Shown one piece after another: positions 1-64,000 of a DNA stretch of 64,000 nt. The translations under genes and the position numbers were made by a program. The stretch lies in the NCBI GenBank assembly GCA_030680835.1, contig JAUXUD010000014.1, positions 18,965-82,964 on the forward strand, written 5' to 3'. Positions within the stretch are counted from its first letter, which is position 1, and each line of letters begins with the position of its first letter. Under the pieces are notes generated by a model. The model worked only from the letters and a program-made list of their open reading frames with translations, was not told the origin of the DNA and did no database searches. Source of the stretch: Bacteroidota bacterium (GTDB lineage: Bacteria; Bacteroidota; Bacteroidia; UKL13-3).

Positions 1-388
1 AGTTCCTGTTGCAGCGGTTGCGATGGGCGCAAGTGTAATTGAGAAACATTTCACATTGGATAAAAACATGGATGGCCCGGATCACAAAGCATCACTGGAG
101 CCCGGGGAATTGAAACAAATGGTTTCTGCCATCAGAAATATTGAAAAAGCAATGGGCGATGGGATCAAAAAGCCATCCCCCTCCGAAACAAAAAATATGG
201 TTATTGCCAGAAAAAGTATTCATCTGGTGAAAGCTTTTGATAAAGGTCACGTGCTAACCAAATCAGATCTTGTCATGAAGAGACCTGGTAATGGAATTTC
301 GCCAATGGAATATAACCAGGTTATCGGCAAAAAACTGTTAACTAATCTTGGCTCAGATCACATGCTCAATTGGGACGAATTAATATGA
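1..388 (+). CDS. N-acylneuraminate/legionaminate-type nonulosonic acid synthase, C-terminal fragment. The gene starts upstream of the window.
   Basis: The frame is open from nt 2. The translation ...VAMGASVIEKHFTLDK...SLEP.EL resembles the NeuB/LegI/PseI C-terminal SAF domain. The stop overlaps the next gene start (ATGA). Confidence 0.75.
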   Translation, partial: VPVAAVAMGASVIEKHFTLDKNMDGPDHKASLEPGELKQMVSAIRNIEKAMGDGIKKPSPSETKNMVIARKSIHLVKAFDKGHVLTKSDLVMKRPGNGISPMEYNQVIGKKLLTNLGSDHMLNWDELI

Positions 389-1488
389 AGATTGGTATTC
401 TCACCAGTTCCCGTGCTGATTATGGTATTTATTTACCACTGTTGAAAGCTCTATATGGTGACTCTTTTTTTAAACCTGAAATTATTGCTTTTGGAACCCA
501 TTTGTCTCCTGCATTTGGCAACACGGTGAAGGCTATAGAAGAAGATGGTTTTCTGGTACCGCATAAAATTGATACCATCCCTAATGGCGACCAGCCTGAA
601 AATATCAGCTATGCAATTGGTAAAACCGTAATCAATTTTTCTTCATTTTGGAAAGACAACCAGTTTGATCTGGTGTTCGCCCTTGGCGATCGTTACGAGA
701 TGTTTGCTGCAGTAATCTCGTCAGTTCCTTTTAATGTAAAAATTGCTCATATTCATGGAGGTGAAACTACATCCGGCGCCATTGATGATGCCTTTCGACA
801 TAGCATTACCCACATGTCATTCATCCATTTTACAAGTGCAGCACCTTATGCAAACCGGGTTAAAGAATTAATAGGATCGTTTAATCATGTATATAATGTT
901 GGTGCATTGAGTTTTGATAACCTGAAAAATATTACACTCTACAGCATTGCTGAATTCAGGGATAAATTTGGGGTCGACCTTACTAAACCTACCATCCTGA
1001 TCACGTTTCATCCTGAAACAATTGATTTTGAAAAAAATCGGGCATATGCTGCCGAACTTGTGGCAGCATTGAATCAAACCAAAGGATTCCAGTTTCTGAT
1101 TACAATGCCTAATTCTGATACCATGGGCAATATTATCAGAACATCTTTACAGGGATTTATTGAAAGAAATACGAACGCATTTGGTTTCGAAAACTTAGGA
1201 ATGATAGGATACTTATCGGCGATGAAACATTGCATAGTCATGATTGGAAATACGTCGAGCGGATGTATTGAAGCAAACTGGTTTCCAAAATGGGTTATTA
1301 ATTTGGGTAACAGGCAAAAGGGAAGAATAGAAACACCAAACAGGATCAATTGCGAAATAAAAAAAGAAATGATTGCGGAAAAACTTGCACTGATAAAACA
1401 AGCATCAATTCCTGAACATACCGATATTTACGGACATGGCAATAGTGCCTTTAAAATTGTGCAAATTATTAAACAAAATTATGCCTGA
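385..1488 (+). CDS. UDP-N-acetylglucosamine 2-epimerase (hydrolysing), NeuC/LegG family
   Basis: Motifs GDRYEMFAAV and HIHGGETTSG are typical of hydrolysing 2-epimerases. I chose the ATG at 385 (MKIGILTSS), which overlaps the upstream stop. The track start at 370 is a TTG. Confidence 0.75.
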   Translation: MKIGILTSSRADYGIYLPLLKALYGDSFFKPEIIAFGTHLSPAFGNTVKAIEEDGFLVPHKIDTIPNGDQPENISYAIGKTVINFSSFWKDNQFDLVFALGDRYEMFAAVISSVPFNVKIAHIHGGETTSGAIDDAFRHSITHMSFIHFTSAAPYANRVKELIGSFNHVYNVGALSFDNLKNITLYSIAEFRDKFGVDLTKPTILITFHPETIDFEKNRAYAAELVAALNQTKGFQFLITMPNSDTMGNIIRTSLQGFIERNTNAFGFENLGMIGYLSAMKHCIVMIGNTSSGCIEANWFPKWVINLGNRQKGRIETPNRINCEIKKEMIAEKLALIKQASIPEHTDIYGHGNSAFKIVQIIKQNYA

Positions 1489-2527
1489 TTTCAAAAAGCA
1501 CATCATACATGAAAATGCACAAATCAGTGTAGCTCTGAATATGCTGAATGATTTAGGCGAAAATCTGACCCTTTTTGCAATAAACGAAAAGGAAGAATTG
1601 ACGGCTACCTTAACAGATGGCGATGTAAGAAGAGGCCTATTAAATGGATATGGTATTACGGAAAGTATCAGCAAAATAACAAATTCCAATTTCTTTTTTA
1701 TAAAGAAAGGTCATGAATCGCTTAGCGAAGTAATCCGGGCAAAACAAAAAGGGATACAGATTTTACCGATTGTAAATGATAAAATGAAAATCGTTAACAT
1801 GGTATTTTTTTCTGTTAACAAATCCTATCTCCCTCTGGATTGCCTGATTATGGCTGGAGGAGAAGGAATCAGACTACGGCCTTTGACAGAGCATTTACCA
1901 AAACCGATGTTAAAAATTGGAGATAAACCAATTATTGAGCATGGTATTGATATGCTGAAACAATATGGTATAGAAAATATTCAAATCAGTATTAATTATC
2001 TGGGAGATAAAGTCATCGAATATTTTGGAGATGGTACAAACAAGAATCTGAATATAAGTTATATCAGGGAAAATAAAAAACTGGGGACAATTGGATCGCT
2101 GAGTCTTGCAGATAATTTTACAAACGATGTTATTCTTGTTATGAATTCGGATTTACTTACAAACATAAATCTTGAGGATTTTTACCTGGACTTTATCAAT
2201 AAAAACGCAGATATGTCTGTTGCTTCCATACCCTATACTGTAAATATTCCATATGCAATTATGGACATACAAAATGAGAATATTGTTGGTTTAAAGGAAA
2301 AACCTAACCTTACATTTCAATCAAATGCAGGTATTTATTTAATTAAAAAGTTATTTATTGAAAAAATCCCATTGAATGAAGTCTATAATGCCACAGATTT
2401 AATAGAAAACTTAATAAGTAACAAAAATAAAGTAATCTACTACCCTATTTTAGGATACTGGCTGGATATAGGTAAAATGGATGATTTCAGGAAAGCTCAG
2501 GAAGACGTCAAACATATAAAATTATAA
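1481..2527 (+). CDS. CBS-domain sugar-phosphate nucleotidyltransferase (PtmE-like, GDP-sugar forming)
   Basis: The N-terminal third is CBS-like. The C-terminal part (MAGGEGIRLRPLT...KPM) is a nucleotidyltransferase fold. The ATG at 1481 overlaps the upstream stop by 8 nt. The track start at 1436 would overlap by 53 nt. Confidence 0.65.
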   Translation: MPDFKKHIIHENAQISVALNMLNDLGENLTLFAINEKEELTATLTDGDVRRGLLNGYGITESISKITNSNFFFIKKGHESLSEVIRAKQKGIQILPIVNDKMKIVNMVFFSVNKSYLPLDCLIMAGGEGIRLRPLTEHLPKPMLKIGDKPIIEHGIDMLKQYGIENIQISINYLGDKVIEYFGDGTNKNLNISYIRENKKLGTIGSLSLADNFTNDVILVMNSDLLTNINLEDFYLDFINKNADMSVASIPYTVNIPYAIMDIQNENIVGLKEKPNLTFQSNAGIYLIKKLFIEKIPLNEVYNATDLIENLISNKNKVIYYPILGYWLDIGKMDDFRKAQEDVKHIKL

Positions 2528-3240
2528 TGTCTGAAATCAGCGATACCTTATTTGTTATAACTGCCAGAGGAGGGTCAAAAGGAATTCCTAAAAAAAATAG
2601 CAAACTACTGGCCGGAAAGCCACTTATTTGTTACTCAATAGATATTGCCAGACAGCTAGCCATTGATGCAGATATATGCGTAAGTACTGATAGCAATGAA
2701 ATCATGGAGATAGTTACCCAATATGGATTGAAAGTGCCATTCATCAGGCCTTCCGAACTGGCCCAGGATACATCTGGCTCACAAGAGGTACTCATTCATT
2801 GCCTGGATTTCTATAAATCCATAGGTAAAAATTACACGAAACTGGTATTACTTCAACCTACCTCACCATTTCGCACCATTCAGCAAACCAGAGAGGCAAT
2901 TGCTCTTTTTGATAATACACTTGATATGGTTGTTTCCGTAAAAGAAAGCGACACAAACCCCTATTATAATTTATTTGAACCAGATGCCTGTGGCCTGTTA
3001 ATAAAAAGCAAAACAGGTTATTATACCAGACGACAGGATTGCCCTGTCGTCTATCAATACAATGGAGCTATATATGTCATCAACACAAACTCTATTTATC
3101 GAACTCCGATGAGTCAATTTAAAAAGGTAAAAGGTTTTATGATGGATGAATTAACATCATTGGATATTGATAATCCACTCGATTGGAATTGGGCAGAATT
3201 CTTAATCGAAAACAACCTCGTACTAATCAAAAATCTATAG
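2527..3240 (+). CDS. CMP-nonulosonic acid synthetase (acylneuraminate cytidylyltransferase family, NeuA/LegF-like)
   Basis: ITARGGSKGIPKKN is the CMP-NeuAc/CMP-Kdo synthetase signature. The protein is 237 aa. Confidence 0.8.
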   Translation: MSEISDTLFVITARGGSKGIPKKNSKLLAGKPLICYSIDIARQLAIDADICVSTDSNEIMEIVTQYGLKVPFIRPSELAQDTSGSQEVLIHCLDFYKSIGKNYTKLVLLQPTSPFRTIQQTREAIALFDNTLDMVVSVKESDTNPYYNLFEPDACGLLIKSKTGYYTRRQDCPVVYQYNGAIYVINTNSIYRTPMSQFKKVKGFMMDELTSLDIDNPLDWNWAEFLIENNLVLIKNL

Positions 3241-4091
3241 TGGGCAATGTAAGGATAATACCCAGGCTTGATATAAAAGGCCCTAACCTGGTAAAGGGAA
3301 TCCACTTGGAAGGGTTACGCGTTTTAGGGAAACCAGAATACTTTGCGAAATACTATTATGAAAATGGTGCTGATGAACTGATATTTCAGGATGTTGTCGC
3401 TAGTTTGTATGAAAGAAACAGCTTGCATGAAATAATTTCAAGAACTGCTAGAGAAATATATATCCCGCTTACTGTTGGAGGAGGGCTTCGCACCCTTGAT
3501 GATATTAAAGAAGTTCTGCGAGCAGGAGCCGATAAAGTTTCACTGAATACAGCAGCAATTAAAAATCCGCAGATCATTAAAGATGCCTCCAGAAAATTTG
3601 GGTCATCAACTATTGTTATTGCCATTGAAGCTATAAAACAACCTGATGGTGAGTATTTTGCCTTTATTGATAATGGCAGGGAAGAAACAGGAATTGAAGT
3701 GGTTAAATGGGCAGAACAAGTTGAAGAATTTGGGGCTGGCGAAATTCTCATCACCTCCGTTGACAGAGAAGGTACGGGGGAAGGATTTGATATTGAACTG
3801 ATCAAAAAAATTTCATCCGCAGTTAAAATACCGGTAATCGCACACGGTGGAGCTGCCGATCCCTGTAATATTAAAAAGGCAATTATTGAAGGGGGGGCAG
3901 ATGCTCTGGCAATCGCCTCAATATTTCATTATGCTTCGATGACTAAAATTTTATCAGGTTCTAAAAGTAAGGAGGAAGGGAACATGTCATTCCTCCAGAG
4001 TGGTAGGAAGTTTGGAATCATCGAACATTCAGACATCAAAAAAGTTAAAACCTTACTTAAAGAAAATAGTATCCCATGCAGACCAATTTAA
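3240..4091 (+). CDS. HisF-like imidazole glycerol phosphate synthase cyclase subunit paralogue (polysaccharide-associated, WbuZ-like)
   Basis: RIIPRLDIKG...GADE...GG fits a HisF TIM-barrel. A GTG start at 3240 gives M-GNVRIIPRLD, a typical HisF N-terminus. The track ATG at 3183 lies inside the upstream gene. Confidence 0.75.
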   Translation: MGNVRIIPRLDIKGPNLVKGIHLEGLRVLGKPEYFAKYYYENGADELIFQDVVASLYERNSLHEIISRTAREIYIPLTVGGGLRTLDDIKEVLRAGADKVSLNTAAIKNPQIIKDASRKFGSSTIVIAIEAIKQPDGEYFAFIDNGREETGIEVVKWAEQVEEFGAGEILITSVDREGTGEGFDIELIKKISSAVKIPVIAHGGAADPCNIKKAIIEGGADALAIASIFHYASMTKILSGSKSKEEGNMSFLQSGRKFGIIEHSDIKKVKTLLKENSIPCRPI

Positions 4092-4104
4092 TTATAAATA
4101 ATAA

Positions 4105-4773
4105 ATGAGTTCGAAAGTTGTCATTGTAGATTACGGACTCGGAAATATATTTAGCATCAATCAGGCATGTAAACATGTGGGTTTGGATTCTACAATAACT
4201 TCAGACCCTAAGCACATATTAAACGCAGATGCACTAATTCTGCCTGGTGTTGGGGCCTTTGGTGATGCTATGAATAGCTTGAGAGAAAATAACCTGATAG
4301 AACCGATTCTTGATTTTGTAAAAACTGGTAAACCTTTTTTAGGAATCTGCCTTGGGATGCAATTATTATTTACCGAAAGCGAAGAATTCGGGGAACATAA
4401 AGGATTAAATCTTGTACCGGGGAAAATTGTCCGCTTTCCTGAATTCAATTCAAATTCAAAGGTAGTTCGTGTTCCGCAGATCCAATGGAACCAGATATAT
4501 AAAAATGATCCACTCGTGTGGAATTCCTCTCCCCTAATTGATATCGAAGAAGGTACCTATATGCATTTTGTGCATTCATATTATGCCATACCGCAAAGCA
4601 ATGATAATATCTTATCCTATAGTGAATACGAAGGTGTCAGATACGCGTCAGCTGTAGCTAAAGACAACATTGTTGGCGTACAGTTCCATCCTGAAAAAAG
4701 TGCGGATCAGGGACTCAAAATATACCGGAACTGGTCCAATTATATTAAAAATAAAGTATATCGCTTATGTTAA
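4105..4773 (+). CDS. HisH-like class I glutamine amidotransferase subunit (WbuY-like)
   Basis: VIVDYGLGNIFSINQA and GICLGMQLL (catalytic Cys) are present, and the HPEKS motif sits near the C-terminus. Confidence 0.8.
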   Translation: MSSKVVIVDYGLGNIFSINQACKHVGLDSTITSDPKHILNADALILPGVGAFGDAMNSLRENNLIEPILDFVKTGKPFLGICLGMQLLFTESEEFGEHKGLNLVPGKIVRFPEFNSNSKVVRVPQIQWNQIYKNDPLVWNSSPLIDIEEGTYMHFVHSYYAIPQSNDNILSYSEYEGVRYASAVAKDNIVGVQFHPEKSADQGLKIYRNWSNYIKNKVYRLC

Positions 4774-6008
4774 AAACAGAAGTACCAGAAGTAAAATACG
4801 GTTTACCCCGTGAAGTTAAATTCTGCAAAAAGTGTGTGATGTCGAATCAGCGTCCCGCATCAGAAATTGAATTCAAACACAATATTAACACCAAAAAGAA
4901 AACGCTTAATTTTGATGAAGAAGGTGTTTGTGATGCCTGCCGTCATGGGGAAGAAAAAGAAAAGATTAATTGGCAAAAAAGAGAAGAAGAGCTGCTTATG
5001 CTGCTGGATAAACACAGAAGTAAAAATGGCTCTTATGATTGTATGGTTCCCGGAAGCGGAGGCAAAGACAGTGCAATGCAGGCTCATATCTTAAAATATA
5101 AATACGGAATGAATCCGCTTACTATAACCTGGCCTCCGATTCTATATACCGACTACGGTTATAAAAACTGGAAAAACTGGATCAACAGTGGATTCGATAA
5201 TGTTACCTTTACCCCTAACGGCAAAGTAATGAATCTGCTAACTAAATTATCCATTGAAAATTTAATGCATCCGTTTCAGACTTTTATGCTGGGACAGAAA
5301 AACCTGGCTCCCAAACTTGCATTAAAATATGATATACCGCTTATATTTTATGGGGAAAATGAAGCTGAATATGGAAATCCAATCGCAGATAATGCTTCCT
5401 CACTCCGGGATAAATCTTATTACGCCATCAGCAATTTGGATGATATCTATCTGGGCGGTGTTTCGATAAAAGAATTGAAAGAAAAATATGCTTTAACCAA
5501 TCTTGATCTGAGTGCATTTCTTCCTGCTGATTCAACCGAACTTGCAAAATCAAATATAGAAGTACATTATCTTGGTTACTATATAAAATGGATCCCACAA
5601 GAATCCTATTACTATGCAGTAGAACATACAGGTTTCAAGGCGCGTCCATTCAGAACTCAGGGCACATACAGTAAATATAACAGCATCGACGATAAGATTG
5701 ATGATCTTCATTATTATACCACATTTATCAAATTCGGTATCGGTAGGGCTACGTATGATGCTTCTCAGGAAATTCGTAATATGCACTTAACAAGGGAAGA
5801 AGGGGTTGCTTTAGTAAAGAAATTTGACGGAGAATTTCCGGACAGATATTTTAATGAGATCATGGACTATATCGGTATGAAATCCGAAAGATTTCATGAA
5901 TTGTGTGATCAGTTCAGGTCTCCTCATTTGTGGGCCAAAAGTGATACAGGAGAATGGAAATTGAGGCATAATGTATCTGGCACTGGTGTTGATGATTTAA
6001 AAAGGTAA
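4767..6008 (+). CDS. N-acetyl sugar amidotransferase (WbpG/WbuX/LfnA family, PP-loop ATPase)
   Basis: SGGKDS PP-loop motif. The N-terminus has a Cys cluster (CKKC...CDAC). It lies directly downstream of the HisF/HisH paralogues, the conserved arrangement for acetimidoyl group formation. Confidence 0.7.
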   Translation: MLKTEVPEVKYGLPREVKFCKKCVMSNQRPASEIEFKHNINTKKKTLNFDEEGVCDACRHGEEKEKINWQKREEELLMLLDKHRSKNGSYDCMVPGSGGKDSAMQAHILKYKYGMNPLTITWPPILYTDYGYKNWKNWINSGFDNVTFTPNGKVMNLLTKLSIENLMHPFQTFMLGQKNLAPKLALKYDIPLIFYGENEAEYGNPIADNASSLRDKSYYAISNLDDIYLGGVSIKELKEKYALTNLDLSAFLPADSTELAKSNIEVHYLGYYIKWIPQESYYYAVEHTGFKARPFRTQGTYSKYNSIDDKIDDLHYYTTFIKFGIGRATYDASQEIRNMHLTREEGVALVKKFDGEFPDRYFNEIMDYIGMKSERFHELCDQFRSPHLWAKSDTGEWKLRHNVSGTGVDDLKR

Positions 6009-6023
6009 AATAATTATTATAAA

Positions 6024-7040
6024 ATGAATGTTGTTATATTAGGATCTGGCAGAATGGGCATCAGACATGCGCAAGGTATTTGCGATATACCTCAATTAAA
6101 CTCACTTTTTTTGGTAGATAAATTTGAAGACGCCCTAACTAATGCAAAGGAATCATTAAAAAACCAGACCGAATTTTCAAAAATAAGTTTCGTATTACTT
6201 GAAGATTTTATCCATTCAGGTGAAAAATTTGATATTGGAATTCTTGCAGCAACATCGCAGAACAGACTGGGAAATTGTCGCCTGCTTGTCAATAAAGGTG
6301 TAAAACACATTCTGGTTGAAAAACCTCTTGGACAAAGCATTTCAGAAGTAATCGAGCTTATCACATTTTTTGATCAAAATCCGGATATTAAAGGGTATGT
6401 TAATCTAAACATGCGATTGTATGAATCTTTCAAAGAATTGAAAAACGACCTTCAAACATTAACTCAATTTAAAGGAGAAAAAAATATTACAGTCAATACA
6501 GGGACGCTTGGTATTGGTGCCAATGGAATCCATTACCTGGATTTGTTATTCTTTTTATTCGATGCCGATGATGCAGAAATACAGTCATGTGAAATAGACC
6601 CTCAAACCATACCAAGTGGCCGTGGTCTTGAGTTTGCCGATTTTGGAGGATGGGCAGTAATCAGATTCTTTAAAAACCAGGAAATACTGGGAAGAGCTTT
6701 AATTTCAATTTCTGCCCGTAGCACAGTTTTTGGCGGGTGGGATATTGTGGGTAGTCATGGAAGAATTTTACTGGACGAAATTCAACAAAAGCGCATTGAT
6801 ATTTTGCGTAAAGCTGATAGTTCAATGCCTATAAGCCGATACGCCGCAGATTACTTACAACCTCTTGAAAAAAAAATCGAGTCCCCGTTTCTTGGTGAAC
6901 TAACAAAAGTATGGTTAGAAAATTTAATAAAAGGGAATGCAGTTTTGCCAGAAATAAAAGAATCACAAAAGGTGCATAAACTAATATTCGAATGGCTTTC
7001 TGCATCAAAAATATATAAGGATTTATTCCCAATTACATAA
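6024..7040 (+). CDS. Gfo/Idh/MocA-like NAD(P)-dependent oxidoreductase
   Basis: The N-terminus has a Rossmann fold (VVILGSGRMG). The EKP motif is present (ILVEKPLG). Confidence 0.5.
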   Translation: MNVVILGSGRMGIRHAQGICDIPQLNSLFLVDKFEDALTNAKESLKNQTEFSKISFVLLEDFIHSGEKFDIGILAATSQNRLGNCRLLVNKGVKHILVEKPLGQSISEVIELITFFDQNPDIKGYVNLNMRLYESFKELKNDLQTLTQFKGEKNITVNTGTLGIGANGIHYLDLLFFLFDADDAEIQSCEIDPQTIPSGRGLEFADFGGWAVIRFFKNQEILGRALISISARSTVFGGWDIVGSHGRILLDEIQQKRIDILRKADSSMPISRYAADYLQPLEKKIESPFLGELTKVWLENLIKGNAVLPEIKESQKVHKLIFEWLSASKIYKDLFPIT

Positions 7041-7076
7041 GCAATATCAATAGATACCAGCAACACCAAGAATCAA

Positions 7077-7772
7077 TTGCAGACAATCAATTTCAATAAA
7101 TCTTTTATCAGATGGCGGTTAAAAAATGACTTGTACGGAAGATTTAATATTGAAGCCTGTTGCAGTGTGATAAACATAATAACTTCAACACAGATTGATT
7201 ATTATTTATTAAGTAGTGTTTTAGCTTGCAAGGTATTATCAGGAAAAGATATGTTACATGATCCCGAATACCTTTTTCAAGCCATATTTTCAGAAAGGGA
7301 CTTTAAAATATTCCGCATCAACAACGCTACCGGAGGCATACGGGATACAAACGGTCTGAATATAGAAAACTTCGAAGAAATAAAAGTTCATTTAACACAT
7401 ACTGATTCAAAAAAATTGAATACTCCAAAAGAAATTTATTTAGCAGTTTTTGATCAAAAATCTTTAAACGCTCAGGTATTTTTCAAAATTGGGGAAATAA
7501 AATACGAACTCAGGTTTCCGGTAAAACACATTAACGTACGTTCAACCGATGATAACTGGCAGGTGGAAACCGGACCTGTACTTATGCCTTTCCTGAATCA
7601 TAAATCAGAAGTAAACGCTAATCATTTCCTTCCGGCTTTTATTGCGTTGAATCACAATGGCATTTTTGACTATGCGACTTTTGAAGAAGAAAAGCTGCAC
7701 AATTACTCCACAAGATTTTATCATAAAAAGGAATCATTGAAAGTTGAATCTCAATTACAAATTATTGAATAA
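7077..7772 (+). CDS. hypothetical protein of unknown function. The start is uncertain: TTG at 7077, first ATG at 7251.
   Basis: Long ORF in the operon frame between two oxidoreductase genes. No motif recognised. Confidence 0.35.
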   Translation: MQTINFNKSFIRWRLKNDLYGRFNIEACCSVINIITSTQIDYYLLSSVLACKVLSGKDMLHDPEYLFQAIFSERDFKIFRINNATGGIRDTNGLNIENFEEIKVHLTHTDSKKLNTPKEIYLAVFDQKSLNAQVFFKIGEIKYELRFPVKHINVRSTDDNWQVETGPVLMPFLNHKSEVNANHFLPAFIALNHNGIFDYATFEEEKLHNYSTRFYHKKESLKVESQLQIIE

Positions 7773-7775
7773 ATT

Positions 7776-8714
7776 ATGATCTGGATTATTGGAACAGGAC
7801 TTATGAGCAGGGAATACGCTAAGGTTCTAAAAGCATTAAATAAGGAGTTCATTGCAATAGGAAAAGGAGAAGAAAATTGTGCTCTATTTGAAAAAGAATA
7901 TAGTGTAAAGACAATAAGAGGTGGACTCAATGATTTTCTAAAAACAAAACCTCCTATTCCGGAATCTGTAATTGTTGGAGTTGGAATTGAAGCACTCACT
8001 GAAACAACCATTGCTCTGTTAAATTACGGTATAGGAAAAATTCTTCTCGAAAAACCAGGAGTGGGGTATGCTTCGGAAATAACTGCTGTTTCAGAACTCG
8101 TAAAAGAGCAAAATGCTCACGTCTTACTTGCATATAACAGGAGATTTTACTCCTCTGTTATACAAGCACAAAAAATAATAAAAGATGATGGCGGAGTGGT
8201 TTCATTCAATTTTGAATTTACCGAATGGTCGCACTTAATACGAAACTTAAAGAAGCATAAAACAGAACATCACAATTGGTTCCTGGGAAACTCTACACAT
8301 GTTATTGATACTGCCTTCTATCTTGGTGGTAACCCTAAAGAATTATGTGCTTTTTTCAAAGGTGGTCTAGACTGGCATCCTGCTTCATCTGTTTTTGCAG
8401 GTGCAGGGGTGAGTGAAAACAATGCCTTATTTTCTTACCAGGCAAATTGGGAAGGTCCGGGGCGTTGGGTTATTGAATTGATTACACCCATTCACCGGCT
8501 TATTTTCAAACCTATGGAGACCCTTCAAATCCAAAATATAGGAAGTGTTGCAGTTGAGCCAGTATTAGTTGACGATCATTTAGATAAAGAATTCAAACCC
8601 GGTATCTATTTACAAACAGAAACTTTTATAAAAGGTGATTATTCGAGGTTCTGTTCTGTTCAGGATCAAAAAAATATGATTGAAAAATATTATAATAAAA
8701 TGAGTGGTTATTGA
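7776..8714 (+). CDS. Gfo/Idh/MocA-like oxidoreductase (second copy)
   Basis: N-terminus IIGTGLMSREYA and LLEKPG (EKP motif). Confidence 0.45.
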   Translation: MIWIIGTGLMSREYAKVLKALNKEFIAIGKGEENCALFEKEYSVKTIRGGLNDFLKTKPPIPESVIVGVGIEALTETTIALLNYGIGKILLEKPGVGYASEITAVSELVKEQNAHVLLAYNRRFYSSVIQAQKIIKDDGGVVSFNFEFTEWSHLIRNLKKHKTEHHNWFLGNSTHVIDTAFYLGGNPKELCAFFKGGLDWHPASSVFAGAGVSENNALFSYQANWEGPGRWVIELITPIHRLIFKPMETLQIQNIGSVAVEPVLVDDHLDKEFKPGIYLQTETFIKGDYSRFCSVQDQKNMIEKYYNKMSGY

Positions 8715-9580
8715 TAAAAAATATGAATAAAATAGAAGAATCGACTCAATGGGACCTCATTCTCACCCCGCAAAAGGGGTGGTTCAAACTTGATTTAGGG
8801 GCAATTTGGAGGTATCGGGACCTGCTGATGCTGCTTGTTCGACGAGATATAGTTGCTTTTTACAAGCAGACCATCTTTGGTCCGCTCTGGTATTTTATCC
8901 AGCCGGTATTCACCACCATTGTATTTACTTTTATATTTGGTAAATTAGCTAAACTTTCTACCGATGGACTCCCTCAATCTGTGTTTTATCTCGTTGGAAT
9001 TACTGCATGGAACTATTTTTCAGACTGCTTAATAAAAACATCTACCGTCTTCAGGGATAATCAGGCAATATTCGGTAAGGTTTATTTTCCAAGGATAATA
9101 AGTCCGTTAAGTATTGTTGTTTCCAATCTGCTGAGGTTTGCAATTCAACTTGTCCTTTTGTTAGGTTTAATAATCTATTTTTATTTTCAGGGAGTCATAT
9201 TTCCCATAGGCTGGAATATCTTCTTGTTTCCTGTATTTATTTTGTTTATGGCTATGCAGGGGCTCGGCCTTGGAATGATGGTTACTGCCATGACAAATAA
9301 ATACAAGGACCTATCCATTCTTGTTCCATTTGGTATGCAACTTTTGATGTATGCCACAACAGTTATTTATCCACTTTCCAGTCTCAGTGGAAATATGTAC
9401 CGCATCGTTGCGCTTAATCCCATGACTTATGTCATTGAAGGCATAAAAGCCAGTACGCTTGGTGTTGGCGTACTCACCTTCCAAACTTTTACCTATTCAT
9501 TTCTTGTCTCCGTATTCATCCTTAGCATCGGATATATTATATTTAATAAAGCGGAAAAATCATTTATTGATACCATTTAG
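8711..9580 (+). CDS. wzm: ABC-2 type polysaccharide export permease (Wzm/KpsM/TagG family)
   Basis: Conserved RDIVAFYKQTIFGPLWYFIQP N-terminal motif. The rest is multi-TM hydrophobic. Confidence 0.8.
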   Translation: MIKNMNKIEESTQWDLILTPQKGWFKLDLGAIWRYRDLLMLLVRRDIVAFYKQTIFGPLWYFIQPVFTTIVFTFIFGKLAKLSTDGLPQSVFYLVGITAWNYFSDCLIKTSTVFRDNQAIFGKVYFPRIISPLSIVVSNLLRFAIQLVLLLGLIIYFYFQGVIFPIGWNIFLFPVFILFMAMQGLGLGMMVTAMTNKYKDLSILVPFGMQLLMYATTVIYPLSSLSGNMYRIVALNPMTYVIEGIKASTLGVGVLTFQTFTYSFLVSVFILSIGYIIFNKAEKSFIDTI

Positions 9581-9664
9581 GCAGATGCCCAGTCATCACT
9601 TATGAAGTGGTAGCATTATATTCTTTCTGAGCAATAACTATAATAACCTACAAAAAAAAACTAA

Positions 9665-10957
9665 ATGATCGCAATAAAAGTTGAAAATCTTACCAAAGCA
9701 TATCAGATAGGCCAGTTCACTACCGGCACCTTGTCACGCGATATTGAGCGCTGGTGGGCATTGGCTCGTGGCAAGGAGGATCCGTTCCTGACAATCGGGG
9801 AAACCAATGACCGCTCTAAAAAAGGGAAAAGTGATATCGTCTGGAGCCTGAAAGATCTTAATTTTGAAATCGAACACGGCGAAGCCATTGGCATAATAGG
9901 CAAGAATGGTGCAGGAAAAAGCACCTTGTTGAAAATCTTAAGTCAGGTAACCATGCCAACCGCCGGTACAGTTAAATTGAAAGGCAGGGTAGCGAGTTTA
10001 TTGGAGGTAGGCACCGGCTTTCATCCGGAACTTACGGGCAGGGAAAATATATTCCTGAACGGTGCCATTATGGGGATGCGCAAAAGTGAAATCAAACTCA
10101 AGTTCGATGAAATCGTAGATTTTTCAGGAGTGGATAGGTATATTGATACTCCTGTTAAGAGATATTCATCAGGTATGTATGTAAGGCTCGCCTTTGCTGT
10201 TGCCGCTTATTTAGAAAGTGAAATACTCGTAGTTGATGAAGTACTTGCAGTGGGGGATTATGAATTTCAAAAGAAATGTCTGAGTAAAATGGGGGATTTG
10301 TCCAAAGGAGAGGGCAGAACAATTTTGTTCGTAAGTCATAACTTGCAGAGTATATCCAGTCTCTGTACAAAAGCTATCGTGCTTGTAAATGGTGAAATAA
10401 AATGCAATACCAATGTAACCGAAGCTATCGATTTTTATCAGAAAAGTATTATAAGCGGTAACAATACAATTGAACAAAGCAGAATTGGTGGCAGTGGTCA
10501 GGTCAGAATACAATCAATCAAGATTAAAGACAATCAGGGTATTATTTATTATAATCAGGAAATATGCTTCGAGTTTGAGCTTATTTCAAATTCAAATGAA
10601 ACTATTAATAATATATCATTATGGTTTGGTTTCTCTGATCTGAAAAATAATACAGTAATAAATTCATTCAGTAAAGAAAAAGTTGAAATACTCCCCTTTG
10701 CGACAGCTATATTATTTGTGACATTACCTCCTAACAGGAATTTGATGCCAGGCGAGTATCAGGTAGGATTTAACCTGGCAAAAAATGTTTCAGGTGTTAA
10801 TTACGAGCCACTGGATATGGTTGTTGGTTATCCTGTGTTTAGAGTAATTATTGGTCAGGATACCGGCGATAATCCTGTATCAATGGTTTCTTATTGGCCA
10901 CAAGGTTGGGGCTCGATTGCATACGAAAACAATATTAGAATTGAAAATAAATTATGA
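9665..10957 (+). CDS. wzt: ABC transporter ATP-binding protein Wzt with a C-terminal extension (a putative polysaccharide-terminus binding domain)
   Basis: Walker A GKNGAGKST, signature YSSGM, Walker B ILVVDE. About 180 extra C-terminal residues follow the NBD. Confidence 0.85.
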   Translation: MIAIKVENLTKAYQIGQFTTGTLSRDIERWWALARGKEDPFLTIGETNDRSKKGKSDIVWSLKDLNFEIEHGEAIGIIGKNGAGKSTLLKILSQVTMPTAGTVKLKGRVASLLEVGTGFHPELTGRENIFLNGAIMGMRKSEIKLKFDEIVDFSGVDRYIDTPVKRYSSGMYVRLAFAVAAYLESEILVVDEVLAVGDYEFQKKCLSKMGDLSKGEGRTILFVSHNLQSISSLCTKAIVLVNGEIKCNTNVTEAIDFYQKSIISGNNTIEQSRIGGSGQVRIQSIKIKDNQGIIYYNQEICFEFELISNSNETINNISLWFGFSDLKNNTVINSFSKEKVEILPFATAILFVTLPPNRNLMPGEYQVGFNLAKNVSGVNYEPLDMVVGYPVFRVIIGQDTGDNPVSMVSYWPQGWGSIAYENNIRIENKL

Positions 10958-11730
10958 AAGTAGTAATACTTGCAGGAGGACTCGGAACCCGTATTTCAGA
11001 AGAATCCCATCTAAAACCAAAACCCATGGTTGAAATTGGCGATAAGCCAATACTTTGGCATATCATGAAAAATTTTTCAAGCCAGGGTTTTAACGATTTT
11101 ATTATTTGCCTTGGTTATAAAGGCTATATTATAAAAGAATATTTTTCCAATTATTTTTTGCATAATTCAGACATTACAATTGAAGTAAAAGATAACAATA
11201 TTAAAGTACATAATTCGAATGCAGAAGACTTTATAGTAACTTTAGTTGAAACAGGTTTACACACAAAAACCGCCGGACGCTTAAAAAGAATTCAAACGTA
11301 CGTCAAGGATGAAGAGTTTATACTAACCTATGGTGATGGCGTTTGCGATATTGACCTTCAAAAATTAATCAATTTCCACAAGGGGCATAGCCAGGTGGCT
11401 ACTGTCACAGCTATTCAGCCTGTTGGAAGGTATGGCGTGATGCAAATAAATTCCGATAATTCAGTTGGGGTTTTCATGGAAAAAATGAAGGGAGATGAAG
11501 GTTGGATAAATGGCGGTTATTTTATTTTACGGCCTCAGGTTTTTGACTATTTGCCGCCGGATGCCGACAATGTGATGTGGGAAGAGTCCCCGATGCAGAA
11601 GTTAGCAAAAAATAATCAATTAATGGCTTACCAGCATGAAGGATTTTGGAAATGTATGGATGCTATTCGCGATAAGATTGAGCTTGAAGAAATCTGGAAT
11701 TCAGGAAATGCTAAATGGAAAATCTGGTAA
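10954..11730 (+). CDS. rfbF: glucose-1-phosphate cytidylyltransferase (RfbF/DdhA)
   Basis: The N-terminus is MKVVILAGGLGTRISEES...KPMVEIG. The length (258 aa) is typical. Confidence 0.85.
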   Translation: MKVVILAGGLGTRISEESHLKPKPMVEIGDKPILWHIMKNFSSQGFNDFIICLGYKGYIIKEYFSNYFLHNSDITIEVKDNNIKVHNSNAEDFIVTLVETGLHTKTAGRLKRIQTYVKDEEFILTYGDGVCDIDLQKLINFHKGHSQVATVTAIQPVGRYGVMQINSDNSVGVFMEKMKGDEGWINGGYFILRPQVFDYLPPDADNVMWEESPMQKLAKNNQLMAYQHEGFWKCMDAIRDKIELEEIWNSGNAKWKIW

Positions 11731-11746
11731 AAAAAATAAAAAATAT

Positions 11747-12760
11747 ATGAGAGTATTTGTAACGGGTCATCAGGGATTTATAGGCCCACATTTAATTGAA
11801 ATATTAAAGTCCAAAGGGCATTTTGTAACCGGATGCGATATTAATTTATTTGGCGATTGCAAAATTTCTGAAGTTGTTAAACCTGATATTGAACTTGAAA
11901 AAGACATAAGGAATGTAACAGTTGAAGATTTATATGGCTATGATTGTGTTATGCACCTCGCTGCCATTTCGAACGATCCAATGGGAAATTTTGATCCTGA
12001 ATTAACATACAGCATCAATAAAGAAGGTTCAATAAATATAGGTGCACTGGCAAAAAAAGCCGGTGTAAAAAAGTTTTTATTTTCAAGTAGTTGTTCTATT
12101 TATGGAAAGGGTGAAAGTTTGGATTTAGATGAAAACGCTTCATTTAACCCACTTACCGCTTATGCCATTTCAAAAATAGAAACCGAGAAAGCGGTTAGTA
12201 ACATGGCAGATGAAAATTTCTGTCCGGTTTTTTTACGTAACTCGACCGCTTATGGTTATTCACCAATGTTTAGGATAGATTTAGTAGTAAATAATTTTTT
12301 AGCTTGTGCGGTTGCAAAAGGTGACATTAAAATTATGAGTGATGGTGAACCCTGGCGGCCTTTAGTGCACTGTAGGGATATTGCCAGGGCCTTTGTTGCC
12401 GTTGCAGAAGCTCCTACTGAAACCGTGTTTAACAAAGCCATTAATATTGGCGGAAACAAAGAGAATTACCAGGTAAAAGAAGTAGCTAAATTTGTACAGG
12501 ATTTAATGCCTGAAGCGAATATTGTTTTCACCGGGGAAGTCGGAAACGACCCAAGGGATTACCGTGTGAATTTTGATTTGTTATATAAACTTTTGCCCGG
12601 TTTTGAACTGGAATACACACTTAAAAAAGGAATGAGTGAGTTGTATGGGTATTTGAAAAAATCAAATTTTTCAGCTAAGGATTTTGATGGTGACAGATTT
12701 GTAAGAATGAAATTGTTGAAAAATAATCTTCATAAAATAACAACACCTGATGAAGTTTAA
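11747..12760 (+). CDS. NAD-dependent epimerase/dehydratase (extended SDR) in the CDP-sugar module
   Basis: N-terminus MRVFVTGHQGFIGPHL and the catalytic YAISK (YxxxK). The start is set at the ATG at 11747. The track start at 11636 overlaps upstream. Confidence 0.7.
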   Translation: MRVFVTGHQGFIGPHLIEILKSKGHFVTGCDINLFGDCKISEVVKPDIELEKDIRNVTVEDLYGYDCVMHLAAISNDPMGNFDPELTYSINKEGSINIGALAKKAGVKKFLFSSSCSIYGKGESLDLDENASFNPLTAYAISKIETEKAVSNMADENFCPVFLRNSTAYGYSPMFRIDLVVNNFLACAVAKGDIKIMSDGEPWRPLVHCRDIARAFVAVAEAPTETVFNKAINIGGNKENYQVKEVAKFVQDLMPEANIVFTGEVGNDPRDYRVNFDLLYKLLPGFELEYTLKKGMSELYGYLKKSNFSAKDFDGDRFVRMKLLKNNLHKITTPDEV

Positions 12761-13295
12761 ACCAACGAATTTTGAAGGTTTAATTCTTGTAGAATCGGAG
12801 CCAAAAGGTGACGAAAGAGGATGGTTTGCAAGAACATTTTGCAAGGAAGAGTTTAAGCAAATAGGCCATACCGAGGAATGGTTGCAAACCAATCATTCTT
12901 ATACGCAACATAGCGGGACCATAAGAGGTATTCACTATCAACTTCCTCCATATCAGGAAATAAAGTTGGTTCGGTGTATTGCAGGTTCCGTATTCGATGT
13001 GGTGGTGGATATCAGGAAAAATTCATCCACCTTTTTACAGTGGTTTAGTATTGAACTTTCGGCAACCAATAAAAAAGCGATATATATACCCAAAGGCTTT
13101 GCACATGGTTTTCAAACCCTAAGCAATGATTGTGAACTTATTTATTATCATACACAATTTTATACGCCAAACAGCGAAGCTGCGATAAGGTATAACGATG
13201 AAATGATAAATATAAAATGGCCCTTACTTGTGACCGATATGTCGGATAAAGATAAAAGCCATCCACTACTCACAAAAGATTATAAAGGAATATAA
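12750..13295 (+). CDS. RmlC-like cupin NDP-4-keto-6-deoxyhexose 3,5-epimerase family
   Basis: 181 aa. ERGWFARTF...IRGIHYQ is typical of the dTDP-4-dehydrorhamnose 3,5-epimerase fold. Confidence 0.65.
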   Translation: MKFKPTNFEGLILVESEPKGDERGWFARTFCKEEFKQIGHTEEWLQTNHSYTQHSGTIRGIHYQLPPYQEIKLVRCIAGSVFDVVVDIRKNSSTFLQWFSIELSATNKKAIYIPKGFAHGFQTLSNDCELIYYHTQFYTPNSEAAIRYNDEMINIKWPLLVTDMSDKDKSHPLLTKDYKGI

Positions 13296-13297
13296 TT

Positions 13298-15634
13298 ATG
13301 CAATGCAGATTTTGTAAAACTGAATTAGTACATGAGTTTATTGACCTGGTTAATTGTCCTGCAAGCAATAGCTTTCTTACCATAGAACAACTTAGCGAAC
13401 CTGAAGTTTTTTACCCCTTAAAAGTTTATACTTGTCACAAATGTTTTTTGGTGCAGGTAGATGAGTACAAAAAATCGGATGCTATTTTTAGCAGCGATTA
13501 CGTTTATTTTTCTTCATTCTCTACTACCTGGCTGCAACACAGCAAAGCTTACGTTGAAAAAATGATTCAACGTTTTGACTTTGATCAAAATTCATTCGTG
13601 ATGGAGATCGCCAGTAATGACGGATATTTGCTGCAATATTTTAAAGAAAAAGGAGTGCCAGTTTTAGGGATTGAACCAACTATAAATACTGCTAACGCTG
13701 CCAGGGAAAAAGGTATTGAAAGTGTAAATGAATTTTTCGGAACAGCGCTAGCAACCAGCTTAGCCCAACAAAAAAAGCCGGATCTTTTATTGGGAAATAA
13801 TGTCCTCGCTCATGTGCCGGATATTGTAGATTTTGTTGCCGGAATGAAAATTGTATTGGCTGATAAAGGTGTGATAACTATGGAGTTCCCGCACCTATTG
13901 CAATTGGTTGACAATAACCAGTTCGACACCATTTATCACGAGCATTTTTCTTACTTATCTTTCTTCACGGTAAAACAGATTTTTGAATCCCGCGGACTTG
14001 AAATGTTTGATGTGGAAGAGATTCCCACACATGGTGGTTCTCTTCGTATTTATGCCAAACATAAAGGTGATTCATCCAAACCCATATCTGCAAATGTTCA
14101 ACAATTAATCAATAAGGAAATAAGTTCCGGTATTAATAATATCGAATATTATAACGGTTTCTTTAAAAGGGCTCAAACTGTTAAAATAGATTTATTGAAT
14201 TTTTTGATTAAACAGAAAAACGAAGGGAAAACTGTCGCTGCATATGGAGCTGCTGCCAAAGGTAACACGCTGTTGAACTTTTGTGGAATTAAAAATGATT
14301 TGATCAGTTTTGTTGTGGATGCGAATCCTGCCAAACAAAACAAATTCTTACCCGGTAGCCATATTCCGGTGATGAATGAGGCATACTTGAAGAATACAAA
14401 ACCTGCTTATGTTATCATCTTTCCCTGGAATCTTAAGGAAGAGATCGTGAAACAATTAGATTATATTAATGAATGGGAAGGGAAATTTGTCATACCCATT
14501 CCGAAATTAGAAATTATGAACACCGCAGTACAACAAAGGATCCCAATTTCAAAACCTTCTATTACCCAGTTAGAAATTAATTATGTGAATGATGCCATAA
14601 CTAATGGATGGGGATCCCATTGTTATGATTATATCATTCGTTTTCAAAAATTATTCGCATCCTATTTGAAATCGGATTATGCCTTGGCTACTTCAAGTTG
14701 TACCGGGGCCATACATCTTGCTTTTCTTTCTATCGGGTTACAACCCGGAGACGAAGTGATATGTCCTGATATCACCTGGATAGCCTCAGTAGCCCCTATC
14801 ACTTATATCGGAGCAAAACCGGTATTTGTTGACGTTAAAAAAGACACCTGGTGTATTGATCCTGAAAAAATTGAACAGGCAATTACCTCCAGAACAAAAG
14901 CCATCATGCCTGTGCACCTATACGGAAATGTATGTGAAATGGATGAGATCATGGCAATTGCAAAAAAATATAATTTGTTTGTCATCGAAGACGCTGCGGA
15001 GGCTTTGGGCTCTGAATATAAGGGAAAGAAAGTTGGCAGCATCGGAGACTTTGGCGCATTTTCTTTTCACGGCACAAAAACGATGACTACAAGTGAAGGC
15101 GGGATGCTGGTGACAAACAATAAAACTTTGTTTGATGAAGCATTAATTTACAATGATCATGGCAGAGACCATCGGAATCCCAAAACATTCTGGATGGAGC
15201 GGATTGGCTATAAATATAAAATCTCAAACTTACAGGCTGCCTTAGGTTGTGCACAGGTTGAACGGCTTGAAGATTTAGTGAATAAAAAAAGGGAAATATT
15301 TAATAGCTACAAAACACTTTTAAATGGTTTGCCCGGTTTGAGCATGAATGCAGAACAGGAATATGTAAAAAACAGTTACTGGATGCCAACAATCATATTT
15401 GACGAACCGGTAAATTTTAACAGGGAAAATTTATTTGCACAAATGAAAGAACACAATATTGACAGCAGGCCTTTCTTTTACCCCTTATCCTTTCTGCCTA
15501 TGTTTGAAACAAAAAAAGAAAACACCGTGTCATATGGTATTTATGATAGAGGAATTAATCTTCCAAGCTATTATGACATTACTCAAAAAGAAATTGAAAA
15601 AGTGGTTAATGTTATTAAAAGTAAAGTAAAGTGA
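13298..15634 (+). CDS. bifunctional fusion protein: NDP-hexose C-methyltransferase (TylCIII/EvaC family) fused to a DegT/DnrJ/EryC1 PLP aminotransferase
   Basis: The N-terminus CRFCKTELVHEFIDLVNCPASNSF is the zinc-ribbon start of sugar C-methyltransferases. A SAM-methyltransferase core follows (about 410 aa). The C-terminal ~370 aa has the DegT PLP-lysine motif (FSFHGTKTMT). It is one uninterrupted 778-aa ORF. Confidence 0.7.
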   Translation: MQCRFCKTELVHEFIDLVNCPASNSFLTIEQLSEPEVFYPLKVYTCHKCFLVQVDEYKKSDAIFSSDYVYFSSFSTTWLQHSKAYVEKMIQRFDFDQNSFVMEIASNDGYLLQYFKEKGVPVLGIEPTINTANAAREKGIESVNEFFGTALATSLAQQKKPDLLLGNNVLAHVPDIVDFVAGMKIVLADKGVITMEFPHLLQLVDNNQFDTIYHEHFSYLSFFTVKQIFESRGLEMFDVEEIPTHGGSLRIYAKHKGDSSKPISANVQQLINKEISSGINNIEYYNGFFKRAQTVKIDLLNFLIKQKNEGKTVAAYGAAAKGNTLLNFCGIKNDLISFVVDANPAKQNKFLPGSHIPVMNEAYLKNTKPAYVIIFPWNLKEEIVKQLDYINEWEGKFVIPIPKLEIMNTAVQQRIPISKPSITQLEINYVNDAITNGWGSHCYDYIIRFQKLFASYLKSDYALATSSCTGAIHLAFLSIGLQPGDEVICPDITWIASVAPITYIGAKPVFVDVKKDTWCIDPEKIEQAITSRTKAIMPVHLYGNVCEMDEIMAIAKKYNLFVIEDAAEALGSEYKGKKVGSIGDFGAFSFHGTKTMTTSEGGMLVTNNKTLFDEALIYNDHGRDHRNPKTFWMERIGYKYKISNLQAALGCAQVERLEDLVNKKREIFNSYKTLLNGLPGLSMNAEQEYVKNSYWMPTIIFDEPVNFNRENLFAQMKEHNIDSRPFFYPLSFLPMFETKKENTVSYGIYDRGINLPSYYDITQKEIEKVVNVIKSKVK

Positions 15635-15662
15635 GAATTTTAGGCTTATTTCTGTAATCAGC

Positions 15663-16304
15663 ATGCAAAATCATACCCTTATCAATAAAATCAAGTCTCA
15701 AAATATCGTTTATGATGTAATTCGAGATGACCAAACTGTTATCTCGCAACTATTACCAGTTAATTATAAAATAATCAACGATGACTTTTTAATTAACCAG
15801 CTTACAAAGTGGCGTAATGAATCAATGCGTTTTTTTAAATCCCAGTTTAAATCTACATCAGAAGGCACTAAAACCTGGCTCACAGAAAAAATAGTACCAG
15901 CTAACGATAGAATATTATTTTTAGTGTCCAGTAAAGGAAAGGTAGTTGGACATTTTGGATTATGTAATATAACAGATATTTCAGCAGAATTAGATAATGC
16001 AATACGTGGTGAAATTGGAGGGCCATCAGATTTATTTGCCTTTGTTGAAAAAACTTTATTGAATATATCGTTTACTGAATTAAACGTTGAACAGGTGGTT
16101 GCTAAGGTGTTTTCTAATAATATTTTTGCTTTGCAATTGCATAAGAATCTTGGTTTTCAAGAAAAAAACCGAGTACCACTAAAATTAATAATATCTGAAA
16201 ACAAAAAGGTTTATGAAGAATGTTTAAGAAAAGACGCTAATGTAAATTTTGATTATGCAGAATTAGTTATTAGCAAGTCTGATTATATGGAAATACATAA
16301 GTGA
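15663..16304 (+). CDS. GNAT-family N-acyltransferase (a putative amino-sugar N-acylase)
   Basis: GNAT core pattern (VVGHFGL...LHKNLGF). It is adjacent to the ACP, SDR and ligase genes. Confidence 0.5.
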   Translation: MQNHTLINKIKSQNIVYDVIRDDQTVISQLLPVNYKIINDDFLINQLTKWRNESMRFFKSQFKSTSEGTKTWLTEKIVPANDRILFLVSSKGKVVGHFGLCNITDISAELDNAIRGEIGGPSDLFAFVEKTLLNISFTELNVEQVVAKVFSNNIFALQLHKNLGFQEKNRVPLKLIISENKKVYEECLRKDANVNFDYAELVISKSDYMEIHK

Positions 16305-16354
16305 GCAACTTATTAATAATGAGTGAAACTAATAGTCCATAAAATTTAATTTAG

Positions 16355-16699
16355 ATGAGTAGAAGACCTAAATTTATAAATAAAATGTTACAAAGAGAAA
16401 AAATAAAAGAAATAGTATTAAATACTATCAAGGAGTTTCAAGTTGAACTTGATGATGATAATTTTAATCTCAATGAAGGTGAAACAACACGCTTATTTGG
16501 AGGTGGAGCTTCGCTTGATTCTTTAAGCCTGGTAAGGTTGATTATACAAATTGAAGAAGCTATTGAAGAACATTTAAATATTTCAATTGTATTGGCAAGC
16601 GAACAAGCGATGTCTAGAAGGACTAGTCCTTTTTCACGAATTTCATATCTTATTGACTATATTTATGAGTTAGTTAATACTCAACAAAATGGAAAGTAA
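16355..16699 (+). CDS. acyl carrier protein-like
   Basis: GGGASLDSLSLVRL contains the DSL phosphopantetheine attachment motif. Confidence 0.6.
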   Translation: MSRRPKFINKMLQREKIKEIVLNTIKEFQVELDDDNFNLNEGETTRLFGGGASLDSLSLVRLIIQIEEAIEEHLNISIVLASEQAMSRRTSPFSRISYLIDYIYELVNTQQNGK

Positions 16700-17396
16700 T
16701 AAGGTAATTTTAATCACCGGGAGTCGTAAAGGAATAGGAAGAGGTCTTGCAGAATATTATTTAGAAAAAAAATATTTCGTTGTTGGCTGTAGTAGGCTTG
16801 CATCTGATTTATCTCATTCTAATTATCTTCATTTTACGCTTGATATTTCTGATGAACTTGCAGTAAAAAAGATGATGATATCTGTCAAAGACAAATTTGG
16901 AAAACTTGATATTTTAATTAATAATGCAGGAATTGCATCAATGAATCATGTATTACTTACACCTCTTTCAACAGTTATTAAGTTATTTGAAACTAATTTC
17001 TTAGGGACTTTTTTATGTAGCAGAGAAGCAGTAAAATTGATGCAAAAAAAGAAATTTGGCAGAATAGTCAATCTAACCAGTATAGCTGTCCCATTACAAT
17101 TGGAGGGTGAAGCTATTTATGCTTCATCAAAATCTGCAGTTGAGCAACTGACTAAAAATATGGCTAAAGAATTAGGAGTTTTTGGTATAACAATGAACGC
17201 AATTGGCCCAACACCTATTGAAACTGACTTAATTAAAGCCGTTCCAAAAAATAAGATTGAAGATTTATTAGATAAACAAACTATTAAAAGATATGGAAAC
17301 CTAAATGATATTATCAACATCGTAGAATTCTTTATTTCGCCAAATAGTTCATTTATCACCGGCCAAATTCTTTATCTTGGAGGAATTGTAAAATAA
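16689..17396 (+). CDS. SDR-family oxidoreductase (3-oxoacyl-ACP reductase FabG-like)
   Basis: TGSRKGIGRG (TGxxxGxG) and YASSKSAVEQL (YxxxK). Confidence 0.8.
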   Translation: MESNKVILITGSRKGIGRGLAEYYLEKKYFVVGCSRLASDLSHSNYLHFTLDISDELAVKKMMISVKDKFGKLDILINNAGIASMNHVLLTPLSTVIKLFETNFLGTFLCSREAVKLMQKKKFGRIVNLTSIAVPLQLEGEAIYASSKSAVEQLTKNMAKELGVFGITMNAIGPTPIETDLIKAVPKNKIEDLLDKQTIKRYGNLNDIINIVEFFISPNSSFITGQILYLGGIVK

Positions 17397-17403
17397 ACAA
17401 ACT

Positions 17404-18765
17404 ATGTTTAATAATTTATTTGTAAATAAAATATTCTCATTTACCGACAATGTTGCAGTAATCATAAATGATATTTCATTTACATATGTTCATTTAAATG
17501 AATCAGTAAAAAAAGCTTGTAAATTTCTTATTGAGCAGAAAATTATTCCTGGAAAATCAGTGGTAATTAAAGCCGATTATAATTTTGAAAGTATCTCTCT
17601 TTTTTTAGCATTAATTGAAAATAGAAATATTATTATACCAATTACAACAAAAAACACTGTAGAATTTAATGATAGACTAAATGAAGCTAATTGTGATTTT
17701 ATTATTACCATTGTTAATGGAGAATTTGAAACCGAAATAATAAATAAAGACCAAGCAAACACTTCTCATTATCTTATTTCTGAAATAGTAGAAAAAGATG
17801 TATCTGGACTCATATTATTCAGTAGCGGAAGCACAGGTCGACCAAAAGCCATGATTCACAATCTGGATAATATCACCTCTACCTTCATGGATAAAAGAGG
17901 CAAACCTTTGATTTTTTTAGTTTTTCTAAGTTTCGATCATATAGGTGGTTTAAATACACTATTTAATTGTTTGGCCATGGGTGCAACCATTGTGATTCCT
18001 AATGAGCGTAAACCTGAAATAATATGCAATTTAATTCAAAAATATAAGATTTCCATTTTGCCATCAAGTCCAACTTTTTTGAATTTGTTGTTAATCAGTA
18101 AAGCTCATGAACACTACGATTTATCTAGCTTAAAAATGATTACCTATGGAACAGAGCCAATGCCAGAAAGTTTATTATTAAAATTAAGAACAGAATTACC
18201 TCATGTAAGATTTATGCAAACCTTTGGAACAAGCGAAACCGGAATAGTAAAAACACAAAGTAAGTCATCAAGTAGTTTATTTTTAAAATTTGAAGATCCT
18301 AACCAAGAACATAAAATTGTTGATGGAGAATTATGGTTAAGAAGCAAAACACAAATTTTAGGTTACTTAAATCATTCAAATGAAAGCTTTACTAAAGATG
18401 GATGGTTTAAAACTGGTGACATTGTAGAAGTGTTGGAAGATGGTTACTTAAAAATTATCGGAAGATCTAAAGAAATAATTAATATAGGAGGAGAAAAAGT
18501 ACTTCCCATGGAAGTAGAAAACCTTATTTTGCAAATAGACGGAGTCAACGATTGTGTTGTTTTCGGACAGCAAAATGCAATCATGGGCCAAATAGTTACT
18601 GCAAATATTAGCATAAACGAAAAATCTGATCCTGTTCAGATTAAGAAGGAAGTAATAAAACTTTGTAAGGAAAAACTTGATAATTATAAAATTCCTTCAA
18701 AGGTTAATATTGTTTCAATGATTGATTTTAATGACCGATTTAAAAAAGACAGAAAACTTCAATAA
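17404..18765 (+). CDS. AMP-dependent synthetase/ligase (acyl-ACP/acyl-CoA ligase-like)
   Basis: AMP-binding motif LFSSGSTGRPKA and a downstream GTSETG-like motif (FGTSETGI). Confidence 0.8.
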   Translation: MFNNLFVNKIFSFTDNVAVIINDISFTYVHLNESVKKACKFLIEQKIIPGKSVVIKADYNFESISLFLALIENRNIIIPITTKNTVEFNDRLNEANCDFIITIVNGEFETEIINKDQANTSHYLISEIVEKDVSGLILFSSGSTGRPKAMIHNLDNITSTFMDKRGKPLIFLVFLSFDHIGGLNTLFNCLAMGATIVIPNERKPEIICNLIQKYKISILPSSPTFLNLLLISKAHEHYDLSSLKMITYGTEPMPESLLLKLRTELPHVRFMQTFGTSETGIVKTQSKSSSSLFLKFEDPNQEHKIVDGELWLRSKTQILGYLNHSNESFTKDGWFKTGDIVEVLEDGYLKIIGRSKEIINIGGEKVLPMEVENLILQIDGVNDCVVFGQQNAIMGQIVTANISINEKSDPVQIKKEVIKLCKEKLDNYKIPSKVNIVSMIDFNDRFKKDRKLQ

Positions 18766-18843
18766 AGCTTCAATTTTTAGTTATTATAAACCACTGCATT
18801 CAGCATTACATATTAAATCATTCAACAAATATAAAAATAAAAT

Positions 18844-19578
18844 ATGGATCCAATTAACCAATTTAACGAAGAAAAAAAACAAAATATTGAAGCGCTTGGA
18901 AAAAATGAGGATCTAAATCAGTTAGGCCTTGATTTTTTGATTGACACGGCTAAAGACAAGTATACTTACAATTTTACCTGGATGGGGCGACCCATTATTG
19001 CTTTTCCACAAGATATGGTTGCAATGCAGGAAATTATTTGGGATGTAAAACCGGAGTTAATAATTGAAACTGGAGTTGCCCACGGTGGATCTATTGTATA
19101 CTATGCGTCTTTGCTTGAGCTTTTGGGCAATAATGGCCTCGTGGTGGGTATAGACATTGATATACGCGCACATAACAGGAAATTAATTGAAGAGCACCCC
19201 ATGAGCAAAAGGATCAAATTGGTGGAAGGTTCTTCTATTAGTGAAAAAGTGTTTGATGAGGTTAAAAATATTGCTAAAGGCAGGAATAAAATAATGATCT
19301 GCCTTGATAGCAATCATACGCACGAACATGTTTTGGAGGAATTAAAACTTTATGCCCCGCTAACATCTGTTGGCAGTTATTGCGTGGTGTTTGATACCGT
19401 AGTTGAAGATATGCCGGATAGTCATTTTGAAAACCGTCCGTGGGGGCATGGCAATAATCCCAAAACTGCTGTTTGGGAATTTCTTAAAACACATGAAGAG
19501 TTTGAAATCGACAAGGGTATTCAAGACAAGCTGCTGATTACCGTCGCGCCGGATGGTTATTTGAAGAGGATTAGGTAA
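18844..19578 (+). CDS. CmcI/cephalosporin-hydroxylase-family class I methyltransferase (sugar O-methyltransferase-like)
   Basis: WMGRPIIAFPQDM...IIETGVAHGGS is typical of the CmcI/rhamnosyl O-methyltransferase family. Confidence 0.65.
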   Translation: MDPINQFNEEKKQNIEALGKNEDLNQLGLDFLIDTAKDKYTYNFTWMGRPIIAFPQDMVAMQEIIWDVKPELIIETGVAHGGSIVYYASLLELLGNNGLVVGIDIDIRAHNRKLIEEHPMSKRIKLVEGSSISEKVFDEVKNIAKGRNKIMICLDSNHTHEHVLEELKLYAPLTSVGSYCVVFDTVVEDMPDSHFENRPWGHGNNPKTAVWEFLKTHEEFEIDKGIQDKLLITVAPDGYLKRIR

Positions 19579-19670
19579 GAAAATGCAATAAACGCAGACA
19601 ATTACATGATTTATGTATAAGCCTAAAAAAAAATCTGAGATGTGTAACTTCCCTTAAAAATGTAAATGAA

Positions 19671-20834
19671 TTGGTTTATAAAGAAAATACTACATTACTT
19701 AATAAATTAACACTTGTTAATCCGACTTATAATCGTCAGGATTTCGCATTGAGGTTGATGAGATATTGGTCGGGCAGAGAACCTCGTGTAATTATTATTG
19801 ATGGAAGCAACGAATCTATACCTGCACAGCAACTGAGCAATTTAGATTCTAACATATCGTATTATCATATCCCTGAAAATATAGTAACACGTATTGGAAA
19901 GGTTTTGAATTTGATTGATACCGAATATGTGGCCTTGATAGCTGATGATGAATTTCATCTGCCAGGTGCCCTTCATAAAAGCATTGAATGGCTCGAAATC
20001 AGAACTGATTATGTAGCCTGCATGGGAAGGGCTATGGGCTTCGGAATTGATGAAGATGGTAAGGTAATTGGACATATTGCTTATCCGGACCATAAAGGAT
20101 ATGAAATAACCAACACAGATCCAGCGAGTAGAATGTTGAAACATATGCGCCATTATACTCCATCTACAATATACTCGGTTGTGAGATCTAAAGAGTGGAT
20201 AAATTCTTTCAAGGCGTATGTGGCAAAAGAGTTTCCTATATATGCAATTGGTGAACTTCAATTTGAACTGTCAATTTGTTATTTCGGTAAAAGCATTATA
20301 TTACCTTATTTACATTGGTTACGTTCATCTGAAAATATTCCAAATCCGGAAGAGCACTTAAAACATCCTGACAAGGATATTTCCCTAAATCCGGGAAATC
20401 AATTTTATTTATGCTGGTCTTCTCCTACCAAAAAAGAGTTCAGGGAGGAGTTCTTGAAAATTACATCCGAAACTTTAGCTAAAACCGATGGAAGAGATAT
20501 CAAAATTGTTTCGGACGAGGTTGAACGGGCGATGGATGCATACGCTGAATTAAGTATGAATTGGGATTCAGCAATATTATCGAATGGCCTTAAACCCAAA
20601 ATCAAGACATTGCTCAAGAAATATTTACCACTTGCATTGAAAGTACCCCACGCACTCAGAACAATACTAAGTGCAACTGATGGAACCGGTAAACCCAAAT
20701 CTTTAATATCCTCGGCCAAAGATATAGAGCGTGGTGGCGTTTTGGTTGATTACGAAGCCTTAAAAGAAATTGAAAATATTGTCTTTGAATTCCATCAAAA
20801 GAAATTTAAAAGCCCAACACAAAATTGTTGCTGA
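19671..20834 (+). CDS. putative GT-A fold glycosyltransferase-like protein
   Basis: The N-terminus TLVNPTYNRQDF...IIIDGSNESIP...ADDEF resembles the GT2 N-terminal sugar-nucleotide binding region. Confidence 0.35.
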   Translation: MVYKENTTLLNKLTLVNPTYNRQDFALRLMRYWSGREPRVIIIDGSNESIPAQQLSNLDSNISYYHIPENIVTRIGKVLNLIDTEYVALIADDEFHLPGALHKSIEWLEIRTDYVACMGRAMGFGIDEDGKVIGHIAYPDHKGYEITNTDPASRMLKHMRHYTPSTIYSVVRSKEWINSFKAYVAKEFPIYAIGELQFELSICYFGKSIILPYLHWLRSSENIPNPEEHLKHPDKDISLNPGNQFYLCWSSPTKKEFREEFLKITSETLAKTDGRDIKIVSDEVERAMDAYAELSMNWDSAILSNGLKPKIKTLLKKYLPLALKVPHALRTILSATDGTGKPKSLISSAKDIERGGVLVDYEALKEIENIVFEFHQKKFKSPTQNCC

Positions 20835-20892
20835 TATAAAAAATATTTATATCAAAAACTACCGCACTATTTTAAAACAAACGGAATAAATA

Positions 20893-21915
20893 ATGAAACC
20901 TTATAAAATAGATATTGCAGTTTTATTATTGTTTTTTGCAAGACCGGATCATTTTGAAAAGGTATTTGATGAGGTAAAAAAAGCAAGCCCTTCCCGATTA
21001 TATTTATATCAGGATGGGCCCAGAGAGGGAAGACCTGATGACCTGGCAAAAATAAAAGCATGCCGTGAAATTGTTGAACAGATTGATTGGGAATGTGAAA
21101 TTCATACCAACTACCAGGTAAAAAACATTGGTTGTGATCCATCAGAATATTTAAGCCAGAAATGGATGTTTGAAACGGAAGAAATGGGAATTATCCTCGA
21201 AGATGATGATGTTCCTTCCCAATCATTTTTCCCTTTCTGTAAGGAACTCCTGGAAAAGTATAAGGACGATAAAAGAATTTACTGCATTTCAGGCATGAAT
21301 CATTTAGATGAATATAAATCTGAGATGGCAGATTATATTTTTACAAGCAATCAAAGCATTTGGGGTTGGGCTACCTGGAAAAGATGTATTGATTTATGGG
21401 ATGTGAATATGCCTTTTTTAGAAGATAAATACGCATTAGAAATATTGGGAAATAATTTAACGGGTTTTAAAGATACTGTCAATACTTGCACCTGGCATAG
21501 GGCAAGTGGAATCGAATGGTATGAATCTATCTCATGGGCTGCACAAAACCTCAATAATATGTTGAATATTGTACCCACAAGGAACCTGATATCCAATATT
21601 GGTATTGGGGAGGATGGAACCCATGGTGCAGGGTCAGTTATAGAACTACCCAAATCTGTCAGAAGTATTTTTAATAAAAAAACTTTTGAATTAAGTTTGC
21701 CATTAAGACATCCTGATTTTGTATTAAATGACACTATTTTTTTGGAAAAGCTTAACCGAATTACAGGTAATGGATATCCAATAATAAGTTTCTTCAGAAA
21801 GGCCGAGAATGCAATGCGGAGGTTTTACTTTGCGGATAAAAAATCTAAAATAGAAAAAATCCTCAGAATCCCAAAAACAATTCTAGTCATCTTTCAAAAG
21901 CGATTTGCAAATTGA
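20893..21915 (+). CDS. putative GT2-like glycosyltransferase
   Basis: IAVLLLFFARPDHFEKVFDEV...LEDDDV (DxD-like). Confidence 0.4.
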   Translation: MKPYKIDIAVLLLFFARPDHFEKVFDEVKKASPSRLYLYQDGPREGRPDDLAKIKACREIVEQIDWECEIHTNYQVKNIGCDPSEYLSQKWMFETEEMGIILEDDDVPSQSFFPFCKELLEKYKDDKRIYCISGMNHLDEYKSEMADYIFTSNQSIWGWATWKRCIDLWDVNMPFLEDKYALEILGNNLTGFKDTVNTCTWHRASGIEWYESISWAAQNLNNMLNIVPTRNLISNIGIGEDGTHGAGSVIELPKSVRSIFNKKTFELSLPLRHPDFVLNDTIFLEKLNRITGNGYPIISFFRKAENAMRRFYFADKKSKIEKILRIPKTILVIFQKRFAN

Positions 21916-23102
21916 ATATTTTAATTGGGAATACCCAGGAATTTAATCCTCAAATAGGTGGAGTGGAGATGGTTTCCTCCATCCTGGCTAAGGTATTTAC
22001 TGAAATGGGACACAAAGTTTTTTTTGTTGCCTGTCTCAAATCGCCTTATAGTAAGATGTATGTGCCGGCAGTTGAACAAACCCTATTACCGGATAAAACC
22101 TACGACTCTGTCATTAACAAACAAAAACTTCTTTCGGTTTGTGCAGATAAAAAAATTGAGATCATACTGAATCAGGCAGGAAATATTGCAGAATTTACAA
22201 GACTCTGCGCCTTTGTTTCAAAAGAACAGCAAATTCCATTGATTTCAGCAATTCACATAAACCCCTTAAATAAAATTTCGGCAATAAAGGATTATAAATT
22301 TTCTGCCATTAACAAATTTAGCTATCTAAAAGGATTTGGAAGAATGTTATTAATGCCGCTGAGATATAGACGTATTTATATGGAGGAACAGATATTATAT
22401 GGGGAAGTATGTTCAACAAGTGATAAAGTAGTTCTGTTATCAAAGGGTTATTTAAAAGAATTGGAATATCTAACAGGGAAAGGTTATTTAAAAAACGTAA
22501 TTGCGATAGCAAACCCAGTGAATTCTAAATTTCTCAACAAACCAATAATTAAAGAAAAAATTGTTTTGTTTGTTGGCCGGTTAGATTTTGATCATAAGAG
22601 ACCCGACCGGTTAATTTGCATCTGGGAGAGAATGTATAAAAATTATCCGGATTGGAAACTAAAATTTGCCGGCGATGGCCCATTCAAAAAACAATTGATG
22701 GATTATATTGTCAAAAAAGGAATTCGGAATGTTGAGTTTCTGGGTTTTTGTGACACCAGTAAACAATATCAGAACGCATCAATACTCTGTTTAACTTCCA
22801 CAATTGAAGGCTTGCCAATGGTATTGTTAGAAGGTATTAGTTATGGGTGCATCCCCCTTTCCTTCGATAGTTTTAATAGTGTTTTTGACGTTATTGAAAA
22901 CAATAAAAACGGCTTTATTATTCAATCATATCATTTAAAAAAATATGAAATAAAATTGCGATTACTGATGGACAATGAAGAACTGCGTGCAACAATGTGC
23001 CAAGAGTCAATTGAATCAAGCCATAAATTTGAACCTCATTCAATGGCTTCAGATTGGATCTCATTATTTACAGAAGCAATAAACACAAAGAAGCATGAAT
23101 AG
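21912..23102 (+). CDS. glycosyltransferase family 4 (GT-B, RfaG-like)
   Basis: C-terminal motif EGLPMVLLEGISYGCIPLSFD (E-x7-E). Confidence 0.7.
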   Translation: MNILIGNTQEFNPQIGGVEMVSSILAKVFTEMGHKVFFVACLKSPYSKMYVPAVEQTLLPDKTYDSVINKQKLLSVCADKKIEIILNQAGNIAEFTRLCAFVSKEQQIPLISAIHINPLNKISAIKDYKFSAINKFSYLKGFGRMLLMPLRYRRIYMEEQILYGEVCSTSDKVVLLSKGYLKELEYLTGKGYLKNVIAIANPVNSKFLNKPIIKEKIVLFVGRLDFDHKRPDRLICIWERMYKNYPDWKLKFAGDGPFKKQLMDYIVKKGIRNVEFLGFCDTSKQYQNASILCLTSTIEGLPMVLLEGISYGCIPLSFDSFNSVFDVIENNKNGFIIQSYHLKKYEIKLRLLMDNEELRATMCQESIESSHKFEPHSMASDWISLFTEAINTKKHE

Positions 23103-24144
23103 GATTTATATCTGTCATACGTATTATAATGTGTATGTTTCTATACTTAAAGAATTAAATGGCCAAAAAACCGATAGTCAAAAAGGAACCATAGCACTCA
23201 GCCTGATGAGTACAGATTTTAAAGATTTAAAATCAAGACTCGAAAAATCAAGTTTATTTGCAGAAGTTTTTGAACTGAATGAAGTACACCCCAGATTTTT
23301 TAAAGAAAAATTCAGATATGCAACTGAAGCAAAAAACTGGCTCTTAAGAACAATTATTGACGATTTGTTTGCATGGCGATTCACAGCTAAACAAGAAGAA
23401 AGGTACTTAAATATTGATTTCTCGGTTTATCGTGAAATATTCGTTTACTGCGATGCAGATCCAATCGGTCAATATTTAAATTATAAAAAAATATATTATC
23501 ATGCAATAGAAGATGGCCTTGATGCATGTAAAATACAAGATGTTAAAAAAAACTCCAGATTCTTCTATATTAGATTACTGCTAGCCAGGTTAGGAATCGT
23601 CTTCATATATGATGGCTATTCGAAATATGCCCTTGATATAGAAGTTAACAATAGTCAGGGTATCAATACTTTTGGGAGAAAAGTCAGGGAGGTATCAAGA
23701 AAGAACCTCTTAGATCAACTAACCAATAATGAGAAACAAACAATCTATGATATCTTCTTCCTTGGCAATACGAATAAAAAATTTAATAATAACAAAAAGA
23801 ATATTTTGATTATGACTCAACCTCTTTGCACAAAAGAGAAAAGAATTGAAATGTACAGGGATATTATTAAAAATCACGGTAACGGATACAATATCTACAT
23901 AAAACCCCATCCTATTGATGATGGTAATTATGAAAAAGAATTCCCTGAATGCATAGTTCTCGAACGATTTTTCCCTGTCGAAATATTCAATTTTAAATGT
24001 GAATTAGACATCGAAAAAATAATAACCGTGTATACCGTTTTAAATGATTTGACATTTGCAAAAGAAAAAATACGTTTAGGTATTGGTTTGTTGGATAGTT
24101 ATGAGGATCCAATATTACATAATTATGTGAAAGATGTAGAATAA
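23095..24144 (+). CDS. GT52-like glycosyltransferase (candidate sialyl/legionaminyl-transferase)
   Basis: The protein is about 350 aa. The N-terminus is MNRIYICHTYYNVY. The IKPHP motif resembles the conserved PHP motif of GT52 sialyltransferases. It is assigned by resemblance only. Confidence 0.4.
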   Translation: MNRIYICHTYYNVYVSILKELNGQKTDSQKGTIALSLMSTDFKDLKSRLEKSSLFAEVFELNEVHPRFFKEKFRYATEAKNWLLRTIIDDLFAWRFTAKQEERYLNIDFSVYREIFVYCDADPIGQYLNYKKIYYHAIEDGLDACKIQDVKKNSRFFYIRLLLARLGIVFIYDGYSKYALDIEVNNSQGINTFGRKVREVSRKNLLDQLTNNEKQTIYDIFFLGNTNKKFNNNKKNILIMTQPLCTKEKRIEMYRDIIKNHGNGYNIYIKPHPIDDGNYEKEFPECIVLERFFPVEIFNFKCELDIEKIITVYTVLNDLTFAKEKIRLGIGLLDSYEDPILHNYVKDVE

Positions 24145-24213
24145 TTAAAAGGGGAAAAATTGAACTTTAGTAATTTGTATGAAGCGGATTTGAAAGGTGC
24201 CAATTTTTAAAAT

Positions 24214-25464
24214 ATGAAAGTACTCTGGTTTTCTAATACTCCGGCAAATGCCGATGAATATTTTAATAATGAATTAAATGGCTCCGGTGGCTGGCTTCAA
24301 GCATTAGACCAATCGCTACAGAATCATGTGGAATTGCATATTGCTTTTTTCGATCAGCATAAAGAAGTTTTCAGGTATAAAAACGCTACCTATTATCCCA
24401 TACCCATTAATCAGGGGATACTAAAAAGAGCCATACAAAGATTTTTTAATTTTTCATCAGAAAAGCGGAAACTTTCTATATTTCTTGACATTATAGAACA
24501 GGTAAAACCTGATATCATTCACATTCAGGGTACGGAGAACCTTTTTACAGAAATCCTGCCGCATACAGAGGTTCCGGTAGTTATTTCTATTCAGGGAATC
24601 ATAACTGTTGTAAGACATAAGTATTGCAGTGGTTTTGAAAATCATTTTTTACATAGACCCGATAGAAAAGCAATAAGTATAAAAAGTTTGCTATTCCCCT
24701 ATTCATTTCATGTTGAGTATAGAAAATTTGGCCCTATGCAAAAAAGAGAAACAAAAAACCTTAAATTGGCCAAAAACATTATAGGCAGAACCTCCTGGGA
24801 TAACAGAGTTTCAAGAATATTAGCACCTAACAGCACTTATTATCATGGTGATGAAATTTTGCGGGATGCATTTTATCAACATCAATGGAAACCGCATTTT
24901 AGTGATAAAATAATTATTCATACTACCAATAGCAATACCTTTTATAAAGGATTCGAAACGTTGTGCATGGCTTTAAACCTTTTAAATTCAATGGGAATTC
25001 AATGTGTTTGGCAAGTGGCTGGAATCGCTTCTGAAAATCTGATTGTAAAGGTTACTAAGGAAAAATTAAAAAAAGACTTCCCGCAAAAAGGTTTATTATT
25101 AATGGGGCATCTGAATCAAAGTACATTAATTGAAGCCATGTTACGTGCTGATTTGTATGTAATGACTTCGCATATCGATAATAGTCCAAATGGACTCTGT
25201 GAGGCAATGATCCTTGGTTTGCCTGTTATTTCCACTTTTGTTGGGGGAGTAGGTTCATTAATGAAAGATAGAGAAGAAGGTATGCTCATACAGGATGGCG
25301 ACCCCTGGGCAATGGCTGGCGCTATCTTAGAAATATGGAACAATCGGGAGCGTGCTATTCAGTTTGGCCAAAATGCTCGTAAAATTGCATTAATAAGGCA
25401 TAATAAAGAAAGAATAGTAAGCGACTTAATCAACGTTTACGAAAATATTCTTAAAACCAGGTAA
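24214..25464 (+). CDS. glycosyltransferase family 4
   Basis: C-terminus GLCEAMILGLPVISTFVGG. Confidence 0.7.
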   Translation: MKVLWFSNTPANADEYFNNELNGSGGWLQALDQSLQNHVELHIAFFDQHKEVFRYKNATYYPIPINQGILKRAIQRFFNFSSEKRKLSIFLDIIEQVKPDIIHIQGTENLFTEILPHTEVPVVISIQGIITVVRHKYCSGFENHFLHRPDRKAISIKSLLFPYSFHVEYRKFGPMQKRETKNLKLAKNIIGRTSWDNRVSRILAPNSTYYHGDEILRDAFYQHQWKPHFSDKIIIHTTNSNTFYKGFETLCMALNLLNSMGIQCVWQVAGIASENLIVKVTKEKLKKDFPQKGLLLMGHLNQSTLIEAMLRADLYVMTSHIDNSPNGLCEAMILGLPVISTFVGGVGSLMKDREEGMLIQDGDPWAMAGAILEIWNNRERAIQFGQNARKIALIRHNKERIVSDLINVYENILKTR

Positions 25465-25475
25465 GAAATCTGAAA

Positions 25476-26747
25476 ATGGTTCAAAAAAACACAAAGCAAC
25501 CTGGTATTCTATTTACAATTGCATGCATCTTTTATCTTGCTTACATGTTATTGCCTGCTATAGGTTATTGGTCAAGTGTATATGTTAATATTTTTATGGT
25601 TTCCATAGTCTTATTTTTTATTTTTTCCGGTAAAAATAAAAAATTTATCCAATTCTGTATTCCATTCATATTGATTTTTGTGTTGCAAATAATTAATAAA
25701 TTTTTAAGTCTTAAATCATTTTCGAATGCAGATGATGTAAAAATCAAATTAATTTCGTTATTCAATGGTGTTGATTTTATATTGCCTATGGTTATTGGTT
25801 TTTACCTGCTTTCAAACAATTATTTAAAAACAATAAAATTAGTTTTACTATTTTCAATTGCTTTTTTGTGTATCACCTCAATCACTTCAGCTTATGGATT
25901 AATAGTTGACCCCTTAGCTGCAAAAGAAATGGCATCTGGCATGCAGGGAGACGCAAAATATTTGGAATATCTCAAAAAAAACATTGGTGGATTTACCATT
26001 GTATATATGATTCCACTTGTTATACCCATGATTTTTACATTGTATAAAACGAACAAAATAAATTTGTTGCAATTTATTATAGTAGTGATTCCAATGATTT
26101 ACTATGTATATTCTTCAAGCTATGCAATTGCCCTAATGATTACTCTTATTTCAATTTTGGCAAGTTTCATTACAATAAAATATTCTAAAATGAAATTCAT
26201 TTTTCTCCAGTTTGCTCTCATTTTGGCTTTTTTTGTATTAAAGCCTGTTATTGGCTATTTACTGCACTATTATGCAGGAAATACGGATAGCTTTGAATTA
26301 TCAATTAGGATGAATGCATTGGGAGATGAAATGACAGGTATTAAAAGTACTAATGAAGAATATGAAAGCAGGCAAGAGGCCTATGACTATTCGATTGATA
26401 TGTTTCTATCAGATCCTATTTTTGGTGGCCTAATCTCAGGAAGAAGGGCTTCAGGCGGACACTCATTTATTTTGGATATTTTGGCTTCATATGGGGTAGC
26501 CGGGATTCTGGCATTGTATTTAACATACCGGCAAATATTACTTTTTTTCTATAAACCATTCAAATCACATATTTATTTTGGATATATGTTGTTGAGCTTT
26601 TATTTAAGTATCATTCTTGCATTGGTCAATACTTCGGCTAACATTTTTGTTATTGGTTTATTTGTACCTCTTGTTGCTTATATTCTTCAAAATAATATCT
26701 ATAGTACTACAATAAAAGATGGTAATATCAGACCCGCTGAATTATAA
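25476..26747 (+). CDS. polytopic membrane protein, O-antigen polymerase/ligase (Wzy/WaaL) superfamily-like
   Basis: At least 10 hydrophobic segments, with a periplasmic-loop-like region near the C-terminal third. No soluble domains. Confidence 0.4.
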   Translation: MVQKNTKQPGILFTIACIFYLAYMLLPAIGYWSSVYVNIFMVSIVLFFIFSGKNKKFIQFCIPFILIFVLQIINKFLSLKSFSNADDVKIKLISLFNGVDFILPMVIGFYLLSNNYLKTIKLVLLFSIAFLCITSITSAYGLIVDPLAAKEMASGMQGDAKYLEYLKKNIGGFTIVYMIPLVIPMIFTLYKTNKINLLQFIIVVIPMIYYVYSSSYAIALMITLISILASFITIKYSKMKFIFLQFALILAFFVLKPVIGYLLHYYAGNTDSFELSIRMNALGDEMTGIKSTNEEYESRQEAYDYSIDMFLSDPIFGGLISGRRASGGHSFILDILASYGVAGILALYLTYRQILLFFYKPFKSHIYFGYMLLSFYLSIILALVNTSANIFVIGLFVPLVAYILQNNIYSTTIKDGNIRPAEL

Positions 26748-26932
26748 AAATAAATTTTCAATAGCACAACTTATCACAAAAGATGTTATGCGGTTTTTGA
26801 TAGAATATATAATTGCTACCATCAGATTAAGGTTTTAAAATCTTTAGTGAACCAATTCTTTTATTCGCAAATTTACCTGTTGTTTGTGAAAGAAGTAGAA
26901 AAGAGTTAAAAATATCAAATTATTATACTATT

Positions 26933-27952
26933 ATGATTCTATTAGATTCTCTTTATATTAATAAAAGTGGAGGAGAAGTTCTTCTTGACTATTTAGTTAA
27001 AAACATTGAAAAAGAAGAAATAGATTGTTTTTATCTGTTTGATATAAGAGGAATAGATTGCTTTGATTATATACCTGAAAATAGGAAAATCTATTTAAAG
27101 GCTTCTATTTTTAATAGATATAAATTTTACAAAAAAAATATAAACAAATTTGAAAAAGTAATTTGCTTTGCTAACCTTCCTCCTTTTTCTTCTATAAATA
27201 GGCAAGTATATACCTATTTTCATCAGCCAATGTTTTTGAGTGTGCCTGCGGAATTTTCATTTATTAAGAAAATATCTTTTATGTTAAAAACCTTTCTTTT
27301 AGGTGCAATTATAGATAACACTAATTATTGGCTGGTTCAATCTGATCATATTAAAGTTAAACTACAATCAAAATTTAATATTTCTCCGGAAAAAATAGAA
27401 ATTATCCCCTTTTTCCCTTCTTTTAATACGATTACAAATATAACAAGAAGAAAGCACACATATATTTACGTAAGTACAGCCTCCCCACATAAAAATCATA
27501 TTAGATTGATAGCGGCATTTTGCAAATTTTATGATAAATATAAAATTGGCGAATTAATTCTTACTATAAGTGATGATTATAAAAAAATTATACGACTGAT
27601 TAATTTAAAAAATGATATGGGTTATCCTATTAAAAATATTGGGTACGTGACCAGAGAGAATTTAGTTGAATTTTATCAAAGTTCTGAATTTTCAATTTAC
27701 CCTTCTCTCGCTGAAAGTTTTGGGCTAGGAATAGTTGAAGCAATTGAAAACGGATGCAATATTATTGGTGCTGATTTACCATATACATATTCAATATGCA
27801 AACCATCAATAATTTTTAACCCTTCTGATGTAAACAGCATCTTTTTAGCATTAGAAAATTCCATTAACATTAACATTAACATTAACATTAAACCAACTGA
27901 ACAATTTGTGCAAAATGAAATAGCTGGTATAATTGAAATTCTAAAAAACTAA
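26933..27952 (+). CDS. glycosyltransferase family 4
   Basis: PSLAESFGLGIVEAIENGCNIIGADLP motif. Contains the (ATTAAC)n repeat. Confidence 0.65.
   Translation: MILLDSLYINKSGGEVLLDYLVKNIEKEEIDCFYLFDIRGIDCFDYIPENRKIYLKASIFNRYKFYKKNINKFEKVICFANLPPFSSINRQVYTYFHQPMFLSVPAEFSFIKKISFMLKTFLLGAIIDNTNYWLVQSDHIKVKLQSKFNISPEKIEIIPFFPSFNTITNITRRKHTYIYVSTASPHKNHIRLIAAFCKFYDKYKIGELILTISDDYKKIIRLINLKNDMGYPIKNIGYVTRENLVEFYQSSEFSIYPSLAESFGLGIVEAIENGCNIIGADLPYTYSICKPSIIFNPSDVNSIFLALENSININININIKPTEQFVQNEIAGIIEILKN
27863..27892 (+). repeat. in-frame hexanucleotide tandem repeat (ATTAAC)x4 plus one imperfect unit, encoding (Ile-Asn)4-Ile-Lys
   Basis: Read directly: ccATTAACATTAACATTAACATTAACATTAAAcc. Confidence 0.9.
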
Positions 27953-28104
27953 AAAAAAAGAAAAACCTTCCATAAAAAGAAGTATTTGTTATAAAAATAC
28001 TTTGAAGCGGACATTTCAAACATACTGAAAAGAAAATAATTCAGGAATATCTTATAATCTGCCCTCTTCAATCGATTTTCCATCCGCTTTTAACAATTTA
28101 TTAA

Positions 28105-29313
28105 ATGAAAAGCCCTAAACTATTATACGTCAGTTCTCTTTGTGGGCCAGGTATGCAAAAATATTTATGGGAAACTTCTATTATTAAACCTCGTCAGGCA
28201 GTCCAAAAATTTCATCGTTTACTTTCGGAAGGATTTGCTATGCACGTACCAGAGGGGGTGGATGTATTAAGTTCCATTCCAATAACTTCTTTAAGTCACG
28301 CCCGCCGATGGTGGAGGTCATCAACTGAACAAGCCGGGGGCATCAGATATCGCTATCTGACTTTTATAAATTTGCCCTATATCAAAAATATTTTTATTTT
28401 TTTGTTGAGTATGATGTCCACCCTACGATGGATATTGACTCACAAGGCTCATCAACAGTATGTGATCTGTGATGGTTTAATTTTATCCGTGACCGCTGGA
28501 TGCATGGTAAGTGCCAAACTCATGAAGCAGAAGGTTGCGGTAATCGTAACAGACCTGCCAGGATTGTTGATTGACAACAATCAAATGACCGGCGGGCTGA
28601 ATGAACGGCTTCACAAGCAGTTAGTGTCCTATATTTTAACTCATTTTGATTATTATATTATTCTAACAAGACAGATGAATGAGGTAGTGAATCCAAGGAA
28701 GAAACCCTTTATAGTGATGGAAGGTTTAGTGGATGATAAAGGAAACCAATTGGAGAATACTTTTGAGGAAAAAGGCAGGGAAAGAATTATAATATATGCA
28801 GGAGGTATTTATGAAGAATATGGCATTAAAACCTTAATAAAGGCATTCATGCAGTTAAAGGATGAGACTGTTCGTTTACACATATACGGTAAAGGTGATA
28901 TGGAAAACGATATGCCTAAATATTTAGCACTTGATTCCCGAATTAATTATTTTGGATTAGTTCCAAATGATGTAGTGGTAAAAAGGCTGACAGAAGCAAC
29001 TTTATTGATTAACCCCCGGCCTACTAAAGAAGAATTTGTGAAATATTCTTTCCCTTCCAAGAACATGGATTATATGGCATCAGGTACGCCTTTGCTCACA
29101 ACTGCTTTGCCAGGAATGCCAGAAGATTATTATGACTATGTTTACTTACTAAAGGATGAATCTATTGAAGGATTTCGGATTTGCTTAGAGACTTTGTTAG
29201 ATAAGCATAGTTCTGAACTATATAAATTTGGAGTTAAAGCAAAAAAATTTGTTTTATCCAATAAGAATAATCGTCTGCAGACCAAAAGAATATTAGATTT
29301 AATTGTTAAGTGA
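28105..29313 (+). CDS. glycosyltransferase family 4
   Basis: FPSKNMDYMASGTPLLTT motif (E/GT4 C-terminal). Confidence 0.7.
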   Translation: MKSPKLLYVSSLCGPGMQKYLWETSIIKPRQAVQKFHRLLSEGFAMHVPEGVDVLSSIPITSLSHARRWWRSSTEQAGGIRYRYLTFINLPYIKNIFIFLLSMMSTLRWILTHKAHQQYVICDGLILSVTAGCMVSAKLMKQKVAVIVTDLPGLLIDNNQMTGGLNERLHKQLVSYILTHFDYYIILTRQMNEVVNPRKKPFIVMEGLVDDKGNQLENTFEEKGRERIIIYAGGIYEEYGIKTLIKAFMQLKDETVRLHIYGKGDMENDMPKYLALDSRINYFGLVPNDVVVKRLTEATLLINPRPTKEEFVKYSFPSKNMDYMASGTPLLTTALPGMPEDYYDYVYLLKDESIEGFRICLETLLDKHSSELYKFGVKAKKFVLSNKNNRLQTKRILDLIVK

Positions 29314-29383
29314 TTTTAGAGAACTTTACTGAATGTAACTTTAATTTTTTCTACAAATAGGTTTTAATCTCTCCATTATACTC

Positions 29384-30496
29384 ATGACAACAACCATCTG
29401 TTGTGTATTCAACATAGCATCGCATTATCGAGCTCCAATTTATACACTGATGGACAAAGAGTTGGAATGTGATTTTTTTATTGGAGATCGCCTTCCATAT
29501 GTTATAGAATTAATGCATTATGAAAGTTTAAAAGGATATAAAAATAGATTGAACTACCTACATATAGCTGGGAATTTTTATTGGCAGCAAGGAGCCATTT
29601 CGTTGGCATTTAAATCATACAAGCAATACATACTAACAGGGGAGCCCTATTGTATTTCTACCTGGTTAATTCTGCTTTTAAATAGATTAACAGGCAGGAA
29701 ATCATACTTATGGACACATGGTTGGTATGGAAATGAGACCCGTTTTAAAATATTAATTAAAAAGTTATTTTTTGGACTGGCTGACAAAGTATTACTCTAT
29801 GGCGATTATGCCAGAAATTTAATGCTGAAGGAAGGTTTTAAGTCAGAAAAACTCTTAACAATATATAATTCTTTAGATGTCGAAGAGCAAATGCAAATAT
29901 GGCAAAATTTGAAAGAAACATCAGTATATAAAGAACATTTTAAAAATCAATTCCCGATTTTGCTTTATATTGGACGTATACAGACGAGAAAAAAAATTGA
30001 GTTGCTGATTGAAGCTTTGAATGAATTAATAAAAAATAATTCACCATGTAATTTAATACTTATTGGAAAACAGACTGATGAGACAAATATTCACAAATTA
30101 GTATCCTATTACGGATTAGATAGATATGTTTGGTTTTTTGGCCCATGTTATGATGAAAATATTCTAGGTGAACTTATTTATAATGCGGATGTGTGTGTAT
30201 CTCCTGGAAATGTTGGCTTAACAGCAATGCATGCTCTGGTTTATGGGACTCCGGTTATTACCCAAAACAACTTTACCCGTCAAATGCCGGAGTTTGAAGC
30301 TATATCACCCTCTTTAACCGGTGATTTTTTTACAGAAGATTCTGTTGAAGATTTAACTAAGAAAATTATGGATTGGGTTAATGTTGGATTTGAGCGAAGA
30401 GAAACCATTCGTCAAAATTGTTATAAAATAATTTATGAAAAGTACAATCCCAACAAACAAATTAATGTCTTAAAAGAGGCTTTAAATTTACATTAA
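29384..30496 (+). CDS. glycosyltransferase family 4
   Basis: GT-B C-terminal pattern (SPGNVGLTAMHALVYGTPVITQ). Confidence 0.65.
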   Translation: MTTTICCVFNIASHYRAPIYTLMDKELECDFFIGDRLPYVIELMHYESLKGYKNRLNYLHIAGNFYWQQGAISLAFKSYKQYILTGEPYCISTWLILLLNRLTGRKSYLWTHGWYGNETRFKILIKKLFFGLADKVLLYGDYARNLMLKEGFKSEKLLTIYNSLDVEEQMQIWQNLKETSVYKEHFKNQFPILLYIGRIQTRKKIELLIEALNELIKNNSPCNLILIGKQTDETNIHKLVSYYGLDRYVWFFGPCYDENILGELIYNADVCVSPGNVGLTAMHALVYGTPVITQNNFTRQMPEFEAISPSLTGDFFTEDSVEDLTKKIMDWVNVGFERRETIRQNCYKIIYEKYNPNKQINVLKEALNLH

Positions 30497-30501
30497 GCCT
30501 A

Positions 30502-31836
30502 ATGCACTATCCTAGGGTCCTAATTCTGACAATCAATCGCATTAATAAAACAGATAATTCGAGTAATGGTCTGCTAGTACGAAATCTATTTAATAACTTT
30601 CCACAAAAAAATCTTGCACAGATTTACAGCGGTGGAAGTAATGGTGATGCTGGTTTCTTTGGAAGTTATTATAAAATTGAACAAATAGATCGTAGACTTG
30701 GCCGGTTTTTCTTTAAATTTAAGAATATCACACAAGTGGAAACCAAAAACACATCTAATAACAATAAATCGAACAAGAAGCCAACTTACAAACAATTAAC
30801 TCATTTTTTGGGTGAGCATTTGTTGATGAAAACTGGCCTCTACGAATTGGTATTTAGACCACGCCTTTCCCGGGAAATGATTGAATGGATAGATAACTTC
30901 CATCCTGATATCCTTTTTACTCAAGGATATAATCTGTCATTTACAATCTTACCGCTGATAATATCAAAGCGCATAAAGGTACCTATTGCATATTATCCTG
31001 CCGATGATTGGCCGGATTATTGTTATCTTCCCGAAGAAGGACATGGCAATCTTATCACACTATTTGTTCGAAGTAGAGTAAAAAAGTTATCAAATGACTT
31101 AGTCAGAAAGGCAAGTGTTCATATTGCGTTTAATAACCCAATGAAAAATGAATATCTATGGCGGTATGGAATTGCATTTAATTTATTGATGCAAGGAGAT
31201 GATTTTACCAGATTTGAAGCTATTTCGAGCACAAAAACCAATGATCAAAGTGAATACATAATTGTCTCTACCGGAGATTTCAGTCATCCCAGACTGTCTC
31301 TTTTAGAGGATCTTAACAAAGCATGTGAGATACTTAATGCTGAAGGATTAAATGTCCGTGCAAAAATATTTCCAGCAAATAATTTAGAATATATTATATC
31401 ACAATTGAACCATTGTCAATTCCTTCAATTTGAGAGTTGCCCAACTCATGAAGGCATGGTGCCAGTTCTATTGAGTGCAGATATTTTGTTTTTACCTGAA
31501 CGTTTTGGCACTAATCCTGAACGTGTTCGCCTTAGTGTTTCATCAAAGGCTCATCTTTTTATGTTTAGTGGGAAAGCGATTATTGTATATTCGCATCCAT
31601 TAACAGGTATATTACGTTATGCAAAAGAAGAAGGGTGGGCCTCAATTGTTGAAAAACGTAGCCCTGAAAATTTAGCAATTACCCTAAGGATGTTATTAAC
31701 AGATTCAGTCAAGAGGCAACAACTCATTGACAGGGCCCACCTAATTGCTACAAAAAATCACTTACTCCCTCAAATTCAAGATAATTTTTGCAAATTACTT
31801 CAAGCAGGAATCCAAGATAATTTTATTTCAAAATAA
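30502..31836 (+). CDS. hypothetical protein (possibly glycosyltransferase-like)
   Basis: Long ORF in operon frame. No firm motif. Confidence 0.3.
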   Translation: MHYPRVLILTINRINKTDNSSNGLLVRNLFNNFPQKNLAQIYSGGSNGDAGFFGSYYKIEQIDRRLGRFFFKFKNITQVETKNTSNNNKSNKKPTYKQLTHFLGEHLLMKTGLYELVFRPRLSREMIEWIDNFHPDILFTQGYNLSFTILPLIISKRIKVPIAYYPADDWPDYCYLPEEGHGNLITLFVRSRVKKLSNDLVRKASVHIAFNNPMKNEYLWRYGIAFNLLMQGDDFTRFEAISSTKTNDQSEYIIVSTGDFSHPRLSLLEDLNKACEILNAEGLNVRAKIFPANNLEYIISQLNHCQFLQFESCPTHEGMVPVLLSADILFLPERFGTNPERVRLSVSSKAHLFMFSGKAIIVYSHPLTGILRYAKEEGWASIVEKRSPENLAITLRMLLTDSVKRQQLIDRAHLIATKNHLLPQIQDNFCKLLQAGIQDNFISK

Positions 31837-31846
31837 AACATATTAA

Positions 31847-32917
31847 GTGGTTATGAAAAAGAATCAAATGTGTGAGGATCAGAAACGCCATCGTTATATT
31901 TTAATGCGTTGGCAACAATATGAGAAATTGTTTTTACCAAGCATAGATGGGAGGTTAATACAATCCAGTCTAACAATTCATAAAAGTACGAGTATTAAGG
32001 GCAAAATATTTCATAAAATTCTTGAATCTAAAACATCAATTAGAATATTAGAACAATTTTCGATTGTTAGCTATGAGGAACCCAAAAGGTTCGGTAGTTT
32101 TAGGTGGAAAGAGTGGAAGAATCAAGCACTTAAAATTCTTGATATTAATGAAGGTTGGGTATCCTTTTCATTCCCTCAAAATGAAGACAGAAGATTTGTC
32201 GCTATTTTATTAGACAACAATGCTCAAGCACGAGGGTTTGCTAAAGTGGCTTTAGATGAAAAAACAAAAACATTATTCCAAAATGAAGTAAATGGATTGA
32301 GATATTTTTCACAAATAAAACTGAAGCATTTTTGTGTTCCTAGCGTTCTTTTTGAAGGAGAATTTGAAGGAGCTTATTACTTTATTCAGAGTTTAATCCC
32401 TCATAAAACAAATTATTACTCAAATTTTAATGACAAAAATTGGATTGAATTAGTAAATGAAATAATATCATCTAGTATTTCTCATGAGACACTACGAACT
32501 CAACCATGGTGGACAAAATTAAAAACAATGTCAACCCCGACAGTTAATCTCATTCCTTTTTTAGAAAGTGAAGTAACTGAATCTATTCAAGTTTGTAATA
32601 CCCATGGAGATTTAGGTCCTGGCAATATAAGATTTCAAAATAACAATTTCTGGATTTATGATTGGGAAGGATTCAACAAACAAGCACCAATAATGACAGA
32701 TTATTTGTCATTCGTTATTGAACATTTCATTAAGTCCCCATTTTTAAGCTATAGCAATAAAGCAAATAAAATACTTTATTATTTATCTGAAAACATCCCT
32801 TATGCAAGCAAATGTAATATTGCACTAGCTTTAGCATATTTGTCGACTAGTAGAAATTGGACATTAAATGATAAAATGTCACTTGAATTGTGCAAAGCAT
32901 TATTACGTAGAAATTGA
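31847..32917 (+). CDS. protein kinase-like phosphotransferase (APH/choline kinase fold), a candidate polysaccharide-terminus kinase
   Basis: HGDLGPGNI (Brenner motif) and IYDWEGF (DxE/D) are characteristic of the APH/WbdD kinase fold. Confidence 0.6.
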   Translation: MVMKKNQMCEDQKRHRYILMRWQQYEKLFLPSIDGRLIQSSLTIHKSTSIKGKIFHKILESKTSIRILEQFSIVSYEEPKRFGSFRWKEWKNQALKILDINEGWVSFSFPQNEDRRFVAILLDNNAQARGFAKVALDEKTKTLFQNEVNGLRYFSQIKLKHFCVPSVLFEGEFEGAYYFIQSLIPHKTNYYSNFNDKNWIELVNEIISSSISHETLRTQPWWTKLKTMSTPTVNLIPFLESEVTESIQVCNTHGDLGPGNIRFQNNNFWIYDWEGFNKQAPIMTDYLSFVIEHFIKSPFLSYSNKANKILYYLSENIPYASKCNIALALAYLSTSRNWTLNDKMSLELCKALLRRN

Positions 32918-32959
32918 CAGTAAAAGTAATCACAACTAAAAAAATAAAATCAATAAAAA

Positions 32960-33727
32960 ATGGAAAAATTAAATAAAAATGAAGACTATAAGGATTATTA
33001 CTTATCAAAAGAATCTGCCATTGAGTATGATGAAGTATCATACAAAGAAGGAACTTATGGATCCGTCTTATGGGAAATTGAAAAAGAAAAATTAATAAAC
33101 CATTTAAAAAATTTCTGCAATACAAATAAGAATATAAGATATTTGGATTTTGCTTGTGGAACTGGTAGAATTGTGTCATTAGTTGAGGCCTTTGTTGAAG
33201 AATCTAACGGAATAGATATTAGTCAGTCAATGCTAGATAGAGCAGCACAAAAAACCAAACATACAAATTTGATTCAGGGAGATATTACCAAAGATGTAAA
33301 TATTATTAAAGGTAAATATGACCTGATCACAACTTTTAGATTTGTTTTAAATGCAAATCCTGAATTAAGAGAAGAGGCTCTTGGAATATTAAGTGAAAAA
33401 TTACAATCCAGAGATAGTTGGTTAATATTCAATATGCATACAAATAAATATAGTTATGCATTTTTGAGTTATTTATGGATTAAAATTTTTGGTCAATCAA
33501 AAGATAAAGACCTTAAAAGATTTATGTCAATTAATGATTGCAAATTACTCGCAAGGAAAGCTCATCTGGATATCGTAAAAATAGAAGGTTTGGGATTTCT
33601 TTCCAGTAAGATTTTCAGGATACTTCCACACTTTCTTGGACTTAATATCGAAAAGACACTTTCAAAAATTCCATTGATAAATCTATTGGGAACCGACTTA
33701 ATATTTTTCTGTAAAAAAAAGGAATAG
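32960..33727 (+). CDS. class I SAM-dependent methyltransferase
   Basis: YLDFACGTGR (motif I). Confidence 0.75.
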   Translation: MEKLNKNEDYKDYYLSKESAIEYDEVSYKEGTYGSVLWEIEKEKLINHLKNFCNTNKNIRYLDFACGTGRIVSLVEAFVEESNGIDISQSMLDRAAQKTKHTNLIQGDITKDVNIIKGKYDLITTFRFVLNANPELREEALGILSEKLQSRDSWLIFNMHTNKYSYAFLSYLWIKIFGQSKDKDLKRFMSINDCKLLARKAHLDIVKIEGLGFLSSKIFRILPHFLGLNIEKTLSKIPLINLLGTDLIFFCKKKE

Positions 33728-33737
33728 ATTTATTCAA

Positions 33738-34886
33738 ATGATACAGCCTACCTTTTATTTTTATACTAACCTTCTTGCTCCATACATGTTTCACCGTTGG
33801 AAGATGATATCAGAGGCATTTCCAGGCAGCATGGTCATTTTAACAAGAAAGGCCGATCCGGGAAGACCCTGGCAATACCAACACAAAGAAATGGACTTTC
33901 CTTGTGTTAATTTTCCGGAGACCTTAAGCCTTTCAAATCATTTATCCTGGTCAAAAGGACTAAGAAAGTTTGTGAGGAAAACTGCTACTCTCCAAACTAT
34001 TCACCTGTTCGAAGATATTTCAGGATTAAACATGCTTAATGTAATGTATGCGGCAAAAAGCAAGCTTTTTTTATTAATAAATGATGGGGGATTTGTTCAA
34101 ACAACGCAACGATACTCTCAGAAACTTAGATGGAATTTGATTGGTCAGAAATGCTTTGGCGCAATAACACCAGGTGAAACAGGTAAGCAATATACAACAG
34201 CCTGGGGTTTTCCGGCAGAAAAAATCTATAACAGTTATTTAAGTCCTGACATGGAAAACTTTTCAAGTTACCGTGACAGTGAACAGGCTAAAAAAGATCG
34301 CAATGAGATCCGAATTGGACTCGGTTTAAATGATAAAGATATTTTAGTGCTTTGTAATAGTCGTTTACTCGACTGGAAACGAATTGAGGATCTTGCAGAA
34401 TCAATACCTTTTTTATCAGAAGGTGCAAAAAACAGAATTTTTCTCCTCATGATCGGAAATGGCCCCTATAAGGGTCCACTGGATTTATTGCAAAGTTTGA
34501 AACATTTTCGATTTAAATGGATCCCTGCAGTCTCCTATGAGGAAATAAAAAAATATTATGCTGCTTCCGATCTTTTAGTTCTGCCAAGTGAAGGCGACAT
34601 ATGGGGACTGGTAATCAATGAGGCATTATCAATGGGGAAACCGGTTGTATGTACCGACTGTATTGGAGCATCCGACCTGGTAAAAAATGGATGGAACGGA
34701 TTTAAAGTTGAGAAAAGAAATCCGAAATCTTTTGCAGAATCAATAGAAAAATTAGTATTGGATGATCAATTACATCAAGTTATGTCATCAAATGCGCGAA
34801 CAATCGAAAAAACCTGGCACAGTGGATTGTTCATAAATGAATTGGAGAGAGTGGTAAAAGATATTTACTTAAAAAATAGCCATTAA
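33738..34886 (+). CDS. glycosyltransferase family 4
   Basis: LPSEGDIWGLVINEALSMGKPVVCTD. Confidence 0.7.
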   Translation: MIQPTFYFYTNLLAPYMFHRWKMISEAFPGSMVILTRKADPGRPWQYQHKEMDFPCVNFPETLSLSNHLSWSKGLRKFVRKTATLQTIHLFEDISGLNMLNVMYAAKSKLFLLINDGGFVQTTQRYSQKLRWNLIGQKCFGAITPGETGKQYTTAWGFPAEKIYNSYLSPDMENFSSYRDSEQAKKDRNEIRIGLGLNDKDILVLCNSRLLDWKRIEDLAESIPFLSEGAKNRIFLLMIGNGPYKGPLDLLQSLKHFRFKWIPAVSYEEIKKYYAASDLLVLPSEGDIWGLVINEALSMGKPVVCTDCIGASDLVKNGWNGFKVEKRNPKSFAESIEKLVLDDQLHQVMSSNARTIEKTWHSGLFINELERVVKDIYLKNSH

Positions 34887-34964
34887 TGCTGTCATTATTA
34901 ACATTCAAAAAGTTTTAATAAATCAAAAAATATTTTACTTCAATCCTGAAAATAATATTCAATT

Positions 34965-35339
34965 ATGGCCGAGATAATCAATCTGAATAAATATACCGAC
35001 AAACGGGGTAATTTAATAGTAATCGAAAAAGTACTACCCTTTACGATCAAAAGAGTCTTTTATATCTACGGTGTTGATGATTCTGTCAGAGGCAATCACC
35101 GTCATAAAACAACCATTCAAGCTGCAGTTTCAATTCAGGGAAGTTGCAGAATTTCGAATAAAAGCGGAATAGGAAATGCTATTGAAGAATTTTCTTTGGA
35201 TACCCCTTCTAAATGCCTTCTTATTAACCCTGAAGACTATCATTGGATGGATAACTTTTCAAAGGATTGTATTTTAATGGTTTTTGCCTCAGAGTATTTT
35301 GACAAAAACGATTATATTTATGAGAACTACCATGATTGA
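34965..35339 (+). CDS. WxcM-like/FdtA-family NDP-4-keto-6-deoxyhexose 3,4-ketoisomerase
   Basis: RGNLIVIEK...KRVFYIYGV...RGNHRHK. Confidence 0.65.
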   Translation: MAEIINLNKYTDKRGNLIVIEKVLPFTIKRVFYIYGVDDSVRGNHRHKTTIQAAVSIQGSCRISNKSGIGNAIEEFSLDTPSKCLLINPEDYHWMDNFSKDCILMVFASEYFDKNDYIYENYHD

Positions 35340-36414
35340 TTACGAAAATTTAGGCAACCTAAACGCTCCCTTTTTTGAGGAATACAAATCCTCTTTTTCA
35401 CGAACGCTCGAATCGGGTTGGTATATTTTGGGTGAAAATGTAAAGAAGTTTGAAATTGACTATGCGCAATATTGCGGAACAAATTATTGTATTGGCCTGG
35501 CATCCGGGTTAGATGCCTTACATCTGGCAATTCGTTGTTTTGATTTTCCTTCCGGAACAGAGATTATAGTTCCTTCAAATACCTATATAGCTACAATATT
35601 ATCAATTGTGCAAAATGGTTTTAAGCCTGTTCTGGTAGAACCTGATATTAAAACATATAATATCAATCCCACAAAAATAGAAGAAAAAATTACACCCAAT
35701 ACACGTGCTATAATGTTGGTACATCTATATGGCAAATGTTGCGATATGGAACCTATACTTTTTGTTGCAAAGAAATACGGATTGAAGGTAATTGAAGATT
35801 GCGCCCAATCTCATGGAAGTAAGTACAAAGGTCAAATTTCTGGTTCTTTTGGTGATTTTGGCGCTCATAGTTTCTACCCAACAAAAAATTTAGGAGCATT
35901 GGGCGATGCAGGAGCTGCAACAACAAATGATATTTTACTTGCCGAAAAACTTAAAGCATTGAGAAACTATGGTTCTAAAGTTAGATATGTGAATGAATAT
36001 GTTGGCTATAATTCACGCCTCGATGAAATGCAGGCTGGTTTTTTATCAATAAAATTAGCTTCGCTTAATGCGATTAACGAACATAAACGCAAGTTAGCAA
36101 AACTATATTTAGATAATCTTAATGTTGAGTTTATAAAACCAGTTGTAGACAAAGACTATTATGATGTATACCACATTTTTAACATTCGACACGCCAAACG
36201 TGATCAATTAAAAGAATATCTGTTATTGCATGGAATAAAGACAGAAATTCATTACCCGATTGCACCGAATAAACAAAAGGCAATGCAGGGTATCATTACC
36301 GGGAATTATCCTGTTTCAGAGGAAATTCACAATACTACATTAAGTTTACCTATTTCATTTTGTCATACAGACGAAGAAATTTACCGGGTTATAGAAACCC
36401 TAAACAAATTTTGA
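35332..36414 (+). CDS. DegT/DnrJ/EryC1 aminotransferase (FdtB/QdtB-like, dTDP-3-amino-3,6-dideoxyhexose forming)
   Basis: PLP-Lys motif FYPTKNLGALGDAGA. The ATG at 35332 overlaps the upstream stop. Confidence 0.75.
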   Translation: MIDYENLGNLNAPFFEEYKSSFSRTLESGWYILGENVKKFEIDYAQYCGTNYCIGLASGLDALHLAIRCFDFPSGTEIIVPSNTYIATILSIVQNGFKPVLVEPDIKTYNINPTKIEEKITPNTRAIMLVHLYGKCCDMEPILFVAKKYGLKVIEDCAQSHGSKYKGQISGSFGDFGAHSFYPTKNLGALGDAGAATTNDILLAEKLKALRNYGSKVRYVNEYVGYNSRLDEMQAGFLSIKLASLNAINEHKRKLAKLYLDNLNVEFIKPVVDKDYYDVYHIFNIRHAKRDQLKEYLLLHGIKTEIHYPIAPNKQKAMQGIITGNYPVSEEIHNTTLSLPISFCHTDEEIYRVIETLNKF

Positions 36415-36415
36415 G

Positions 36416-37444
36416 TTGAAATATAACTTTTGCACACTGTTCGACTCCTATTACCTCACGAGGGGCATGGCTCTTTATGATTCGTTATTGCAGCATTGTG
36501 AAAGTTTTCATTTGTATATTTATTCATTTGACGAGGAGTCTTATATTAAACTAAAATCACTCAATCTTCAGCATGCGACAATTGTACCTCTTGTCGAATT
36601 TGAAACAAAAGAATTACTGAATGTTAAAGAGAGTAGAACCATAGCAGAATATTGCTGGACTTGCACGGCATCAACTATTTGGCATACTTTTAAGCATTAT
36701 AAAGTAGATCATTGTACATACCTTGATGCTGATATGTTGTTTTTTTCCAATCCTGAACCTATCTTCAATGAAATCGGCGAAAGGGCAATTGCCTTTACGG
36801 AACATGATTTTTCATCGAATTTAAAAGCATCTGAAATTTATGGGAAATATTGTGTTCAATTTATGTATTTTAAGAATACAACTATTGGTTTGCATGCCCT
36901 GGACTGGTGGCGGCTCCAATGTATCGAATGGTGTTTTGCCAAATTAGAGATTGAACGATACGCAGATCAGAAATATCTTGAGTTTTTTGAAGAAAAATTC
37001 GGTGATGTTTGCATTATTAAGAACATTGGTTGTGGCGTTGCTCCCTGGAATATTTCTAACTATAAAGAAGTTGTTGGTTCAGAAAACAATTTTAAACTCC
37101 GGATAACTCATAAAAACGGCTTAAATGGGGAGTTGATTTTTTATCACTTTCAGGGGTTAAAAATTATCGAAAAAGAAAATGTTATTTTAAGTGAGGCTTC
37201 AGTTGCCCCAATCAAAAAAGTTTTCTTAGAGTTGATTTATAAACCTTATATTCATAAAGTAGTTTTTAATAAGTATCAGCTACTTGGAGAAAGAGTGAAC
37301 CCAAAGCCAATAGTATTTCACAGACCATTAAAAGTTGCATTAAGTCTTTTTATAAAGCAACAACTAAAACAGTTTATTTGGGTCAGGTATTTATTTTATA
37401 AGATCAAAAGGAATAGATATTCACGTCCCAAAAATATTGAGTAA
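36416..37444 (+). CDS. putative GT-A (DxD) nucleotide-diphospho-sugar transferase
   Basis: YLDADMLFF is a DxD motif. TTG start at 36416. Confidence 0.45.
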   Translation: MKYNFCTLFDSYYLTRGMALYDSLLQHCESFHLYIYSFDEESYIKLKSLNLQHATIVPLVEFETKELLNVKESRTIAEYCWTCTASTIWHTFKHYKVDHCTYLDADMLFFSNPEPIFNEIGERAIAFTEHDFSSNLKASEIYGKYCVQFMYFKNTTIGLHALDWWRLQCIEWCFAKLEIERYADQKYLEFFEEKFGDVCIIKNIGCGVAPWNISNYKEVVGSENNFKLRITHKNGLNGELIFYHFQGLKIIEKENVILSEASVAPIKKVFLELIYKPYIHKVVFNKYQLLGERVNPKPIVFHRPLKVALSLFIKQQLKQFIWVRYLFYKIKRNRYSRPKNIE

Positions 37445-37455
37445 TTTTAATAAAC

Positions 37456-38487
37456 ATGTTAAATAAAAAAGTATTATTAATTACCGGTGGAACAGGTTCA
37501 TTCGGAAATGCGGTCTTAAATCGATTTTTGAATACTGATCATTTTAAAGAAATCAGAATATTTTCAAGGGATGAAAAAAAACAGGACGATATGAGGAATC
37601 AATTTAAGAATGACAAATTGAAATTCTATATCGGCGATGTACGTGATTTTAATAGCATTGAGAGGGCAATGCGAGGAGTAGATTATGTATTTCATGCCGC
37701 CGCACTAAAACAGGTGCCATCTTGTGAGTTTTTCCCTATTGAAGCTGCAAAAACAAATGTATTTGGCACACAAAATGTGATTGACGCTGCTGCAGCAAAT
37801 AATGTAAAAAAAGTTATTTGTTTAAGCACAGACAAGGCTGCTTATCCAATAAATGCAATGGGAATATCAAAAGCCTTGATGGAAAAAGTAGCAGTGGCTG
37901 CATCCAGAAGTCTAACCAACACCACAGTTTGTCTGACAAGATATGGAAATGTGATGGCCTCAAGGGGCTCCGTAATTCCTCTGTTTTTAAAACAAATCAA
38001 ATCCGGCCAACCCATAACAATTACCGACCAAAAAATGACAAGGTTCCTTATGTCATTGGAGGACGCTGTTGAGCTGGTATTATTTGCCTTTGAACATGGT
38101 AACCAGGGTGATTTATTTGTAAACAAAGCACCGGCAGGAACGATTGGTGACCTGGCTCAGGCGTTGAAGGAAATTTGTGAGGCTAATACAGAAATAAAAA
38201 TCATTGGAACGCGACATGGAGAAAAATTATATGAAACACTTTGTACCCGTGAAGAGATGAAGAAAGCTGAAGATATGGGAGAATTTTACAGAGTTCCTGC
38301 TGATAACAGGGATTTGAATTATGCCCAGTATTTCTCTGAAGGAGAACAAGACATATCCCTGATTGAGGATTATCATTCACACAATACAACCCAATTAGAT
38401 ATTGAAGGAATGAAAAAACTATTAATGAAGTTGCCTTTAATACGGAAAGAGGTGTTTGGAGAAGATGTAGCTCAAATGCCGGGTTAG
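37456..38487 (+). CDS. UDP-N-acetylglucosamine 4,6-dehydratase/5-epimerase (CapE/FnlA/WbjB family)
   Basis: MLNKKVLLITGGTGSFGNAVLNRFL and the 343-aa length are typical of CapE/FnlA. Confidence 0.85.
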   Translation: MLNKKVLLITGGTGSFGNAVLNRFLNTDHFKEIRIFSRDEKKQDDMRNQFKNDKLKFYIGDVRDFNSIERAMRGVDYVFHAAALKQVPSCEFFPIEAAKTNVFGTQNVIDAAAANNVKKVICLSTDKAAYPINAMGISKALMEKVAVAASRSLTNTTVCLTRYGNVMASRGSVIPLFLKQIKSGQPITITDQKMTRFLMSLEDAVELVLFAFEHGNQGDLFVNKAPAGTIGDLAQALKEICEANTEIKIIGTRHGEKLYETLCTREEMKKAEDMGEFYRVPADNRDLNYAQYFSEGEQDISLIEDYHSHNTTQLDIEGMKKLLMKLPLIRKEVFGEDVAQMPG

Positions 38488-38488
38488 G

Positions 38489-38636
38489 AGAAAGTAAAAA
38501 GTAAAAAGTAAAAAGTAAAAAGTAAAAAGTAAAAAGTAAAAAGTAAAAAGTGAAAATTGAAAAGTGAAAAGTAAAAAGTAAAAAGTAAAAAGTTAAAAGT
38601 TAAAAGAGAAAAGAAAATAGTGAATAGTAAAAAGTA
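38489..38636. repeat. heptanucleotide tandem array (AAAAGTA)n, about 18 to 20 units with a few variant units
   Basis: Read directly: agtaaaaagtaaaaagtaaaaag... The minus-strand 74-aa ORF here is a repeat artefact (FTFYFLLFTF...). Confidence 0.9.
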
Positions 38637-38719
38637 ATTAGTTTCAGTGCCAACCACATGAATCACTTCACACCTATCCATACTTACTTTTGCCTTTTTA
38701 CTACTCACAAGAATCTAAA

Positions 38720-39133
38720 ATGTCCCCTAAAATAATCAAAGGTAACATTCACTCTGACTCAAGAGGAACATTGTATTATAATAATGATTTTGATGCTTCT
38801 CAAATCAAGCGAATTTATTTTATTGAAAATATAGACACTGATTTTATAAGAGGCTGGCAGGGACATAAGATTGAACAAAGGTGGTTTTCGGCTGTACTTG
38901 GATCTTTTAGAATTAGCATCTTGCCAATAGTGAGTTTTGAATCTTCTACTCAGAAAGTGAAGCCTCTTATATTTGAACTTTTTTCAAAACAACTGGACGT
39001 TTTGCATACACCTGGGGGTTATGTAACCGCCATTCAGGCATTGGAATCAAACGCTAAATTATTGGTAATGGCCGATTACCATTTAGGAGAGATAAATGAC
39101 GAATATCGATTTGAAGTAAAAAGTATAAAGTAA
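38720..39133 (+). CDS. small WxcM-like cupin-domain protein (putative sugar ketoisomerase-like)
   Basis: SDSRGTLYY...IKRIYFI...RGWQGHK resembles the FdtA/WxcM C-terminal domain. The ATG at 38720 is chosen over the TTG at 38690. Confidence 0.45.
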   Translation: MSPKIIKGNIHSDSRGTLYYNNDFDASQIKRIYFIENIDTDFIRGWQGHKIEQRWFSAVLGSFRISILPIVSFESSTQKVKPLIFELFSKQLDVLHTPGGYVTAIQALESNAKLLVMADYHLGEINDEYRFEVKSIK

Positions 39134-39245
39134 AAAGTATAAAGTAATATCAATTCCTTAGTAACTTTTATCTTTTCCCTTTTATCTTTTCCCTTTCCCC
39201 CATTCACTTTTTACTTTTGCCTTTTTACTTTTGCCTTATATCTAA
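39113..39245. repeat. AAAAGTA/TACTTTT-derived repeat block spanning the cupin gene 3' end and the intergenic region
   Basis: aagtaaaaagtataaagtaaaaagtataaagtaa, then tttttacttttgcctttttacttttgcc. The 18-mer TACTTTTGCCTTTTTACT also occurs at 38682-38699 upstream of the gene. Confidence 0.8.
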
Positions 39246-39250
39246 ATATT

Positions 39251-40369
39251 ATGCTTAAAATAGGAATTACTGGCCAATCTGGTTTTATAGGAACACATTT
39301 ATATAACAATCTGGGATTACACCCGGAAGAATTTGTTCGTATTGATTTTCAAGATAGTTTTTTTGAAAATGAAACCGATTTAGATGCATTCGTTTCGCAA
39401 TGTGATGTAATTATACATTTGGCAGCTATGAACCGTCACAATGATCCGCAAGTGATTTATGACACGAATATTGGATTGGTTCAGAAATTAATCACATCTT
39501 TAGAAATATTAAAAAGCAAAGCTCATATTTTGTTTTCCTCCTCCTCTCAGGAGGAGAAAGACAATCTTTATGGGAAATCTAAAAAAGAAGGAAGAGAATT
39601 ATTAATTAAATGGGCTGAAACTTCGGGAGGAAAATTTTCGGGAATGATTATTCCTAATGTATTCGGACCCTTTGGGCACCCAAATTACAATTCATTTATT
39701 GCCACTTTTAGCCATAAATTAACCCATGGTGAAATACCAAAACTTGAGGTAGATGGTTCAGTAAAATTAATTTATGTTGGAGAATTGGTGGCTGAAATTC
39801 TGTCGGAAATCAGAAGTGGAAAAGGTAATAATGAGTTTATAATTCCATATACTTCTGAATCAAAAGTTTCAGAAATATTAAATTTATTAGAAATATACAA
39901 GGAACAATATTTTGTAAAAGGAGAAATTCCAACCATCAACAACCGCTTTGAATTAAATTTATTCAACACCTTTCGTTGTTATATGGATATTGCCAACCAT
40001 TTCCCTTTTAAATACATACAACACACCGATCAAAGAGGTTCGTTTGTTGAAATTATTCGCTTAGGAATTGGCGGGCAAGTATCTTTCTCCACTACTGTGC
40101 CAGGCATCACAAGAGGAAATCATTTTCATACACGGAAGATTGAAAGGTTTTCTGTAATTAAAGGGAAAGCATTGATACAGCTTCGAAAAATTGGAAGTAC
40201 AAAAGTATTAGACTTTTACCTGGATGGCAATGAACCCGCCTATGTTGATATGCCTATATGGTATACGCATAATATAAAGAACATTGGTGATGAAGTATTA
40301 TACACCAACTTTTGGATAAATGAATTTTATGATGTGAACGATCCGGATACGTATTTTGAAACAGTATAG
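39251..40369 (+). CDS. bifunctional UDP-2-acetamido-2,6-dideoxy-hexulose 3-epimerase/reductase (CapF/FnlB/WbjC family)
   Basis: The N-terminal Rossmann region is GITGQSGFIGTHL. There is a C-terminal cupin region. It lies between the CapE and CapG homologues. Confidence 0.75.
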   Translation: MLKIGITGQSGFIGTHLYNNLGLHPEEFVRIDFQDSFFENETDLDAFVSQCDVIIHLAAMNRHNDPQVIYDTNIGLVQKLITSLEILKSKAHILFSSSSQEEKDNLYGKSKKEGRELLIKWAETSGGKFSGMIIPNVFGPFGHPNYNSFIATFSHKLTHGEIPKLEVDGSVKLIYVGELVAEILSEIRSGKGNNEFIIPYTSESKVSEILNLLEIYKEQYFVKGEIPTINNRFELNLFNTFRCYMDIANHFPFKYIQHTDQRGSFVEIIRLGIGGQVSFSTTVPGITRGNHFHTRKIERFSVIKGKALIQLRKIGSTKVLDFYLDGNEPAYVDMPIWYTHNIKNIGDEVLYTNFWINEFYDVNDPDTYFETV

Positions 40370-40370
40370 A

Positions 40371-40421
40371 GGTGATTAGTGACTTGTAACTGGTGATTAG
40401 TGACTTGTAACTGGTGATTAG
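40371..40421. repeat. 21-bp direct repeat GGTGATTAGTGACTTGTAACT, 2 full copies plus 1 partial
   Basis: Read directly. A complementary or inverted counterpart lies at 40876-40930. Confidence 0.85.
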
Positions 40422-40509
40422 TTTTAGGACATTTTGAACCAGTTAATTTTAAATTAAAGGTTTCTCTATCATGCATTAACCGCGATTCACCAATCACCAA
40501 TCACCCCAT

Positions 40510-40863
40510 ATGACTCATAAAGATTTAGAGGTTTGGAAGAAAAGCATTGATTTTGTTACCCGGATATATGATCTCACAAAAGAATATCCAAAGGAAGAAT
40601 TATTTGGTTTAGTTTCACAAATAAGAAGAGCAGCAGTTTCAATTCCTTCGAATATTGCAGAAGGTGCGTCAAGAAAAGGCAAAACAGAATTCAGGCATTT
40701 TTTATATATTTCATTAGCAAGCGGAGCTGAATTAGAAACACAATTAATAATTTCCGGAAATTTAAATTACATTAGTAAAGAAAAGCAAACTGAATTAATT
40801 GAAGAACTAAATATAATATCAAAAATGCTGCAAGGCTTAATCAAATCACTAAATCTAAACTGA
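40510..40863 (+). CDS. four-helix-bundle protein (23S rRNA intervening-sequence protein family, TIGR02436-like)
   Basis: 117 aa. DLEVWKKSIDFVTRIY...LVSQIRRAAVSIPSNIAEGASR is the hallmark of this family. Confidence 0.8.
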   Translation: MTHKDLEVWKKSIDFVTRIYDLTKEYPKEELFGLVSQIRRAAVSIPSNIAEGASRKGKTEFRHFLYISLASGAELETQLIISGNLNYISKEKQTELIEELNIISKMLQGLIKSLNLN

Positions 40864-40875
40864 ATTCAAATAACT

Positions 40876-40930
40876 AACTACAAGTCACTCAATGGACAAA
40901 CCAGTCACTAATCACCAATCACCAATCACC
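40876..40930. repeat. inverted counterpart of the 40371 repeat plus (AATCACC)3
   Basis: actacaagtcactcaatgg...cagtcactaatcaccaatcaccaatcacc. CACCAATCACCAATCACC also occurs at 40487-40506, immediately before the four-helix-bundle gene. Confidence 0.8.
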
Positions 40931-40942
40931 AAGCTAAAAGTA

Positions 40943-42136
40943 ATGACCGTAGTGGGTACCCGCCCCGAAATAATTCGTTTATCCAGAGTAATGGCTAAAT
41001 TGGATGAATCACCAGCAATTGAACATATAATCGTCCATACCGGCCAAAACTATGATTATGAATTGAATCAGATTTTCTTTGACGATATGGGAATCAGAAA
41101 ACCTGATCATTTTTTAAATGCGGCTGGAGAAACGGCAACTGAAACTATTGGCCAGATTCTGATTAAAATTGATGCGTTACTGGCCCATACAAATCCAGAT
41201 GCATTTTTAGTTTTAGGTGATACTAATTCTTGCCTTTGCGCCATACCAGCAAAGAAAAGGCATATCCCGATTTTCCACATGGAGGCTGGGAATCGTTGTT
41301 TTGATCAACGCGTTCCTGAAGAAACCAATCGAAAAATCGTAGATCATATATCCGATATTAATCTAACCTACAGTGATATTGCCAGAGAGTATTTACTTAG
41401 AGAAGGGTTACCAGCCGATAGAATAATAAAAACAGGTTCTCCCATGTTTGAAGTATTAAATCATTATAAAGCTAAAATTGAATCTTCTGATATTTTAAAC
41501 CGGTTGCATTTAGAGAAAGGTAAATATTTCGTTGTGTCCGCTCACCGTGAAGAAAATATAAACAGTGATAAAAACTTTTTGGGGTTAATAACAAGTTTGA
41601 ATGCTATTGCTGAAAAATATAAATTCCCAATAATTGTAAGTACTCATCCCCGCACACGCATTCGTTTGGAGAAGCTCTCAACAGACAGCAATCAGCGGTC
41701 AGCAGTCAGCAGTCAGCTATCAGAAAATAATAGTCAGATGAAAGCTGACCGCCGAATGCTGATAGCTGACAGCTTGATCCAATGGCAAAAACCAATGGGA
41801 TTTAGTGATTACAATTACCTCCAAATGAACGCCTTTGCAGTTTTATCTGATAGTGGTACGATTTCAGAAGAATCATCCATTTTGAATTTCCCCGCCCTAA
41901 ATATTAGAGATGCACATGAAAGACCTGAAGCTATGGAAGAAACTTCAGTAATGATGATGGGATTGAGTCCAGAAAGAATATTACAAGGTTTGGAACAATT
42001 GAAACATGAAGAATTATTTAATCAACGAATTTATAGACCGGTAGACGACTACTCTATGCCTAATGTTTCAGATAAAATGGTTAGGATTATTTTAAGTTAT
42101 ATAGATTATGTGAAAAGGGTTGTTTGGAATGAATAG
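40943..42136 (+). CDS. UDP-N-acetylglucosamine 2-epimerase, non-hydrolysing (CapG/FnlC/WbjD family). Carries an in-frame palindromic insertion.
   Basis: MTVVGTRPEIIRL...HPRTR. The start is moved to the ATG at 40943. The track start at 40892 translates the flanking repeat as TNHQSPITK. The segment coding STDSNQRSAVSSQLSENNSQMKADRRMLIADS (about 41685-41780) is a DNA palindrome. Confidence 0.8.
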   Translation: MTVVGTRPEIIRLSRVMAKLDESPAIEHIIVHTGQNYDYELNQIFFDDMGIRKPDHFLNAAGETATETIGQILIKIDALLAHTNPDAFLVLGDTNSCLCAIPAKKRHIPIFHMEAGNRCFDQRVPEETNRKIVDHISDINLTYSDIAREYLLREGLPADRIIKTGSPMFEVLNHYKAKIESSDILNRLHLEKGKYFVVSAHREENINSDKNFLGLITSLNAIAEKYKFPIIVSTHPRTRIRLEKLSTDSNQRSAVSSQLSENNSQMKADRRMLIADSLIQWQKPMGFSDYNYLQMNAFAVLSDSGTISEESSILNFPALNIRDAHERPEAMEETSVMMMGLSPERILQGLEQLKHEELFNQRIYRPVDDYSMPNVSDKMVRIILSYIDYVKRVVWNE

Positions 42137-43340
42137 TAAGGATATTATTTGTATAGTATCTGCCGTTTTCCCTCCGGAACCAGTTGTTTCAGCGAAATTA
42201 TCATTAGATATTGCAACTGAACTTTCAAAGAGTTTCAAGGTAATTGTTATTACTCCGAAGCCAACCAGACCTTTCGGTATTAACAATTTGGATTTATTTG
42301 TAAATAACAATATTTTTGAGCATCATTACATTGAAAATTATACTTCACCAAAGCCCTCAATTATTGGAAGACTTTATGAAAGTTATTCATTAGGTACAAG
42401 TGTAATTGGATTTATTGAAAAAAATAAAATAAATATCCGGGCAATTTATTTAAATGTCTGGCCTGTATTTTCCCAAGGATTAATTGTTAAGTGGGCTAAA
42501 TCAAATGGAGTTAAAACTATATTACATGTGCAGGATATTTACCCAGAATCCATAACTGCAAAAATGCCATATTTATTGGGATTGCCTGTAAATTATTTTT
42601 TTAGGAAATATGATAAGCATGTCATGCAAAATGCAAGTAAGATTATTGCCATTTCCAACAACATGAAGGCATATTTATCTGAAAGTCGTCATATTGAACC
42701 AGAAAAAATTGAGGTAGTTCGGAATTGGCAAAGTGAGGTTAGAAATATTGAAACTTTAAATTCAAAAAAAGAACGGAATGCAATTTTTACTTTTATGTAT
42801 CTTGGAAGTATTAATAAAAGTTCTGGTTTAGACTTTATTATCAAGTGTTTTGGGGGGCTTAATTTATCAAATACCAGACTTGTAATTGCCGGAAATGGAT
42901 CTGAAAAAGAAAATTGTATGGATTTGGCAAATTCATACCCAACCAGTAAAATTGAGTTTTGGGATGCTTCACCGGATTATGTTTATAAATTACAGGCAGA
43001 TGCAGATGTAATGATATTACCATTAAAAAAAGGGATTGGCCTTACGGCAACCCCTTCAAAATTACTCGCATATTTATTTTCGGCAAAACCAATACTTGCC
43101 TGTGTTGAGTCAATTAGCGATACTGCCAATATCATTGTTAAATCACAAAGTGGCTGGGTTACGCCTCCCGAAGACATAAATGAGTTGAAAAAATCCATTT
43201 TGAATATTGTTAAAATTGATTTCGATGTATTGAAGGAAATGGGGATTAAAGGATATAAATACGCAAATATTAATTTATCCAAAGATGTAAGTTTAAAGGG
43301 AATCGTAAAAATAATTTCTAAAATTCAATCTGCATCATGA
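42120..43340 (+). CDS. glycosyltransferase family 4, WbuB/WbjE-like (L-FucNAc-type transferase)
   Basis: The N-terminus IICIVSAVFPPEPVVSAKLSLDIA is typical of WbuB-like enzymes. Confidence 0.7.
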   Translation: MFGMNSKDIICIVSAVFPPEPVVSAKLSLDIATELSKSFKVIVITPKPTRPFGINNLDLFVNNNIFEHHYIENYTSPKPSIIGRLYESYSLGTSVIGFIEKNKINIRAIYLNVWPVFSQGLIVKWAKSNGVKTILHVQDIYPESITAKMPYLLGLPVNYFFRKYDKHVMQNASKIIAISNNMKAYLSESRHIEPEKIEVVRNWQSEVRNIETLNSKKERNAIFTFMYLGSINKSSGLDFIIKCFGGLNLSNTRLVIAGNGSEKENCMDLANSYPTSKIEFWDASPDYVYKLQADADVMILPLKKGIGLTATPSKLLAYLFSAKPILACVESISDTANIIVKSQSGWVTPPEDINELKKSILNIVKIDFDVLKEMGIKGYKYANINLSKDVSLKGIVKIISKIQSAS

Positions 43341-43957
43341 ATATCAGGCTTGCAAATAATTTGGATATTAATGCAATTACTGATTTGCATTGTATTTCAT
43401 TTACCATTCATGATCATGTACCCATGATGTTAGGTAGGAACTATGTAAAATCAACCTATAGGTGGTTAATTAATTCTAATCAATCTTATGTCCTGGTTTC
43501 AATAATTGATAACGAAATAGCAGGAGTTGTGGCTGTATGTGATGGGCCATTTACAAAACCAATGTTTATTGCCTGTTTGCCTTCATTTATTCGCAGCATT
43601 CTCATAAGTCCAAATAGACTTTTCAATAGATTACTTTGGAATAGATTATTTAGGAAGGCTGAAACGCCTGAGGGGCATAAATTAGAAAATTTACCTGGTT
43701 TTGCTCAAATGACCATTGGGATTGTTGATCCTAAACATCGTGGAAAAGGTGTATTTAGTAAATTAATTGAAGAAACAAAAAACCAATGCAGAACACGGGG
43801 AAGTAAGTTATTACGTGCTGGCATTTATAAAGTAAACAATTCCAGTCGTAAAACATTTATAAATGCAGGTTGGCCTGAATTAAAACAATTAGAAACAAGT
43901 GATACTGTTTTTTATGCTGCATTTATAACAGATGAATATTATAGTTTGTTTTTTTAA
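43337..43957 (+). CDS. GNAT-family N-acetyltransferase
   Basis: GIVDPKHRGKGVFSKL (acetyl-CoA binding R/Q-x-x-G-x-G/A). Confidence 0.5.
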   Translation: MNIRLANNLDINAITDLHCISFTIHDHVPMMLGRNYVKSTYRWLINSNQSYVLVSIIDNEIAGVVAVCDGPFTKPMFIACLPSFIRSILISPNRLFNRLLWNRLFRKAETPEGHKLENLPGFAQMTIGIVDPKHRGKGVFSKLIEETKNQCRTRGSKLLRAGIYKVNNSSRKTFINAGWPELKQLETSDTVFYAAFITDEYYSLFF

Positions 43958-44024
43958 TCTTCGAAATAGTATTTACGCTTTAATCTTAAATTTCTCTATT
44001 TTTTAATCCTCCCTAACTAATTTT

Positions 44025-45242
44025 ATGAATATTCCCTTTTCTCCGCCATTTGTTGATCAAGATGTCATTGATGAAGTTGTTAATACTCTCGAAACAGGTT
44101 GGATTACCACAGGGCCTAAGGTTAAAGCTCTCGAAATTGAGACGGCAAAATTAGTAGAAGTAAATAATGTTCTTTGCGTTAATTCAGCAACTTCGGCCCT
44201 AATGCTAATACTTCATTGGTATGGCATTGGAAGTGGTGATGAAGTAATTGTTCCCGCCTATACATATAGTGCCACGGCTTTAGCTGTTATGCATGTTGGT
44301 GCAATTCCTATAATGGTTGATATTGAAAATGATTTTAACATTTCGGTCCAAAAAATAAAAGCAGCAATTACATCAAGAACAAAAGCAATAATGCCTGTAG
44401 ATATTGCTGGATGGCCATGTAATTATAATGAGATCAATTCTCTTGTAAATGATTCTGAAATAAAAAAACTATTTACTCCAAAAGGAGTTAACCAGGAAAA
44501 TTTAGGACGGATTTTGGTTTTGTCTGATGCAGCACATTCCATTGGTGCAAAATATTATGGTAAACAATCAGGAACCTTAACTGATATTTCTGTTTTCTCT
44601 TATCATGCTGTAAAAAATGTAACAACTGCAGAGGGAGGAGCAATCTGCCTGAATTTACCTGAACCATTTGATAATGCAGAAGTTTATAAAACTTTAAGAC
44701 TTTGGTCGTTAAACGGACAAACAAAAGATGCCTATACCAAGACACAGGCAGGTGGATGGAGGTATGATATTGTATATCCCGGGTTTAAAATAAATATGCC
44801 GGATGTATGTGCTGCAATAGGTTTGGCTCAGATAAAAAAGTATACCCAGCAACTATTAGTGGAAAGAAGAAGAGTATTTGAAGCATATAACAAATTGTTT
44901 TCGGAAAAAGACTGGGCAATTTTACCTCCTTTTGAAACAGAATACATTAAGTCAAGTTACCATTTATACGCACTGCGAATTAATAGTATTACAGAATCTG
45001 AAAGAGATGGAATGATGTATGAAATTGCAAAAACAGGAGTTTCAGTAAATGTTCATTTTATTCCAATGCCTATGTTATCAGTTTTTAAAAATATGGGATA
45101 TGATATAAAGGAATATCCAAATAGCTATGCTAATTATTCAAGGGAAATTTCATTACCTATATATCCACAGTTAACACAAGAACAAATTGAATTTATCGTA
45201 TTATCTACTGAGCAAGCTTTCAAGCAAATAAAAATATTTTAA
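44025..45242 (+). CDS. DegT-family UDP-4-keto-6-deoxy-HexNAc aminotransferase (PglE/WecE-like)
   Basis: PLP-Lys motif SYHAVKNVTTAEGG. Confidence 0.75.
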   Translation: MNIPFSPPFVDQDVIDEVVNTLETGWITTGPKVKALEIETAKLVEVNNVLCVNSATSALMLILHWYGIGSGDEVIVPAYTYSATALAVMHVGAIPIMVDIENDFNISVQKIKAAITSRTKAIMPVDIAGWPCNYNEINSLVNDSEIKKLFTPKGVNQENLGRILVLSDAAHSIGAKYYGKQSGTLTDISVFSYHAVKNVTTAEGGAICLNLPEPFDNAEVYKTLRLWSLNGQTKDAYTKTQAGGWRYDIVYPGFKINMPDVCAAIGLAQIKKYTQQLLVERRRVFEAYNKLFSEKDWAILPPFETEYIKSSYHLYALRINSITESERDGMMYEIAKTGVSVNVHFIPMPMLSVFKNMGYDIKEYPNSYANYSREISLPIYPQLTQEQIEFIVLSTEQAFKQIKIF

Positions 45243-45829
45243 TGATTCGTTTTTTTGATTTTACCTTTTCTATTTGTGGGCTTATTTTAATAAGCCCTTT
45301 GTTTTTAATAATATCCCTGCTCATAAAAATTACTTCAAAGGGACCTGTTTTATTCAAACAAATGAGGGTAGGTTTAAACAATCATGATTTTAAGCTTTAC
45401 AAATTCAGAACAATGAAAATTGATTCAGATAAAAATGGATTACTTACAATTGGTGGAAATGACAGTAGGATTACAAAAATTGGCAATTATCTAAGGAAAT
45501 TAAAATTAGATGAACTGCCGCAACTAATAAATGTTCTTTGGGGTGATATGAGTTTGGTGGGGCCCAGACCAGAAGTAAGAAAATATGTTGATTTATACAA
45601 CCCTGTACAATTAAAGGTTCTGCAAGTTAAACCAGGTATCACAGATTTAGCTTCTATTTATTATAAAAATGAAAATGACGAACTGGGTAGGTCATCAGAT
45701 CCTGAAAAAACATATACCCAGGAAATAATGCCCCATAAATTGGCTTTAAACCAGACCTTTATAAACAATCCTTCTTTGTTTAATTATTTCAAAATTATTT
45801 TCAAAACATTTTTCTCAATTCTAAAATAA
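45242..45829 (+). CDS. initiating undecaprenyl-phosphate sugar-phosphotransferase (small PglC/WbaP-C-terminal bacterial sugar transferase family)
   Basis: KLDELPQLINVLWGDMSLVGPRPE. One N-terminal TM helix. 195 aa. Confidence 0.85.
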   Translation: MIRFFDFTFSICGLILISPLFLIISLLIKITSKGPVLFKQMRVGLNNHDFKLYKFRTMKIDSDKNGLLTIGGNDSRITKIGNYLRKLKLDELPQLINVLWGDMSLVGPRPEVRKYVDLYNPVQLKVLQVKPGITDLASIYYKNENDELGRSSDPEKTYTQEIMPHKLALNQTFINNPSLFNYFKIIFKTFFSILK

Positions 45830-45952
45830 TCTACTTTTCGTGATTTTGATTAAACACACATACGTCATGTCACAATTATAATTGAATTTCGAAATGATAA
45901 ACTTGCAGGACTAATAAATTTCAGAAACTTCAATAAGTAAAAATAAGACAGT

Positions 45953-47089
45953 ATGAAGGTTGCACTAATAACAGGAATTACAGGACAAGATGGAGCATAT
46001 TTAACAGAATTCCTTTTAAACAAAGGGTATTTTGTTCATGGAATTAAAAGACGAAGCAGTCTGTTTAATACTGAAAGAATAGATCATCTCTACCAGGATC
46101 CGCATGAAAAACATCTCCGCTTAAAATTACATTATGGAGATTTAACAGATAGTACTAATCTCATAAGAATTATACAAGAAACCCAACCTGATGAAATATA
46201 TAACCTCGCGGCTATGAGCCATGTACATGTTAGTTTTGAAACCCCTGAATATACTGCAAATGCGGATGGGATCGGAACTCTCAGGATTTTAGAAGCAGTT
46301 CGTTTACTTGGTTTGAGTCAAAAAACAAAAGTTTATCAGGCGTCAACTTCTGAATTATACGGCCTTGTGCAGGAAGTACCCCAGAATGAAAAAACCCCAT
46401 TCTATCCACGTTCACCATATGCCGTTGCTAAATTATATGGATATTGGATTACAGTAAATTACAGGGAGGCATATAAAATGTTTGCTTGCAATGGTATTTT
46501 ATTCAACCATGAAAGTCCGATGCGTGGAGAGACTTTTGTTACACGTAAAATTACCCGGGCAGTTAGCAAAATAGTGTTAGGCCTGAATGAGAAGCTTTAT
46601 TTGGGCAATTTGAATGCCCAACGTGATTGGGGACATGCAAAAGATTATGTAGAAGCCATGTGGTTAATTTTGCAGCAGGAAATGCCAGAAGATTTTGTGA
46701 TTGCAACGGGAATTACTACATCAGTTAGAGAATTTGTACGCTTGGCTTTTGAAAATGTTGGCATTAATTTGGTTTTTGAAGGCTTAGGTGAACATGAATA
46801 TGGAAAGATAGGTTCTTTTAATAATTCCAGACTTACCGAATTGGGAATTATTAACACCAAACTAAAAATTGGAGATACTTTAGTTCAGGTTGATCCAAAA
46901 TATTATCGCCCAACCGAAGTTGATTTGTTAATCGGTGACCCAACAAAATCACAAAGAAAACTTGGATGGAAACCAAAATATGATTTGGCTTCATTGGTAA
47001 CAGAAATGATTGAAAGCGATTTAAAATTGGTAAAAAGAGATTTGTACTTAAAAGATAAAGGGTATAAAGTTTTGTCTAAGCTTGAATGA
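45953..47089 (+). CDS. gmd: GDP-mannose 4,6-dehydratase
   Basis: [22 protein letters not shown]...HGIKRRSS is diagnostic of Gmd. Confidence 0.9.
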
Positions 47090-47327
47090 ATATAACGTGA
47101 AAATGTAAAGATAAAATTGAAAACCCTTTTCACAATGATCTAATTTGATGATGCGTGTTTTCTTAGGACTGTGAGAATTGTGAATGGAAGGGAAACAAAT
47201 ATTAGCCGTTCAATTTTGAAATAGTAGTAGGAATTAAGAGTTAAGAATTAAGAATTTGGAAGTGTGAAAATGATTTCATAATTCATACTTCATCATTCAA
47301 ACTTAAAATAAAACTGAAAGATAAATA

Positions 47328-48479
47328 ATGTCAAAAATAAAATTTGTAATTATTGGATTTGGGCATATTGGCAAACGCCATGCAACCATTGCGAATGATT
47401 ACCCGGGAGCTGAAGTAGTGGCTGTGGTGGATTTGAATAAAGATGTTGTAAAGCATGAGTTATTTCCTAAGGGTGCACAGTTTTTTGAAAGCATTGAAGC
47501 TTTTATGGGGGCGAAAGTTGCAGCGGATATTGTAACCATAGCAACACCAAATGGGTTTCATTGTCCGTATGCAATTAAGATGCTTGATGTGGGTTACCAT
47601 GTGGTGATTGAAAAACCTATGGGGCTCAGCAAAGCAGAGTGTGAACAGGTAATTTTTAAATCGCTTCAGGTATCCAAACAGGTATTTGTGGTTAAACAAA
47701 ATAGATATAGTCCGCCCAGTAAATGGATGAAGGAGATTGTTGGAAATAAAACAATTGGGGAAGTGTTAATGGTACAGGTTAATTGTTATTGGAATAGGGA
47801 TGAACGATACTATAAGAAGCGAGATCCCGATAGCTATCGGGAGAGAAACGAAATCCTTCGACAAGCTCAGGATGACAGGGAAATGAGAGTGGATATAGAT
47901 AAAAAAACTCATACCTCATACCTAATACCTCATAACTCATCAGACTGGAAAGGAACTTTGGATTTAGACGGTGGTACCCTGTTCACCCAATTCTCGCACT
48001 TCGTGGATATTATGTACTGGGTATTTGGCGATGTGAAAAACATCAAAGCTACCTTCGCCGATTTTAACCATGCTGAGCTTACTGAGTTTGAAGACAGCGG
48101 GGTTATAAATTTTGAGTTTGTAAATGGAGGATTAGGATGTATTAACTTTTCAACTTCTGTATGGGACACCAATATGGAAAGCAGCATTACAGTTGTTGGA
48201 ACAAAGGGAAGTTTTAAAGTAGGCGGACAGTATATGAATGAGGTAGTGTATTGCCATATAAAAGATTATGAAATGCCGGTGCTCCCTCCTACCAATGCGC
48301 CGAATGACTATGGTCCGTTTAAGGGGAGTGCGGCGAATCATCATTTTGTGATTGAGAATGTGGTGAATACTTTGAATGGCAGGGATACGATTACTGCGAA
48401 TGCGTTGGAGGGGTTGAAGGTTGTGGATATAATTGAACGCATCTACGAGCAGAGAGATTTGGCTAAATTAAAGAAATAA
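47328..48479 (+). CDS. UDP-N-acetyl-2-amino-2-deoxyglucuronate 3-dehydrogenase (WbpB/WlbA-like Gfo/Idh/MocA). Carries an in-frame MITE-derived insertion.
   Basis: FVIIGFGHIGKRHA and VVIEKPMG. The segment 47853-47944 matches the intergenic TIR repeat (ccttcgacaagctcaggatgacagg) and codes ...ILRQAQDDREMRVDIDKKTHTSYLIPHNS. Confidence 0.7.
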   Translation: MSKIKFVIIGFGHIGKRHATIANDYPGAEVVAVVDLNKDVVKHELFPKGAQFFESIEAFMGAKVAADIVTIATPNGFHCPYAIKMLDVGYHVVIEKPMGLSKAECEQVIFKSLQVSKQVFVVKQNRYSPPSKWMKEIVGNKTIGEVLMVQVNCYWNRDERYYKKRDPDSYRERNEILRQAQDDREMRVDIDKKTHTSYLIPHNSSDWKGTLDLDGGTLFTQFSHFVDIMYWVFGDVKNIKATFADFNHAELTEFEDSGVINFEFVNGGLGCINFSTSVWDTNMESSITVVGTKGSFKVGGQYMNEVVYCHIKDYEMPVLPPTNAPNDYGPFKGSAANHHFVIENVVNTLNGRDTITANALEGLKVVDIIERIYEQRDLAKLKK

Positions 48480-48480
48480 C

Positions 48481-48560
48481 CCGTTCACGCAGATTCCGCA
48501 GATTTTAGCAGATTCAATCTGCGATAATCTCCATTAATCTGCCAAATCTGCGTGAAAGGA
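48481..48560. repeat. REP-like palindromic element: TTCACGCAGAT (GCAGAT x3) ... (ATCTGC x3) ATCTGCGTGAA
   Basis: Read directly. Related copies are at 50396-50510 and 51025-51100. Confidence 0.85.
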
Positions 48561-48567
48561 TAAATAA

Positions 48568-49149
48568 ATGAATATGAAAAATTATTATTCACACGAAACA
48601 GCTATCATTGATGAAGGCTGTGAGATTGGTGAGGGTGTAAAAATCTGGCACTTCTCACATATTATGACGAATTGTATTATTGGCGAAAAATGCAATATTG
48701 GTCAGAATGTTGTGGTATCGCCTGAAGTTGTTTTGGGGAAAAATGTGAAGGTTCAAAACAATGTAAGTATTTATACGGGTGTTATTTGTGAGGATGATGT
48801 ATTTCTGGGACCGAGCATGGTTTTTACCAATGTGATAAATCCACGGAGTGCGGTGAATCGGAAGAGTGAATATGCAAAAACGGTAGTTAAAAAGGGAGCC
48901 AGTATTGGTGCCAATGTAACGATTGTATGCGGACATGATATTGGTGAGTATGCTTTTATCGGTGCGGGAGCGGTGGTTACCAAAACAGTTCCGGCTTATG
49001 CTCTTGTAGTGGGGAATCCGGCGAAGCAGATTGGTTGGGTATCGGAGTATGGGCATCGGTTGGTTTTTGATGAGAAAGGGAAAGCTTTTTGTATTGAAAC
49101 CAAACAGGAATATGAACTGAAAGACAATGTAGTAAAACGCCTTTTTTAA
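48568..49149 (+). CDS. left-handed beta-helix N-acetyltransferase (WbpD/WlbB-like)
   Basis: Hexapeptide repeats (IGEKCNIGQNVVV..., IGANVTIVCG...). It lies between the WbpB and WbpE homologues. Confidence 0.75.
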   Translation: MNMKNYYSHETAIIDEGCEIGEGVKIWHFSHIMTNCIIGEKCNIGQNVVVSPEVVLGKNVKVQNNVSIYTGVICEDDVFLGPSMVFTNVINPRSAVNRKSEYAKTVVKKGASIGANVTIVCGHDIGEYAFIGAGAVVTKTVPAYALVVGNPAKQIGWVSEYGHRLVFDEKGKAFCIETKQEYELKDNVVKRLF

Positions 49150-49264
49150 TTTTTAAAATTCTTATGCTACAAAGAAACAAAGGAACAAATAGTGACTCGA
49201 AATTTCTTATAGTCGTACTTTGTTTCTTTGTGCCTTTGTAGCAAAAAAAAAGTGAAAACATAAA

Positions 49265-50389
49265 ATGAAAATCCAAATGGTAGACTTAAAAAGTCAATAT
49301 GAAAAAATTAAATCGGAAGTAGATGCGGGTATCCAGGAAGTAATTGATAATACCGCTTTCATTAAAGGTCCGCAGGTAAAGAAGTTTGAAACAGAACTTA
49401 CGGCGTATTTAAATGTAAAGCATGTAATAGCCTGCGCCAACGGAACGGATGCTTTGCAAATAGCTATGATGGCGTTGGAACTGAAACCGGGTGATGAAGT
49501 TATTTTGCCTGCTTTTACATATGTTGCTACAGCGGAGGTGATTGCGTTATTGGGGTTGAAACCAGTAATGGTTGACGTGGAACCGGAGACGTTTTGTATA
49601 AATGTTCAATTAATCGAATCCAAAATTACCCCTAAAACAAAAGCTATTGTTCCAGTGCACTTGTTTGGGCAATGTGCCAATATGGACGCAATTTTAACAA
49701 TTGCCAGCAAGCACAGATTATTTGTAATTGAAGATACTGCACAGGCTTTAGGTTCTGTCTATACTTTTGGCGACCGGAGTAAAAAAAGTGCAGGGTGCAT
49801 GGGTACAATTGGTACTACAAGTTTTTTCCCTTCCAAAAACCTGGGTTGCTATGGGGATGGAGGAGCGTTAATGACGAACGACGATGAACTGGCTAAAAAA
49901 CTTAGAATGGTGGCAAACCATGGCCAGGCAATACAATATAAACATGATTGCATAGGTGTTAATTCAAGGTTGGATACCCTGCAGGCTGCGATATTACTTG
50001 CTAAGCTCCCACATTTGGATGCATATGCAGCAGCACGCCACCAGGCTGCAAACATATATGATCAACTATTGGGAAATCATCCAAAAATAAAAATACCGGC
50101 TCGCAATCCACAATCTACCCATGTGTTTCATCAATATACGATGCAATTAACAGGCGTTGACAGAGACACAGTTAGAAAAGCATTGGCTGATAAAGGAATT
50201 CCATCCATGGTTTATTATCCAATTCCACTTCATCAGCAAAAAGCGTTTTATAATCCCGATTATACCGATGCGGATTTTCCGGTGACGGTTGAGTTATGTA
50301 AGTCGGTTTTATCTTTGCCTATACATACGGAAATGGATGAAGAGATGATTCAATTTATATCCAATAATTTATTGGAGTTGGTTAGTTAG
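49265..50389 (+). CDS. DegT-family aminotransferase (WbpE/WlbC-like)
   Basis: FFPSKNLGCYGDGGALMT (PLP-Lys). Confidence 0.8.
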   Translation: MKIQMVDLKSQYEKIKSEVDAGIQEVIDNTAFIKGPQVKKFETELTAYLNVKHVIACANGTDALQIAMMALELKPGDEVILPAFTYVATAEVIALLGLKPVMVDVEPETFCINVQLIESKITPKTKAIVPVHLFGQCANMDAILTIASKHRLFVIEDTAQALGSVYTFGDRSKKSAGCMGTIGTTSFFPSKNLGCYGDGGALMTNDDELAKKLRMVANHGQAIQYKHDCIGVNSRLDTLQAAILLAKLPHLDAYAAARHQAANIYDQLLGNHPKIKIPARNPQSTHVFHQYTMQLTGVDRDTVRKALADKGIPSMVYYPIPLHQQKAFYNPDYTDADFPVTVELCKSVLSLPIHTEMDEEMIQFISNNLLELVS

Positions 50390-50395
50390 TATACG

Positions 50396-50510
50396 GTTCA
50401 CGCACCCTTCGACAGGCTCAGGGTGACAAAAAGATTAAAGCAGATTATCGGAGATTAATTTCTGCGATAATCTGCTTTAATCTGCGACATCTGCGTGAGT
50501 GTGAAAAATT
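50396..50510. repeat. composite repeat: GTTCACGCA, then a solo MITE TIR (CCTTCGACAGGCTCAGGGTGACA), then ATCTGCG palindromic repeats
   Basis: Read directly. Confidence 0.8.
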
Positions 50511-50524
50511 AAAACCCAATCACA

Positions 50525-51049
50525 ATGCAAAAGCCATTAAGCTTTTTTTTAATCTTTGCAGCAAGTTATATTCTATTGAACCTGCTGTACCAGGCTTTGC
50601 TTTATTACTATACTCCCCTGCCCGATTTGTTTACGGTTGCTGTTACACGAGTTACTTTAACGTTATTACCCAACTTAAGCTATCAAACACTTTCTCATGC
50701 GACCGGACTGCAAATAATATCTGCCACACATGCAATTGTTAATATTAAAGAAGGATGCAATGGGATAGCGGTTTGGATTGCTTTGTTGAGTTTTATTATT
50801 GCTTTTAAATCCGGGAGTTTTAAAGCATATCTTATTTTTATTCCTGTTTCATTTATTATTATTCAGGTATGTAATGTTTTGAGGTTATATTTATTGATTC
50901 AGATTAAAATGAACCGGGTTTATTATTTTGATTTTTTTCATACCTATATTTTCCCGGCAATTATTTATTTATTTGCTTTTTTGTTGATGGTGGTTTGGGT
51001 TATGAGATTTGTTAAAGTGATACCTGTTCACGCAGATTATAAAGATTAA
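50525..51049 (+). CDS. exosortase-family membrane protein, XrtF-like
   Basis: 174 aa, polytopic. KEGCNGI (candidate active-site Cys) and CNVLRLY (conserved Arg) resemble exosortase motifs. The C-terminus runs into the REP-like element. Confidence 0.45.
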   Translation: MQKPLSFFLIFAASYILLNLLYQALLYYYTPLPDLFTVAVTRVTLTLLPNLSYQTLSHATGLQIISATHAIVNIKEGCNGIAVWIALLSFIIAFKSGSFKAYLIFIPVSFIIIQVCNVLRLYLLIQIKMNRVYYFDFFHTYIFPAIIYLFAFLLMVVWVMRFVKVIPVHADYKD

Positions 51050-51122
51050 AGCTGATTTGGGAGATGCGAATCTGCGAAATCTGCGTGAAAGGAAAAAACG
51101 CTCAAACCAAACAGCATTATCA

Positions 51123-51515
51123 ATGAAAACCAAAATTATAATAACCTTTTCGATCCTCCTCATCATCCTTAATTTCTCGCTTCAAACTTTTGATATATAT
51201 ACTTTCTCCTTCAATAAATGTGGCTTTTATTTGTTTGATTCTTCCTGTATGGATCGGGCTACATTTATCACTAATAAACTCATCCGGTTTATTGTAAACA
51301 GCTCCTGTTTACTGTTATTGGTTCATGGCTTTACGAAGCGCTCCGGAAACCAATTTTTATTTCTCCTTTTTGTTTTGATTTTTCTTTTGGGTATTGACTT
51401 GTTTTTTGCAATGCATGGTGGTGAATTTTTTGTTCAGTTGCATAAAATTCTTAACCCTATTGTTTACAGTCCATTAGTAACGATAGCCTATATCGGCTCA
51501 CGGTTTTTTAGATAA
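51123..51515 (+). CDS. small membrane protein, candidate exosortase-F-associated partner
   Basis: Hydrophobic 130-aa ORF immediately after the XrtF-like gene. The track start at 51057 reads through the repeat, so the ATG at 51123 is preferred. Confidence 0.35.
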   Translation: MKTKIIITFSILLIILNFSLQTFDIYTFSFNKCGFYLFDSSCMDRATFITNKLIRFIVNSSCLLLLVHGFTKRSGNQFLFLLFVLIFLLGIDLFFAMHGGEFFVQLHKILNPIVYSPLVTIAYIGSRFFR

Positions 51516-51730
51516 CATTCATCCATTTATTAATTAAATTACGCCCTTTCAGGGCTTAGGAATTTGTGGGCTTCATTGAACGATGGGCTTCACCCATCGC
51601 TATTGATGGCGGCCTTTCAGGCCTGGGATTATTCGCTTAAATTTTTATATTTTTTAATGATAATTTTGTGGGAAGGTGGGAAGGGCAAAATGCAATTTGC
51701 CCGTACCAGTGATTTTATATAGATTTGTTT

Positions 51731-53449
51731 ATGTTGTTTTTGATTGCTTATTTTATTTTTGTTTTTGTTTTGCTGTTTGTTTATGGGGTGCTGCCATTTG
51801 TTTTTTTGAAACAGGTTCCGCCGCGAAATCCGTTTGTGGGTTTTGTTCTTGGGTTTGCAGTGCTGGGGTTTATGAGCATTTTGTTTTGGGTGGGTGGGCC
51901 TGTTAATTTTCTTTGTTTTTGGGTTACGGTTTTGGGGGCTGTTGTTGCACTATGGATGAACCGGGAATATTATTTATTGGCGTTTACGCAATTAATTAAT
52001 TGGGTCAGACAACAAGCCCTTTTTGAAAAGGCATTGATTGGATTGTTGTTAATTGTGATTCTCTACCAAAGTGCGCAAGCACCAAAAATTAATGATATGG
52101 GCATGTATTATTTACAAACCATGCAATGGATGCACAGTTATGGTTTGGTTCATGGGCTTGCTAACCTGCATCCTGCATTGGGATTGGGTTCAGCCTGGCA
52201 TAGCCTTGTGGTTTTATTGGATCCGTTTTCAATTGGATTGGGGCATTTTTGGCAATTAAATGGGGTGTTGCTGTATGTGTTTATTTTGTTTTGTTGGTTT
52301 GAAATTAAACAATATGCTTCTGTTTATTTATGGATTGTATTTATTATTTCTATTCCTGTTTCGTTTATGTATCTTACGGCTCCGAGTCCGGATTTGCCTG
52401 TTTTATTATTGAGTGGGATTTTGTTTTATACTGTTTGGTTTCTTACTGATAAAATACATTGGTTTACACTACTGCTTTTATGTGTATTTATATTTGCCTG
52501 CAAGCCTCCGGCTTTTTTGGCGGTGTTGATGGCTTTTGTAGTTTTTATTAGCATCGTTAAATCAGCAAAAAAAAGAATACTTTTTATTTTTTTTGGATTG
52601 CTTTTGTGTTCATTAGTTTTATATAAAAATTATATTTTATCGGGCTATTTGTTGTACCCTTATAGTAAGCCGGATATTATGGATGTAAGCTGGAAGGTGC
52701 CTGCAGATTGGAATGCAGCCTACACTAAGGGTATTGTTAGTTGGGGATTAAGGGACAAATGGGACTTGGGGGACAAGGGGGACTTATGGGGGAATTATGG
52801 GGGAAATACCAGGTTATGGGTTTGGTTGACACGATTGGGGTATAAGGGGTTTATGAATAAGCTGATTTTTTTGAATTTTTTGTTGGGGCTTGTGAATTTA
52901 TTTTTGGGACTTAAAGCTAAGAAAATATTTTCGAAAGATTATTTGGTTTTGATTGCTATTCTGTTTATTCAAATCATTGAATGGTTGATGTTGAGTCAGT
53001 ATCGGTTGATGTTGCCAGGCAGTTTGGTTTTAGTTGGATTTAATTTTTATTTAATTGTAAATTCATTTAAAATTGAAAATTCATGGCTAACACGATTTAA
53101 TTTATCATTTAAACCTTTGGTTGTTTATGCCCTTATGATGTTTTACGGGCTTGCATTAATTCCTTTTAGTGTATTCTCTAAAGGATCGAGGAACAAAACG
53201 ATTACCCGATTGGACGGGTTTAATAGCAATTATTTGATTGAACCATACAAGGGATTTGTTAATGAAAAAATGGATAGTATAATTGTTGATTCTATGAATA
53301 TTTATTATTATCCCAATCAAACTTATTGCTGGGATTGTGCGATTCCTTGTGTGAGTAATTCACATAGGAAATTTCTGTTTAATAATTTTGAATATACTGT
53401 GAAGCCTTTGGGTACAAGGGTTTCGGAGGGATTTATGTTGATTAAATAG
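51731..53449 (+). CDS. large polytopic membrane protein of unknown function (N-terminal ~400 aa hydrophobic, C-terminal soluble region)
   Basis: Continuous 570-aa ORF. The smaller overlapping + ORFs (51676..51906, 52071..52259) are rejected. Confidence 0.45.
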   Translation: MLFLIAYFIFVFVLLFVYGVLPFVFLKQVPPRNPFVGFVLGFAVLGFMSILFWVGGPVNFLCFWVTVLGAVVALWMNREYYLLAFTQLINWVRQQALFEKALIGLLLIVILYQSAQAPKINDMGMYYLQTMQWMHSYGLVHGLANLHPALGLGSAWHSLVVLLDPFSIGLGHFWQLNGVLLYVFILFCWFEIKQYASVYLWIVFIISIPVSFMYLTAPSPDLPVLLLSGILFYTVWFLTDKIHWFTLLLLCVFIFACKPPAFLAVLMAFVVFISIVKSAKKRILFIFFGLLLCSLVLYKNYILSGYLLYPYSKPDIMDVSWKVPADWNAAYTKGIVSWGLRDKWDLGDKGDLWGNYGGNTRLWVWLTRLGYKGFMNKLIFLNFLLGLVNLFLGLKAKKIFSKDYLVLIAILFIQIIEWLMLSQYRLMLPGSLVLVGFNFYLIVNSFKIENSWLTRFNLSFKPLVVYALMMFYGLALIPFSVFSKGSRNKTITRLDGFNSNYLIEPYKGFVNEKMDSIIVDSMNIYYYPNQTYCWDCAIPCVSNSHRKFLFNNFEYTVKPLGTRVSEGFMLIK

Positions 53450-53450
53450 T

Positions 53451-53602
53451 ATCCTTCGACAGGCTCAGGATGACAAGCCTTCTTGTTATATTTGGCAGTG
53501 ATTTTTGGTGGGATAAATTTTTTGCAAAGCAAAAAATTTATCCCACCAAAAATCACTGCTCTTAATTAATTGCGTATTGTCATCCTGAGCTTGCCGAAGG
53601 AT
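53451..53602. mobile_element. MITE-like non-autonomous palindromic element
   Basis: Terminal inverted repeats ATCCTTCGACAGGCTCAGGATGACAA (53451-53476) and TTGTCATCCTGAGCTTGCCGAAGGAT (53577-53602). They enclose a perfect internal palindrome, gcagtgatttttggtgggataaatttttt-gcaaagc-aaaaaatttatcccaccaaaaatcactgc. Confidence 0.6.
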
Positions 53603-53710
53603 CTTCCAACTGTGTTGCTAAGGCTATCCGCGTTTCCAAAATCTCAAAAATTTTAAAGATAAACCTTGCATTTATGTTAAAATTAATATATTTGTAGGTC
53701 TTCAACCATT

Positions 53711-55681
53711 ATGAAACTCCTTAGATTACTCTTTCTGAAATCGAACCAGATACCTCGCTGGTTTATATTCCTGTTTGATTTGGGACTGTGTTCGGTTGCC
53801 TATTTGCTAGCGGTATTTACGCGCTATGTACTGGATTTTAATTCCAATCTTTTTTATAGTGCCATATCTGCTATTCCTGTATTATTGCTGGTAAAGGGCA
53901 TCACCATCAGCTATTTCAGATTACAGGCTTTTGTTATACGTTATACAAGTGTACAAGATGGGGTGCGGATTTTTTATGCCATGGGTGCTGCTGTTTTAAT
54001 CCTGTTTGGGATTGATTCGTTACATACATATTTCCCGATTGGTCAGAACCATCTTTTTCCGATTTCAATACTTTTGATTGACTTTGTTTTATCGGTATTT
54101 TTACTGGCTGCGTTTCGGGTATTTGTTAAACTGATGTATATCCGCATAAATATGTCGACTACGGAAAAGAAGACTTTTTATGCCATATACGGAGCAGGTG
54201 CTGCGGGATTAACCACCAAAAGAAAACTGGAGCAGGAAAGCAAAAACGGGATTAAGGTAATTGCTTTTTTTGATGATAATATTAACCAGCACCATAAAAT
54301 ATTAGAAGGCATCACCATTTATAATGGCTCTTCGGAGATGGAGGATGTGATTAAAAAGCATCATGTTGAACAGTTGATTATTGCCATCCCGAGTATTTCG
54401 AAAGCGCGCAAACAGGATATTATTGAAAGGTGCCTGGCCATGAATGTTGCAGTAAGAAACGTTCCTCCTGTTGAGAAATGGATTAACGGAGAATTGAGTT
54501 TTAACCAGATAAAAAATGTAAAAATTGAAGATTTAATTGAACGCGATGTAATTTCCCTGGATAAAGAAATGATTGGCGAGCAGGTAAATGGAAGGGTTAT
54601 AATGGTTACGGGAGCGGGTGGTTCTATAGGATCAGAAATGGTACGGCAACTCCTGAAATTTAAACCCAAGAAATTATTGTGTGTTGACAAATCGGAGATT
54701 AACCTATACCAATTGGATAGTTATATAAGTGAAAACCATCCCAATGAACTGAATACATTTGTTGAAATATTGGTTGGGGATATAACCAATGAGCCCAGGA
54801 TGCGCCTGATTTTTGAAAAGTACAAACCTGAAATCATATACCATGCGGCTGCGTACAAACATGTGCCTTTAATGGAAGAAAATCCAGGGGAAGCAGTTTG
54901 GGTGAATATTAAAGGTACCAAAACTATTGCTGATTTATCGGTACGTTTTAAAACGGAACGTTTTGTTATGGTGAGTACGGATAAGGCTGTGAATCCTACC
55001 AATGTAATGGGTGCCAGTAAACGCATAGCGGAAATATACGTTCAGTCGCTTTCTAATTATCATTTAAAAAACAATACCGGCAAAACCAAGTTTATCACTA
55101 CCCGTTTTGGAAATGTGCTGGGTTCAAGCGGCTCAGTAATCCCCCGGTTCAGAAAACAAATTGAAGAAGGGGGTCCAATTACGGTTACCCACCCCGATAT
55201 TACCCGTTATTTTATGACCATACCTGAAGCCTGCCAACTGGTATTGGAGGCCGGTAAAATGGGCAGAGGGGGCGAAATCTACATATTCGATATGGGCAAA
55301 TCGACCCGGATTGTTGATCTGGCTCGTAAAATGGTAAAACTATCGGGACTTACTCTGGGCAAGGATATTCAAATAGTATACACCGGTTTACGCCCGGGTG
55401 AAAAGATATACGAAGAACTGCTGAACGACGAAGAAAATTCGTTACCTACGCATCATGACAAGATTATGATTGGTAAAGTACGTTCCTATGATTTTGAGGA
55501 CATAAAAAAATGTATTGGTGAACTGATAGAGGCCTATTCAACCCAGGATGGCATGCTGATGGTAGCGAAAATGAAAAAGATTGTACCTGAATTTAAAAGT
55601 AAGAATTCTATATTCGAGAGTCTTGATAATGATGTACAGCTGCCGGATAGCTCGGATTTGGAGCGGATGCTGCTGTCGTAA
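53711..55681 (+). CDS. membrane-anchored UDP-GlcNAc 4,6-dehydratase (PglF/CapD/WbpM family polysaccharide biosynthesis protein)
   Basis: Four N-terminal TM helices. IMVTGAGGSIGSEMVRQL. 656 aa. Confidence 0.85.
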   Translation: MKLLRLLFLKSNQIPRWFIFLFDLGLCSVAYLLAVFTRYVLDFNSNLFYSAISAIPVLLLVKGITISYFRLQAFVIRYTSVQDGVRIFYAMGAAVLILFGIDSLHTYFPIGQNHLFPISILLIDFVLSVFLLAAFRVFVKLMYIRINMSTTEKKTFYAIYGAGAAGLTTKRKLEQESKNGIKVIAFFDDNINQHHKILEGITIYNGSSEMEDVIKKHHVEQLIIAIPSISKARKQDIIERCLAMNVAVRNVPPVEKWINGELSFNQIKNVKIEDLIERDVISLDKEMIGEQVNGRVIMVTGAGGSIGSEMVRQLLKFKPKKLLCVDKSEINLYQLDSYISENHPNELNTFVEILVGDITNEPRMRLIFEKYKPEIIYHAAAYKHVPLMEENPGEAVWVNIKGTKTIADLSVRFKTERFVMVSTDKAVNPTNVMGASKRIAEIYVQSLSNYHLKNNTGKTKFITTRFGNVLGSSGSVIPRFRKQIEEGGPITVTHPDITRYFMTIPEACQLVLEAGKMGRGGEIYIFDMGKSTRIVDLARKMVKLSGLTLGKDIQIVYTGLRPGEKIYEELLNDEENSLPTHHDKIMIGKVRSYDFEDIKKCIGELIEAYSTQDGMLMVAKMKKIVPEFKSKNSIFESLDNDVQLPDSSDLERMLLS

Positions 55682-56093
55682 GGGAAATGGGACCCTTCGA
55701 CAAGATCAGGATGATATGGGAAATGGGCAGGGTTCAATTTTGATATCAATTAAAATGGGCACGCGCGAGGCTTGCCCCTACGGGATTTTTATTGTGAATA
55801 AATTCGCTATATGAATTTATTATGCCATTACATTATTAATAATCAAATCCTTTTAATTAGATTTATTCTAAATAGTATTTTTTTTTCACATGCTATGCAG
55901 TGAAGATGGTGTGTGCTTATATTCGCGGCACATTAGTAAAAAGCAATAGAGTCTGTCTATAATGTCCTCTGGCTGCGTTATGCTCGTCCCCAAAAATGCT
56001 CATGTACACGAGCACACTGCGCTTTTTGGAAACTCGCATGCCTTGCCAGAGAACATTCTATCCCAGACTCTATACTAATGGACTGACACAAAT

Positions 56094-56101
56094 TAGTTTT
56101 G
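56094..56101 (+). promoter_or_regulatory. candidate Bacteroidetes sigmaA -7 element (TAnnTTTG) upstream of actA
   Basis: tagttttg lies 42 nt upstream of the actA ATG. This is a motif match only. Confidence 0.25.
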
Positions 56102-56142
56102 CAAATCCTTAATAATTAAAGACATAATCATCCTAAAAATAA

Positions 56143-57417
56143 ATGAAGCTTAATAGACTACTTATCTTAGCCGTTTCATTCCTTATCACAATCAACCTGG
56201 CGAAAGCCGATGTTGCGGAGGGAGAAAAACTATTCAAGGCCAATTGTACTTCGTGCCATGCAATTCACGACAAAATTGTTGGGCCGGCTTTAAAAGATGT
56301 GCATAAACGTAGGGATGCCAAATGGTTGATTAAATGGATTAAAAATTCACCGGCAATGGTACAATCGGGTGATGCTACGGCGGTTCAATTGTTTAAGGAC
56401 AATAATAGCATGCCGATGCTTGCATTTGAGAACCTGAGTGATGCGCAAATTGCATCGATGGTAGAATACATTAAGCAGGAAAGTGAAAAACCTCCGGTTG
56501 CAGCCGTTGCTGCAGTTACTACCGGCGGAAATAAAAGCGGTGGCAATGGACTTTATAGCAATACCACTTTTATTGCATTAAGTGTAATGGCACTGGTTTT
56601 ATTAGTGATTGTTTTCATTTTATTCAGAATTAAAAAAGTTGTTGAAGAATTATACAAACAAAAATTTCCGGAAGCTGCGGCTGCTGAAAAGGCTGTTACC
56701 CTAAGCTGGAAAACGAACCGCTCCGATTTCCGTTATAAATTATTTAAAAAACATCCGGTAGTGGGTACCTTGTTTGTGATGTTAACCTTCACCCTGATAT
56801 TTGGTTTATATGGTTTTGATTATGGCAATAAAGTAATTGGGGTTCAAAAAGGATATGCCCCCGCGCAACCGATTAATTATTCGCATCAGTTGCATGCAGG
56901 TACGTACAAAATAAATTGTTTGTATTGCCATAGCGGTGCTGATAAAGGCAAACAGGCCTCTATCCCTTCTGCAGGTACTTGTATGAACTGCCATATGCAT
57001 GTTACTGCCAGTGCAAAATACAATGGAAACATTTCTCCGGAGATACAAAAAATTTATAATGCAGTGGGCTGGGATGCAGTTAAACGTACTTATGATCCTG
57101 CATTACCCAAGACTCCTATCAAATGGGTGCGGATTCACAATTTACCGGATCATGCCTATTTTAATCATGCACAGCATGTAAAAATTGGAAAGGTAGAATG
57201 CCAGGCTTGTCATGGTCCGATTGAAACCATGGCTGTTGTTTCGCAGCAACGCAGTTTGCAAATGGGATGGTGCATTAACTGTCACCGTGATGCCAAAGTG
57301 GATGTTGCCAATAATGACTACTATGAAAAATTACATGCCGGTTTAAAAATTGATGGCAAAGAATTTATAACAGTAGCTCAAAACGGTGGTTTGGAATGTG
57401 GTAAATGCCACTACTAA
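56143..57417 (+). CDS. actA: alternative complex III subunit ActA (multihaem cytochrome c)
   Basis: Six CxxCH motifs (CTSCH, CLYCH, CMNCH, CQACH, CINCH, CGKCH). An N-terminal signal/anchor is present. Confidence 0.85.
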   Translation: MKLNRLLILAVSFLITINLAKADVAEGEKLFKANCTSCHAIHDKIVGPALKDVHKRRDAKWLIKWIKNSPAMVQSGDATAVQLFKDNNSMPMLAFENLSDAQIASMVEYIKQESEKPPVAAVAAVTTGGNKSGGNGLYSNTTFIALSVMALVLLVIVFILFRIKKVVEELYKQKFPEAAAAEKAVTLSWKTNRSDFRYKLFKKHPVVGTLFVMLTFTLIFGLYGFDYGNKVIGVQKGYAPAQPINYSHQLHAGTYKINCLYCHSGADKGKQASIPSAGTCMNCHMHVTASAKYNGNISPEIQKIYNAVGWDAVKRTYDPALPKTPIKWVRIHNLPDHAYFNHAQHVKIGKVECQACHGPIETMAVVSQQRSLQMGWCINCHRDAKVDVANNDYYEKLHAGLKIDGKEFITVAQNGGLECGKCHY

Positions 57418-57476
57418 ATTTCTGAACCCAGAACGAATGTTTGTTTCAACAACAATTAACAGGAAAAAAATTATCA

Positions 57477-60400
57477 ATGGAAAATAAAAATCAATATTGG
57501 AGAGGCTTAGAGGAATTAAACAATGATCCCAAATTTTTAGCGGGAAAGAAACGTGAATTTGCAGAAGGCATACCCCTGGAAGATGTGTTTACTGAAGAAG
57601 ATGGTGGGCTGAACTCGAACCGCAGAGATTTTTTGAAATATTTCGGTTTTGGAATTTCTGCAGTTGCATTGGCAGCCTGTAATAAAACTCCCATTAAAAA
57701 TGCAATCCCCTATATTATAAAACCCGAAAATATTACTCCGGGTACCCCCAACTGGTATGCATCCACCTGCAATGCATGTGCTGCCAATTGCAGTATATTG
57801 GTTAAAACCCGTGAAGGCCGTCCGATTAAAATTGAAGGCAATGCGGAGTCGCCGGTTTTTAAAGGAGCAACCTGCGGCATGGGCCAGGCAAGCCTTTTGG
57901 GCTTATATGATAATGAGCGTTTACGCAAACCCAAAGCAAAAGGGAATGATGTGAGCTGGGAAACATTGGATGCTGAAATAAAAACGGCTTTGGCCGGATC
58001 AAAAAATATCAGGTTAATTAGTGGTACGGTAAACAGTCCCTCTACCAAAAAAGCCATAGCTGAATTCACAGCAAAATATCCTTCCACACAACATATTCAA
58101 TACGAAGCAAACTCGATGGGTGCGCTTGCGGAAGCAACCAAACGTGCATTTGGTAAAGCAGTAGTTCCCGGATATCGTTTTGATAAAGCAAATGTAATTG
58201 TAAGTTTTGGGGCAGACTTTTTAGGTACCTGGATTTCGCCGGTAGAATATACCAAACAATGGACGGTTAACCGGAGACCGGAAAACAAAAACATGAGCCG
58301 CCATATTCAATTGGAATCGTATCTTTCGTTAAGCGGTTCGAATGCCGATGTGCGTTATCCGATAAAACCGTCGGCTGAAGGTGCATATATTATCAGCTTA
58401 TATAACCGCATTGCTTCTTTAGCAGGTGCTCCCCAATTGGGCACCATGCCTGCCGTTGAATTGCCTTTAGATGGAATTACTACCATGGCCAAAGAATTAT
58501 GGGCAGCCAAAGGCCAGTCATTAGTAGTTTGTGGTTCCAATAATATTGATCATCAGTTATTGGTTCATGCCATTAATAATATGCTTGGAAATATTGGCAA
58601 TACAGTTGATTTAAACAACTACAGCAACCAGCATTATAGCGATGATGCTGCCTTTGAAACATTCGCAAAAGAACTGGAAAGCGGTGTTGTAGATGCAGTT
58701 ATTTTTTATAATACCAATCCGGTTTACAGTTATTATAACGGAGCCAAACTGGCTGCTTCCATAAAGAAAGCCAAGGTAAGTATTGCCAGCAATACAAACC
58801 TGGATGAAACTTCAGAGAATTGCCAGTACAATGCACCTGATCATCATTTTCTGGAAGCATGGAATGACAATGAACCTAAGGCAGGGTATTTCACATTTAC
58901 ACAACCCAGCATTTCAAATGTTTTTCAAACCAGGCAGATGCAGGAAAGTTTATTGAACTGGGCCGGAAATACAAGTAACTATTACGACTATTTAAAAAAC
59001 AACTGGGCATCACGCTTAAGTGGTGAAACTTGGGTGAAGGCCATTCATGATGGTTTTTACATACAGCCTGTTGCCGCTTCAAACACCAGCTTTAACGCAG
59101 ATTTAAATGCTGCTGTGAGTCCGGCTTACTCGGTTTATACCACAGCGAAAACAAAATTAGAGCTTAAGTTATATTCTAAAATAGGCGTTCGTGATGGTTC
59201 AAACGGACATAACCCCTGGTTGCAGGAATTGCCTGATCCGATTAGTAAAGTATGCTGGGATAATTATGCATGCATAGGAAATGCAACAGCAAAAGAACTG
59301 AATATAAAAGATGGTGACCTGATTAATATTAATTTAAAAGGTTCAAAAATTGAAGCAGTACCGGTTTTGGTTCAACCCGGACAACCCAATAATGTGATAG
59401 CCCTGGCAATTGGTTACGGACGCACCAGCGGCGGAAAAGCAGGTAAGAATGTAGGTAAGAATGCATATCCTGCAAGCAGCTTTATGAATTCTTTTTCTTT
59501 TATTAATACGGATATTACTATTGAAAAAGCAGATGGTGAATATGAACTGGCACATACCCAAACTCACCATACCATTGAAGGAAGAAATCTGATTAAAGAA
59601 ACTTCATTGAATGAGTATAATAAAGATAACAAATCGGATAACCAGGATACCCATAAAGTAATTAAAGAGCAAGGCAATTTGATTACACTTTGGGATGAAC
59701 GCGACCATAAAGGTCATCGTTGGGCTATGGCCGTTGACATGAACAAATGCACAGGTTGCGGCTCATGTGTGGTGAGCTGTAATGCCGAAAATAATGTTCC
59801 TGTTGTAGGTAGAAAAGAAGTATTGGTAAGCAGGGAAATGCACTGGATTCGTATTGACCGCTACTATCGTTTTAGTAATGCTACCGATAATAAAATTACA
59901 AAGGAAGACGATTACAATAAAGAAAATTCGGGCATTAATTTCGAGAATGTAAGTGTTACGTTTCAACCGATGTTATGTCAGCAATGCGGACATGCACCTT
60001 GCGAAACGGTGTGCCCGGTAATTGCAACTGTACATAGCAGTGAAGGTTTGAACCATATGGCGTATAACCGTTGTGTGGGAACCCGCTATTGTGCGAATAA
60101 CTGTCCGTATAAAGTACGCAGGTTTAACTGGTTTAAATACCGTGCCAACGATCAGTTTGATTTTAACTTCAACAACGATTTGGGACGTATGGTTATTAAT
60201 CCGGATGTTACGGTTCGGTCGCGCGGGGTAATGGAAAAATGTTCATTCTGTGTACAAAGAATACAGGCAGGTAAATTAATGGCCAAAATGGAAAACAGAA
60301 TTGTAAAAGATGGAGATATAAAAACAGCCTGTCAGCAATCATGCCCTGCCGATGCGATTATTTTTGGAGATATCAATGATGAGAAAAGTGAGGTAAGAAA

Positions 60401-60512
60401 ATATTTTGAGAATGACCGTTCGTTCTTTTTATTGGAAGAATATAATGTTCAGCCTTCGGTAACGTATTTGACGAAGGTGAGGAATGTTGGGGAGAAATTG
60501 GTTAACACCTAG
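57477..60512 (+). CDS. actB: alternative complex III subunit ActB (molybdopterin-oxidoreductase-like plus 4Fe-4S fusion)
   Basis: Tat motif RRDFLKYFGFG. C-terminal Cys clusters (CTGCGSCVVSC, CQQCGHAPC). About 1000 aa. The ATG at 57477 gives MENKNQYWRGLEEL. Confidence 0.85.
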   Translation: MENKNQYWRGLEELNNDPKFLAGKKREFAEGIPLEDVFTEEDGGLNSNRRDFLKYFGFGISAVALAACNKTPIKNAIPYIIKPENITPGTPNWYASTCNACAANCSILVKTREGRPIKIEGNAESPVFKGATCGMGQASLLGLYDNERLRKPKAKGNDVSWETLDAEIKTALAGSKNIRLISGTVNSPSTKKAIAEFTAKYPSTQHIQYEANSMGALAEATKRAFGKAVVPGYRFDKANVIVSFGADFLGTWISPVEYTKQWTVNRRPENKNMSRHIQLESYLSLSGSNADVRYPIKPSAEGAYIISLYNRIASLAGAPQLGTMPAVELPLDGITTMAKELWAAKGQSLVVCGSNNIDHQLLVHAINNMLGNIGNTVDLNNYSNQHYSDDAAFETFAKELESGVVDAVIFYNTNPVYSYYNGAKLAASIKKAKVSIASNTNLDETSENCQYNAPDHHFLEAWNDNEPKAGYFTFTQPSISNVFQTRQMQESLLNWAGNTSNYYDYLKNNWASRLSGETWVKAIHDGFYIQPVAASNTSFNADLNAAVSPAYSVYTTAKTKLELKLYSKIGVRDGSNGHNPWLQELPDPISKVCWDNYACIGNATAKELNIKDGDLININLKGSKIEAVPVLVQPGQPNNVIALAIGYGRTSGGKAGKNVGKNAYPASSFMNSFSFINTDITIEKADGEYELAHTQTHHTIEGRNLIKETSLNEYNKDNKSDNQDTHKVIKEQGNLITLWDERDHKGHRWAMAVDMNKCTGCGSCVVSCNAENNVPVVGRKEVLVSREMHWIRIDRYYRFSNATDNKITKEDDYNKENSGINFENVSVTFQPMLCQQCGHAPCETVCPVIATVHSSEGLNHMAYNRCVGTRYCANNCPYKVRRFNWFKYRANDQFDFNFNNDLGRMVINPDVTVRSRGVMEKCSFCVQRIQAGKLMAKMENRIVKDGDIKTACQQSCPADAIIFGDINDEKSEVRKYFENDRSFFLLEEYNVQPSVTYLTKVRNVGEKLVNT

Positions 60513-60513
60513 A

Positions 60514-60640
60514 GACGCCATAAATGGCGTCTGTACGGGTGGAAGCGGAACATTGGATGGGAAATGGGGTGGAAGCCGAATATTGGGTGGTAACATGTAA
60601 AGACGCCATTTATGGCGTCTCCTGGTGGAAGCCAAATATT
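60514..60640. repeat. twin 20-nt hairpins (AGACGCCATAAATGGCGTCT and AGACGCCATTTATGGCGTCT) flanking three approximately 22-bp direct repeats (GGTGGAAGCnnAAnATTGGnT) in the actB-actC spacer
   Basis: Read directly. Confidence 0.85.
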
Positions 60641-60674
60641 GGATATTGAAAATTTTAAAAACAAACAGTAAAAA

Positions 60675-62096
60675 ATGTCATACGAATCACCAATTAGAGA
60701 TCAATTAGTAACGGGGGGTAAAACGTATCATGATGTATCGAGCGACATCACACGTCCGTTGGAAAATGCACCAACAAAAAGCTGGTGGTTTGGTTTCAGC
60801 ATTTCCTCTATCGTTCTGGCCATATGGATAGGTACCACCACCTATACCATGTTAGTAGGTATTGGGGCCTGGGGTTTAAATAAAACAGTGGGTTGGGCAT
60901 TTGATATTACCAACTTTGTATTCTGGATTGGTATTGGACACGCAGGTACGCTTATCTCGGCGGTATTGTTATTATTCCGCCAGAAATGGAGAATGTCAAT
61001 TAACCGCTCGGCAGAAGCGATGACCATTTTTGCGGTAGTGTGCGCAGCGTCATTTATTTTATCCCATATGGGGCGTCCATGGGTAGCTTATTGGCCTATT
61101 CCGTTACCCAATGCATTTGGTACTTTATGGGTGAACTTTAACTCACCATTGGTTTGGGATGTATTTGCCATCTCTACTTATTTCACCGTGTCGCTGATAT
61201 TCTGGTATTGCGGTTTGATTCCGGATATTGCAACGGTAAGAGACCGTGCTAAAACAAAAATGCGCAAGTTCTGGTATGGCTTTTTTGCCATGGGCTGGAC
61301 GGGTTCAACCCGTACCTGGCACCGTTATGAAGTGATCAGTTTGATTTTGGCGGGTATCTCTACTCCCCTTGTACTTTCGGTTCACTCCATTGTATCTATG
61401 GACTTTGCTACATCACTGGTACCGGGATGGCATACAACCATCTTCCCTCCATACTTTGTTGCCGGTGCGATTTTTTCGGGATTTGGAATGGTACTTACCT
61501 TGTTGGTAGTTGCTCGTGAAGTGATGGGCTATAAAAATTATATCACCACCGAGCATTTGGATGCCATGGCAAAAATTGTGATGGTAACCGGTACGATGGT
61601 GGGTTTGGCATATATCACCGAATTTTTTGTTGCCGCTTATTCAGGAATGGAATATGAGCAATACGCTTTTTTTAACCGTGCCTTTGGACCTTACTGGTGG
61701 GCATATTGGACCATGATGAGTTGCAATCTGTTGGCACCTCAGGTCTTTTGGTCGCGCTGGGCACGTACTACACCCTGGTTCTTATTTATTATGTCAATCA
61801 TTGTAAATATTGGAATGTGGTTCGAACGATTTGTAATTATCGTTACTTCATTACACCGGGATTTCTTACCTTCCAGCTGGACCATGTATACTCCTACCCT
61901 TATTGAAGTAAGTATTTTAATCGGATCCTTCGGATTGTTTTTCTTCCTGTTCTTTTTATTTATTAAATTTTTACCTTCTATCAATATGGCTGAAATAAAA
62001 AGCATTATGCATGTAGGTTCAGATGATGATCACACACACCATACCGAACATCATGATAAACCTGTAACTGAGAAAGGAGCTGTACATGGAGTCTGA
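60675..62096 (+). CDS. actC: alternative complex III subunit ActC (NrfD/PsrC-like quinol-interacting membrane subunit)
   Basis: Polytopic 473-aa protein in the conserved operon position. Confidence 0.85.
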   Translation: MSYESPIRDQLVTGGKTYHDVSSDITRPLENAPTKSWWFGFSISSIVLAIWIGTTTYTMLVGIGAWGLNKTVGWAFDITNFVFWIGIGHAGTLISAVLLLFRQKWRMSINRSAEAMTIFAVVCAASFILSHMGRPWVAYWPIPLPNAFGTLWVNFNSPLVWDVFAISTYFTVSLIFWYCGLIPDIATVRDRAKTKMRKFWYGFFAMGWTGSTRTWHRYEVISLILAGISTPLVLSVHSIVSMDFATSLVPGWHTTIFPPYFVAGAIFSGFGMVLTLLVVAREVMGYKNYITTEHLDAMAKIVMVTGTMVGLAYITEFFVAAYSGMEYEQYAFFNRAFGPYWWAYWTMMSCNLLAPQVFWSRWARTTPWFLFIMSIIVNIGMWFERFVIIVTSLHRDFLPSSWTMYTPTLIEVSILIGSFGLFFFLFFLFIKFLPSINMAEIKSIMHVGSDDDHTHHTEHHDKPVTEKGAVHGV

Positions 62097-62616
62097 TAAA
62101 TTATTAATTTTAGGGATTTATGACAATCCTGATAAAACCTATACGGCCACAAAAAAACTCATCGCCGGTGGCTATGAAATATTTGATGTGTATTCTCCAT
62201 TCGCGATACATGGGTTGGACCGGGTGATGGGTATTAAGAGAACACGCCTTTCCATTGCTGCATTTGTATTTGCCATGACGGGACTTTCGCTGGCATTAAT
62301 ATTTATGATTTATACCTCCTATTTTGACTGGCAAATAAATGTAGGTGGTAAGCCTTCATTGCATATACCCACTTATATTCCGATTACTTTTGAGTTGGGT
62401 ATCTTATTTACTGCTATTGGTATGGTTACCTGTTTTTTTATTGTGAACCGAATGTTCTGGGGCAAGAATGCCGACATTATGGATATTCGGGTAACAGACG
62501 ATTTATTTGTGGTTGCTGTAGATGTTAAAAAAAGCAAAGCAGATATTGGCATGCTGAACCAAATGTTAATTGATAACGGTGCCATTGAAGTGAGAGAAAG
62601 GATTAAAGAAGTATGA
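62086..62616 (+). CDS. actD: alternative complex III subunit ActD
   Basis: 176 aa. MESDKLLILGIYDNPDKTY. Two C-terminal TM helices. Confidence 0.7.
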   Translation: MESDKLLILGIYDNPDKTYTATKKLIAGGYEIFDVYSPFAIHGLDRVMGIKRTRLSIAAFVFAMTGLSLALIFMIYTSYFDWQINVGGKPSLHIPTYIPITFELGILFTAIGMVTCFFIVNRMFWGKNADIMDIRVTDDLFVVAVDVKKSKADIGMLNQMLIDNGAIEVRERIKEV

Positions 62617-63224
62617 AATTGAAATTTTTATATAACGCGCTTATCATCGGTTCAGGCATTGCAATCCTTGCAGGTTGCGGTGCAGGAGGGAACAGTACCG
62701 GTTATGAATATGCACCGAATATGTACCACTCATTTGCGTATGAACCTTTTACACAAATGGCTGATGAACCCAATACCATTAATCCGAATGGGATGAACAT
62801 GCGTTTGCCTGCACCCAATACCATTGCAAGGGGACAAATGGATTATACAAATTACAGTTTTACTGTCAGCAATGCGTCGTATGAAGCTTCAGCGTCTTTA
62901 AAAAACCCAGTTGCTTCTTCTCCGGCAGTACTGGCAGAAGCAAAAACTTTATATAATATCAATTGTACTCCATGCCATGGTGATGCCGGAAAAGGGGATG
63001 GCTCGATTGTAGCAGATGGGAAATTTCCTCCTCCTCCTGCTTATGATTCAGACCGGATCAAGACCACTCCTGATGGAAAATTGTTTTATTCGATTCGTTA
63101 CGGAAAAAACCTGATGGGTGCGTATGGCACGGTATTAAGTCCGAAACAAATATGGACAGTAATCCATTATATAAGAACCGTAAGCGGACCGTATAAGGCA
63201 GCTGCATTAACCGCATCTAAATAA
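62613..63224 (+). CDS. actE: alternative complex III subunit ActE (monohaem cytochrome c lipoprotein)
   Basis: Lipobox LAGC and a single CTPCH haem motif. Confidence 0.75.
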   Translation: MKLKFLYNALIIGSGIAILAGCGAGGNSTGYEYAPNMYHSFAYEPFTQMADEPNTINPNGMNMRLPAPNTIARGQMDYTNYSFTVSNASYEASASLKNPVASSPAVLAEAKTLYNINCTPCHGDAGKGDGSIVADGKFPPPPAYDSDRIKTTPDGKLFYSIRYGKNLMGAYGTVLSPKQIWTVIHYIRTVSGPYKAAALTASK

Positions 63225-63250
63225 CATACAAACCCAAGAAAACTATTACA

Positions 63251-64000
63251 ATGGAACACGAAGAAGTTCATATAAGAGAAGAAAAATATCTGATTACTGA
63301 AGGCAACAAAAAATGGGCTTTTGGTTTAATGATTATCGGTTTGATTTTAGCTGCAATAGGCTATTTTACATACCACCCCCATATTGAAGGTTTGTCGGAA
63401 CACGACTTACATCACCTTTCCCTGAAACGTTTGTTAAGCAATATATTGGTTAACGGTTATTTCTTTTTTATCATTTCGGTTTGTGCCGCGGTGTTTATTG
63501 CCATCAGTCAGATTGCCAATGCAGGCTGGTATGTAGCCATACGCAGGATTCCGGAGGCCATGAGTGAATACACAGTACCGGGAGGTATCATAGTTATAGT
63601 GTTAACACTTTTTGGATTATCGACCTTATACCACTGGGCACATGAAGGCATTATGACCAAGGGCAGTGCCAATTATGATGCTTTACTTGCTGGAAAGAGC
63701 TGGTATTTAAACAAGCCTTTTTACTTTATCAGAATGGTATTGTTTATTGGATTCTGGATATTTTGTGCTTTTATGATCCGCAAATATTCACGCAATGAAG
63801 ATGAGGTGGGCGGGCTCGTAAATTTCAAAAAAACCTACGCATTATCTGCGGCCTTTGTGGTAATTTTTGCATTCACTTTTTCCATGTATTCATGGGATCA
63901 GATCATGAGTATTGATGCACATTGGTATTCAACTATTTTCTCGGTTTATAATTTTGCTACGGGTTGGGTAAGTGCATTAACCATCATTTATTTATTTACC
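63251..64000 (+). CDS. actF: alternative complex III subunit ActF (NrfD-like), 5' part only. It continues beyond the window.
   Basis: The frame is open from the ATG at 63251 to the end of the window. It is hydrophobic and follows actE. Confidence 0.65.
   Translation, partial: MEHEEVHIREEKYLITEGNKKWAFGLMIIGLILAAIGYFTYHPHIEGLSEHDLHHLSLKRLLSNILVNGYFFFIISVCAAVFIAISQIANAGWYVAIRRIPEAMSEYTVPGGIIVIVLTLFGLSTLYHWAHEGIMTKGSANYDALLAGKSWYLNKPFYFIRMVLFIGFWIFCAFMIRKYSRNEDEVGGLVNFKKTYALSAAFVVIFAFTFSMYSWDQIMSIDAHWYSTIFSVYNFATGWVSALTIIYLFT

Follow-up and report, generated by a model that had tools for sequence, protein, structure and literature searches.

A CDP-sugar cassette with a fused C-methyltransferase and aminotransferase reading frame

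The window, by which we mean the entire 64-kb stretch of DNA analysed here, derives from the metagenome-assembled genome of an uncultured member of the Bacteroidota. All of the features described below lie on the + strand. They begin with a polysaccharide export system, comprising a Wzm-type ABC-2 membrane permease (8711..9580; Pfam ABC2_membrane, E 5.9e-21) and a Wzt-type ABC ATPase with a C-terminal Wzt_C domain (9665..10957; Pfam ABC_tran 2.9e-22, Wzt_C 4.1e-08; MDP1725464.1). These are followed by a glucose-1-phosphate cytidylyltransferase of the RfbF type, the class that yields CDP-glucose (10954..11730; MDP1725465.1), which matches TIGR02623 at 393.6 bits against a cut-off of 300.25, with residues 1-258 spanning profile positions 1-255 of 255; by a non-canonical extended SDR (11747..12760; Pfam Epimerase 1.4e-44), for which the Logan gene call suggests 11708 as an alternative start; and by an RmlC-type NDP-4-keto-hexose 3,5-epimerase (12750..13295; Pfam dTDP_sugar_isom 3.6e-65; TIGR01221 187.3 bits, cut-off 155.75; MDP1725467.1).

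The next open reading frame (13298..15634) starts with ATG and encodes 778 amino acids. The initial annotation had described it as a single-polypeptide fusion of a sugar C-methyltransferase (C-MT) with a DegT-family aminotransferase, and this description was borne out, with the coordinates exact and both domains complete in Pfam searches. The C-MT part (aa 1-406; 13298..14515) consists of a four-Cys zinc domain, a SAM-binding domain and a C-terminal sugar-binding domain, and matches all three of the methyltransferase profiles that had been anticipated: Methyltransf_13 (aa 3-64; E 1.6e-19, 70.2 bits, cut-off 31.3), Methyltransf_23 (aa 87-236; E 1.1e-10, 41.9 bits, cut-off 27) and Methyltransf_14 (aa 243-402; E 3.5e-65, 219 bits, profile positions 1-160 of 160). 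The PLP-dependent aminotransferase part (aa 407-778; 14516..15634), for which amination at C-4 is predicted, likewise matches DegT_DnrJ_EryC1 (PF01041) at aa 421-773 (E 5.6e-119, 398 bits, profile positions 2-359 of 360).

The sequence motifs originally quoted were all recovered, with CRFCKTEL spanning aa 3-10, CPASNSF aa 20-26 and FHGTKT aa 590-595. A degenerate N-terminal domain without SAM-binding residues, named at the outset as an observation that would refute the fusion, was not what we found; the catalytic motifs are intact in both halves. In our alignment A1, the zinc-domain cysteines C3, C6, C46 and C49 are invariant, as are Y213, H214, E215 and H216. The SAM motif EIASNDG corresponds to EIGSNTG in MtmC; within the C-MT subfamily, its residues E103, A105, N107, D108 and G109 never vary, so that the glycine-to-alanine exchange is a family trait and not a sign of decay. 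In the DegT half, D565, H591 and K594 are invariant, and the Schiff-base Lys594 in SFHGTKT aligns with the lysine of 7b0m (FSFNGNK); in ColD/E1-type dehydratases, which share the DegT fold, a histidine occupies the position of this lysine. As judged from sequence, both halves therefore look like complete and catalytically intact domains.

The junction (14504..14527) reads AAA TTA GAA ATT ATG AAC ACC GCA (K L E I M N T A); it contains no stop codon and retains the former DegT start codon as Met407 (14516-14518), the read-through letters being GAAATTATGAAC. No linker has been added, and the native termini, some 10-15 residues, are all that connects the two domains; in alignments, the C-MT ends within 1-2 residues of the C-termini of its solved homologues. 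An AlphaFold2 model built from a 10-sequence alignment (mean pLDDT 71, pTM 0.53) is confident for the C-MT domain only, with most of the DegT half and the junction below pLDDT 50 and no confident inter-domain arrangement.

Downstream of the fusion, we identified a GNAT N-acyltransferase (15663..16304; Pfam Acetyltransf_4 1.9e-09), which also shows a weak PseH-like match (TIGR03585 3e-09; 4xpk E 0.006); a probable acyl carrier protein (16355..16699), weakly indicated by the motif GGGASLDSLSLV and by a PP-binding match below cut-off (E 0.047, 14.4 bits); a FabG-like classical SDR of the 3-oxoacyl-ACP reductase type (16689..17396; Pfam adh_short 6.4e-44; NCBIfam FabG at about 159 bits, below cut-offs); and an AMP-forming acyl ligase of the acyl-CoA/acyl-ACP synthetase type (17404..18765; Pfam AMP-binding 3.5e-36, AMP-binding_C 5.4e-10). 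The last gene of the cassette encodes an enzyme of the CmcI/rhamnosyl-O-methyltransferase family (18844..19578; Pfam RMNT_CmcI 2e-95). Taken together, these five downstream genes, which the initial annotation had not listed, point to an N-acylated sugar that probably carries an O-methyl group as well.

Cassette comparison and the predicted sugar

Comparison of loci revealed a conserved gene order, in which the cytidylyltransferase, keto-generating SDR, RmlC-type epimerase and C-MT come first, followed by a reductase at some loci and by a DegT enzyme with an N-acyltransferase at others, with a CmcI-type methyltransferase last. In cassettes that are otherwise identical, the DegT enzyme and the N-acyltransferase stand in for the 285-aa SDR reductase otherwise encoded after the C-MT. 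This exchange indicates the order of the reactions, C-MT followed by DegT, and lends support to the proposal in the initial annotation of a C-methyl-branched amino sugar, while the proposed CDP linkage gains support from the cytidylyltransferase, which passes the TIGR02623 cut-off. In relatives, the GNAT slot is filled by an LbH, GNAT or ATP-grasp enzyme, and CmcI-type enzymes with 56-71% identity to that of the window occupy the same relative position at eight loci (L001, L002, L011, L046, L048, L077, L079 and L080). Furthermore, fusions among cassette enzymes occur in other lineages in varied combinations (RmlC::C-MT, SDR::C-MT, C-MT::SDR, CmcI::C-MT, GNAT::DegT and SDR::DegT), which argues for a functional linkage of all cassette members. 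A single pattern-limited scan found the cassette in about 55 species-level genomes. The earlier view that such sugars are very rare thus holds for chemically described glycans, in which methyl-branched amino sugars are very rare (PMC9912281), but not for the genes. Our literature search on the cassette, the fusion and the predicted sugar class found no study of the pathway and no biochemistry for any cassette member.

These data support a module that would make a CDP-linked hexose with a C-methyl group, a 4-acylamino group and probably an O-methyl group. In the proposed pathway, RfbF would form CDP-glucose, the SDR at 11747 would convert this to a CDP-4-keto-hexose, and the RmlC-type enzyme would epimerise beside the keto group, in a manner that fits an L-series sugar. 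The C-MT domain would then methylate a carbon alpha to the keto group, most likely C-3, after which the DegT domain would turn the C-4 keto group into an amine at the expense of glutamate. The GNAT, fed by the ligase, the ACP-like protein and the FabG-like reductase, probably acylates the new amino group at C-4, and the CmcI-type enzyme would add a methyl group, probably to oxygen. The predicted product, CDP-4-acylamino-4-deoxy(-6-deoxy?)-3-C-methyl-O-methyl-hexose, would be the 4-amino analogue of vinelose and would resemble an N-acyl form of kansosamine, a sugar that occurs in Mycobacterium kansasii (PMC4403928). It may be destined for a polysaccharide that the neighbouring Wzm/Wzt transporter exports.

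The second step is where the window departs from its relatives. All three genes originally listed upstream of the fusion, the cytidylyltransferase, the extended SDR and the RmlC-like epimerase, are present, with the one correction that the SDR is not recognisable as a CDP-glucose 4,6-dehydratase. Most relatives carry a canonical CDP-glucose 4,6-dehydratase in this slot, with 446-476 bits against TIGR02622, whereas the SDR of the window scores 25.1 bits (cut-off 278), which places it outside that family. It is GalE-like, with SSSCSIYG where canonical enzymes (L001, L003) have TTDKVY, and lacks the dehydratase Asp-Lys pair. No canonical CDP-glucose 4,6-dehydratase was detected elsewhere in the window, either with the RfbG proteins of relatives in tblastn or with NCBIfam models applied to the other SDRs, and the only further matches in this search were Gmd, FnlA and a WbpM-like enzyme. 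Because the enzyme in the keto-generating slot lacks these dehydratase residues, both the committed step at the start of the pathway and the loss of the 6-hydroxyl are uncertain, and the 'dideoxy' sugar of the initial annotation was not borne out.

The best solved relative of this SDR is 6vo6 (81 bits), which we take to be Cj1427. Enzymes of the Cj1427 type are NDP-sugar C4-dehydrogenases (PMC10680097). The same type of SDR is found in the same slot at two further loci, L016 and L021, which still keep the reductase that follows the C-MT; we therefore rejected the idea that the SDR at 11747 is the 4-ketoreductase of the pathway. We infer that it generates the 4-keto sugar.

As to the site of methylation, the C-MT has full-length matches to three solved enzymes, MtmC (4rv9, 254 bits), KijD1 (5t64, 248 bits) and TcaB9 (3ndi, 230 bits). 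Its segment FDTIYHEH, which contains the Tyr-x-Glu-His active-site motif, is identical to that of MtmC and presumably corresponds to Y222/E224/H225 of TcaB9. The place of the C-MT in the cassette, after the SDR and the RmlC-type enzyme and before the reductase or DegT enzyme, fits methylation of an NDP-4-keto-hexose. Since all three solved relatives are 3-C-methyltransferases, C-3 is the most likely target. C-5 is also alpha to the C-4 keto group, and the C-MT always adjoins an RmlC-type epimerase, to which it is sometimes fused (P0022, P0028), an arrangement that recalls noviose-type pathways, in which the C-5 methyltransferase NovU is paired with the RmlC-like NovW. A noviose-type reaction would yield a 5-C-methyl (gem-dimethyl) 4-amino sugar. 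Given that the full-length matches are 3-C-methyltransferases without exception, and that the CDP-linked branched sugar vinelose is also methylated at C-3, we regard methylation at C-5 as unlikely.

Amination, in turn, is predicted to occur at C-4. The best solved relatives of the DegT half are 7b0m (304 bits) and the GDP-perosamine synthases 3bn1 and 3dr4 (about 272 bits), and the NCBIfam LegC, PseC and WecE models match it over their full length. It scores below every equivalog cut-off (327 against 420 for LegC) and hence belongs to no named specificity group. Its nearest relatives among both solved structures and NCBIfam models are 4-aminotransferases, the solved ones being of the perosamine-synthase type; in addition, it occupies the slot of a putative 4-ketoreductase in related cassettes, and Pfam and NCBIfam profiles revealed no 3,4-ketoisomerase in the module.

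Origin and integrity of the fusion

In all nine species-representative genomes with the same gene pair, the C-MT and DegT enzymes are encoded by two ORFs, which lie 0-10 nt apart or overlap (as at L001, L002, L028, L035, L041, L046, L048 and L049). A stop codon is present at the junction site in each of the eight relatives that were aligned; at L002, for example, the sequence reads GAA ATA ATA TAG ATG AAT, giving E-I-I-stop-M-N as opposed to E-I-M-N in the window. The possibility, raised at the outset, that orthologues might always be split is thus nearly realised among close relatives, and is offset by a second assembly of the locus (see below) and by an older clade of fused proteins. This clade comprises nine clusters, P0001-P0009 (778-808 aa, with linkers of 0-25 aa), and a further representative, P0121, all of which sit in the same cassette as the fusion described here; one of the clusters, P0007, was read on 10 contigs. 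These examples indicate that a fusion of this type is viable. A candidate for the reverse order, P0186 (778 aa, with two matched stretches), was rejected as a DegT::C-MT fusion, since Pfam identifies it as a DegT-DegT tandem.

Neighbour-joining trees of each half place the fused database proteins in a clade of their own, whereas the window sequence nests among split or stand-alone Bacteroidota genes. In line with this, its C-MT is 70-75% identical to split C-MTs as compared with 49-54% to fused ones, and its DegT half is 60-64% identical to split DegT enzymes as compared with 48-53% to fused ones. Because the window falls outside the fused clade in the trees of both halves, the fusion appears to be an independent event.

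The initial annotation had suggested that the fused enzyme might channel the C-methylated 4-keto sugar, a labile intermediate, straight from the methyltransferase to the aminotransferase active site. Selection for such channelling would be compatible with the consecutive steps predicted for the two domains, with the maintenance of the older fused clade across divergent lineages and with the repeated fusion of cassette enzymes to one another. Against this, most lineages keep the C-MT and DegT genes separate, and the split state of all nine closest pairs implies that the fusion is dispensable for function. Among the best 150 matches from a search of 1.84 billion proteins, a single 50%-identity representative has this architecture. 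The linkers of the fused clade vary between 0 and 25 residues and so give no sign of a constrained geometry, and the structural model (pTM 0.53, junction pLDDT below 50) provides no confident arrangement of the domains. It is therefore doubtful that channelling drove the fusion. The simplest view is that two adjacent genes merged by accident and that the result is tolerated, or perhaps of slight benefit, without having been designed for channelling.

A second assembly bears on whether the read-through is real. Over 14.3 and 16.5 kb, two loci of Logan contig SRR13727518_15766, which was produced by a different pipeline, are exact substrings of the window, and the gene call there gives the same 778-aa product; this identical reading frame speaks against the frameshift or sequencing error that had been flagged as a possible cause of the fusion. 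We note that both assemblies may share reads, in which case a systematic read-level error would be common to both. The window contains no N bases, + strand ORFs of 100 aa or more cover 95% of it, and the genes adjoining the fused ORF match their profiles end to end. The NCBI annotation, by comparison, lists a 372-aa DegT protein (MDP1725468.1), with no protein for the C-MT part and no accession between the RmlC-type epimerase (MDP1725467.1) and this DegT, which fits a pipeline that treated the C-MT part as a defective gene.

It is conceivable that the read-through stems from an error in the reads or the consensus, or that it is a disabling mutation of very recent date. The locus would then function as two genes, or as a damaged C-MT gene and a DegT gene translated from its own Met407, as the NCBI annotation implies. 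The genome is metagenome-assembled, the NCBI record lists the DegT protein alone, the nine closest gene pairs all have a stop codon at the junction, and losing 2 nt from a TAATG-type overlap, or else 6 nt, would suffice to create the fusion. We consider this quite improbable, as the 16.5 kb that an independent assembler recovered are identical to the window, the change preserves the reading frame cleanly and leaves both domains at full length and all conserved catalytic residues intact, profile searches across the 64-kb window revealed no other broken gene, and natural fusions with an equally short junction are known, one of which (P0001) is also 778 aa long.

On balance, we favour the interpretation that ORF 13298-15634 is a genuine bifunctional gene that arose by loss of the stop codon between adjacent genes of a CDP-sugar cassette and that acts in the pathway proposed above, and we consider this reasonably likely. 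The fusion may have arisen by recent mutation in a single population and could even be slightly harmful, and it looks like a modest evolutionary variation on two enzyme families that are already well understood.

Discussion

The fusion leaves our understanding of the C-MT and DegT reactions unchanged. Nevertheless, a natural single polypeptide predicted to carry out two successive steps in the making of a branched amino sugar provides, alongside its split and independently fused relatives, a clean system for testing the kinetic benefit of enzyme fusions. The cassette is widespread in the Bacteroidota and in other phyla and is biochemically untouched, and its distribution implies that environmental surface glycans may contain methyl-branched sugars much more often than the few chemically described examples would suggest. 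Furthermore, the locus is a clear case of failed annotation: because the public record lacks the C-MT protein, a pathway reconstructed from that record would predict the wrong sugar.

The locus also brings to light a non-canonical SDR in the slot of the dehydratase. A more elaborate scenario, which we consider very unlikely, is that this GalE-like enzyme is a Cj1427-like C4-dehydrogenase, so that the sugar would keep its 6-hydroxyl and belong to an as yet undescribed class, the 4-acylamino-4-deoxy-3-C-methyl-hexoses; 2-oxoglutarate released by the fused DegT domain would re-oxidise the NADH bound to the dehydrogenase, closing a redox/transamination loop within one module, and the N-acyl, O-methyl sugar would form a chain-terminating cap read by a locus-specific Wzt C-terminal domain. 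The terminal-cap idea was unsupported: at E <= 1e-3, the Wzt C-terminal domain found no counterpart at other loci with the amino-sugar cassette, although their ATPase domains are 50-64% identical.

Among known systems, the C-MT half resembles TcaB9, KijD1 and MtmC of the TylCIII/EvaC family, which have the same three domains (four-Cys zinc, SAM-binding and Methyltransf_14 sugar domains). Those enzymes stand alone and act on dTDP-sugars in the secondary metabolism of actinomycete antibiotics, whereas the C-MT described here is fused to an aminotransferase, is encoded downstream of a CDP-glucose synthase in a Bacteroidota surface-polysaccharide cluster, and has E-I-A-S-N-D-G as SAM motif I in place of E-I-G-x-N-x-G. 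The DegT half shares its full-length fold and Schiff-base lysine with GDP-perosamine synthase (3bn1, 3dr4), PseC, LegC, WecE and ArnB, but differs from perosamine-type 4-aminotransferases in its fused N-terminus and in its predicted substrate, which would be CDP-linked and C-methylated. Like the C4-dehydrogenases of the Cj1427 type, with 6vo6 as its best solved match, the SDR of the window lacks the dehydratase acid/base pair; Cj1427-type enzymes, however, act on GDP-heptose, whereas the substrate here would be CDP-glucose, and the match amounts to just 81 bits.

The older fused proteins (P0001-P0009, P0121), all of them uncharacterised and carrying generic names such as 'perosamine synthetase', have the same domain order and cassette (RfbF, SDR, RmlC, fusion, N-acyltransferase, CmcI) as the window, and at one of their loci, L079, Wzt/Wzt_C lies directly upstream, as it does here. 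They differ in being 48-54% identical to the window in each half and in that most members have a linker of 10-25 residues, where the window has none.

Finally, the predicted sugar has two chemical counterparts. N-acyl-kansosamine, from the lipooligosaccharides of Mycobacterium kansasii, carries 3-C-methyl, 4-acylamino and O-methyl groups, and CDP-vinelose of Azotobacter vinelandii is a CDP-activated, 3-C-methyl, O-methyl sugar. By analogy of chemistry only, the sugar predicted for the window would share the 3-C-methyl, 4-acylamino and O-methyl groups with kansosamine, and CDP activation together with the 3-C-methyl and O-methyl groups with vinelose.

A methyltransferase and an aminotransferase in one reading frame

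The fused ORF runs from 13298 to 15634 on the + strand, with an ATG start and 778 codons for amino acids, where the initial annotation had placed it, and it contains all the motifs quoted there. A Pfam scan of this ORF identified two complete enzymes. The first, an NDP-hexose C-methyltransferase (C-MT; aa 1-406), matches Methyltransf_13 (aa 3-64), Methyltransf_23 (aa 87-236) and Methyltransf_14 (aa 243-402), while the second (aa 407-778; 14516-15634) matches DegT_DnrJ_EryC1 at aa 421-773 (E 5.6e-119, profile positions 2-359 of 360). The C-MT half aligns end-to-end with the solved sugar 3-C-methyltransferases MtmC (4rv9, 254 bits), KijD1 (5t64, 248) and TcaB9 (3ndi, 230), the alignments stopping 1-2 residues short of the C-termini of these proteins. 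The zinc-binding cysteines C3, C6, C46 and C49 are invariant across the fused homologues, and MtmC has the identical FDTIYHEH segment, the site of the Tyr-x-Glu-His active-site motif. SAM motif I reads EIASNDG, whereas actinomycete enzymes have EIGxNxG; since this form is invariant throughout the C-MT subfamily, it is characteristic of the family and no sign of decay. With cysteines, FDTIYHEH and SAM motif intact, the N-terminal domain is not degenerate, a concern raised at the outset. The DegT half has 7b0m as its closest solved structure (304 bits), followed by GDP-perosamine synthases (~272 bits), and because it keeps the Schiff-base lysine K594 it is predicted to be an aminotransferase, not a ColD/E1-type dehydratase.

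The junction and its public annotation

In a species-level scan (one genome per species) that returned 76 loci, C-MT was directly followed by DegT in nine, as separate ORFs in every case. The stop and start of such split pairs lie 0-10 nt apart or overlap. At the junction the window reads GAA ATT ATG AAC (E-I-M-N) vs GAA ATA ATA TAG ATG AAT (E-I-I-stop-M-N) at L002, a related locus in another genome; this comparison points to a clean stop-codon loss that kept the old DegT start (Met407) and added no linker. The sole spacer between the halves is thus the native tails of both proteins (~residues 403-420), and a structure model predicts disorder at residues 409-423.

We also considered an assembly artefact. 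The source genome is an NCBI MAG, in which the window lies on a 107-kb contig. A Logan contig from run SRR13727518, built with a different assembler, carries two loci (14.3 + 16.5 kb) that match the window exactly throughout, and the 778-aa product is called on it as well, although the same reads may underlie both assemblies. The window contains 0 N bases, long + strand ORFs cover 95% of it, and no other broken gene was seen; together with the exact match, these features argue against an artefact. As no stop codon separates the halves, translation that begins at 13298 necessarily yields the fused protein, with additional initiation at Met407 possible.

The 778-aa Logan product clusters with MDP1725468.1, a 372-aa ‘DegT family aminotransferase’ (372 = 778 - 406). 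Neighbouring accessions are consecutive (Wzt ending in 464, RfbF in 465, RmlC in 467, DegT in 468 and GNAT in 469), and the 406-aa C-MT sequence is absent from the protein collection searched. NCBI therefore places the DegT start at internal Met407 and offers no C-methyltransferase protein, so that both the fusion and the C-MT (13298-14515) are invisible among NCBI proteins, between MDP1725467.1 and MDP1725468.1, an error worth correcting.

Related fusions and the origin of the window's own

The C-MT::DegT fusion is rare but not unique. Nine fused database clusters (P0001-P0009; 778-808 aa, linkers of 0-25 residues) share ~50% identity with the window protein and lie within the same cassette (RfbF, SDR, RmlC, fusion, N-acyltransferase, CmcI); one of them, P0007, was read on 10 contigs. 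At L079, a locus of this fused group, Wzt/Wzt_C lies directly upstream, as in the window. When 1.84 billion 50%-identity representatives were searched exhaustively, 1 of the best 150 matches (P0121) had this architecture. The homologue search left out the cluster to which the query itself belongs (representative P0394, 372 aa), which should have matched 48% of the query at 100% identity, even though the collection contains the exact 778-aa sequence. A same-family C-methyltransferase also occurs fused behind DUF4910, DUF2172 and HTH_47 in P0160 (927 aa), an architecture unrelated to known sugar-pathway partners.

In neighbour-joining trees of each half, the database fusions form their own clade and the window falls among split or stand-alone Bacteroidota genes. 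Its position outside the fused clade in both trees argues for an independent and more recent fusion event. Most lineages with C-MT and DegT do without fusion, the sole observation that bears on whether the fused enzyme might channel its keto intermediate. Elsewhere the cassette has also produced RmlC::C-MT, C-MT::SDR, SDR::C-MT, CmcI::C-MT, GNAT::DegT and SDR::DegT, a Rosetta-stone pattern that places all these enzymes in one pathway and shows gene fusion to be habitual in this neighbourhood. Judging from sequence comparison, we infer that the window's fusion is real, arose independently by stop loss and joins two consecutive enzymes of a widespread CDP-sugar pathway, making it a naturally occurring system in which enzyme fusion can be tested.

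Glycan genes around the cassette

All family-matched ORFs >=100 aa in the window (1-64000) lie on the + strand, and cumulative GC skew rises steadily. Two stretches, the acyl module at 16-18 kb and 26-28 kb, have the lowest GC content (28-29%) and may represent imported DNA. A nonulosonic-acid gene set of legionaminic or pseudaminic type occupies 23-4773, comprising the end of NeuB, a NeuC-like 2-epimerase, an N-terminally extended NTP-transferase, a CMP-sugar synthetase (CTP_transf_3) and a HisF/HisH-like pair with a possible role in amidine formation. Four consecutive ORFs (413, 338, 231 and 312 aa; 4767-8714) separate the HisH-like gene from Wzm; each gave either a marginal GFO_IDH_MocA Rossmann match or no significant hit to any Pfam family. 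The Wzm/Wzt ABC exporter (8711-10957) shares one co-directional cluster with a weak Wzy_C-like membrane protein (25476-26747; 24 bits, below cut-off), which may mean two glycan pathways side by side, and a GT52 (sialyltransferase-family) glycosyltransferase lies at 23095-24144.

Three more DegT-family aminotransferases (35284-36414, 44025-45242 and 49265-50389) show 31-33% identity to the fused DegT over the aligned stretch; with four DegTs in 64 kb, the glycan cluster would encode at least four distinct amino-sugar pathways. An FnlA-like UDP-GlcNAc 4,6-dehydratase/5-epimerase (559 bits, cut-off 730), a WbcJ-like reductase and a 2-epimerase together (37456-42136) look like an L-FucNAc or L-QuiNAc-type pathway. 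They are followed by an initiating Bac_transf (45242-45829), Gmd (45953-47089; 595 bits) and a WbpM-like dehydratase (53711-55681). The glycan region ends at alternative complex III-like genes (56143-63224) for a multihaem cytochrome c and for a Mo/FeS subunit of 1023 aa that is 100% identical to MDP1725508.1.

Cassette order and the predicted sugar

The genes upstream of the fusion are as first described: a glucose-1-phosphate cytidylyltransferase (10954-11730) passing its equivalog cut-off (TIGR02623, 393.6 vs 300), an extended SDR, and an RmlC-type epimerase (12750-13295; TIGR01221, 187 vs cut-off 155.75). Across related loci, slots 1-4 hold RfbF, a keto-generating SDR, RmlC and C-MT. Slot 5 is a 285-aa SDR reductase in L003, L011, L016 and L021, and DegT plus an N-acyltransferase in L001, L002, L046, L048, the fused clade and the window; slot 6 is in many loci a CmcI-family methyltransferase (18844-19578 in the window). 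As DegT and acyltransferase take the place of the reductase, the most likely target of DegT is the C-4 keto group that the reductase would use, once C-methylation has occurred. This order agrees with the C-MT family mechanism, in which an adjacent keto group is needed for enolate formation.

Slot 2 in most relatives is a canonical CDP-glucose 4,6-dehydratase (TIGR02622, 446-476 bits). In the window, L016 and L021 it is a GalE-like SDR (25 bits on TIGR02622 in the window) reading SSSCSIYG where dehydratases read TTDKVY, and no canonical CDP-glucose dehydratase was found elsewhere in the 64-kb window. Such SDRs (window 11747-12760, L016:8446-9450, L021:8441-9439 and L036:8410-9453) share an SSSCS[IV]YG motif and the C-terminal extension NFSAxDFDGxRFVRxxLL. 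Since L016 and L021 keep a post-C-MT reductase, the GalE-like SDR would have the keto-generating role, not that of the reductase, its probable chemistry being that of a dehydratase or a C4-dehydrogenase. The closest solved relative of the window SDR is 6vo6 (81 bits), which we take to be Cj1427. Cj1427 is a C4-dehydrogenase using 2-oxoglutarate (PMC10680097).

The acyltransferase slot is expanded in the window to four genes, encoding a GNAT, an ACP-like ORF (DSL motif present; weak PP-binding match, E 0.047), a FabG-like reductase and an AMP-forming ligase, and this suggests an N-acyl group of greater complexity than acetyl. The module is predicted to make CDP-4-acylamino-4-deoxy-C-methyl-O-methyl-hexose, with methylation at C-3 or C-5, positions that sequence cannot tell apart. 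Cassette comparison thus bears out the CDP-linked, C-methyl and amino parts of the initial interpretation and leaves the 6-deoxy part without support, given the SDR's 25 bits on TIGR02622. The idea that the Wzt C-terminal domain reads the sugar as a terminal cap gained no support when tested.

Branched amino sugars had also been called very rare. This holds for described glycans, in which a recent review terms monosaccharides with a 3-C-methyl branch ‘quite uncommon’ (PMC9912281), and not for genomes: a single pattern-limited scan found the cassette in ~55 species-level genomes, mostly Bacteroidota, along with some MAGs bearing labels such as Sulfurospirillum, Sericytochromatia and Methylococcales. 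The rarity is one of chemical description, and the fusion draws attention to a sugar pathway that has gone unstudied and to an unusual SDR. In its chemistry the predicted product resembles a 4-amino analogue of CDP-vinelose, and also N-acyl-kansosamine, a sugar of Mycobacterium kansasii lipooligosaccharides (PMC4403928).

Follow-up and report, generated by a model that had tools for sequence, protein, structure and literature searches.

The window, a 64,000-nucleotide stretch of a contig from a Bacteroidota bacterium, contains at positions 15663-18765 four intact, tightly packed plus-strand genes that encode a GNAT acyltransferase, a divergent acyl carrier protein (ACP), a FabG-like SDR reductase and an adenylate-forming ligase (Table 1). 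These four consecutive open reading frames coincide exactly with those delimited in an initial annotation of this DNA, whose four gene identities are correct as judged by Pfam and NCBIfam matches, motifs and predicted folds. Successive genes are spaced by +28, +50, -11 (an overlap), +7 and +78 nt. The GC content of the four genes is 29-30%, compared with 35-39% in flanking genes, and their GC3 is 17-22%, compared with 27-38%. Their common low GC and GC3, the short gaps between them and the overlap of ACP and SDR genes mark the four as one block.

Table 1. The four-gene block and adjacent export and sugar genes (window coordinates)
Feature	Position	Strand	Details
Wzm-like ABC-2 permease (ABC-transporter-dependent glycan export)	8711..9580	+	Pfam ABC2_membrane 75 bits
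Wzt-like ABC ATPase with C-terminal Wzt_C carbohydrate-binding domain	9665..10957	+	Pfam ABC_tran 80 bits; Wzt_C 33.7 (cutoff 30.4)
Glucose-1-phosphate cytidylyltransferase (makes CDP-glucose)	10954..11730	+	NCBIfam TIGR02623 393.6 bits (cutoff 300)
Extended SDR in the position of CDP-glucose 4,6-dehydratase, non-orthologous to the dehydratase	11708..12760 (alternative start 11636)	+	TIGR02622 only 25 bits
RmlC-like sugar-nucleotide 3,5-epimerase	12750..13295	+	TIGR01221 187 bits (cutoff 156); Pfam dTDP_sugar_isom 219 bits
Fusion of sugar 3-C-methyltransferase (residues 1 to ~407) and DegT-type C4 aminotransferase (~411 to 778)	13298..15634	+	Pfam Methyltransf_13, Methyltransf_14, DegT
GNAT N-acyltransferase, proposed transferase onto the sugar C4 amine	15663..16304	+	213 aa; Pfam Acetyltransf_4
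Divergent stand-alone ACP	16355..16699	+	114 aa; LDSL motif with Ser56; profile and model evidence
Classical FabG-like SDR reductase	16689..17396	+	235 aa; 11 nt overlap with ACP gene; adh_short
ANL-superfamily adenylate-forming ligase, proposed ACP loader	17404..18765	+	453 aa; AMP-binding
CmcI / rhamnosyl O-methyltransferase-like methyltransferase	18844..19578	+	Pfam RMNT_CmcI 319 bits

The GNAT scores 38.2 bits against its Pfam model (cutoff 24.3), and its family comprises 646 representatives at E<1e-10. Foldseek groups the AlphaFold2 model (pLDDT 96.7) with GNATs including PseH; the nearest structural neighbours (SpeG, PseH and a B. cereus acetyltransferase) are all CoA-dependent, and no known acyl-ACP user is among them. 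PseH, which N-acetylates UDP-4-amino-4,6-dideoxy-AltNAc, is also the best match at the level of families and of PDB sequences. The two proteins have their fold and a WRN motif in common, and PseH acts on the C4 amine of an NDP-sugar, as is proposed for the window GNAT. However, the GNAT scores 37 bits against the PseH model (cutoff 93), has N- and C-terminal extensions of ~40 residues each, and resides in a CDP-sugar pathway rather than a Pse context.

The ACP, whose true start is likely Met11 at 16385, matches no model in Pfam or NCBIfam. A profile of its family, for which at least 1,849 relatives were found, finds no PDB entries other than ACPs and D-alanyl carrier proteins (best E 0.011), and NCBI labels this exact protein "acyl carrier protein." The AlphaFold2 model (pLDDT 85) has four helices with Ser56, the phosphopantetheine site (codon at 16520-16522), at the N-terminus of helix II, and its best Foldseek matches are mitochondrial ACPs (probability 0.98). 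Both the serine context and the ACP fold are therefore kept. The family's invariant motifs are LFG..LDS..LV and AMSRR.SPF.

The SDR scores 150 bits against adh_short, and its best NCBIfam matches are FabG models for 3-oxoacyl-ACP reductases at 157-159 bits, below their cutoffs of ~296-298. Its motifs are TGSRKGIG (an NADP-type glycine motif), NNAG, Asn103, Ser131 and Y144xxxK148, and the SDRs encoded after the ACP in at least 18 loci share 48-66% identity with it. The ligase (125 bits against AMP-binding) carries SSGSTGRPKA at residues 140-149. All catalytic motifs are kept: the ANL core motifs A3, A4, A5, A7, A8 and A10 are present and conserved across 19 aligned ligases of the ACP-SDR-ligase trio, to which the window ligase is 35-60% identical. 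Judged by motifs and fold, ACP, SDR and ligase all look active. The ligase is also 40% identical over 446 residues (339 bits) to ligases of cassettes from Bradyrhizobium and Burkholderia plasmids, in which ligase, SDR and ACP are joined by a type I polyketide synthase (PKS), ketosynthase first.

One reading of the ligase and ACP is that they constitute a DltA/DltC-like aminoacyl pair, in which case an amino acid would be loaded, modified by the SDR and transferred to give an N-aminoacyl sugar. D-alanyl carrier proteins rank second and third among the PDB matches of the ACP family profile, several family members are labelled "D-alanine--poly(phosphoribitol) ligase subunit 2" by JGI, the ligase scores 118 bits against TIGR01733 (amino-acid adenylation), and the invariant Phe177-Asp178 in its A4 motif resembles the FDxS of amino-acid adenylation domains. 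However, the ligase is nearer to MenE and acyl-CoA ligases (170-184 bits) and to the PKS-priming ligases just described, DltA is absent from its best 60 PDB matches, and it is hard to see what a FabG-type SDR would do with an aminoacyl thioester. We regard an aminoacyl pair as very improbable. The invariant Asp178, which lies beside His179, could point to an amino- or hydroxy-substituted ligase substrate, which counts against the pathway preferred below.

The genes upstream of the block have counterparts in other loci: orthologues of the permease precede the sugar cassette in L024 and L027, and cytidylyltransferase orthologues (47-63% identical) occur in L024, L027, L034 and L035. The extended SDR lacks the Asp-Lys dyad of the dehydratase, with SSCSIYG in place of the TTDKVYEN seen in L024, L027, L031, L034 and L035. 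Its best PDB match is 6vo6/6vo8 (81.6 bits), with SP..R.DL.VN.F in common, and 6vo6 is, we presume, the C4-dehydrogenase Cj1427. Cj1427 functions as a C4-dehydrogenase (PMC10680097), and the extended SDR is possibly one as well. The end product had first been annotated as a dideoxyhexose; in the window, an enzyme resembling a C4-dehydrogenase stands in for the CDP-glucose 4,6-dehydratase, which makes the term "dideoxy" doubtful here.

The N-terminal half of the fusion protein matches TylC3 (4rv9), KijD1 (5t64) and TcaB9 in the PDB, and the C-terminal half matches a sugar aminotransferase (7b0m) and perosamine synthases. The 3-C-methyltransferase and aminotransferase are two separate genes in L024, L025, L027, L031, L034 and L035. 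The predicted activities of the upstream enzymes fit a C4-amino, C3-methyl sugar. The CmcI-like methyltransferase most likely acts on this sugar, and its orthologues (51-72% identical) end the cassette in every variant, including L027, which is without the acyl module.

ACP, SDR and ligase are syntenic in ~19 of the 22 loci found via the ACP, which come from seven or more phyla (Bacteroidota, Planctomycetota, Verrucomicrobiota, Desulfobulbaceae, Gammaproteobacteria, Chloroflexota and Myxococcota). These loci are a biased sample, since genomes were scanned with a single strict peptide, ADE[KR]AMSRR. An N-acyltransferase is nearby at 13 of 23 sites, the window included: a NeuD/PglD-like left-handed beta-helix (LbH) protein at eight, other LbH proteins in L018 and L021, PseH-type GNATs in L006 and L010, and the GNAT of the window. 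The amino-sugar N-acyltransferases usually beside the trio are of unrelated folds. By its genomic context, the trio is a conserved module apparently tied to amino-sugar N-acylation. Extended variants, which add KASIII and a further ACP and SDR, are present in L002-L005, L026 and L033.

Nonulosonic-acid loci with the trio include L004, L005 and L010, the last being a complete pseudaminic-acid locus where the trio sits between pseH and pseI. The same three annotations are found between pse genes in flagellin glycosylation islands of Aeromonas (PMC7874193), where orf1-orf3 of polar-flagellin group II are annotated as ACP, 3-oxoacyl-ACP reductase and AMP-dependent synthetase (PMC7874193). By annotation, their order is that of the trio, and they lie among pse genes as in L010; unlike the window trio, they are accompanied by luxE and luxC.

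GNAT homologues with 32-52% identity lie directly after C-methyltransferase and aminotransferase genes in L024, L026, L027, L029, L031, L032, L034, L035 and L037. Since these CDP-sugar genes (3-C-methyltransferase and C4 aminotransferase) always precede the GNAT homologues, in loci without nonulosonic-acid genes, the acceptor is likely the amine made by the upstream aminotransferase, as originally proposed. An ACP gene follows the GNAT in nine of ten GNAT-family loci (the window, L024, L026, L029 and L031-L035); L037, where ACP queries gave no match next to the GNAT, is not counted here. The ACPs belong to differing module types, namely ACP-SDR-ligase, ACP-SDR-MBL-KASIII-ligase and an unrelated ACP-ligase-SDR lineage. 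That different ACP modules were seemingly recruited independently beside orthologous GNATs argues for functional coupling of GNAT and ACP, and this comparative context backs the suggestion in the initial annotation that an ACP-dependent acyl supply feeds the GNAT. In view of the trio's synteny and the recurrence of GNAT followed by ACP, the four-gene arrangement is not due to chance.

The sole exception among the ten loci is L027, which has a homologous GNAT (38% identity) and no ACP module. This GNAT presumably works without such a module, and thus the family can probably use a CoA donor. The window GNAT might accordingly be an ordinary acetyl-CoA-dependent N-acetyltransferase of the CDP-amino sugar, with the trio's product used by another enzyme, for example to N-acylate the nonulosonic acid encoded at the start of the window. 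The CoA-dependent structural neighbours of the GNAT would agree with this, as would the nonulosonic-acid loci that the trio serves elsewhere, including those of Aeromonas, and the window itself has nonulosonic-acid genes (370-7772) and a GT52 gene (23095-24144). However, the low GC and GC3 of the GNAT are those of the trio and not of the sugar genes, and an ACP from one of several module lineages directly follows the GNAT in nine of ten loci that are devoid of nonulosonic-acid genes. Moreover, no other acyltransferase was found within ~30 kb downstream of the block, the next being a hexapeptide-repeat protein (48568-49149). We consider an acetyl-CoA-dependent role improbable.

It is probable, on comparative grounds, that the four genes serve to place an ACP-borne short hydroxyacyl group on the C4 amine of a CDP-3-C-methyl-amino sugar. 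In the pathway that we infer (each catalytic step, the GNAT's acyl donor, the acid and the precise sugar included), the ANL ligase would adenylate a small carboxylic substrate and thioesterify it onto the phosphopantetheine arm at Ser56 of the ACP. The FabG-like SDR would then convert the ACP-bound intermediate to a hydroxyacyl-ACP, and the GNAT would pass the acyl moiety to the C4 amine of a CDP-linked 3-C-methyl-4-amino hexose. This sugar would be made by the genes just upstream (cytidylyltransferase, C4-oxidising SDR, RmlC-like epimerase and fusion protein), O-methylated by the CmcI-like enzyme, and incorporated into a glycan that the neighbouring Wzm/Wzt transporter would export.

Of the characterised cassettes built from an ACP, an ANL ligase and an SDR, the nearest is MacpD, MupQ and MupS, the "priming cassette" of mupirocin and thiomarinol biosynthesis, which converts malonyl-CoA to 3-hydroxypropionyl-ACP (PMC10098928). 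Malonyl-CoA is loaded via its free carboxylate and the CoA thioester is then reduced, with neither loading of a keto- or hydroxy-acid nor reduction of a ketone (PMC10098928). Both cassettes are contiguous and combine an ANL ligase and a FabG-like SDR with a dedicated ACP that exceeds housekeeping ACPs in length, and the ketosynthase, second ACP and second ketoreductase that follow trio variants mirror the MmpF/MacpA/MupD extension step. The ACP of the Bradyrhizobium cassette matches MacpD (6tg5) at E 1.3e-10 (next match 0.004), and MacpD gives the window ACP model its highest query-normalised TM-score (0.62). No sequence similarity was detected between the window ACP and MacpD, and the window SDR, at 26-29% identity, is no closer to SDRs of Bradyrhizobium/Burkholderia-type cassettes than to SDRs generally. 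The window ligase and SDR are putative homologues of MupQ and MupS in two steps, by way of the Bradyrhizobium cassette. The systems differ in gene order (ACP-SDR-ligase versus macpD-mupQ-mupS), and the window ACP belongs to a sequence subfamily other than that of MacpD, set apart by its invariant AMSRR.SPF motif. The mupirocin product enters a polyketide or fatty-acid synthase, whereas that of the window is proposed to go to the GNAT and an NDP-sugar amine.

By analogy, we tentatively suggest that the first two steps follow MacpD/MupQ/MupS chemistry. The ligase would activate a dicarboxylyl-CoA, for example malonyl- or succinyl-CoA, at its free carboxylate, and the SDR would turn the CoA-thioester end into a primary alcohol, yielding 3-hydroxypropanoyl-ACP or 4-hydroxybutanoyl-ACP.

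A rather less likely possibility, in line with the initial annotation, is that the acid loaded is free and short, either a keto-acid or a hydroxy-acid (acetoacetate, pyruvate or 3-hydroxybutyrate), so that the SDR performs a simple ketoreduction and the GNAT transfers 3-hydroxybutanoyl or lactyl. This route departs from the preferred pathway in the first two steps only. Because the best family matches of the SDR are ketoacyl reductases, it fits this enzyme equally well. The KASIII variants in L026 and L033 would form a beta-ketoacyl-ACP, needing exactly FabG-type reduction. In addition, 3-hydroxybutanoyl is, as far as is known, the hydroxyacyl group most often N-linked to bacterial amino sugars and nonulosonic acids, and one trio lies inside the Pse locus L010; N-acyl kansosamine carries 2-methoxypropanoyl (O-methyl-lactyl), which would fit pyruvate reduced to lactyl. 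However, no characterised ligase/SDR/ACP cassette was found to work in this way, and the one characterised reduces a thioester. Free acetoacetate is, to our knowledge, not a common metabolite. The 3-hydroxybutanoyl group mentioned in the initial annotation stays a candidate, but only one of several, because MacpD/MupQ/MupS works otherwise and 40% identity places the window ligase with those of MacpD-type cassettes.

The window cassette is most likely an uncharacterised version of a known bacterial way to vary surface polysaccharides. The block was initially compared with the rfbKLMNO (wbeKLMNO) tetronate module of Vibrio cholerae O1. The rest of that module consists of an Fe-alcohol dehydrogenase, a LuxC/LuxE-like reductase and a different transferase, where the window has one SDR and the GNAT; the dehydrogenase and LuxC/LuxE-like components are absent here, and the comparison is one of analogy only. 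Within the V. cholerae O-antigen locus, the dedicated ACP RfbK and the ANL ligase RfbL are proposed to activate a small hydroxy-acid that is destined for a 4-amino-4,6-dideoxyhexose (PMC12208996). By description, both loci pair a dedicated ACP and ANL ligase with ABC-transporter export, and the window C4 aminotransferase is closest to perosamine synthases; the acceptor is GDP-perosamine in V. cholerae and would be a CDP-3-C-methyl sugar here.

Another Bacteroidota system is wfpC-wfpG of Flavobacterium psychrophilum, predicted to synthesise N-3,5-dihydroxyhexanoyl and transfer it to UDP-QuiNAc4N (PMC6519341). Here too an O-polysaccharide-specific ACP is the predicted hydroxyacyl donor to a 4-amino sugar, and the extended trio loci L002-L005 resemble wfpC-wfpG in having a PglD/NeuD-like transferase, KASIII and ketoreductase. 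The wfp genes differ from the window in encoding two ketosynthases and no ligase, and their transferase is a left-handed beta-helix protein, not a GNAT.

N-acyl kansosamine, from the lipooligosaccharide of Mycobacterium kansasii, is an N-acylated 4-amino-4,6-dideoxy-3-C-methyl-2-O-methyl-L-hexose whose acyl group is small and oxygenated. The class of sugar predicted for the window, at first thought to be undescribed, is therefore already represented by this compound. N-acyl kansosamine exists in the M. kansasii lipooligosaccharide (PMC4403928), and the species-specific genes for it encode, among others, a glucose-1-phosphate cytidylyltransferase, an epimerase/dehydratase, a rhamnose-type epimerase and a methyltransferase (PMC4403928 Table 1); the pathway logic is that of the window. 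The mycobacterial compound belongs to an actinobacterial glycolipid rather than a Bacteroidota polysaccharide, and the window sugar, unlike N-acyl kansosamine, may retain its 6-hydroxyl.

The window, from an uncultured Bacteroidota genome, carries a one-strand series of polysaccharide genes throughout, and the four + strand open reading frames of the initial annotation, for a GNAT acyltransferase, an ACP, an SDR, and an ANL ligase, are present exactly as described there. The four genes have a GC content of 29 to 30% and a GC3 of 17 to 22%, compared with 35 to 39% and 27 to 38%, respectively, in the sugar genes on either side. There is an 11-nt overlap between the ACP and SDR genes and a 7-nt gap between the SDR and ligase genes. 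The four genes behave as a single unit.

Polysaccharide genes of the window, in order of position
Position	Feature	Remarks
370-7772	Nonulosonic-acid genes	NeuC-like epimerase, CBS-domain nucleotidyltransferase, CMP-sugar synthetase, HisF/HisH-like amidotransferase genes, two GFO-type oxidoreductases; the pathway probably starts upstream of the window
8711-10957	Wzm/Wzt	
10954-15634	CDP-sugar pathway	
11708-12760	Extended SDR	Second gene of the sugar cassette
13298-15634	778-residue methyltransferase/aminotransferase fusion	
15663-18765	GNAT-ACP-SDR-ligase block	
15663-16304	GNAT	
16355-16699	ACP	
16689-17396	SDR	
17404-18765	ANL ligase	
18844-19578	CmcI-like methyltransferase	
	Many glycosyltransferases	Include a GT52 sialyltransferase-like gene at 23095-24144; more sugar pathways downstream
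34965-50389	Further sugar genes, same strand	FdtA-like isomerase and aminotransferase; FnlA-like (Polysacc_synt_2), UDP-GlcNAc 2-epimerase, and GDP-mannose 4,6-dehydratase genes; initiating Bac_transf sugar transferase; hexapeptide acyltransferase adjoining another DegT aminotransferase

At the sequence level, the ACP is the weakest of the four assignments. No Pfam PF00550 or NCBIfam ACP model matches it at E ≤ 0.01, and a single-sequence search of the PDB returned nothing at E ≤ 10. Other evidence is consistent with the assignment. A profile of the family finds only ACPs and D-alanyl carrier proteins (DltC) in the PDB (E values from 0.011 to 2), and LFG...LDS..LV is invariant in an alignment of 33 family members. 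The AlphaFold2 model (pLDDT 85) shows a bundle of four helices, at residues 6-32, 56-74, 83-87, and 96-112, and its top Foldseek matches are mitochondrial ACPs (probability 0.98). The serine context on which the initial annotation had made the assignment depend is retained, with Ser56 lying in an LDSL motif at the start of predicted helix II. Because homologs begin near Met11, position 16385 is the likelier start of the gene. No phosphopantetheinyl transferase was found among the window ORFs scanned (370 to 55681).

The protein belongs to an ACP subfamily of at least 1,849 sequence clusters. Its hallmark is an invariant A-M-S-R-R-x-S-P-F at residues 85-93, which spans helix III and the following loop and is absent from ordinary ACPs. 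The two arginines of AMSRR.SPF could bind a partner enzyme or an anionic cargo, for example an intermediate that carries CoA.

The SDR scores 150 bits on adh_short and has the classical tetrad (Asn103, Ser131, and Tyr144-Lys148), together with TGSRKGIG at residues 10-17, which fits the NADP-type glycine motif TGxxxGxG. Because its scores on the FabG equivalog models (157 to 159 bits) are below their cutoffs of about 296 to 298, it is FabG-like rather than FabG. The ligase scores above cutoff on both AMP-binding (125 bits) and AMP-binding_C (40.5 bits). The possibility raised in the initial annotation that it is a pseudo-enzyme was rejected, because every motif is intact: SSGSTGRPKA (A3), GTSE (A5), TGD (A7), GR..E.IN.GGEK (A8), and RFK447K with the A10 lysine, in addition to an invariant Phe-Asp-His in A4. 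The ANL motifs are conserved across the 19 ligases aligned from ACP-SDR-ligase trios.

The first gene of the block encodes a member of the GNAT superfamily, with 38.2 bits on Pfam Acetyltransf_4 against a gathering score of 24.3. The top Foldseek matches of its AlphaFold2 model (pLDDT 96.7) are all GNATs (probability 1.00), with SpeG, PseH, and a B. cereus acetyltransferase as its closest structural neighbors. On the PseH equivalog model TIGR03585 it reaches 37.1 bits, under the curated cutoff of 93.1; the GNAT beside the same type of trio in a pseudaminic-acid locus (L010) scores 94.5 bits on that model. A k-mer homology search gave only one relative, whereas an exhaustive HMMER search gave 646 representatives at E < 1e-10. 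For a metagenome scan, an alignment of 25 sequences was too diverse; one of six sequences worked, but yielded only 7 loci. Two entries (P0101 and P0104) lie on contigs too short for informative context.

The GNAT gene resides directly 3' of a C4-aminotransferase gene in 10 of 10 related loci, and a 3-C-methyltransferase is also seen in those with enough upstream sequence. The recurring gene order is cytidylyltransferase, CDP-glucose 4,6-dehydratase, RmlC, 3-C-methyltransferase, aminotransferase, GNAT, acyl module, and CmcI-like methyltransferase, and this cassette often comes just after Wzm-Wzt. A role for the GNAT in the nonulosonic-acid pathway, acting on a precursor of such an acid, was rejected because its orthologs accompany CDP-sugar genes in loci devoid of nonulosonic-acid genes.

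An ACP follows the GNAT in 9 of 10 loci, a count that comprises the window and nine other loci and leaves out L037, where no ACP query matched next to the GNAT. The ligase and SDR of one module lineage (L024 and L034) are only 28% and 27% identical to those of the window. This repeated occurrence of orthologous GNATs with non-orthologous ACP modules is the strongest argument that the GNAT draws its acyl group from the ACP. The family can also function without an ACP module, as in L027. If the GNAT merely uses acetyl-CoA, the locus is an ordinary one.

Acyl modules beside the GNAT gene in the window and related loci
Module	Loci
ACP-SDR-ligase	Window, L035; partly seen in L031 and L032
ACP-SDR-MBL hydrolase-KASIII-ligase	L026, L033
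ACP (77 aa)-ligase (413 aa)-SDR (240 aa), different lineage	L024, L034
Short ACP	L029 (locus truncated)
None	L027

The trio also occurs apart from this GNAT family. When one genome per species was scanned with the conserved peptide of the ACP as query, 22 loci emerged, in Bacteroidota, Planctomycetota, Verrucomicrobiota, Desulfobulbaceae, Gammaproteobacteria, Chloroflexota, and Myxococcota. The SDR (48 to 66% identity) and the ligase (35 to 60%) lie 3' of the ACP in about 19 of the 22. In eight loci, the trio neighbors a left-handed beta-helix (LbH) acyltransferase of NeuD/PglD-like type, which is usually accompanied by KASIII and by an additional ACP and SDR. Other LbH acyltransferases are found in L018 and L021, and a PseH-type GNAT is directly upstream of the trio in L006 and L010. 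The last of these is a full pseudaminic-acid locus, with the order PseB-PseC-...-PseF-PseG-PseH-[ACP-SDR-ligase]-...-PseI. The trio has the look of a portable source of acyl donors for the N-acylation of amino sugars. In flagellin glycosylation islands of Aeromonas, the same three annotations are located between pse genes, without assigned function (PMC7874193). At 10321-12226 of L006, from a Bacteroidia MAG, two unrelated genes split the trio between ACP and SDR. They encode a 508-aa protein starting with a PIN-like motif and a 133-aa protein, and look like an insertion into the operon.

A biochemically characterized system suggests what acyl group the trio might supply. In mupirocin biosynthesis, MacpD, MupQ, and MupS produce 3-hydroxypropionyl-ACP from malonyl-CoA; the ketosynthase MmpF takes up this product, and 3,5-dihydroxypentanoyl-ACP is formed with the ketoreductase MupD (PMC10098928). 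The window shares with that priming cassette a contiguous ACP, ANL ligase, and SDR (PMC10098928), but its gene order, ACP-SDR-ligase, is different. Variants of the trio that include KASIII and an additional ACP and SDR run parallel to the mupirocin extension step.

In a translated plasmid search, the window ligase aligned over 446 residues, at 40% identity, with ligases on Bradyrhizobium and Burkholderia plasmids (339 bits to that of Bradyrhizobium); the ligase and SDR identities given here for priming cassettes are to these plasmid proteins. In the plasmid cassettes, the order is ligase-SDR-ACP, and a type I polyketide synthase with a ketosynthase as its first domain comes next. The best PDB match of the Bradyrhizobium cassette ACP is MacpD (6tg5; E value 1.3e-10, next match 0.004). 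Thus, the plasmid cassettes are priming cassettes of the MacpD type, and their ligases form one family with the window ligase. The window SDR is 26 to 29% identical to the plasmid-cassette SDRs, which is no closer than SDRs in general. The window ACP resembles MacpD in fold only, with no sequence match; MacpD gives the highest query-normalized TM-score for its model (0.62).

We tentatively propose, as a reading that is on the unlikely side when taken as a whole, that a polyketide-type priming cassette has been recruited to glycan synthesis, in which malonyl- or succinyl-CoA is converted to an omega-hydroxyacyl-ACP that would serve the GNAT as direct donor, in place of an acyl-CoA, for N-acylation of an NDP-sugar. 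In the mechanism that we prefer, the ligase would load a dicarboxylyl-CoA onto the ACP through its free carboxylate, and the SDR would then reduce the thioester to yield the omega-hydroxyacyl-ACP. A serious rival is a keto-acid route along the lines of the initial annotation, in which ketoreduction would lead to a 3-hydroxybutanoyl or lactyl group. By its sequence, the SDR may be either a ketoreductase or a thioester reductase. Literature searches for ACP-linked 3-hydroxybutanoyl groups in O-antigens or gene clusters found nothing relevant. We know of no demonstrated acyl-ACP-dependent GNAT that acts on a nucleotide sugar and, likewise, of no demonstrated priming cassette in polysaccharide synthesis. 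If the priming-cassette proposal is true, the AMSRR.SPF subfamily of ACPs would mark a widespread, unrecognized route to hydroxyacyl decorations on bacterial surface sugars.

The genes upstream of the block indicate the probable acceptor. The cytidylyltransferase (TIGR02623) and the RmlC-like epimerase (TIGR01221) score above equivalog cutoffs. In the 778-residue fusion, the 3-C-methyltransferases TylC3, KijD1, and TcaB9 are matches of the N-terminal half, and C4 aminotransferases, including perosamine synthases, are matches of the C-terminal half. A cytidylyltransferase, 3,5-epimerase, 3-C-methyltransferase, and C4 aminotransferase, as expected for a kansosamine-like pathway, are therefore all present. 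The methyltransferase and aminotransferase form a single ORF in the window, and are separate abutting genes in six related loci (L024, L025, L027, L031, L034, and L035). This ORF could be a real fusion, or could result from a lost stop codon or an assembly error; it is present in both the NCBI MAG and the Logan assembly, but these may share the same reads.

In five related loci, the second gene of the cassette encodes a true CDP-glucose 4,6-dehydratase with the motif TTDKVYEN (457 bits on TIGR02622 in L024). The extended SDR of the window scores 25 bits on this model, has SSCSIYG in place of TTDKVYEN, and lacks the Asp-Lys dyad, and no other copy of a CDP-glucose dehydratase is found within the window. 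Its best PDB match is 6vo6/6vo8, which we take to be Cj1427, a C4-dehydrogenase that oxidizes its substrate without 6-deoxygenation. If a Cj1427-like C4-dehydrogenase does stand in for the 4,6-dehydratase, the window acceptor may keep its 6-hydroxyl and be a 4-amino-4-deoxy-3-C-methyl hexose. Alternatively, the extended SDR may be an unusual dehydratase. It adjoins the RmlC-like epimerase, a pairing as in the C. jejuni heptose pathway.

For the related loci that carry the dehydratase, the predicted product is an N-acyl-4-amino-4,6-dideoxy-3-C-methyl-O-methyl-L-hexose, which is the constitution of the N-acyl kansosamine of M. kansasii. N-acyl kansosamine exists in that species, whose specific lipooligosaccharide genes include those for a glucose-1-phosphate cytidylyltransferase, an epimerase/dehydratase, a rhamnose epimerase, and a methyltransferase (PMC4403928). 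Although L027 lacks an acyl module, it retains the CmcI-like methyltransferase. The most likely substrate of this enzyme is therefore the sugar, and methylation of an acyl hydroxyl was rejected on these grounds. Because the sugar cassette is repeatedly found directly after Wzm/Wzt, the methylated, N-acylated sugar might be a chain-terminating cap recognized by Wzt, by analogy with other ABC-dependent O-antigens. The Wzt beside the cassette has a C-terminal carbohydrate-binding domain, and Wzm/Wzt precede the cassette in the window, L024, and L027.

Many serotypes of O-antigens, capsules, and flagellins are defined by small N-acyl groups, such as hydroxybutanoyl, hydroxypropanoyl, glyceroyl, and tetronyl, on amino sugars or nonulosonic acids. 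To our knowledge, the enzymes that make and attach these groups are mostly unassigned. The rfbKLMNO genes of V. cholerae encode an ACP, a ligase, an Fe-alcohol dehydrogenase, a LuxC/LuxE-like reductase, and RfbO. The likeness to this module drawn in the initial annotation is apt as a logic but fails in composition, in that only the ACP and ligase have analogs within 15663-19578, where a Pfam search detected none of the domains of Fe-ADH, LuxC, and LuxE. Earlier proposals that an ACP supplies N-acyl groups for O-antigen sugars concern RfbK/RfbL of V. cholerae O1 (PMC12208996) and wfpC-G of F. psychrophilum (PMC6519341).

The principle of ACP-dependent acylation is already known, but the particular combination appears to be new: a GNAT transferase, a distinct and very widespread ACP subfamily, a ligase related to priming cassettes, and a kansosamine-like CDP-sugar acceptor. 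The searchable literature contains no biochemical characterization of these parts in a glycan context. The trio is a concrete candidate for a portable ACP-SDR-ligase module that is present in at least seven phyla and plugs into three unrelated kinds of sugar N-acyltransferase, and our analysis ties it to a biochemically characterized polyketide starter-unit cassette. If confirmed, it would make N-acyl decorations predictable from genomes, provide enzymes for glyco-engineering, and offer a biosynthetic model for kansosamine-type sugars.

A window-type trio is also located at 5055-12674 on a plasmid of Rhizobium sp. T1470 (L038), where the ACP has SERAVSRRISPF and the SDR and ligase are 39% and 43.5% identical to those of the window. 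Its neighbors are a weakly GNAT-like 290-aa protein, a NeuD-like LbH transferase, a CmlS-type halogenase, and an alpha/beta hydrolase, and the locus looks like one for small-molecule biosynthesis rather than for a glycan. The association with an LbH transferase and a CmlS-like halogenase on this plasmid indicates that the module occurs outside glycan loci as well. Some trio loci (L011, L014, L016, and L019) reside in exopolysaccharide regions of the exosortase/PEP-CTERM type (EpsH exosortase, polysaccharide deacetylase, Poly_export); the window ligase scores 125 bits on TIGR03098 ("exosortase A system-associated acyl-CoA ligase").

Follow-up and report, generated by a model that had tools for sequence, protein, structure and literature searches.

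Tandem heptamer arrays lengthen both spacers around a conserved cupin gene in a Bacteroidota fnlA-cupin-fnlB-fnlC operon

Both spacers around a small cupin gene in a Bacteroidota sugar-biosynthesis operon are inflated by one family of tandem heptamers, within the 64,000-nucleotide stretch of DNA analysed here (the window). In the reading that we consider best, with a probability of about one half, these are slippage-generated arrays whose co-transcribed hairpins would have a graded effect on expression. The cupin that they surround is, judged by sequence comparison, a normal conserved member of the operon.

The locus is a Bacteroidota fnlA-cupin-fnlB-fnlC (L-FucNAc-type) operon, in which every gene between 37456 and 43340 lies on the plus strand. 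It comprises a fnlA/capE-like UDP-GlcNAc 4,6-dehydratase/5-epimerase gene (37456-38487; Pfam Polysacc_synt_2, 6e-105; NCBIfam FnlA, 559 bits), the gene of a 137-aa FdtA/QdtA-like cupin with an ATG start (38720-39133), a fnlB/capF-like reductase gene encoding an SDR domain and a C-terminal cupin (39251-40369), a four-helix-bundle S23p/IVP gene (23S rRNA intervening-sequence protein, Avd-like; 40510-40863; Pfam PF05635, 5e-41; TIGR02436), fnlC/capG (40943-42136, its start set by homolog alignment) and, after capG, a WbuB-like glycosyltransferase gene. Further upstream, a canonical FdtA-type cupin (PF05523, 2e-31) stands beside a DegT-type aminotransferase at 34965-36414, and the locus therefore carries two distinct small cupins.

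The preliminary description had counted about 20 AAAAGTA units directly behind the capE stop codon, and we found 21 of them on the plus strand at 38490-38637 (array A1), with the stop codon 2 nt upstream. Tandem Repeats Finder places A1 at 38491-38637 (score 210, period 7, 21.0 copies with 90% matches); no other array of the window comes near it in strength. The array is purine-rich and contains TAA in all three frames. Its units run, from 38490, as GAAAGTA, seven perfect AAAAGTA, then AAAAGTG, AAAATTG and AAAAGTG, three further perfect units and a degenerating remainder; the perfect run of seven thus stands at the 5' end and the decay increases toward the 3' end, a pattern that fits an origin by slippage. 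On the minus strand the unit reads TACTTTT, which is free of stop codons, and this mechanically produces the 74-aa open reading frame that spans A1 (38484-38708).

Beyond a unique spacer of 47 nt (38638-38684, plus strand) lies a short inverse arm, the 18-mer TACTTTTGCCTTTTTACT (a1', 38685-38702). Its presence on both sides of the cupin had been described correctly, with the first copy placed 3 nt off (38682-38699): on the plus strand the exact 18-mer occurs only twice, at 38685-38702 and 39212-39229, against a chance expectation of 0.02, and it forms part of a 19-nt identity common to both cupin spacers. Because the 18-mer matches the minus strand of A1 at 7 registers with 2 mismatches, it consists of 2.5 reverse-complement heptamer units and has no independent sequence. 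What had been taken for 18-bp direct repeats bordering a cassette are the shared homologous 3' arms of two array pairs.

The second pair begins with array A2 (AAGTAAAAAGTATA in 2.4 copies, or 4.9 heptamers; 39114-39147, plus strand), which overlaps the cupin stop codon. The last 20 nt of the coding sequence fall inside A2, in agreement with the AAAAGTA-type 3' end reported before for this 137-aa gene, and only about the last five residues of the protein (EVKSIK) are array-encoded. A2 is followed by an inverse array of about 11 pyrimidine-rich units (CTTTTAT, CTTTTCC, CTTTTTA and CTTTTGC; a2', 39165-39243, plus strand), which contains the second 18-mer copy and extends to the capF start region. 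Both spacers are therefore built alike: a purine-rich AAAAGTA-type array at the 5' side (21 units in the first spacer, 4.9 in the second) is followed by a gap and then by complementary pyrimidine-rich units at the 3' side (2.5 in the first, about 11 in the second). The arrays account for the excess length of the two spacers, which measure 232 nt (capE-cupin) and 117 nt (cupin-capF); the approximate medians among relatives are 9 and 29 nt.

The flanks of the arrays are base-for-base identical in an independent short-read assembly (Logan, SRR13727518), whose contigs end within A1, within the short array that overlaps the 3' end of the cupin gene and within a 21-mer array after capF; the arrays are thus present in the reads. 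The count of 21 units comes from one assembly, as the SRR13727518 assembly breaks in every array. The contigs of the nearest cupin homologs (P0002 and P0004) likewise begin at or just before the cupin. Together these breaks suggest that arrays at the cupin junction commonly fragment assemblies.

The two array pairs are also complementary to one another. Over 76 nt, a2' is complementary to the centre of A1 at 79%, more than composition would produce (z about -3.5), and it also pairs locally with A2. Pairing of A1 with 39165-39243 reaches -52.9 kcal/mol, compared with -36.4 ± 4.7 for shuffled sequences. In the fold of the whole region these two segments are paired and the cupin is looped out (z -2.9), and the cupin-capF spacer forms a hairpin of its own (z -2.6); the capE-cupin spacer alone folds no better than its shuffles (z +0.18). 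In the proposed mechanism, the arrays would arise and change length through slipped-strand mispairing and would be transcribed within the co-directional operon. Within the transcript, each start codon could then be preceded by a hairpin, or a long stem could form and leave the cupin in its loop. Most likely, such structures would tune how strongly the cupin and fnlB are expressed, by way of ribosome access or of RNase III processing, to a degree set by array length; the effect would be graded, with no on/off switch, and possibly near-neutral. That capG tolerates an in-frame hairpin makes it doubtful that all stems of this kind are cleaved efficiently.

The closest functional parallel is found in Haemophilus influenzae, where (ATCTTTC)n forms the left arm of a hairpin in the hmw 5'UTR that is cut by RNase III and sets the level of HMW1A (PMC12721329). 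The cupin spacers share with hmw1A/hmw2A the heptamer left arm and a right arm located just upstream of a start codon. In hmw1A/hmw2A the transcribed array lies between a mapped promoter and the gene, with demonstrated length polymorphism and demonstrated cleavage by RNase III, whereas the cupin arrays are operon-internal. By analogy, an array acting as a length-variable element that tunes downstream expression, as the preliminary description had raised, is plausible.

As repeats, the arrays belong to a familiar kind. In Bacteroidetes, heptamer arrays of up to 43 copies have been described in spacers whose counterparts in relatives are short and carry no repeats (MacGregor 2015, PMC4679880). 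Cyanobacterial STRR and the TAACTGA-type arrays of Beggiatoaceae, Cyanobacteria and Bacteroidetes (PMC4679880; Mrazek 2007) likewise consist of tandem 7-nt intergenic units, and they too occur with several unit sequences per genome, in tens of copies, in spacers that are repeat-free in relatives. The unit is AAAAGTA here, and TAACTGA or CCCCAGT in those known arrays. Unlike STRR-type arrays, those described here have a complementary partner array in the same or the next spacer, and some lie in frame inside genes. On their own, the AAAAGTA arrays add one more ordinary case to a repeat type known from Bacteroidetes, and the main value of finding them is that it corrects the cassette reading.

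A strong rival, which we hold to be a serious but minority possibility, is neutral simple-sequence expansion: slippage products would be tolerated in non-essential spacers with no effect on expression, and the complementarity would be a by-product of the same A/T-rich unit. The stems are A/U-only and therefore weak. In a G-U test of strand preference, the minus sense folded better than the transcribed sense for all arm pairs tested, so there is no sign of selection on the plus-sense RNA, and the complementarity may be a DNA-level by-product. A different Bacteroidota MAG (locus L024), whose cupin is only 36% identical, carries (AAAAGAT)n at both cupin junctions as direct arrays with no inverse arms, and pairing is therefore not obligatory. 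Neutral expansion would also agree with the lack of any spacer in most relatives and with the prevalence of heptamers, which are the most frequent unit of long SSRs in prokaryotes (Mrazek 2007, as quoted in PMC4679880). It accounts less well for the 76-nt inverse match, which exceeds composition, for the placement of an inverse arm just ahead of both start codons, and for an architecture and purine/pyrimidine polarity that are common to IVP elements.

The preliminary description had also considered phase-variable expression of capF, capG and wbuB. In a classical phase-variation (contingency) locus, changes in unit number would switch these genes on and off. Seven perfect units in a run would suit such a switch, as would the tuning of hmw expression by heptamer SSRs in H. 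influenzae and the copy-number variation between Coxiella strains. We consider it unlikely, since the array is intercistronic, follows a stop codon in a co-directional operon and lies outside any reading frame, and no promoter spans it; the match to the Bacteroidota -7 box lies downstream of the A1 tract, not across it. Similar arrays at many unrelated junctions and in coding loops are better explained by a genome-wide repeat habit.

That -7 match leads to a further and similarly doubtful alternative, in which the 18-mer supplies internal promoters and the A-array serves as an upstream element or spacer. The 18-mer contains TACTTTTG, which fits the Bacteroidota -7 box TAnnTTTG and stands 35 nt before the cupin ATG; the same motif recurs 39 and 25 nt before the capF ATG. 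All three distances resemble those of likely operon promoters at 53687 and 56094. The motif is, however, an automatic consequence of the repeat unit, it is accompanied by no -33 TTG at proper spacing, and TAnnTTTG matches show no enrichment on the coding strand (45 vs 50). Scans for sigma-70 promoters and terminators stayed at chance level, and an Rfam search of 36000-56500 at a permissive threshold gave only generic hairpin matches, at 53497-53557.

The evidence that the cupin is a resident gene comes from its homologs. These number 1656 at about 60% identity and are about 138 aa long, the named ones being from Flavobacterium and Lutibacter. The window's cupin is full length and retains 40 of 40 family-invariant residues. 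It appears to be FdtA-like, with 21.9 bits against Pfam PF05523, below the cut-off of 23; the homolog profile matches structures of QdtA/FdtA (5e-5), and the match is confined to the N-terminal half. The cupin does not belong to the S23p family (PF05635/TIGR02436). In the searched collections the closest capE is 89% identical, and the window's cupin is alone in its cluster. The order capE-cupin-capF-capG-glycosyltransferase, with gaps of 3-15 nt, is found in Flavobacterium tructae and on another contig. We retrieved 80 genome loci with capE, 32 of which have a capE at least 76% identical. Checking these 32 for presence or absence of the cupin gave the order capE-cupin-capF in 23, with small, repeat-free gaps, and capE-capF with no cupin in 4; the more distant loci mostly have no cupin. 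A mobile cassette bounded by 18-bp direct repeats and inserted at the capE-capF junction, as the preliminary description had proposed, is consequently contradicted and highly improbable: the exact 18-mer on either side and the lack of a cupin in some Bacteroidota loci (L008, L020, L025 and L029) or in other phyla speak for it, but the gene occupies the same position with no repeats in those 23 near relatives, purifying selection on it is clear, the repeats consist of heptamer units and not of a duplicated target or attachment site, and an unsystematic look at the operon genes examined noticed no integrase or transposase.

A gene enclosed by comparable arrays, the S23p/IVP gene, is inserted between capF and capG, 1.3 kb downstream of the cupin. 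Its 5' arm (GGTGATTAGTGACTTGTAACT in 2.5 copies, three heptamers per unit; 40371-40422) is followed by a short inverse array just before the IVP ATG (TCACCAA in 2.7 copies; 40487-40505), which corresponds in position to the 18-mer ahead of the cupin ATG. The 3' arm (ACAAGTCACT...AGTCACTAATCACCAATCACCAATCACC; 40874-40935) is the reverse complement of the 21-mer array; all three elements are given on the plus strand. Since the longest capG open reading frame begins inside this 3' arm, at 40892, its first 17 codons are translated heptamer arm (TNHQSPIT). This extension is spurious, and alignment with homologs puts the real start at 40943 (MTVVGTRPE). The sequence of 5' array, spacer, short inverse array, ATG, open reading frame and 3' inverse array is common to the cupin and the IVP gene.

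S23p intervening sequences of 23S rRNA offer the corresponding precedent. In Coxiella, two to three GACAGAT heptamers precede the S23p open reading frame, their number differs among strains, and RNase III cuts at the first repeat (PMC4990558). The stem-enclosed open reading frame with heptamers upstream, as known from Coxiella and Leptospira (PMC4990558), is found here too: both the IVP gene and the cupin are enclosed by complementary arms with tandem heptamers upstream, and at 40510-40863 the open reading frame itself belongs to PF05635/TIGR02436, placing the same protein family with the same layout 1.3 kb from the cupin. The hosts differ, in that S23p intervening sequences reside in 23S helix 25/45, whereas the IVP gene and the cupin both lie in an mRNA operon. 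The enclosed genes differ as well, the one around which the AAAAGTA arrays lie being a resident biosynthetic gene in place of S23p.

This arrangement of IVP genes recurs widely. In related operons, IVP genes occupy different junctions (L025, L037, L042, two copies in L046, and L050), all of them between inverted GTGAT-type heptamers. Of 72 metagenomic IVP loci, 51 have complementary flanks (z > 4); the corresponding figure for 80 control genes is 4 (Fisher p 1e-18), and these four are open reading frames of 110-125 aa that may be paralogs. In public metagenomes, S23p genes outside rRNA are thus mostly located between tandem-array arms. The flanks have a period of 7 or 8 in 41 of the 72 loci, and the upstream arm has more G than C in 45 of the 51 loci with complementary flanks. 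The cupin arrays have the polarity of IVP flanks, purine-rich upstream and pyrimidine-rich downstream. The IVP genes of L120 and L127 show the same array-enclosed arrangement. Genes of a second family, GxxExxY (TIGR04256), lie between inverted tandem-array arms in spacers of the same operon, one intact (L039, 7584-8155) and one interrupted (L027, 8740-9278).

We tentatively suggest, as an idea that is rather less probable than not, that tandem-array-armed hairpins with units of 7-10 nt form one intervening-sequence-like class, either empty or carrying an S23p/four-helix-bundle or GxxExxY open reading frame. Besides 23S rRNA, such a class would colonise the spacers of operons and coding loops that tolerate insertions, in Bacteroidota as well as in other phyla; the AAAAGTA pair at the cupin would be a member with no open reading frame of its own, the arms would be RNase III substrates, and the expandable arrays would tune segmental operon expression. 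If correct, this would connect three subjects that are little understood, namely rRNA intervening sequences, heptamers of the STRR type and the large orphan families TIGR02436 and TIGR04256, and it would offer a model, open to testing, of how repeat length might tune polysaccharide operons. In the searchable literature we found no description of a link between arrays and S23p/GxxExxY elements outside rRNA, and this link is a more interesting lead than the arrays alone.

Heptamer repeats are a habit of the window as a whole. Arrays with at least 18 of 21 self-matches number 6 at period 7, compared with 0-1 at the other periods from 4 to 12 and with none in shuffles. Heptamer arrays with differing units, mostly intergenic, start at 38490, 39114, 39165, 40371, 40487, 40900, 41678, 47231 and 47908. 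Tandem 7-nt units thus occur above chance at multiple loci, as in heptanucleotide SSR/STRR-like arrays. Among 82 comparison loci (877 kb) there are 19 period-7 arrays vs 0-6 at other periods, limited to a few MAGs. At the junctions occupied in the window, arrays recur in a minority of other Bacteroidota: besides L024, the loci L042 (Saprospiraceae) and L046 (Flavobacteriales) carry other heptamers at the cupin junctions and inside capF or capG. A search of IMG/VR with (AAAAGTA)4 matched 36 contigs, many of them labelled giant-virus MAGs, and the unit is therefore not taxon-specific.

Within the coding sequence of capG, TCAGCAG units and their complement form an in-frame heptamer hairpin (41675-41780, plus strand; -46 kcal/mol, z -4.1) that adds about 26 aa. 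The insertion site is the same in the window, L025, L042 and L046, with differing sequences; in L046 it is capG that contains an in-frame AAAAGTA-type array plus its complement. Palindromic repeats that are co-transcribed with genes are well known, among them REP/BIME, the Correia elements of Neisseria, which are RNase III substrates, and the in-frame palindromic elements of Rickettsia. The structures described here are likewise intergenic or in-frame hairpins on mRNAs, and the capG insertion resembles an in-frame (Rickettsia-type) palindromic element. Those families, however, are dispersed copies of one consensus with terminal repeats, whereas the hairpins described here have tandem arrays as arms and differ in unit sequence from locus to locus.

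Farther downstream, the open reading frame 47328-48479 contains a dispersed 22-nt motif followed by CTCATAC heptamers (4.7 copies) at 47855-47940, which appears to be an in-frame repeat insertion. Intergenic hairpins with no open reading frame were observed at 48480-48567, 49150-49264, 50390-50524 and 60513-60662 (z -8.0, -7.3, -6.8 and -4.7, respectively); their arms are tandem 8-10-nt units, for example of GCAGATT type, and the spacers between 0 and 38 kb are free of such tandem-unit hairpins. The dispersed 22-nt motif, CCTTCGACARGCTCAGGRTGAC, has five copies in the window (47855, 50406, 53453, 53579 on the minus strand, and 55694), where none is expected by chance. Motifs related to it are present in spacers of L024 and L027, and two of its copies form the outer arms of a perfect 150-nt hairpin at 53450-53599 (z -15).
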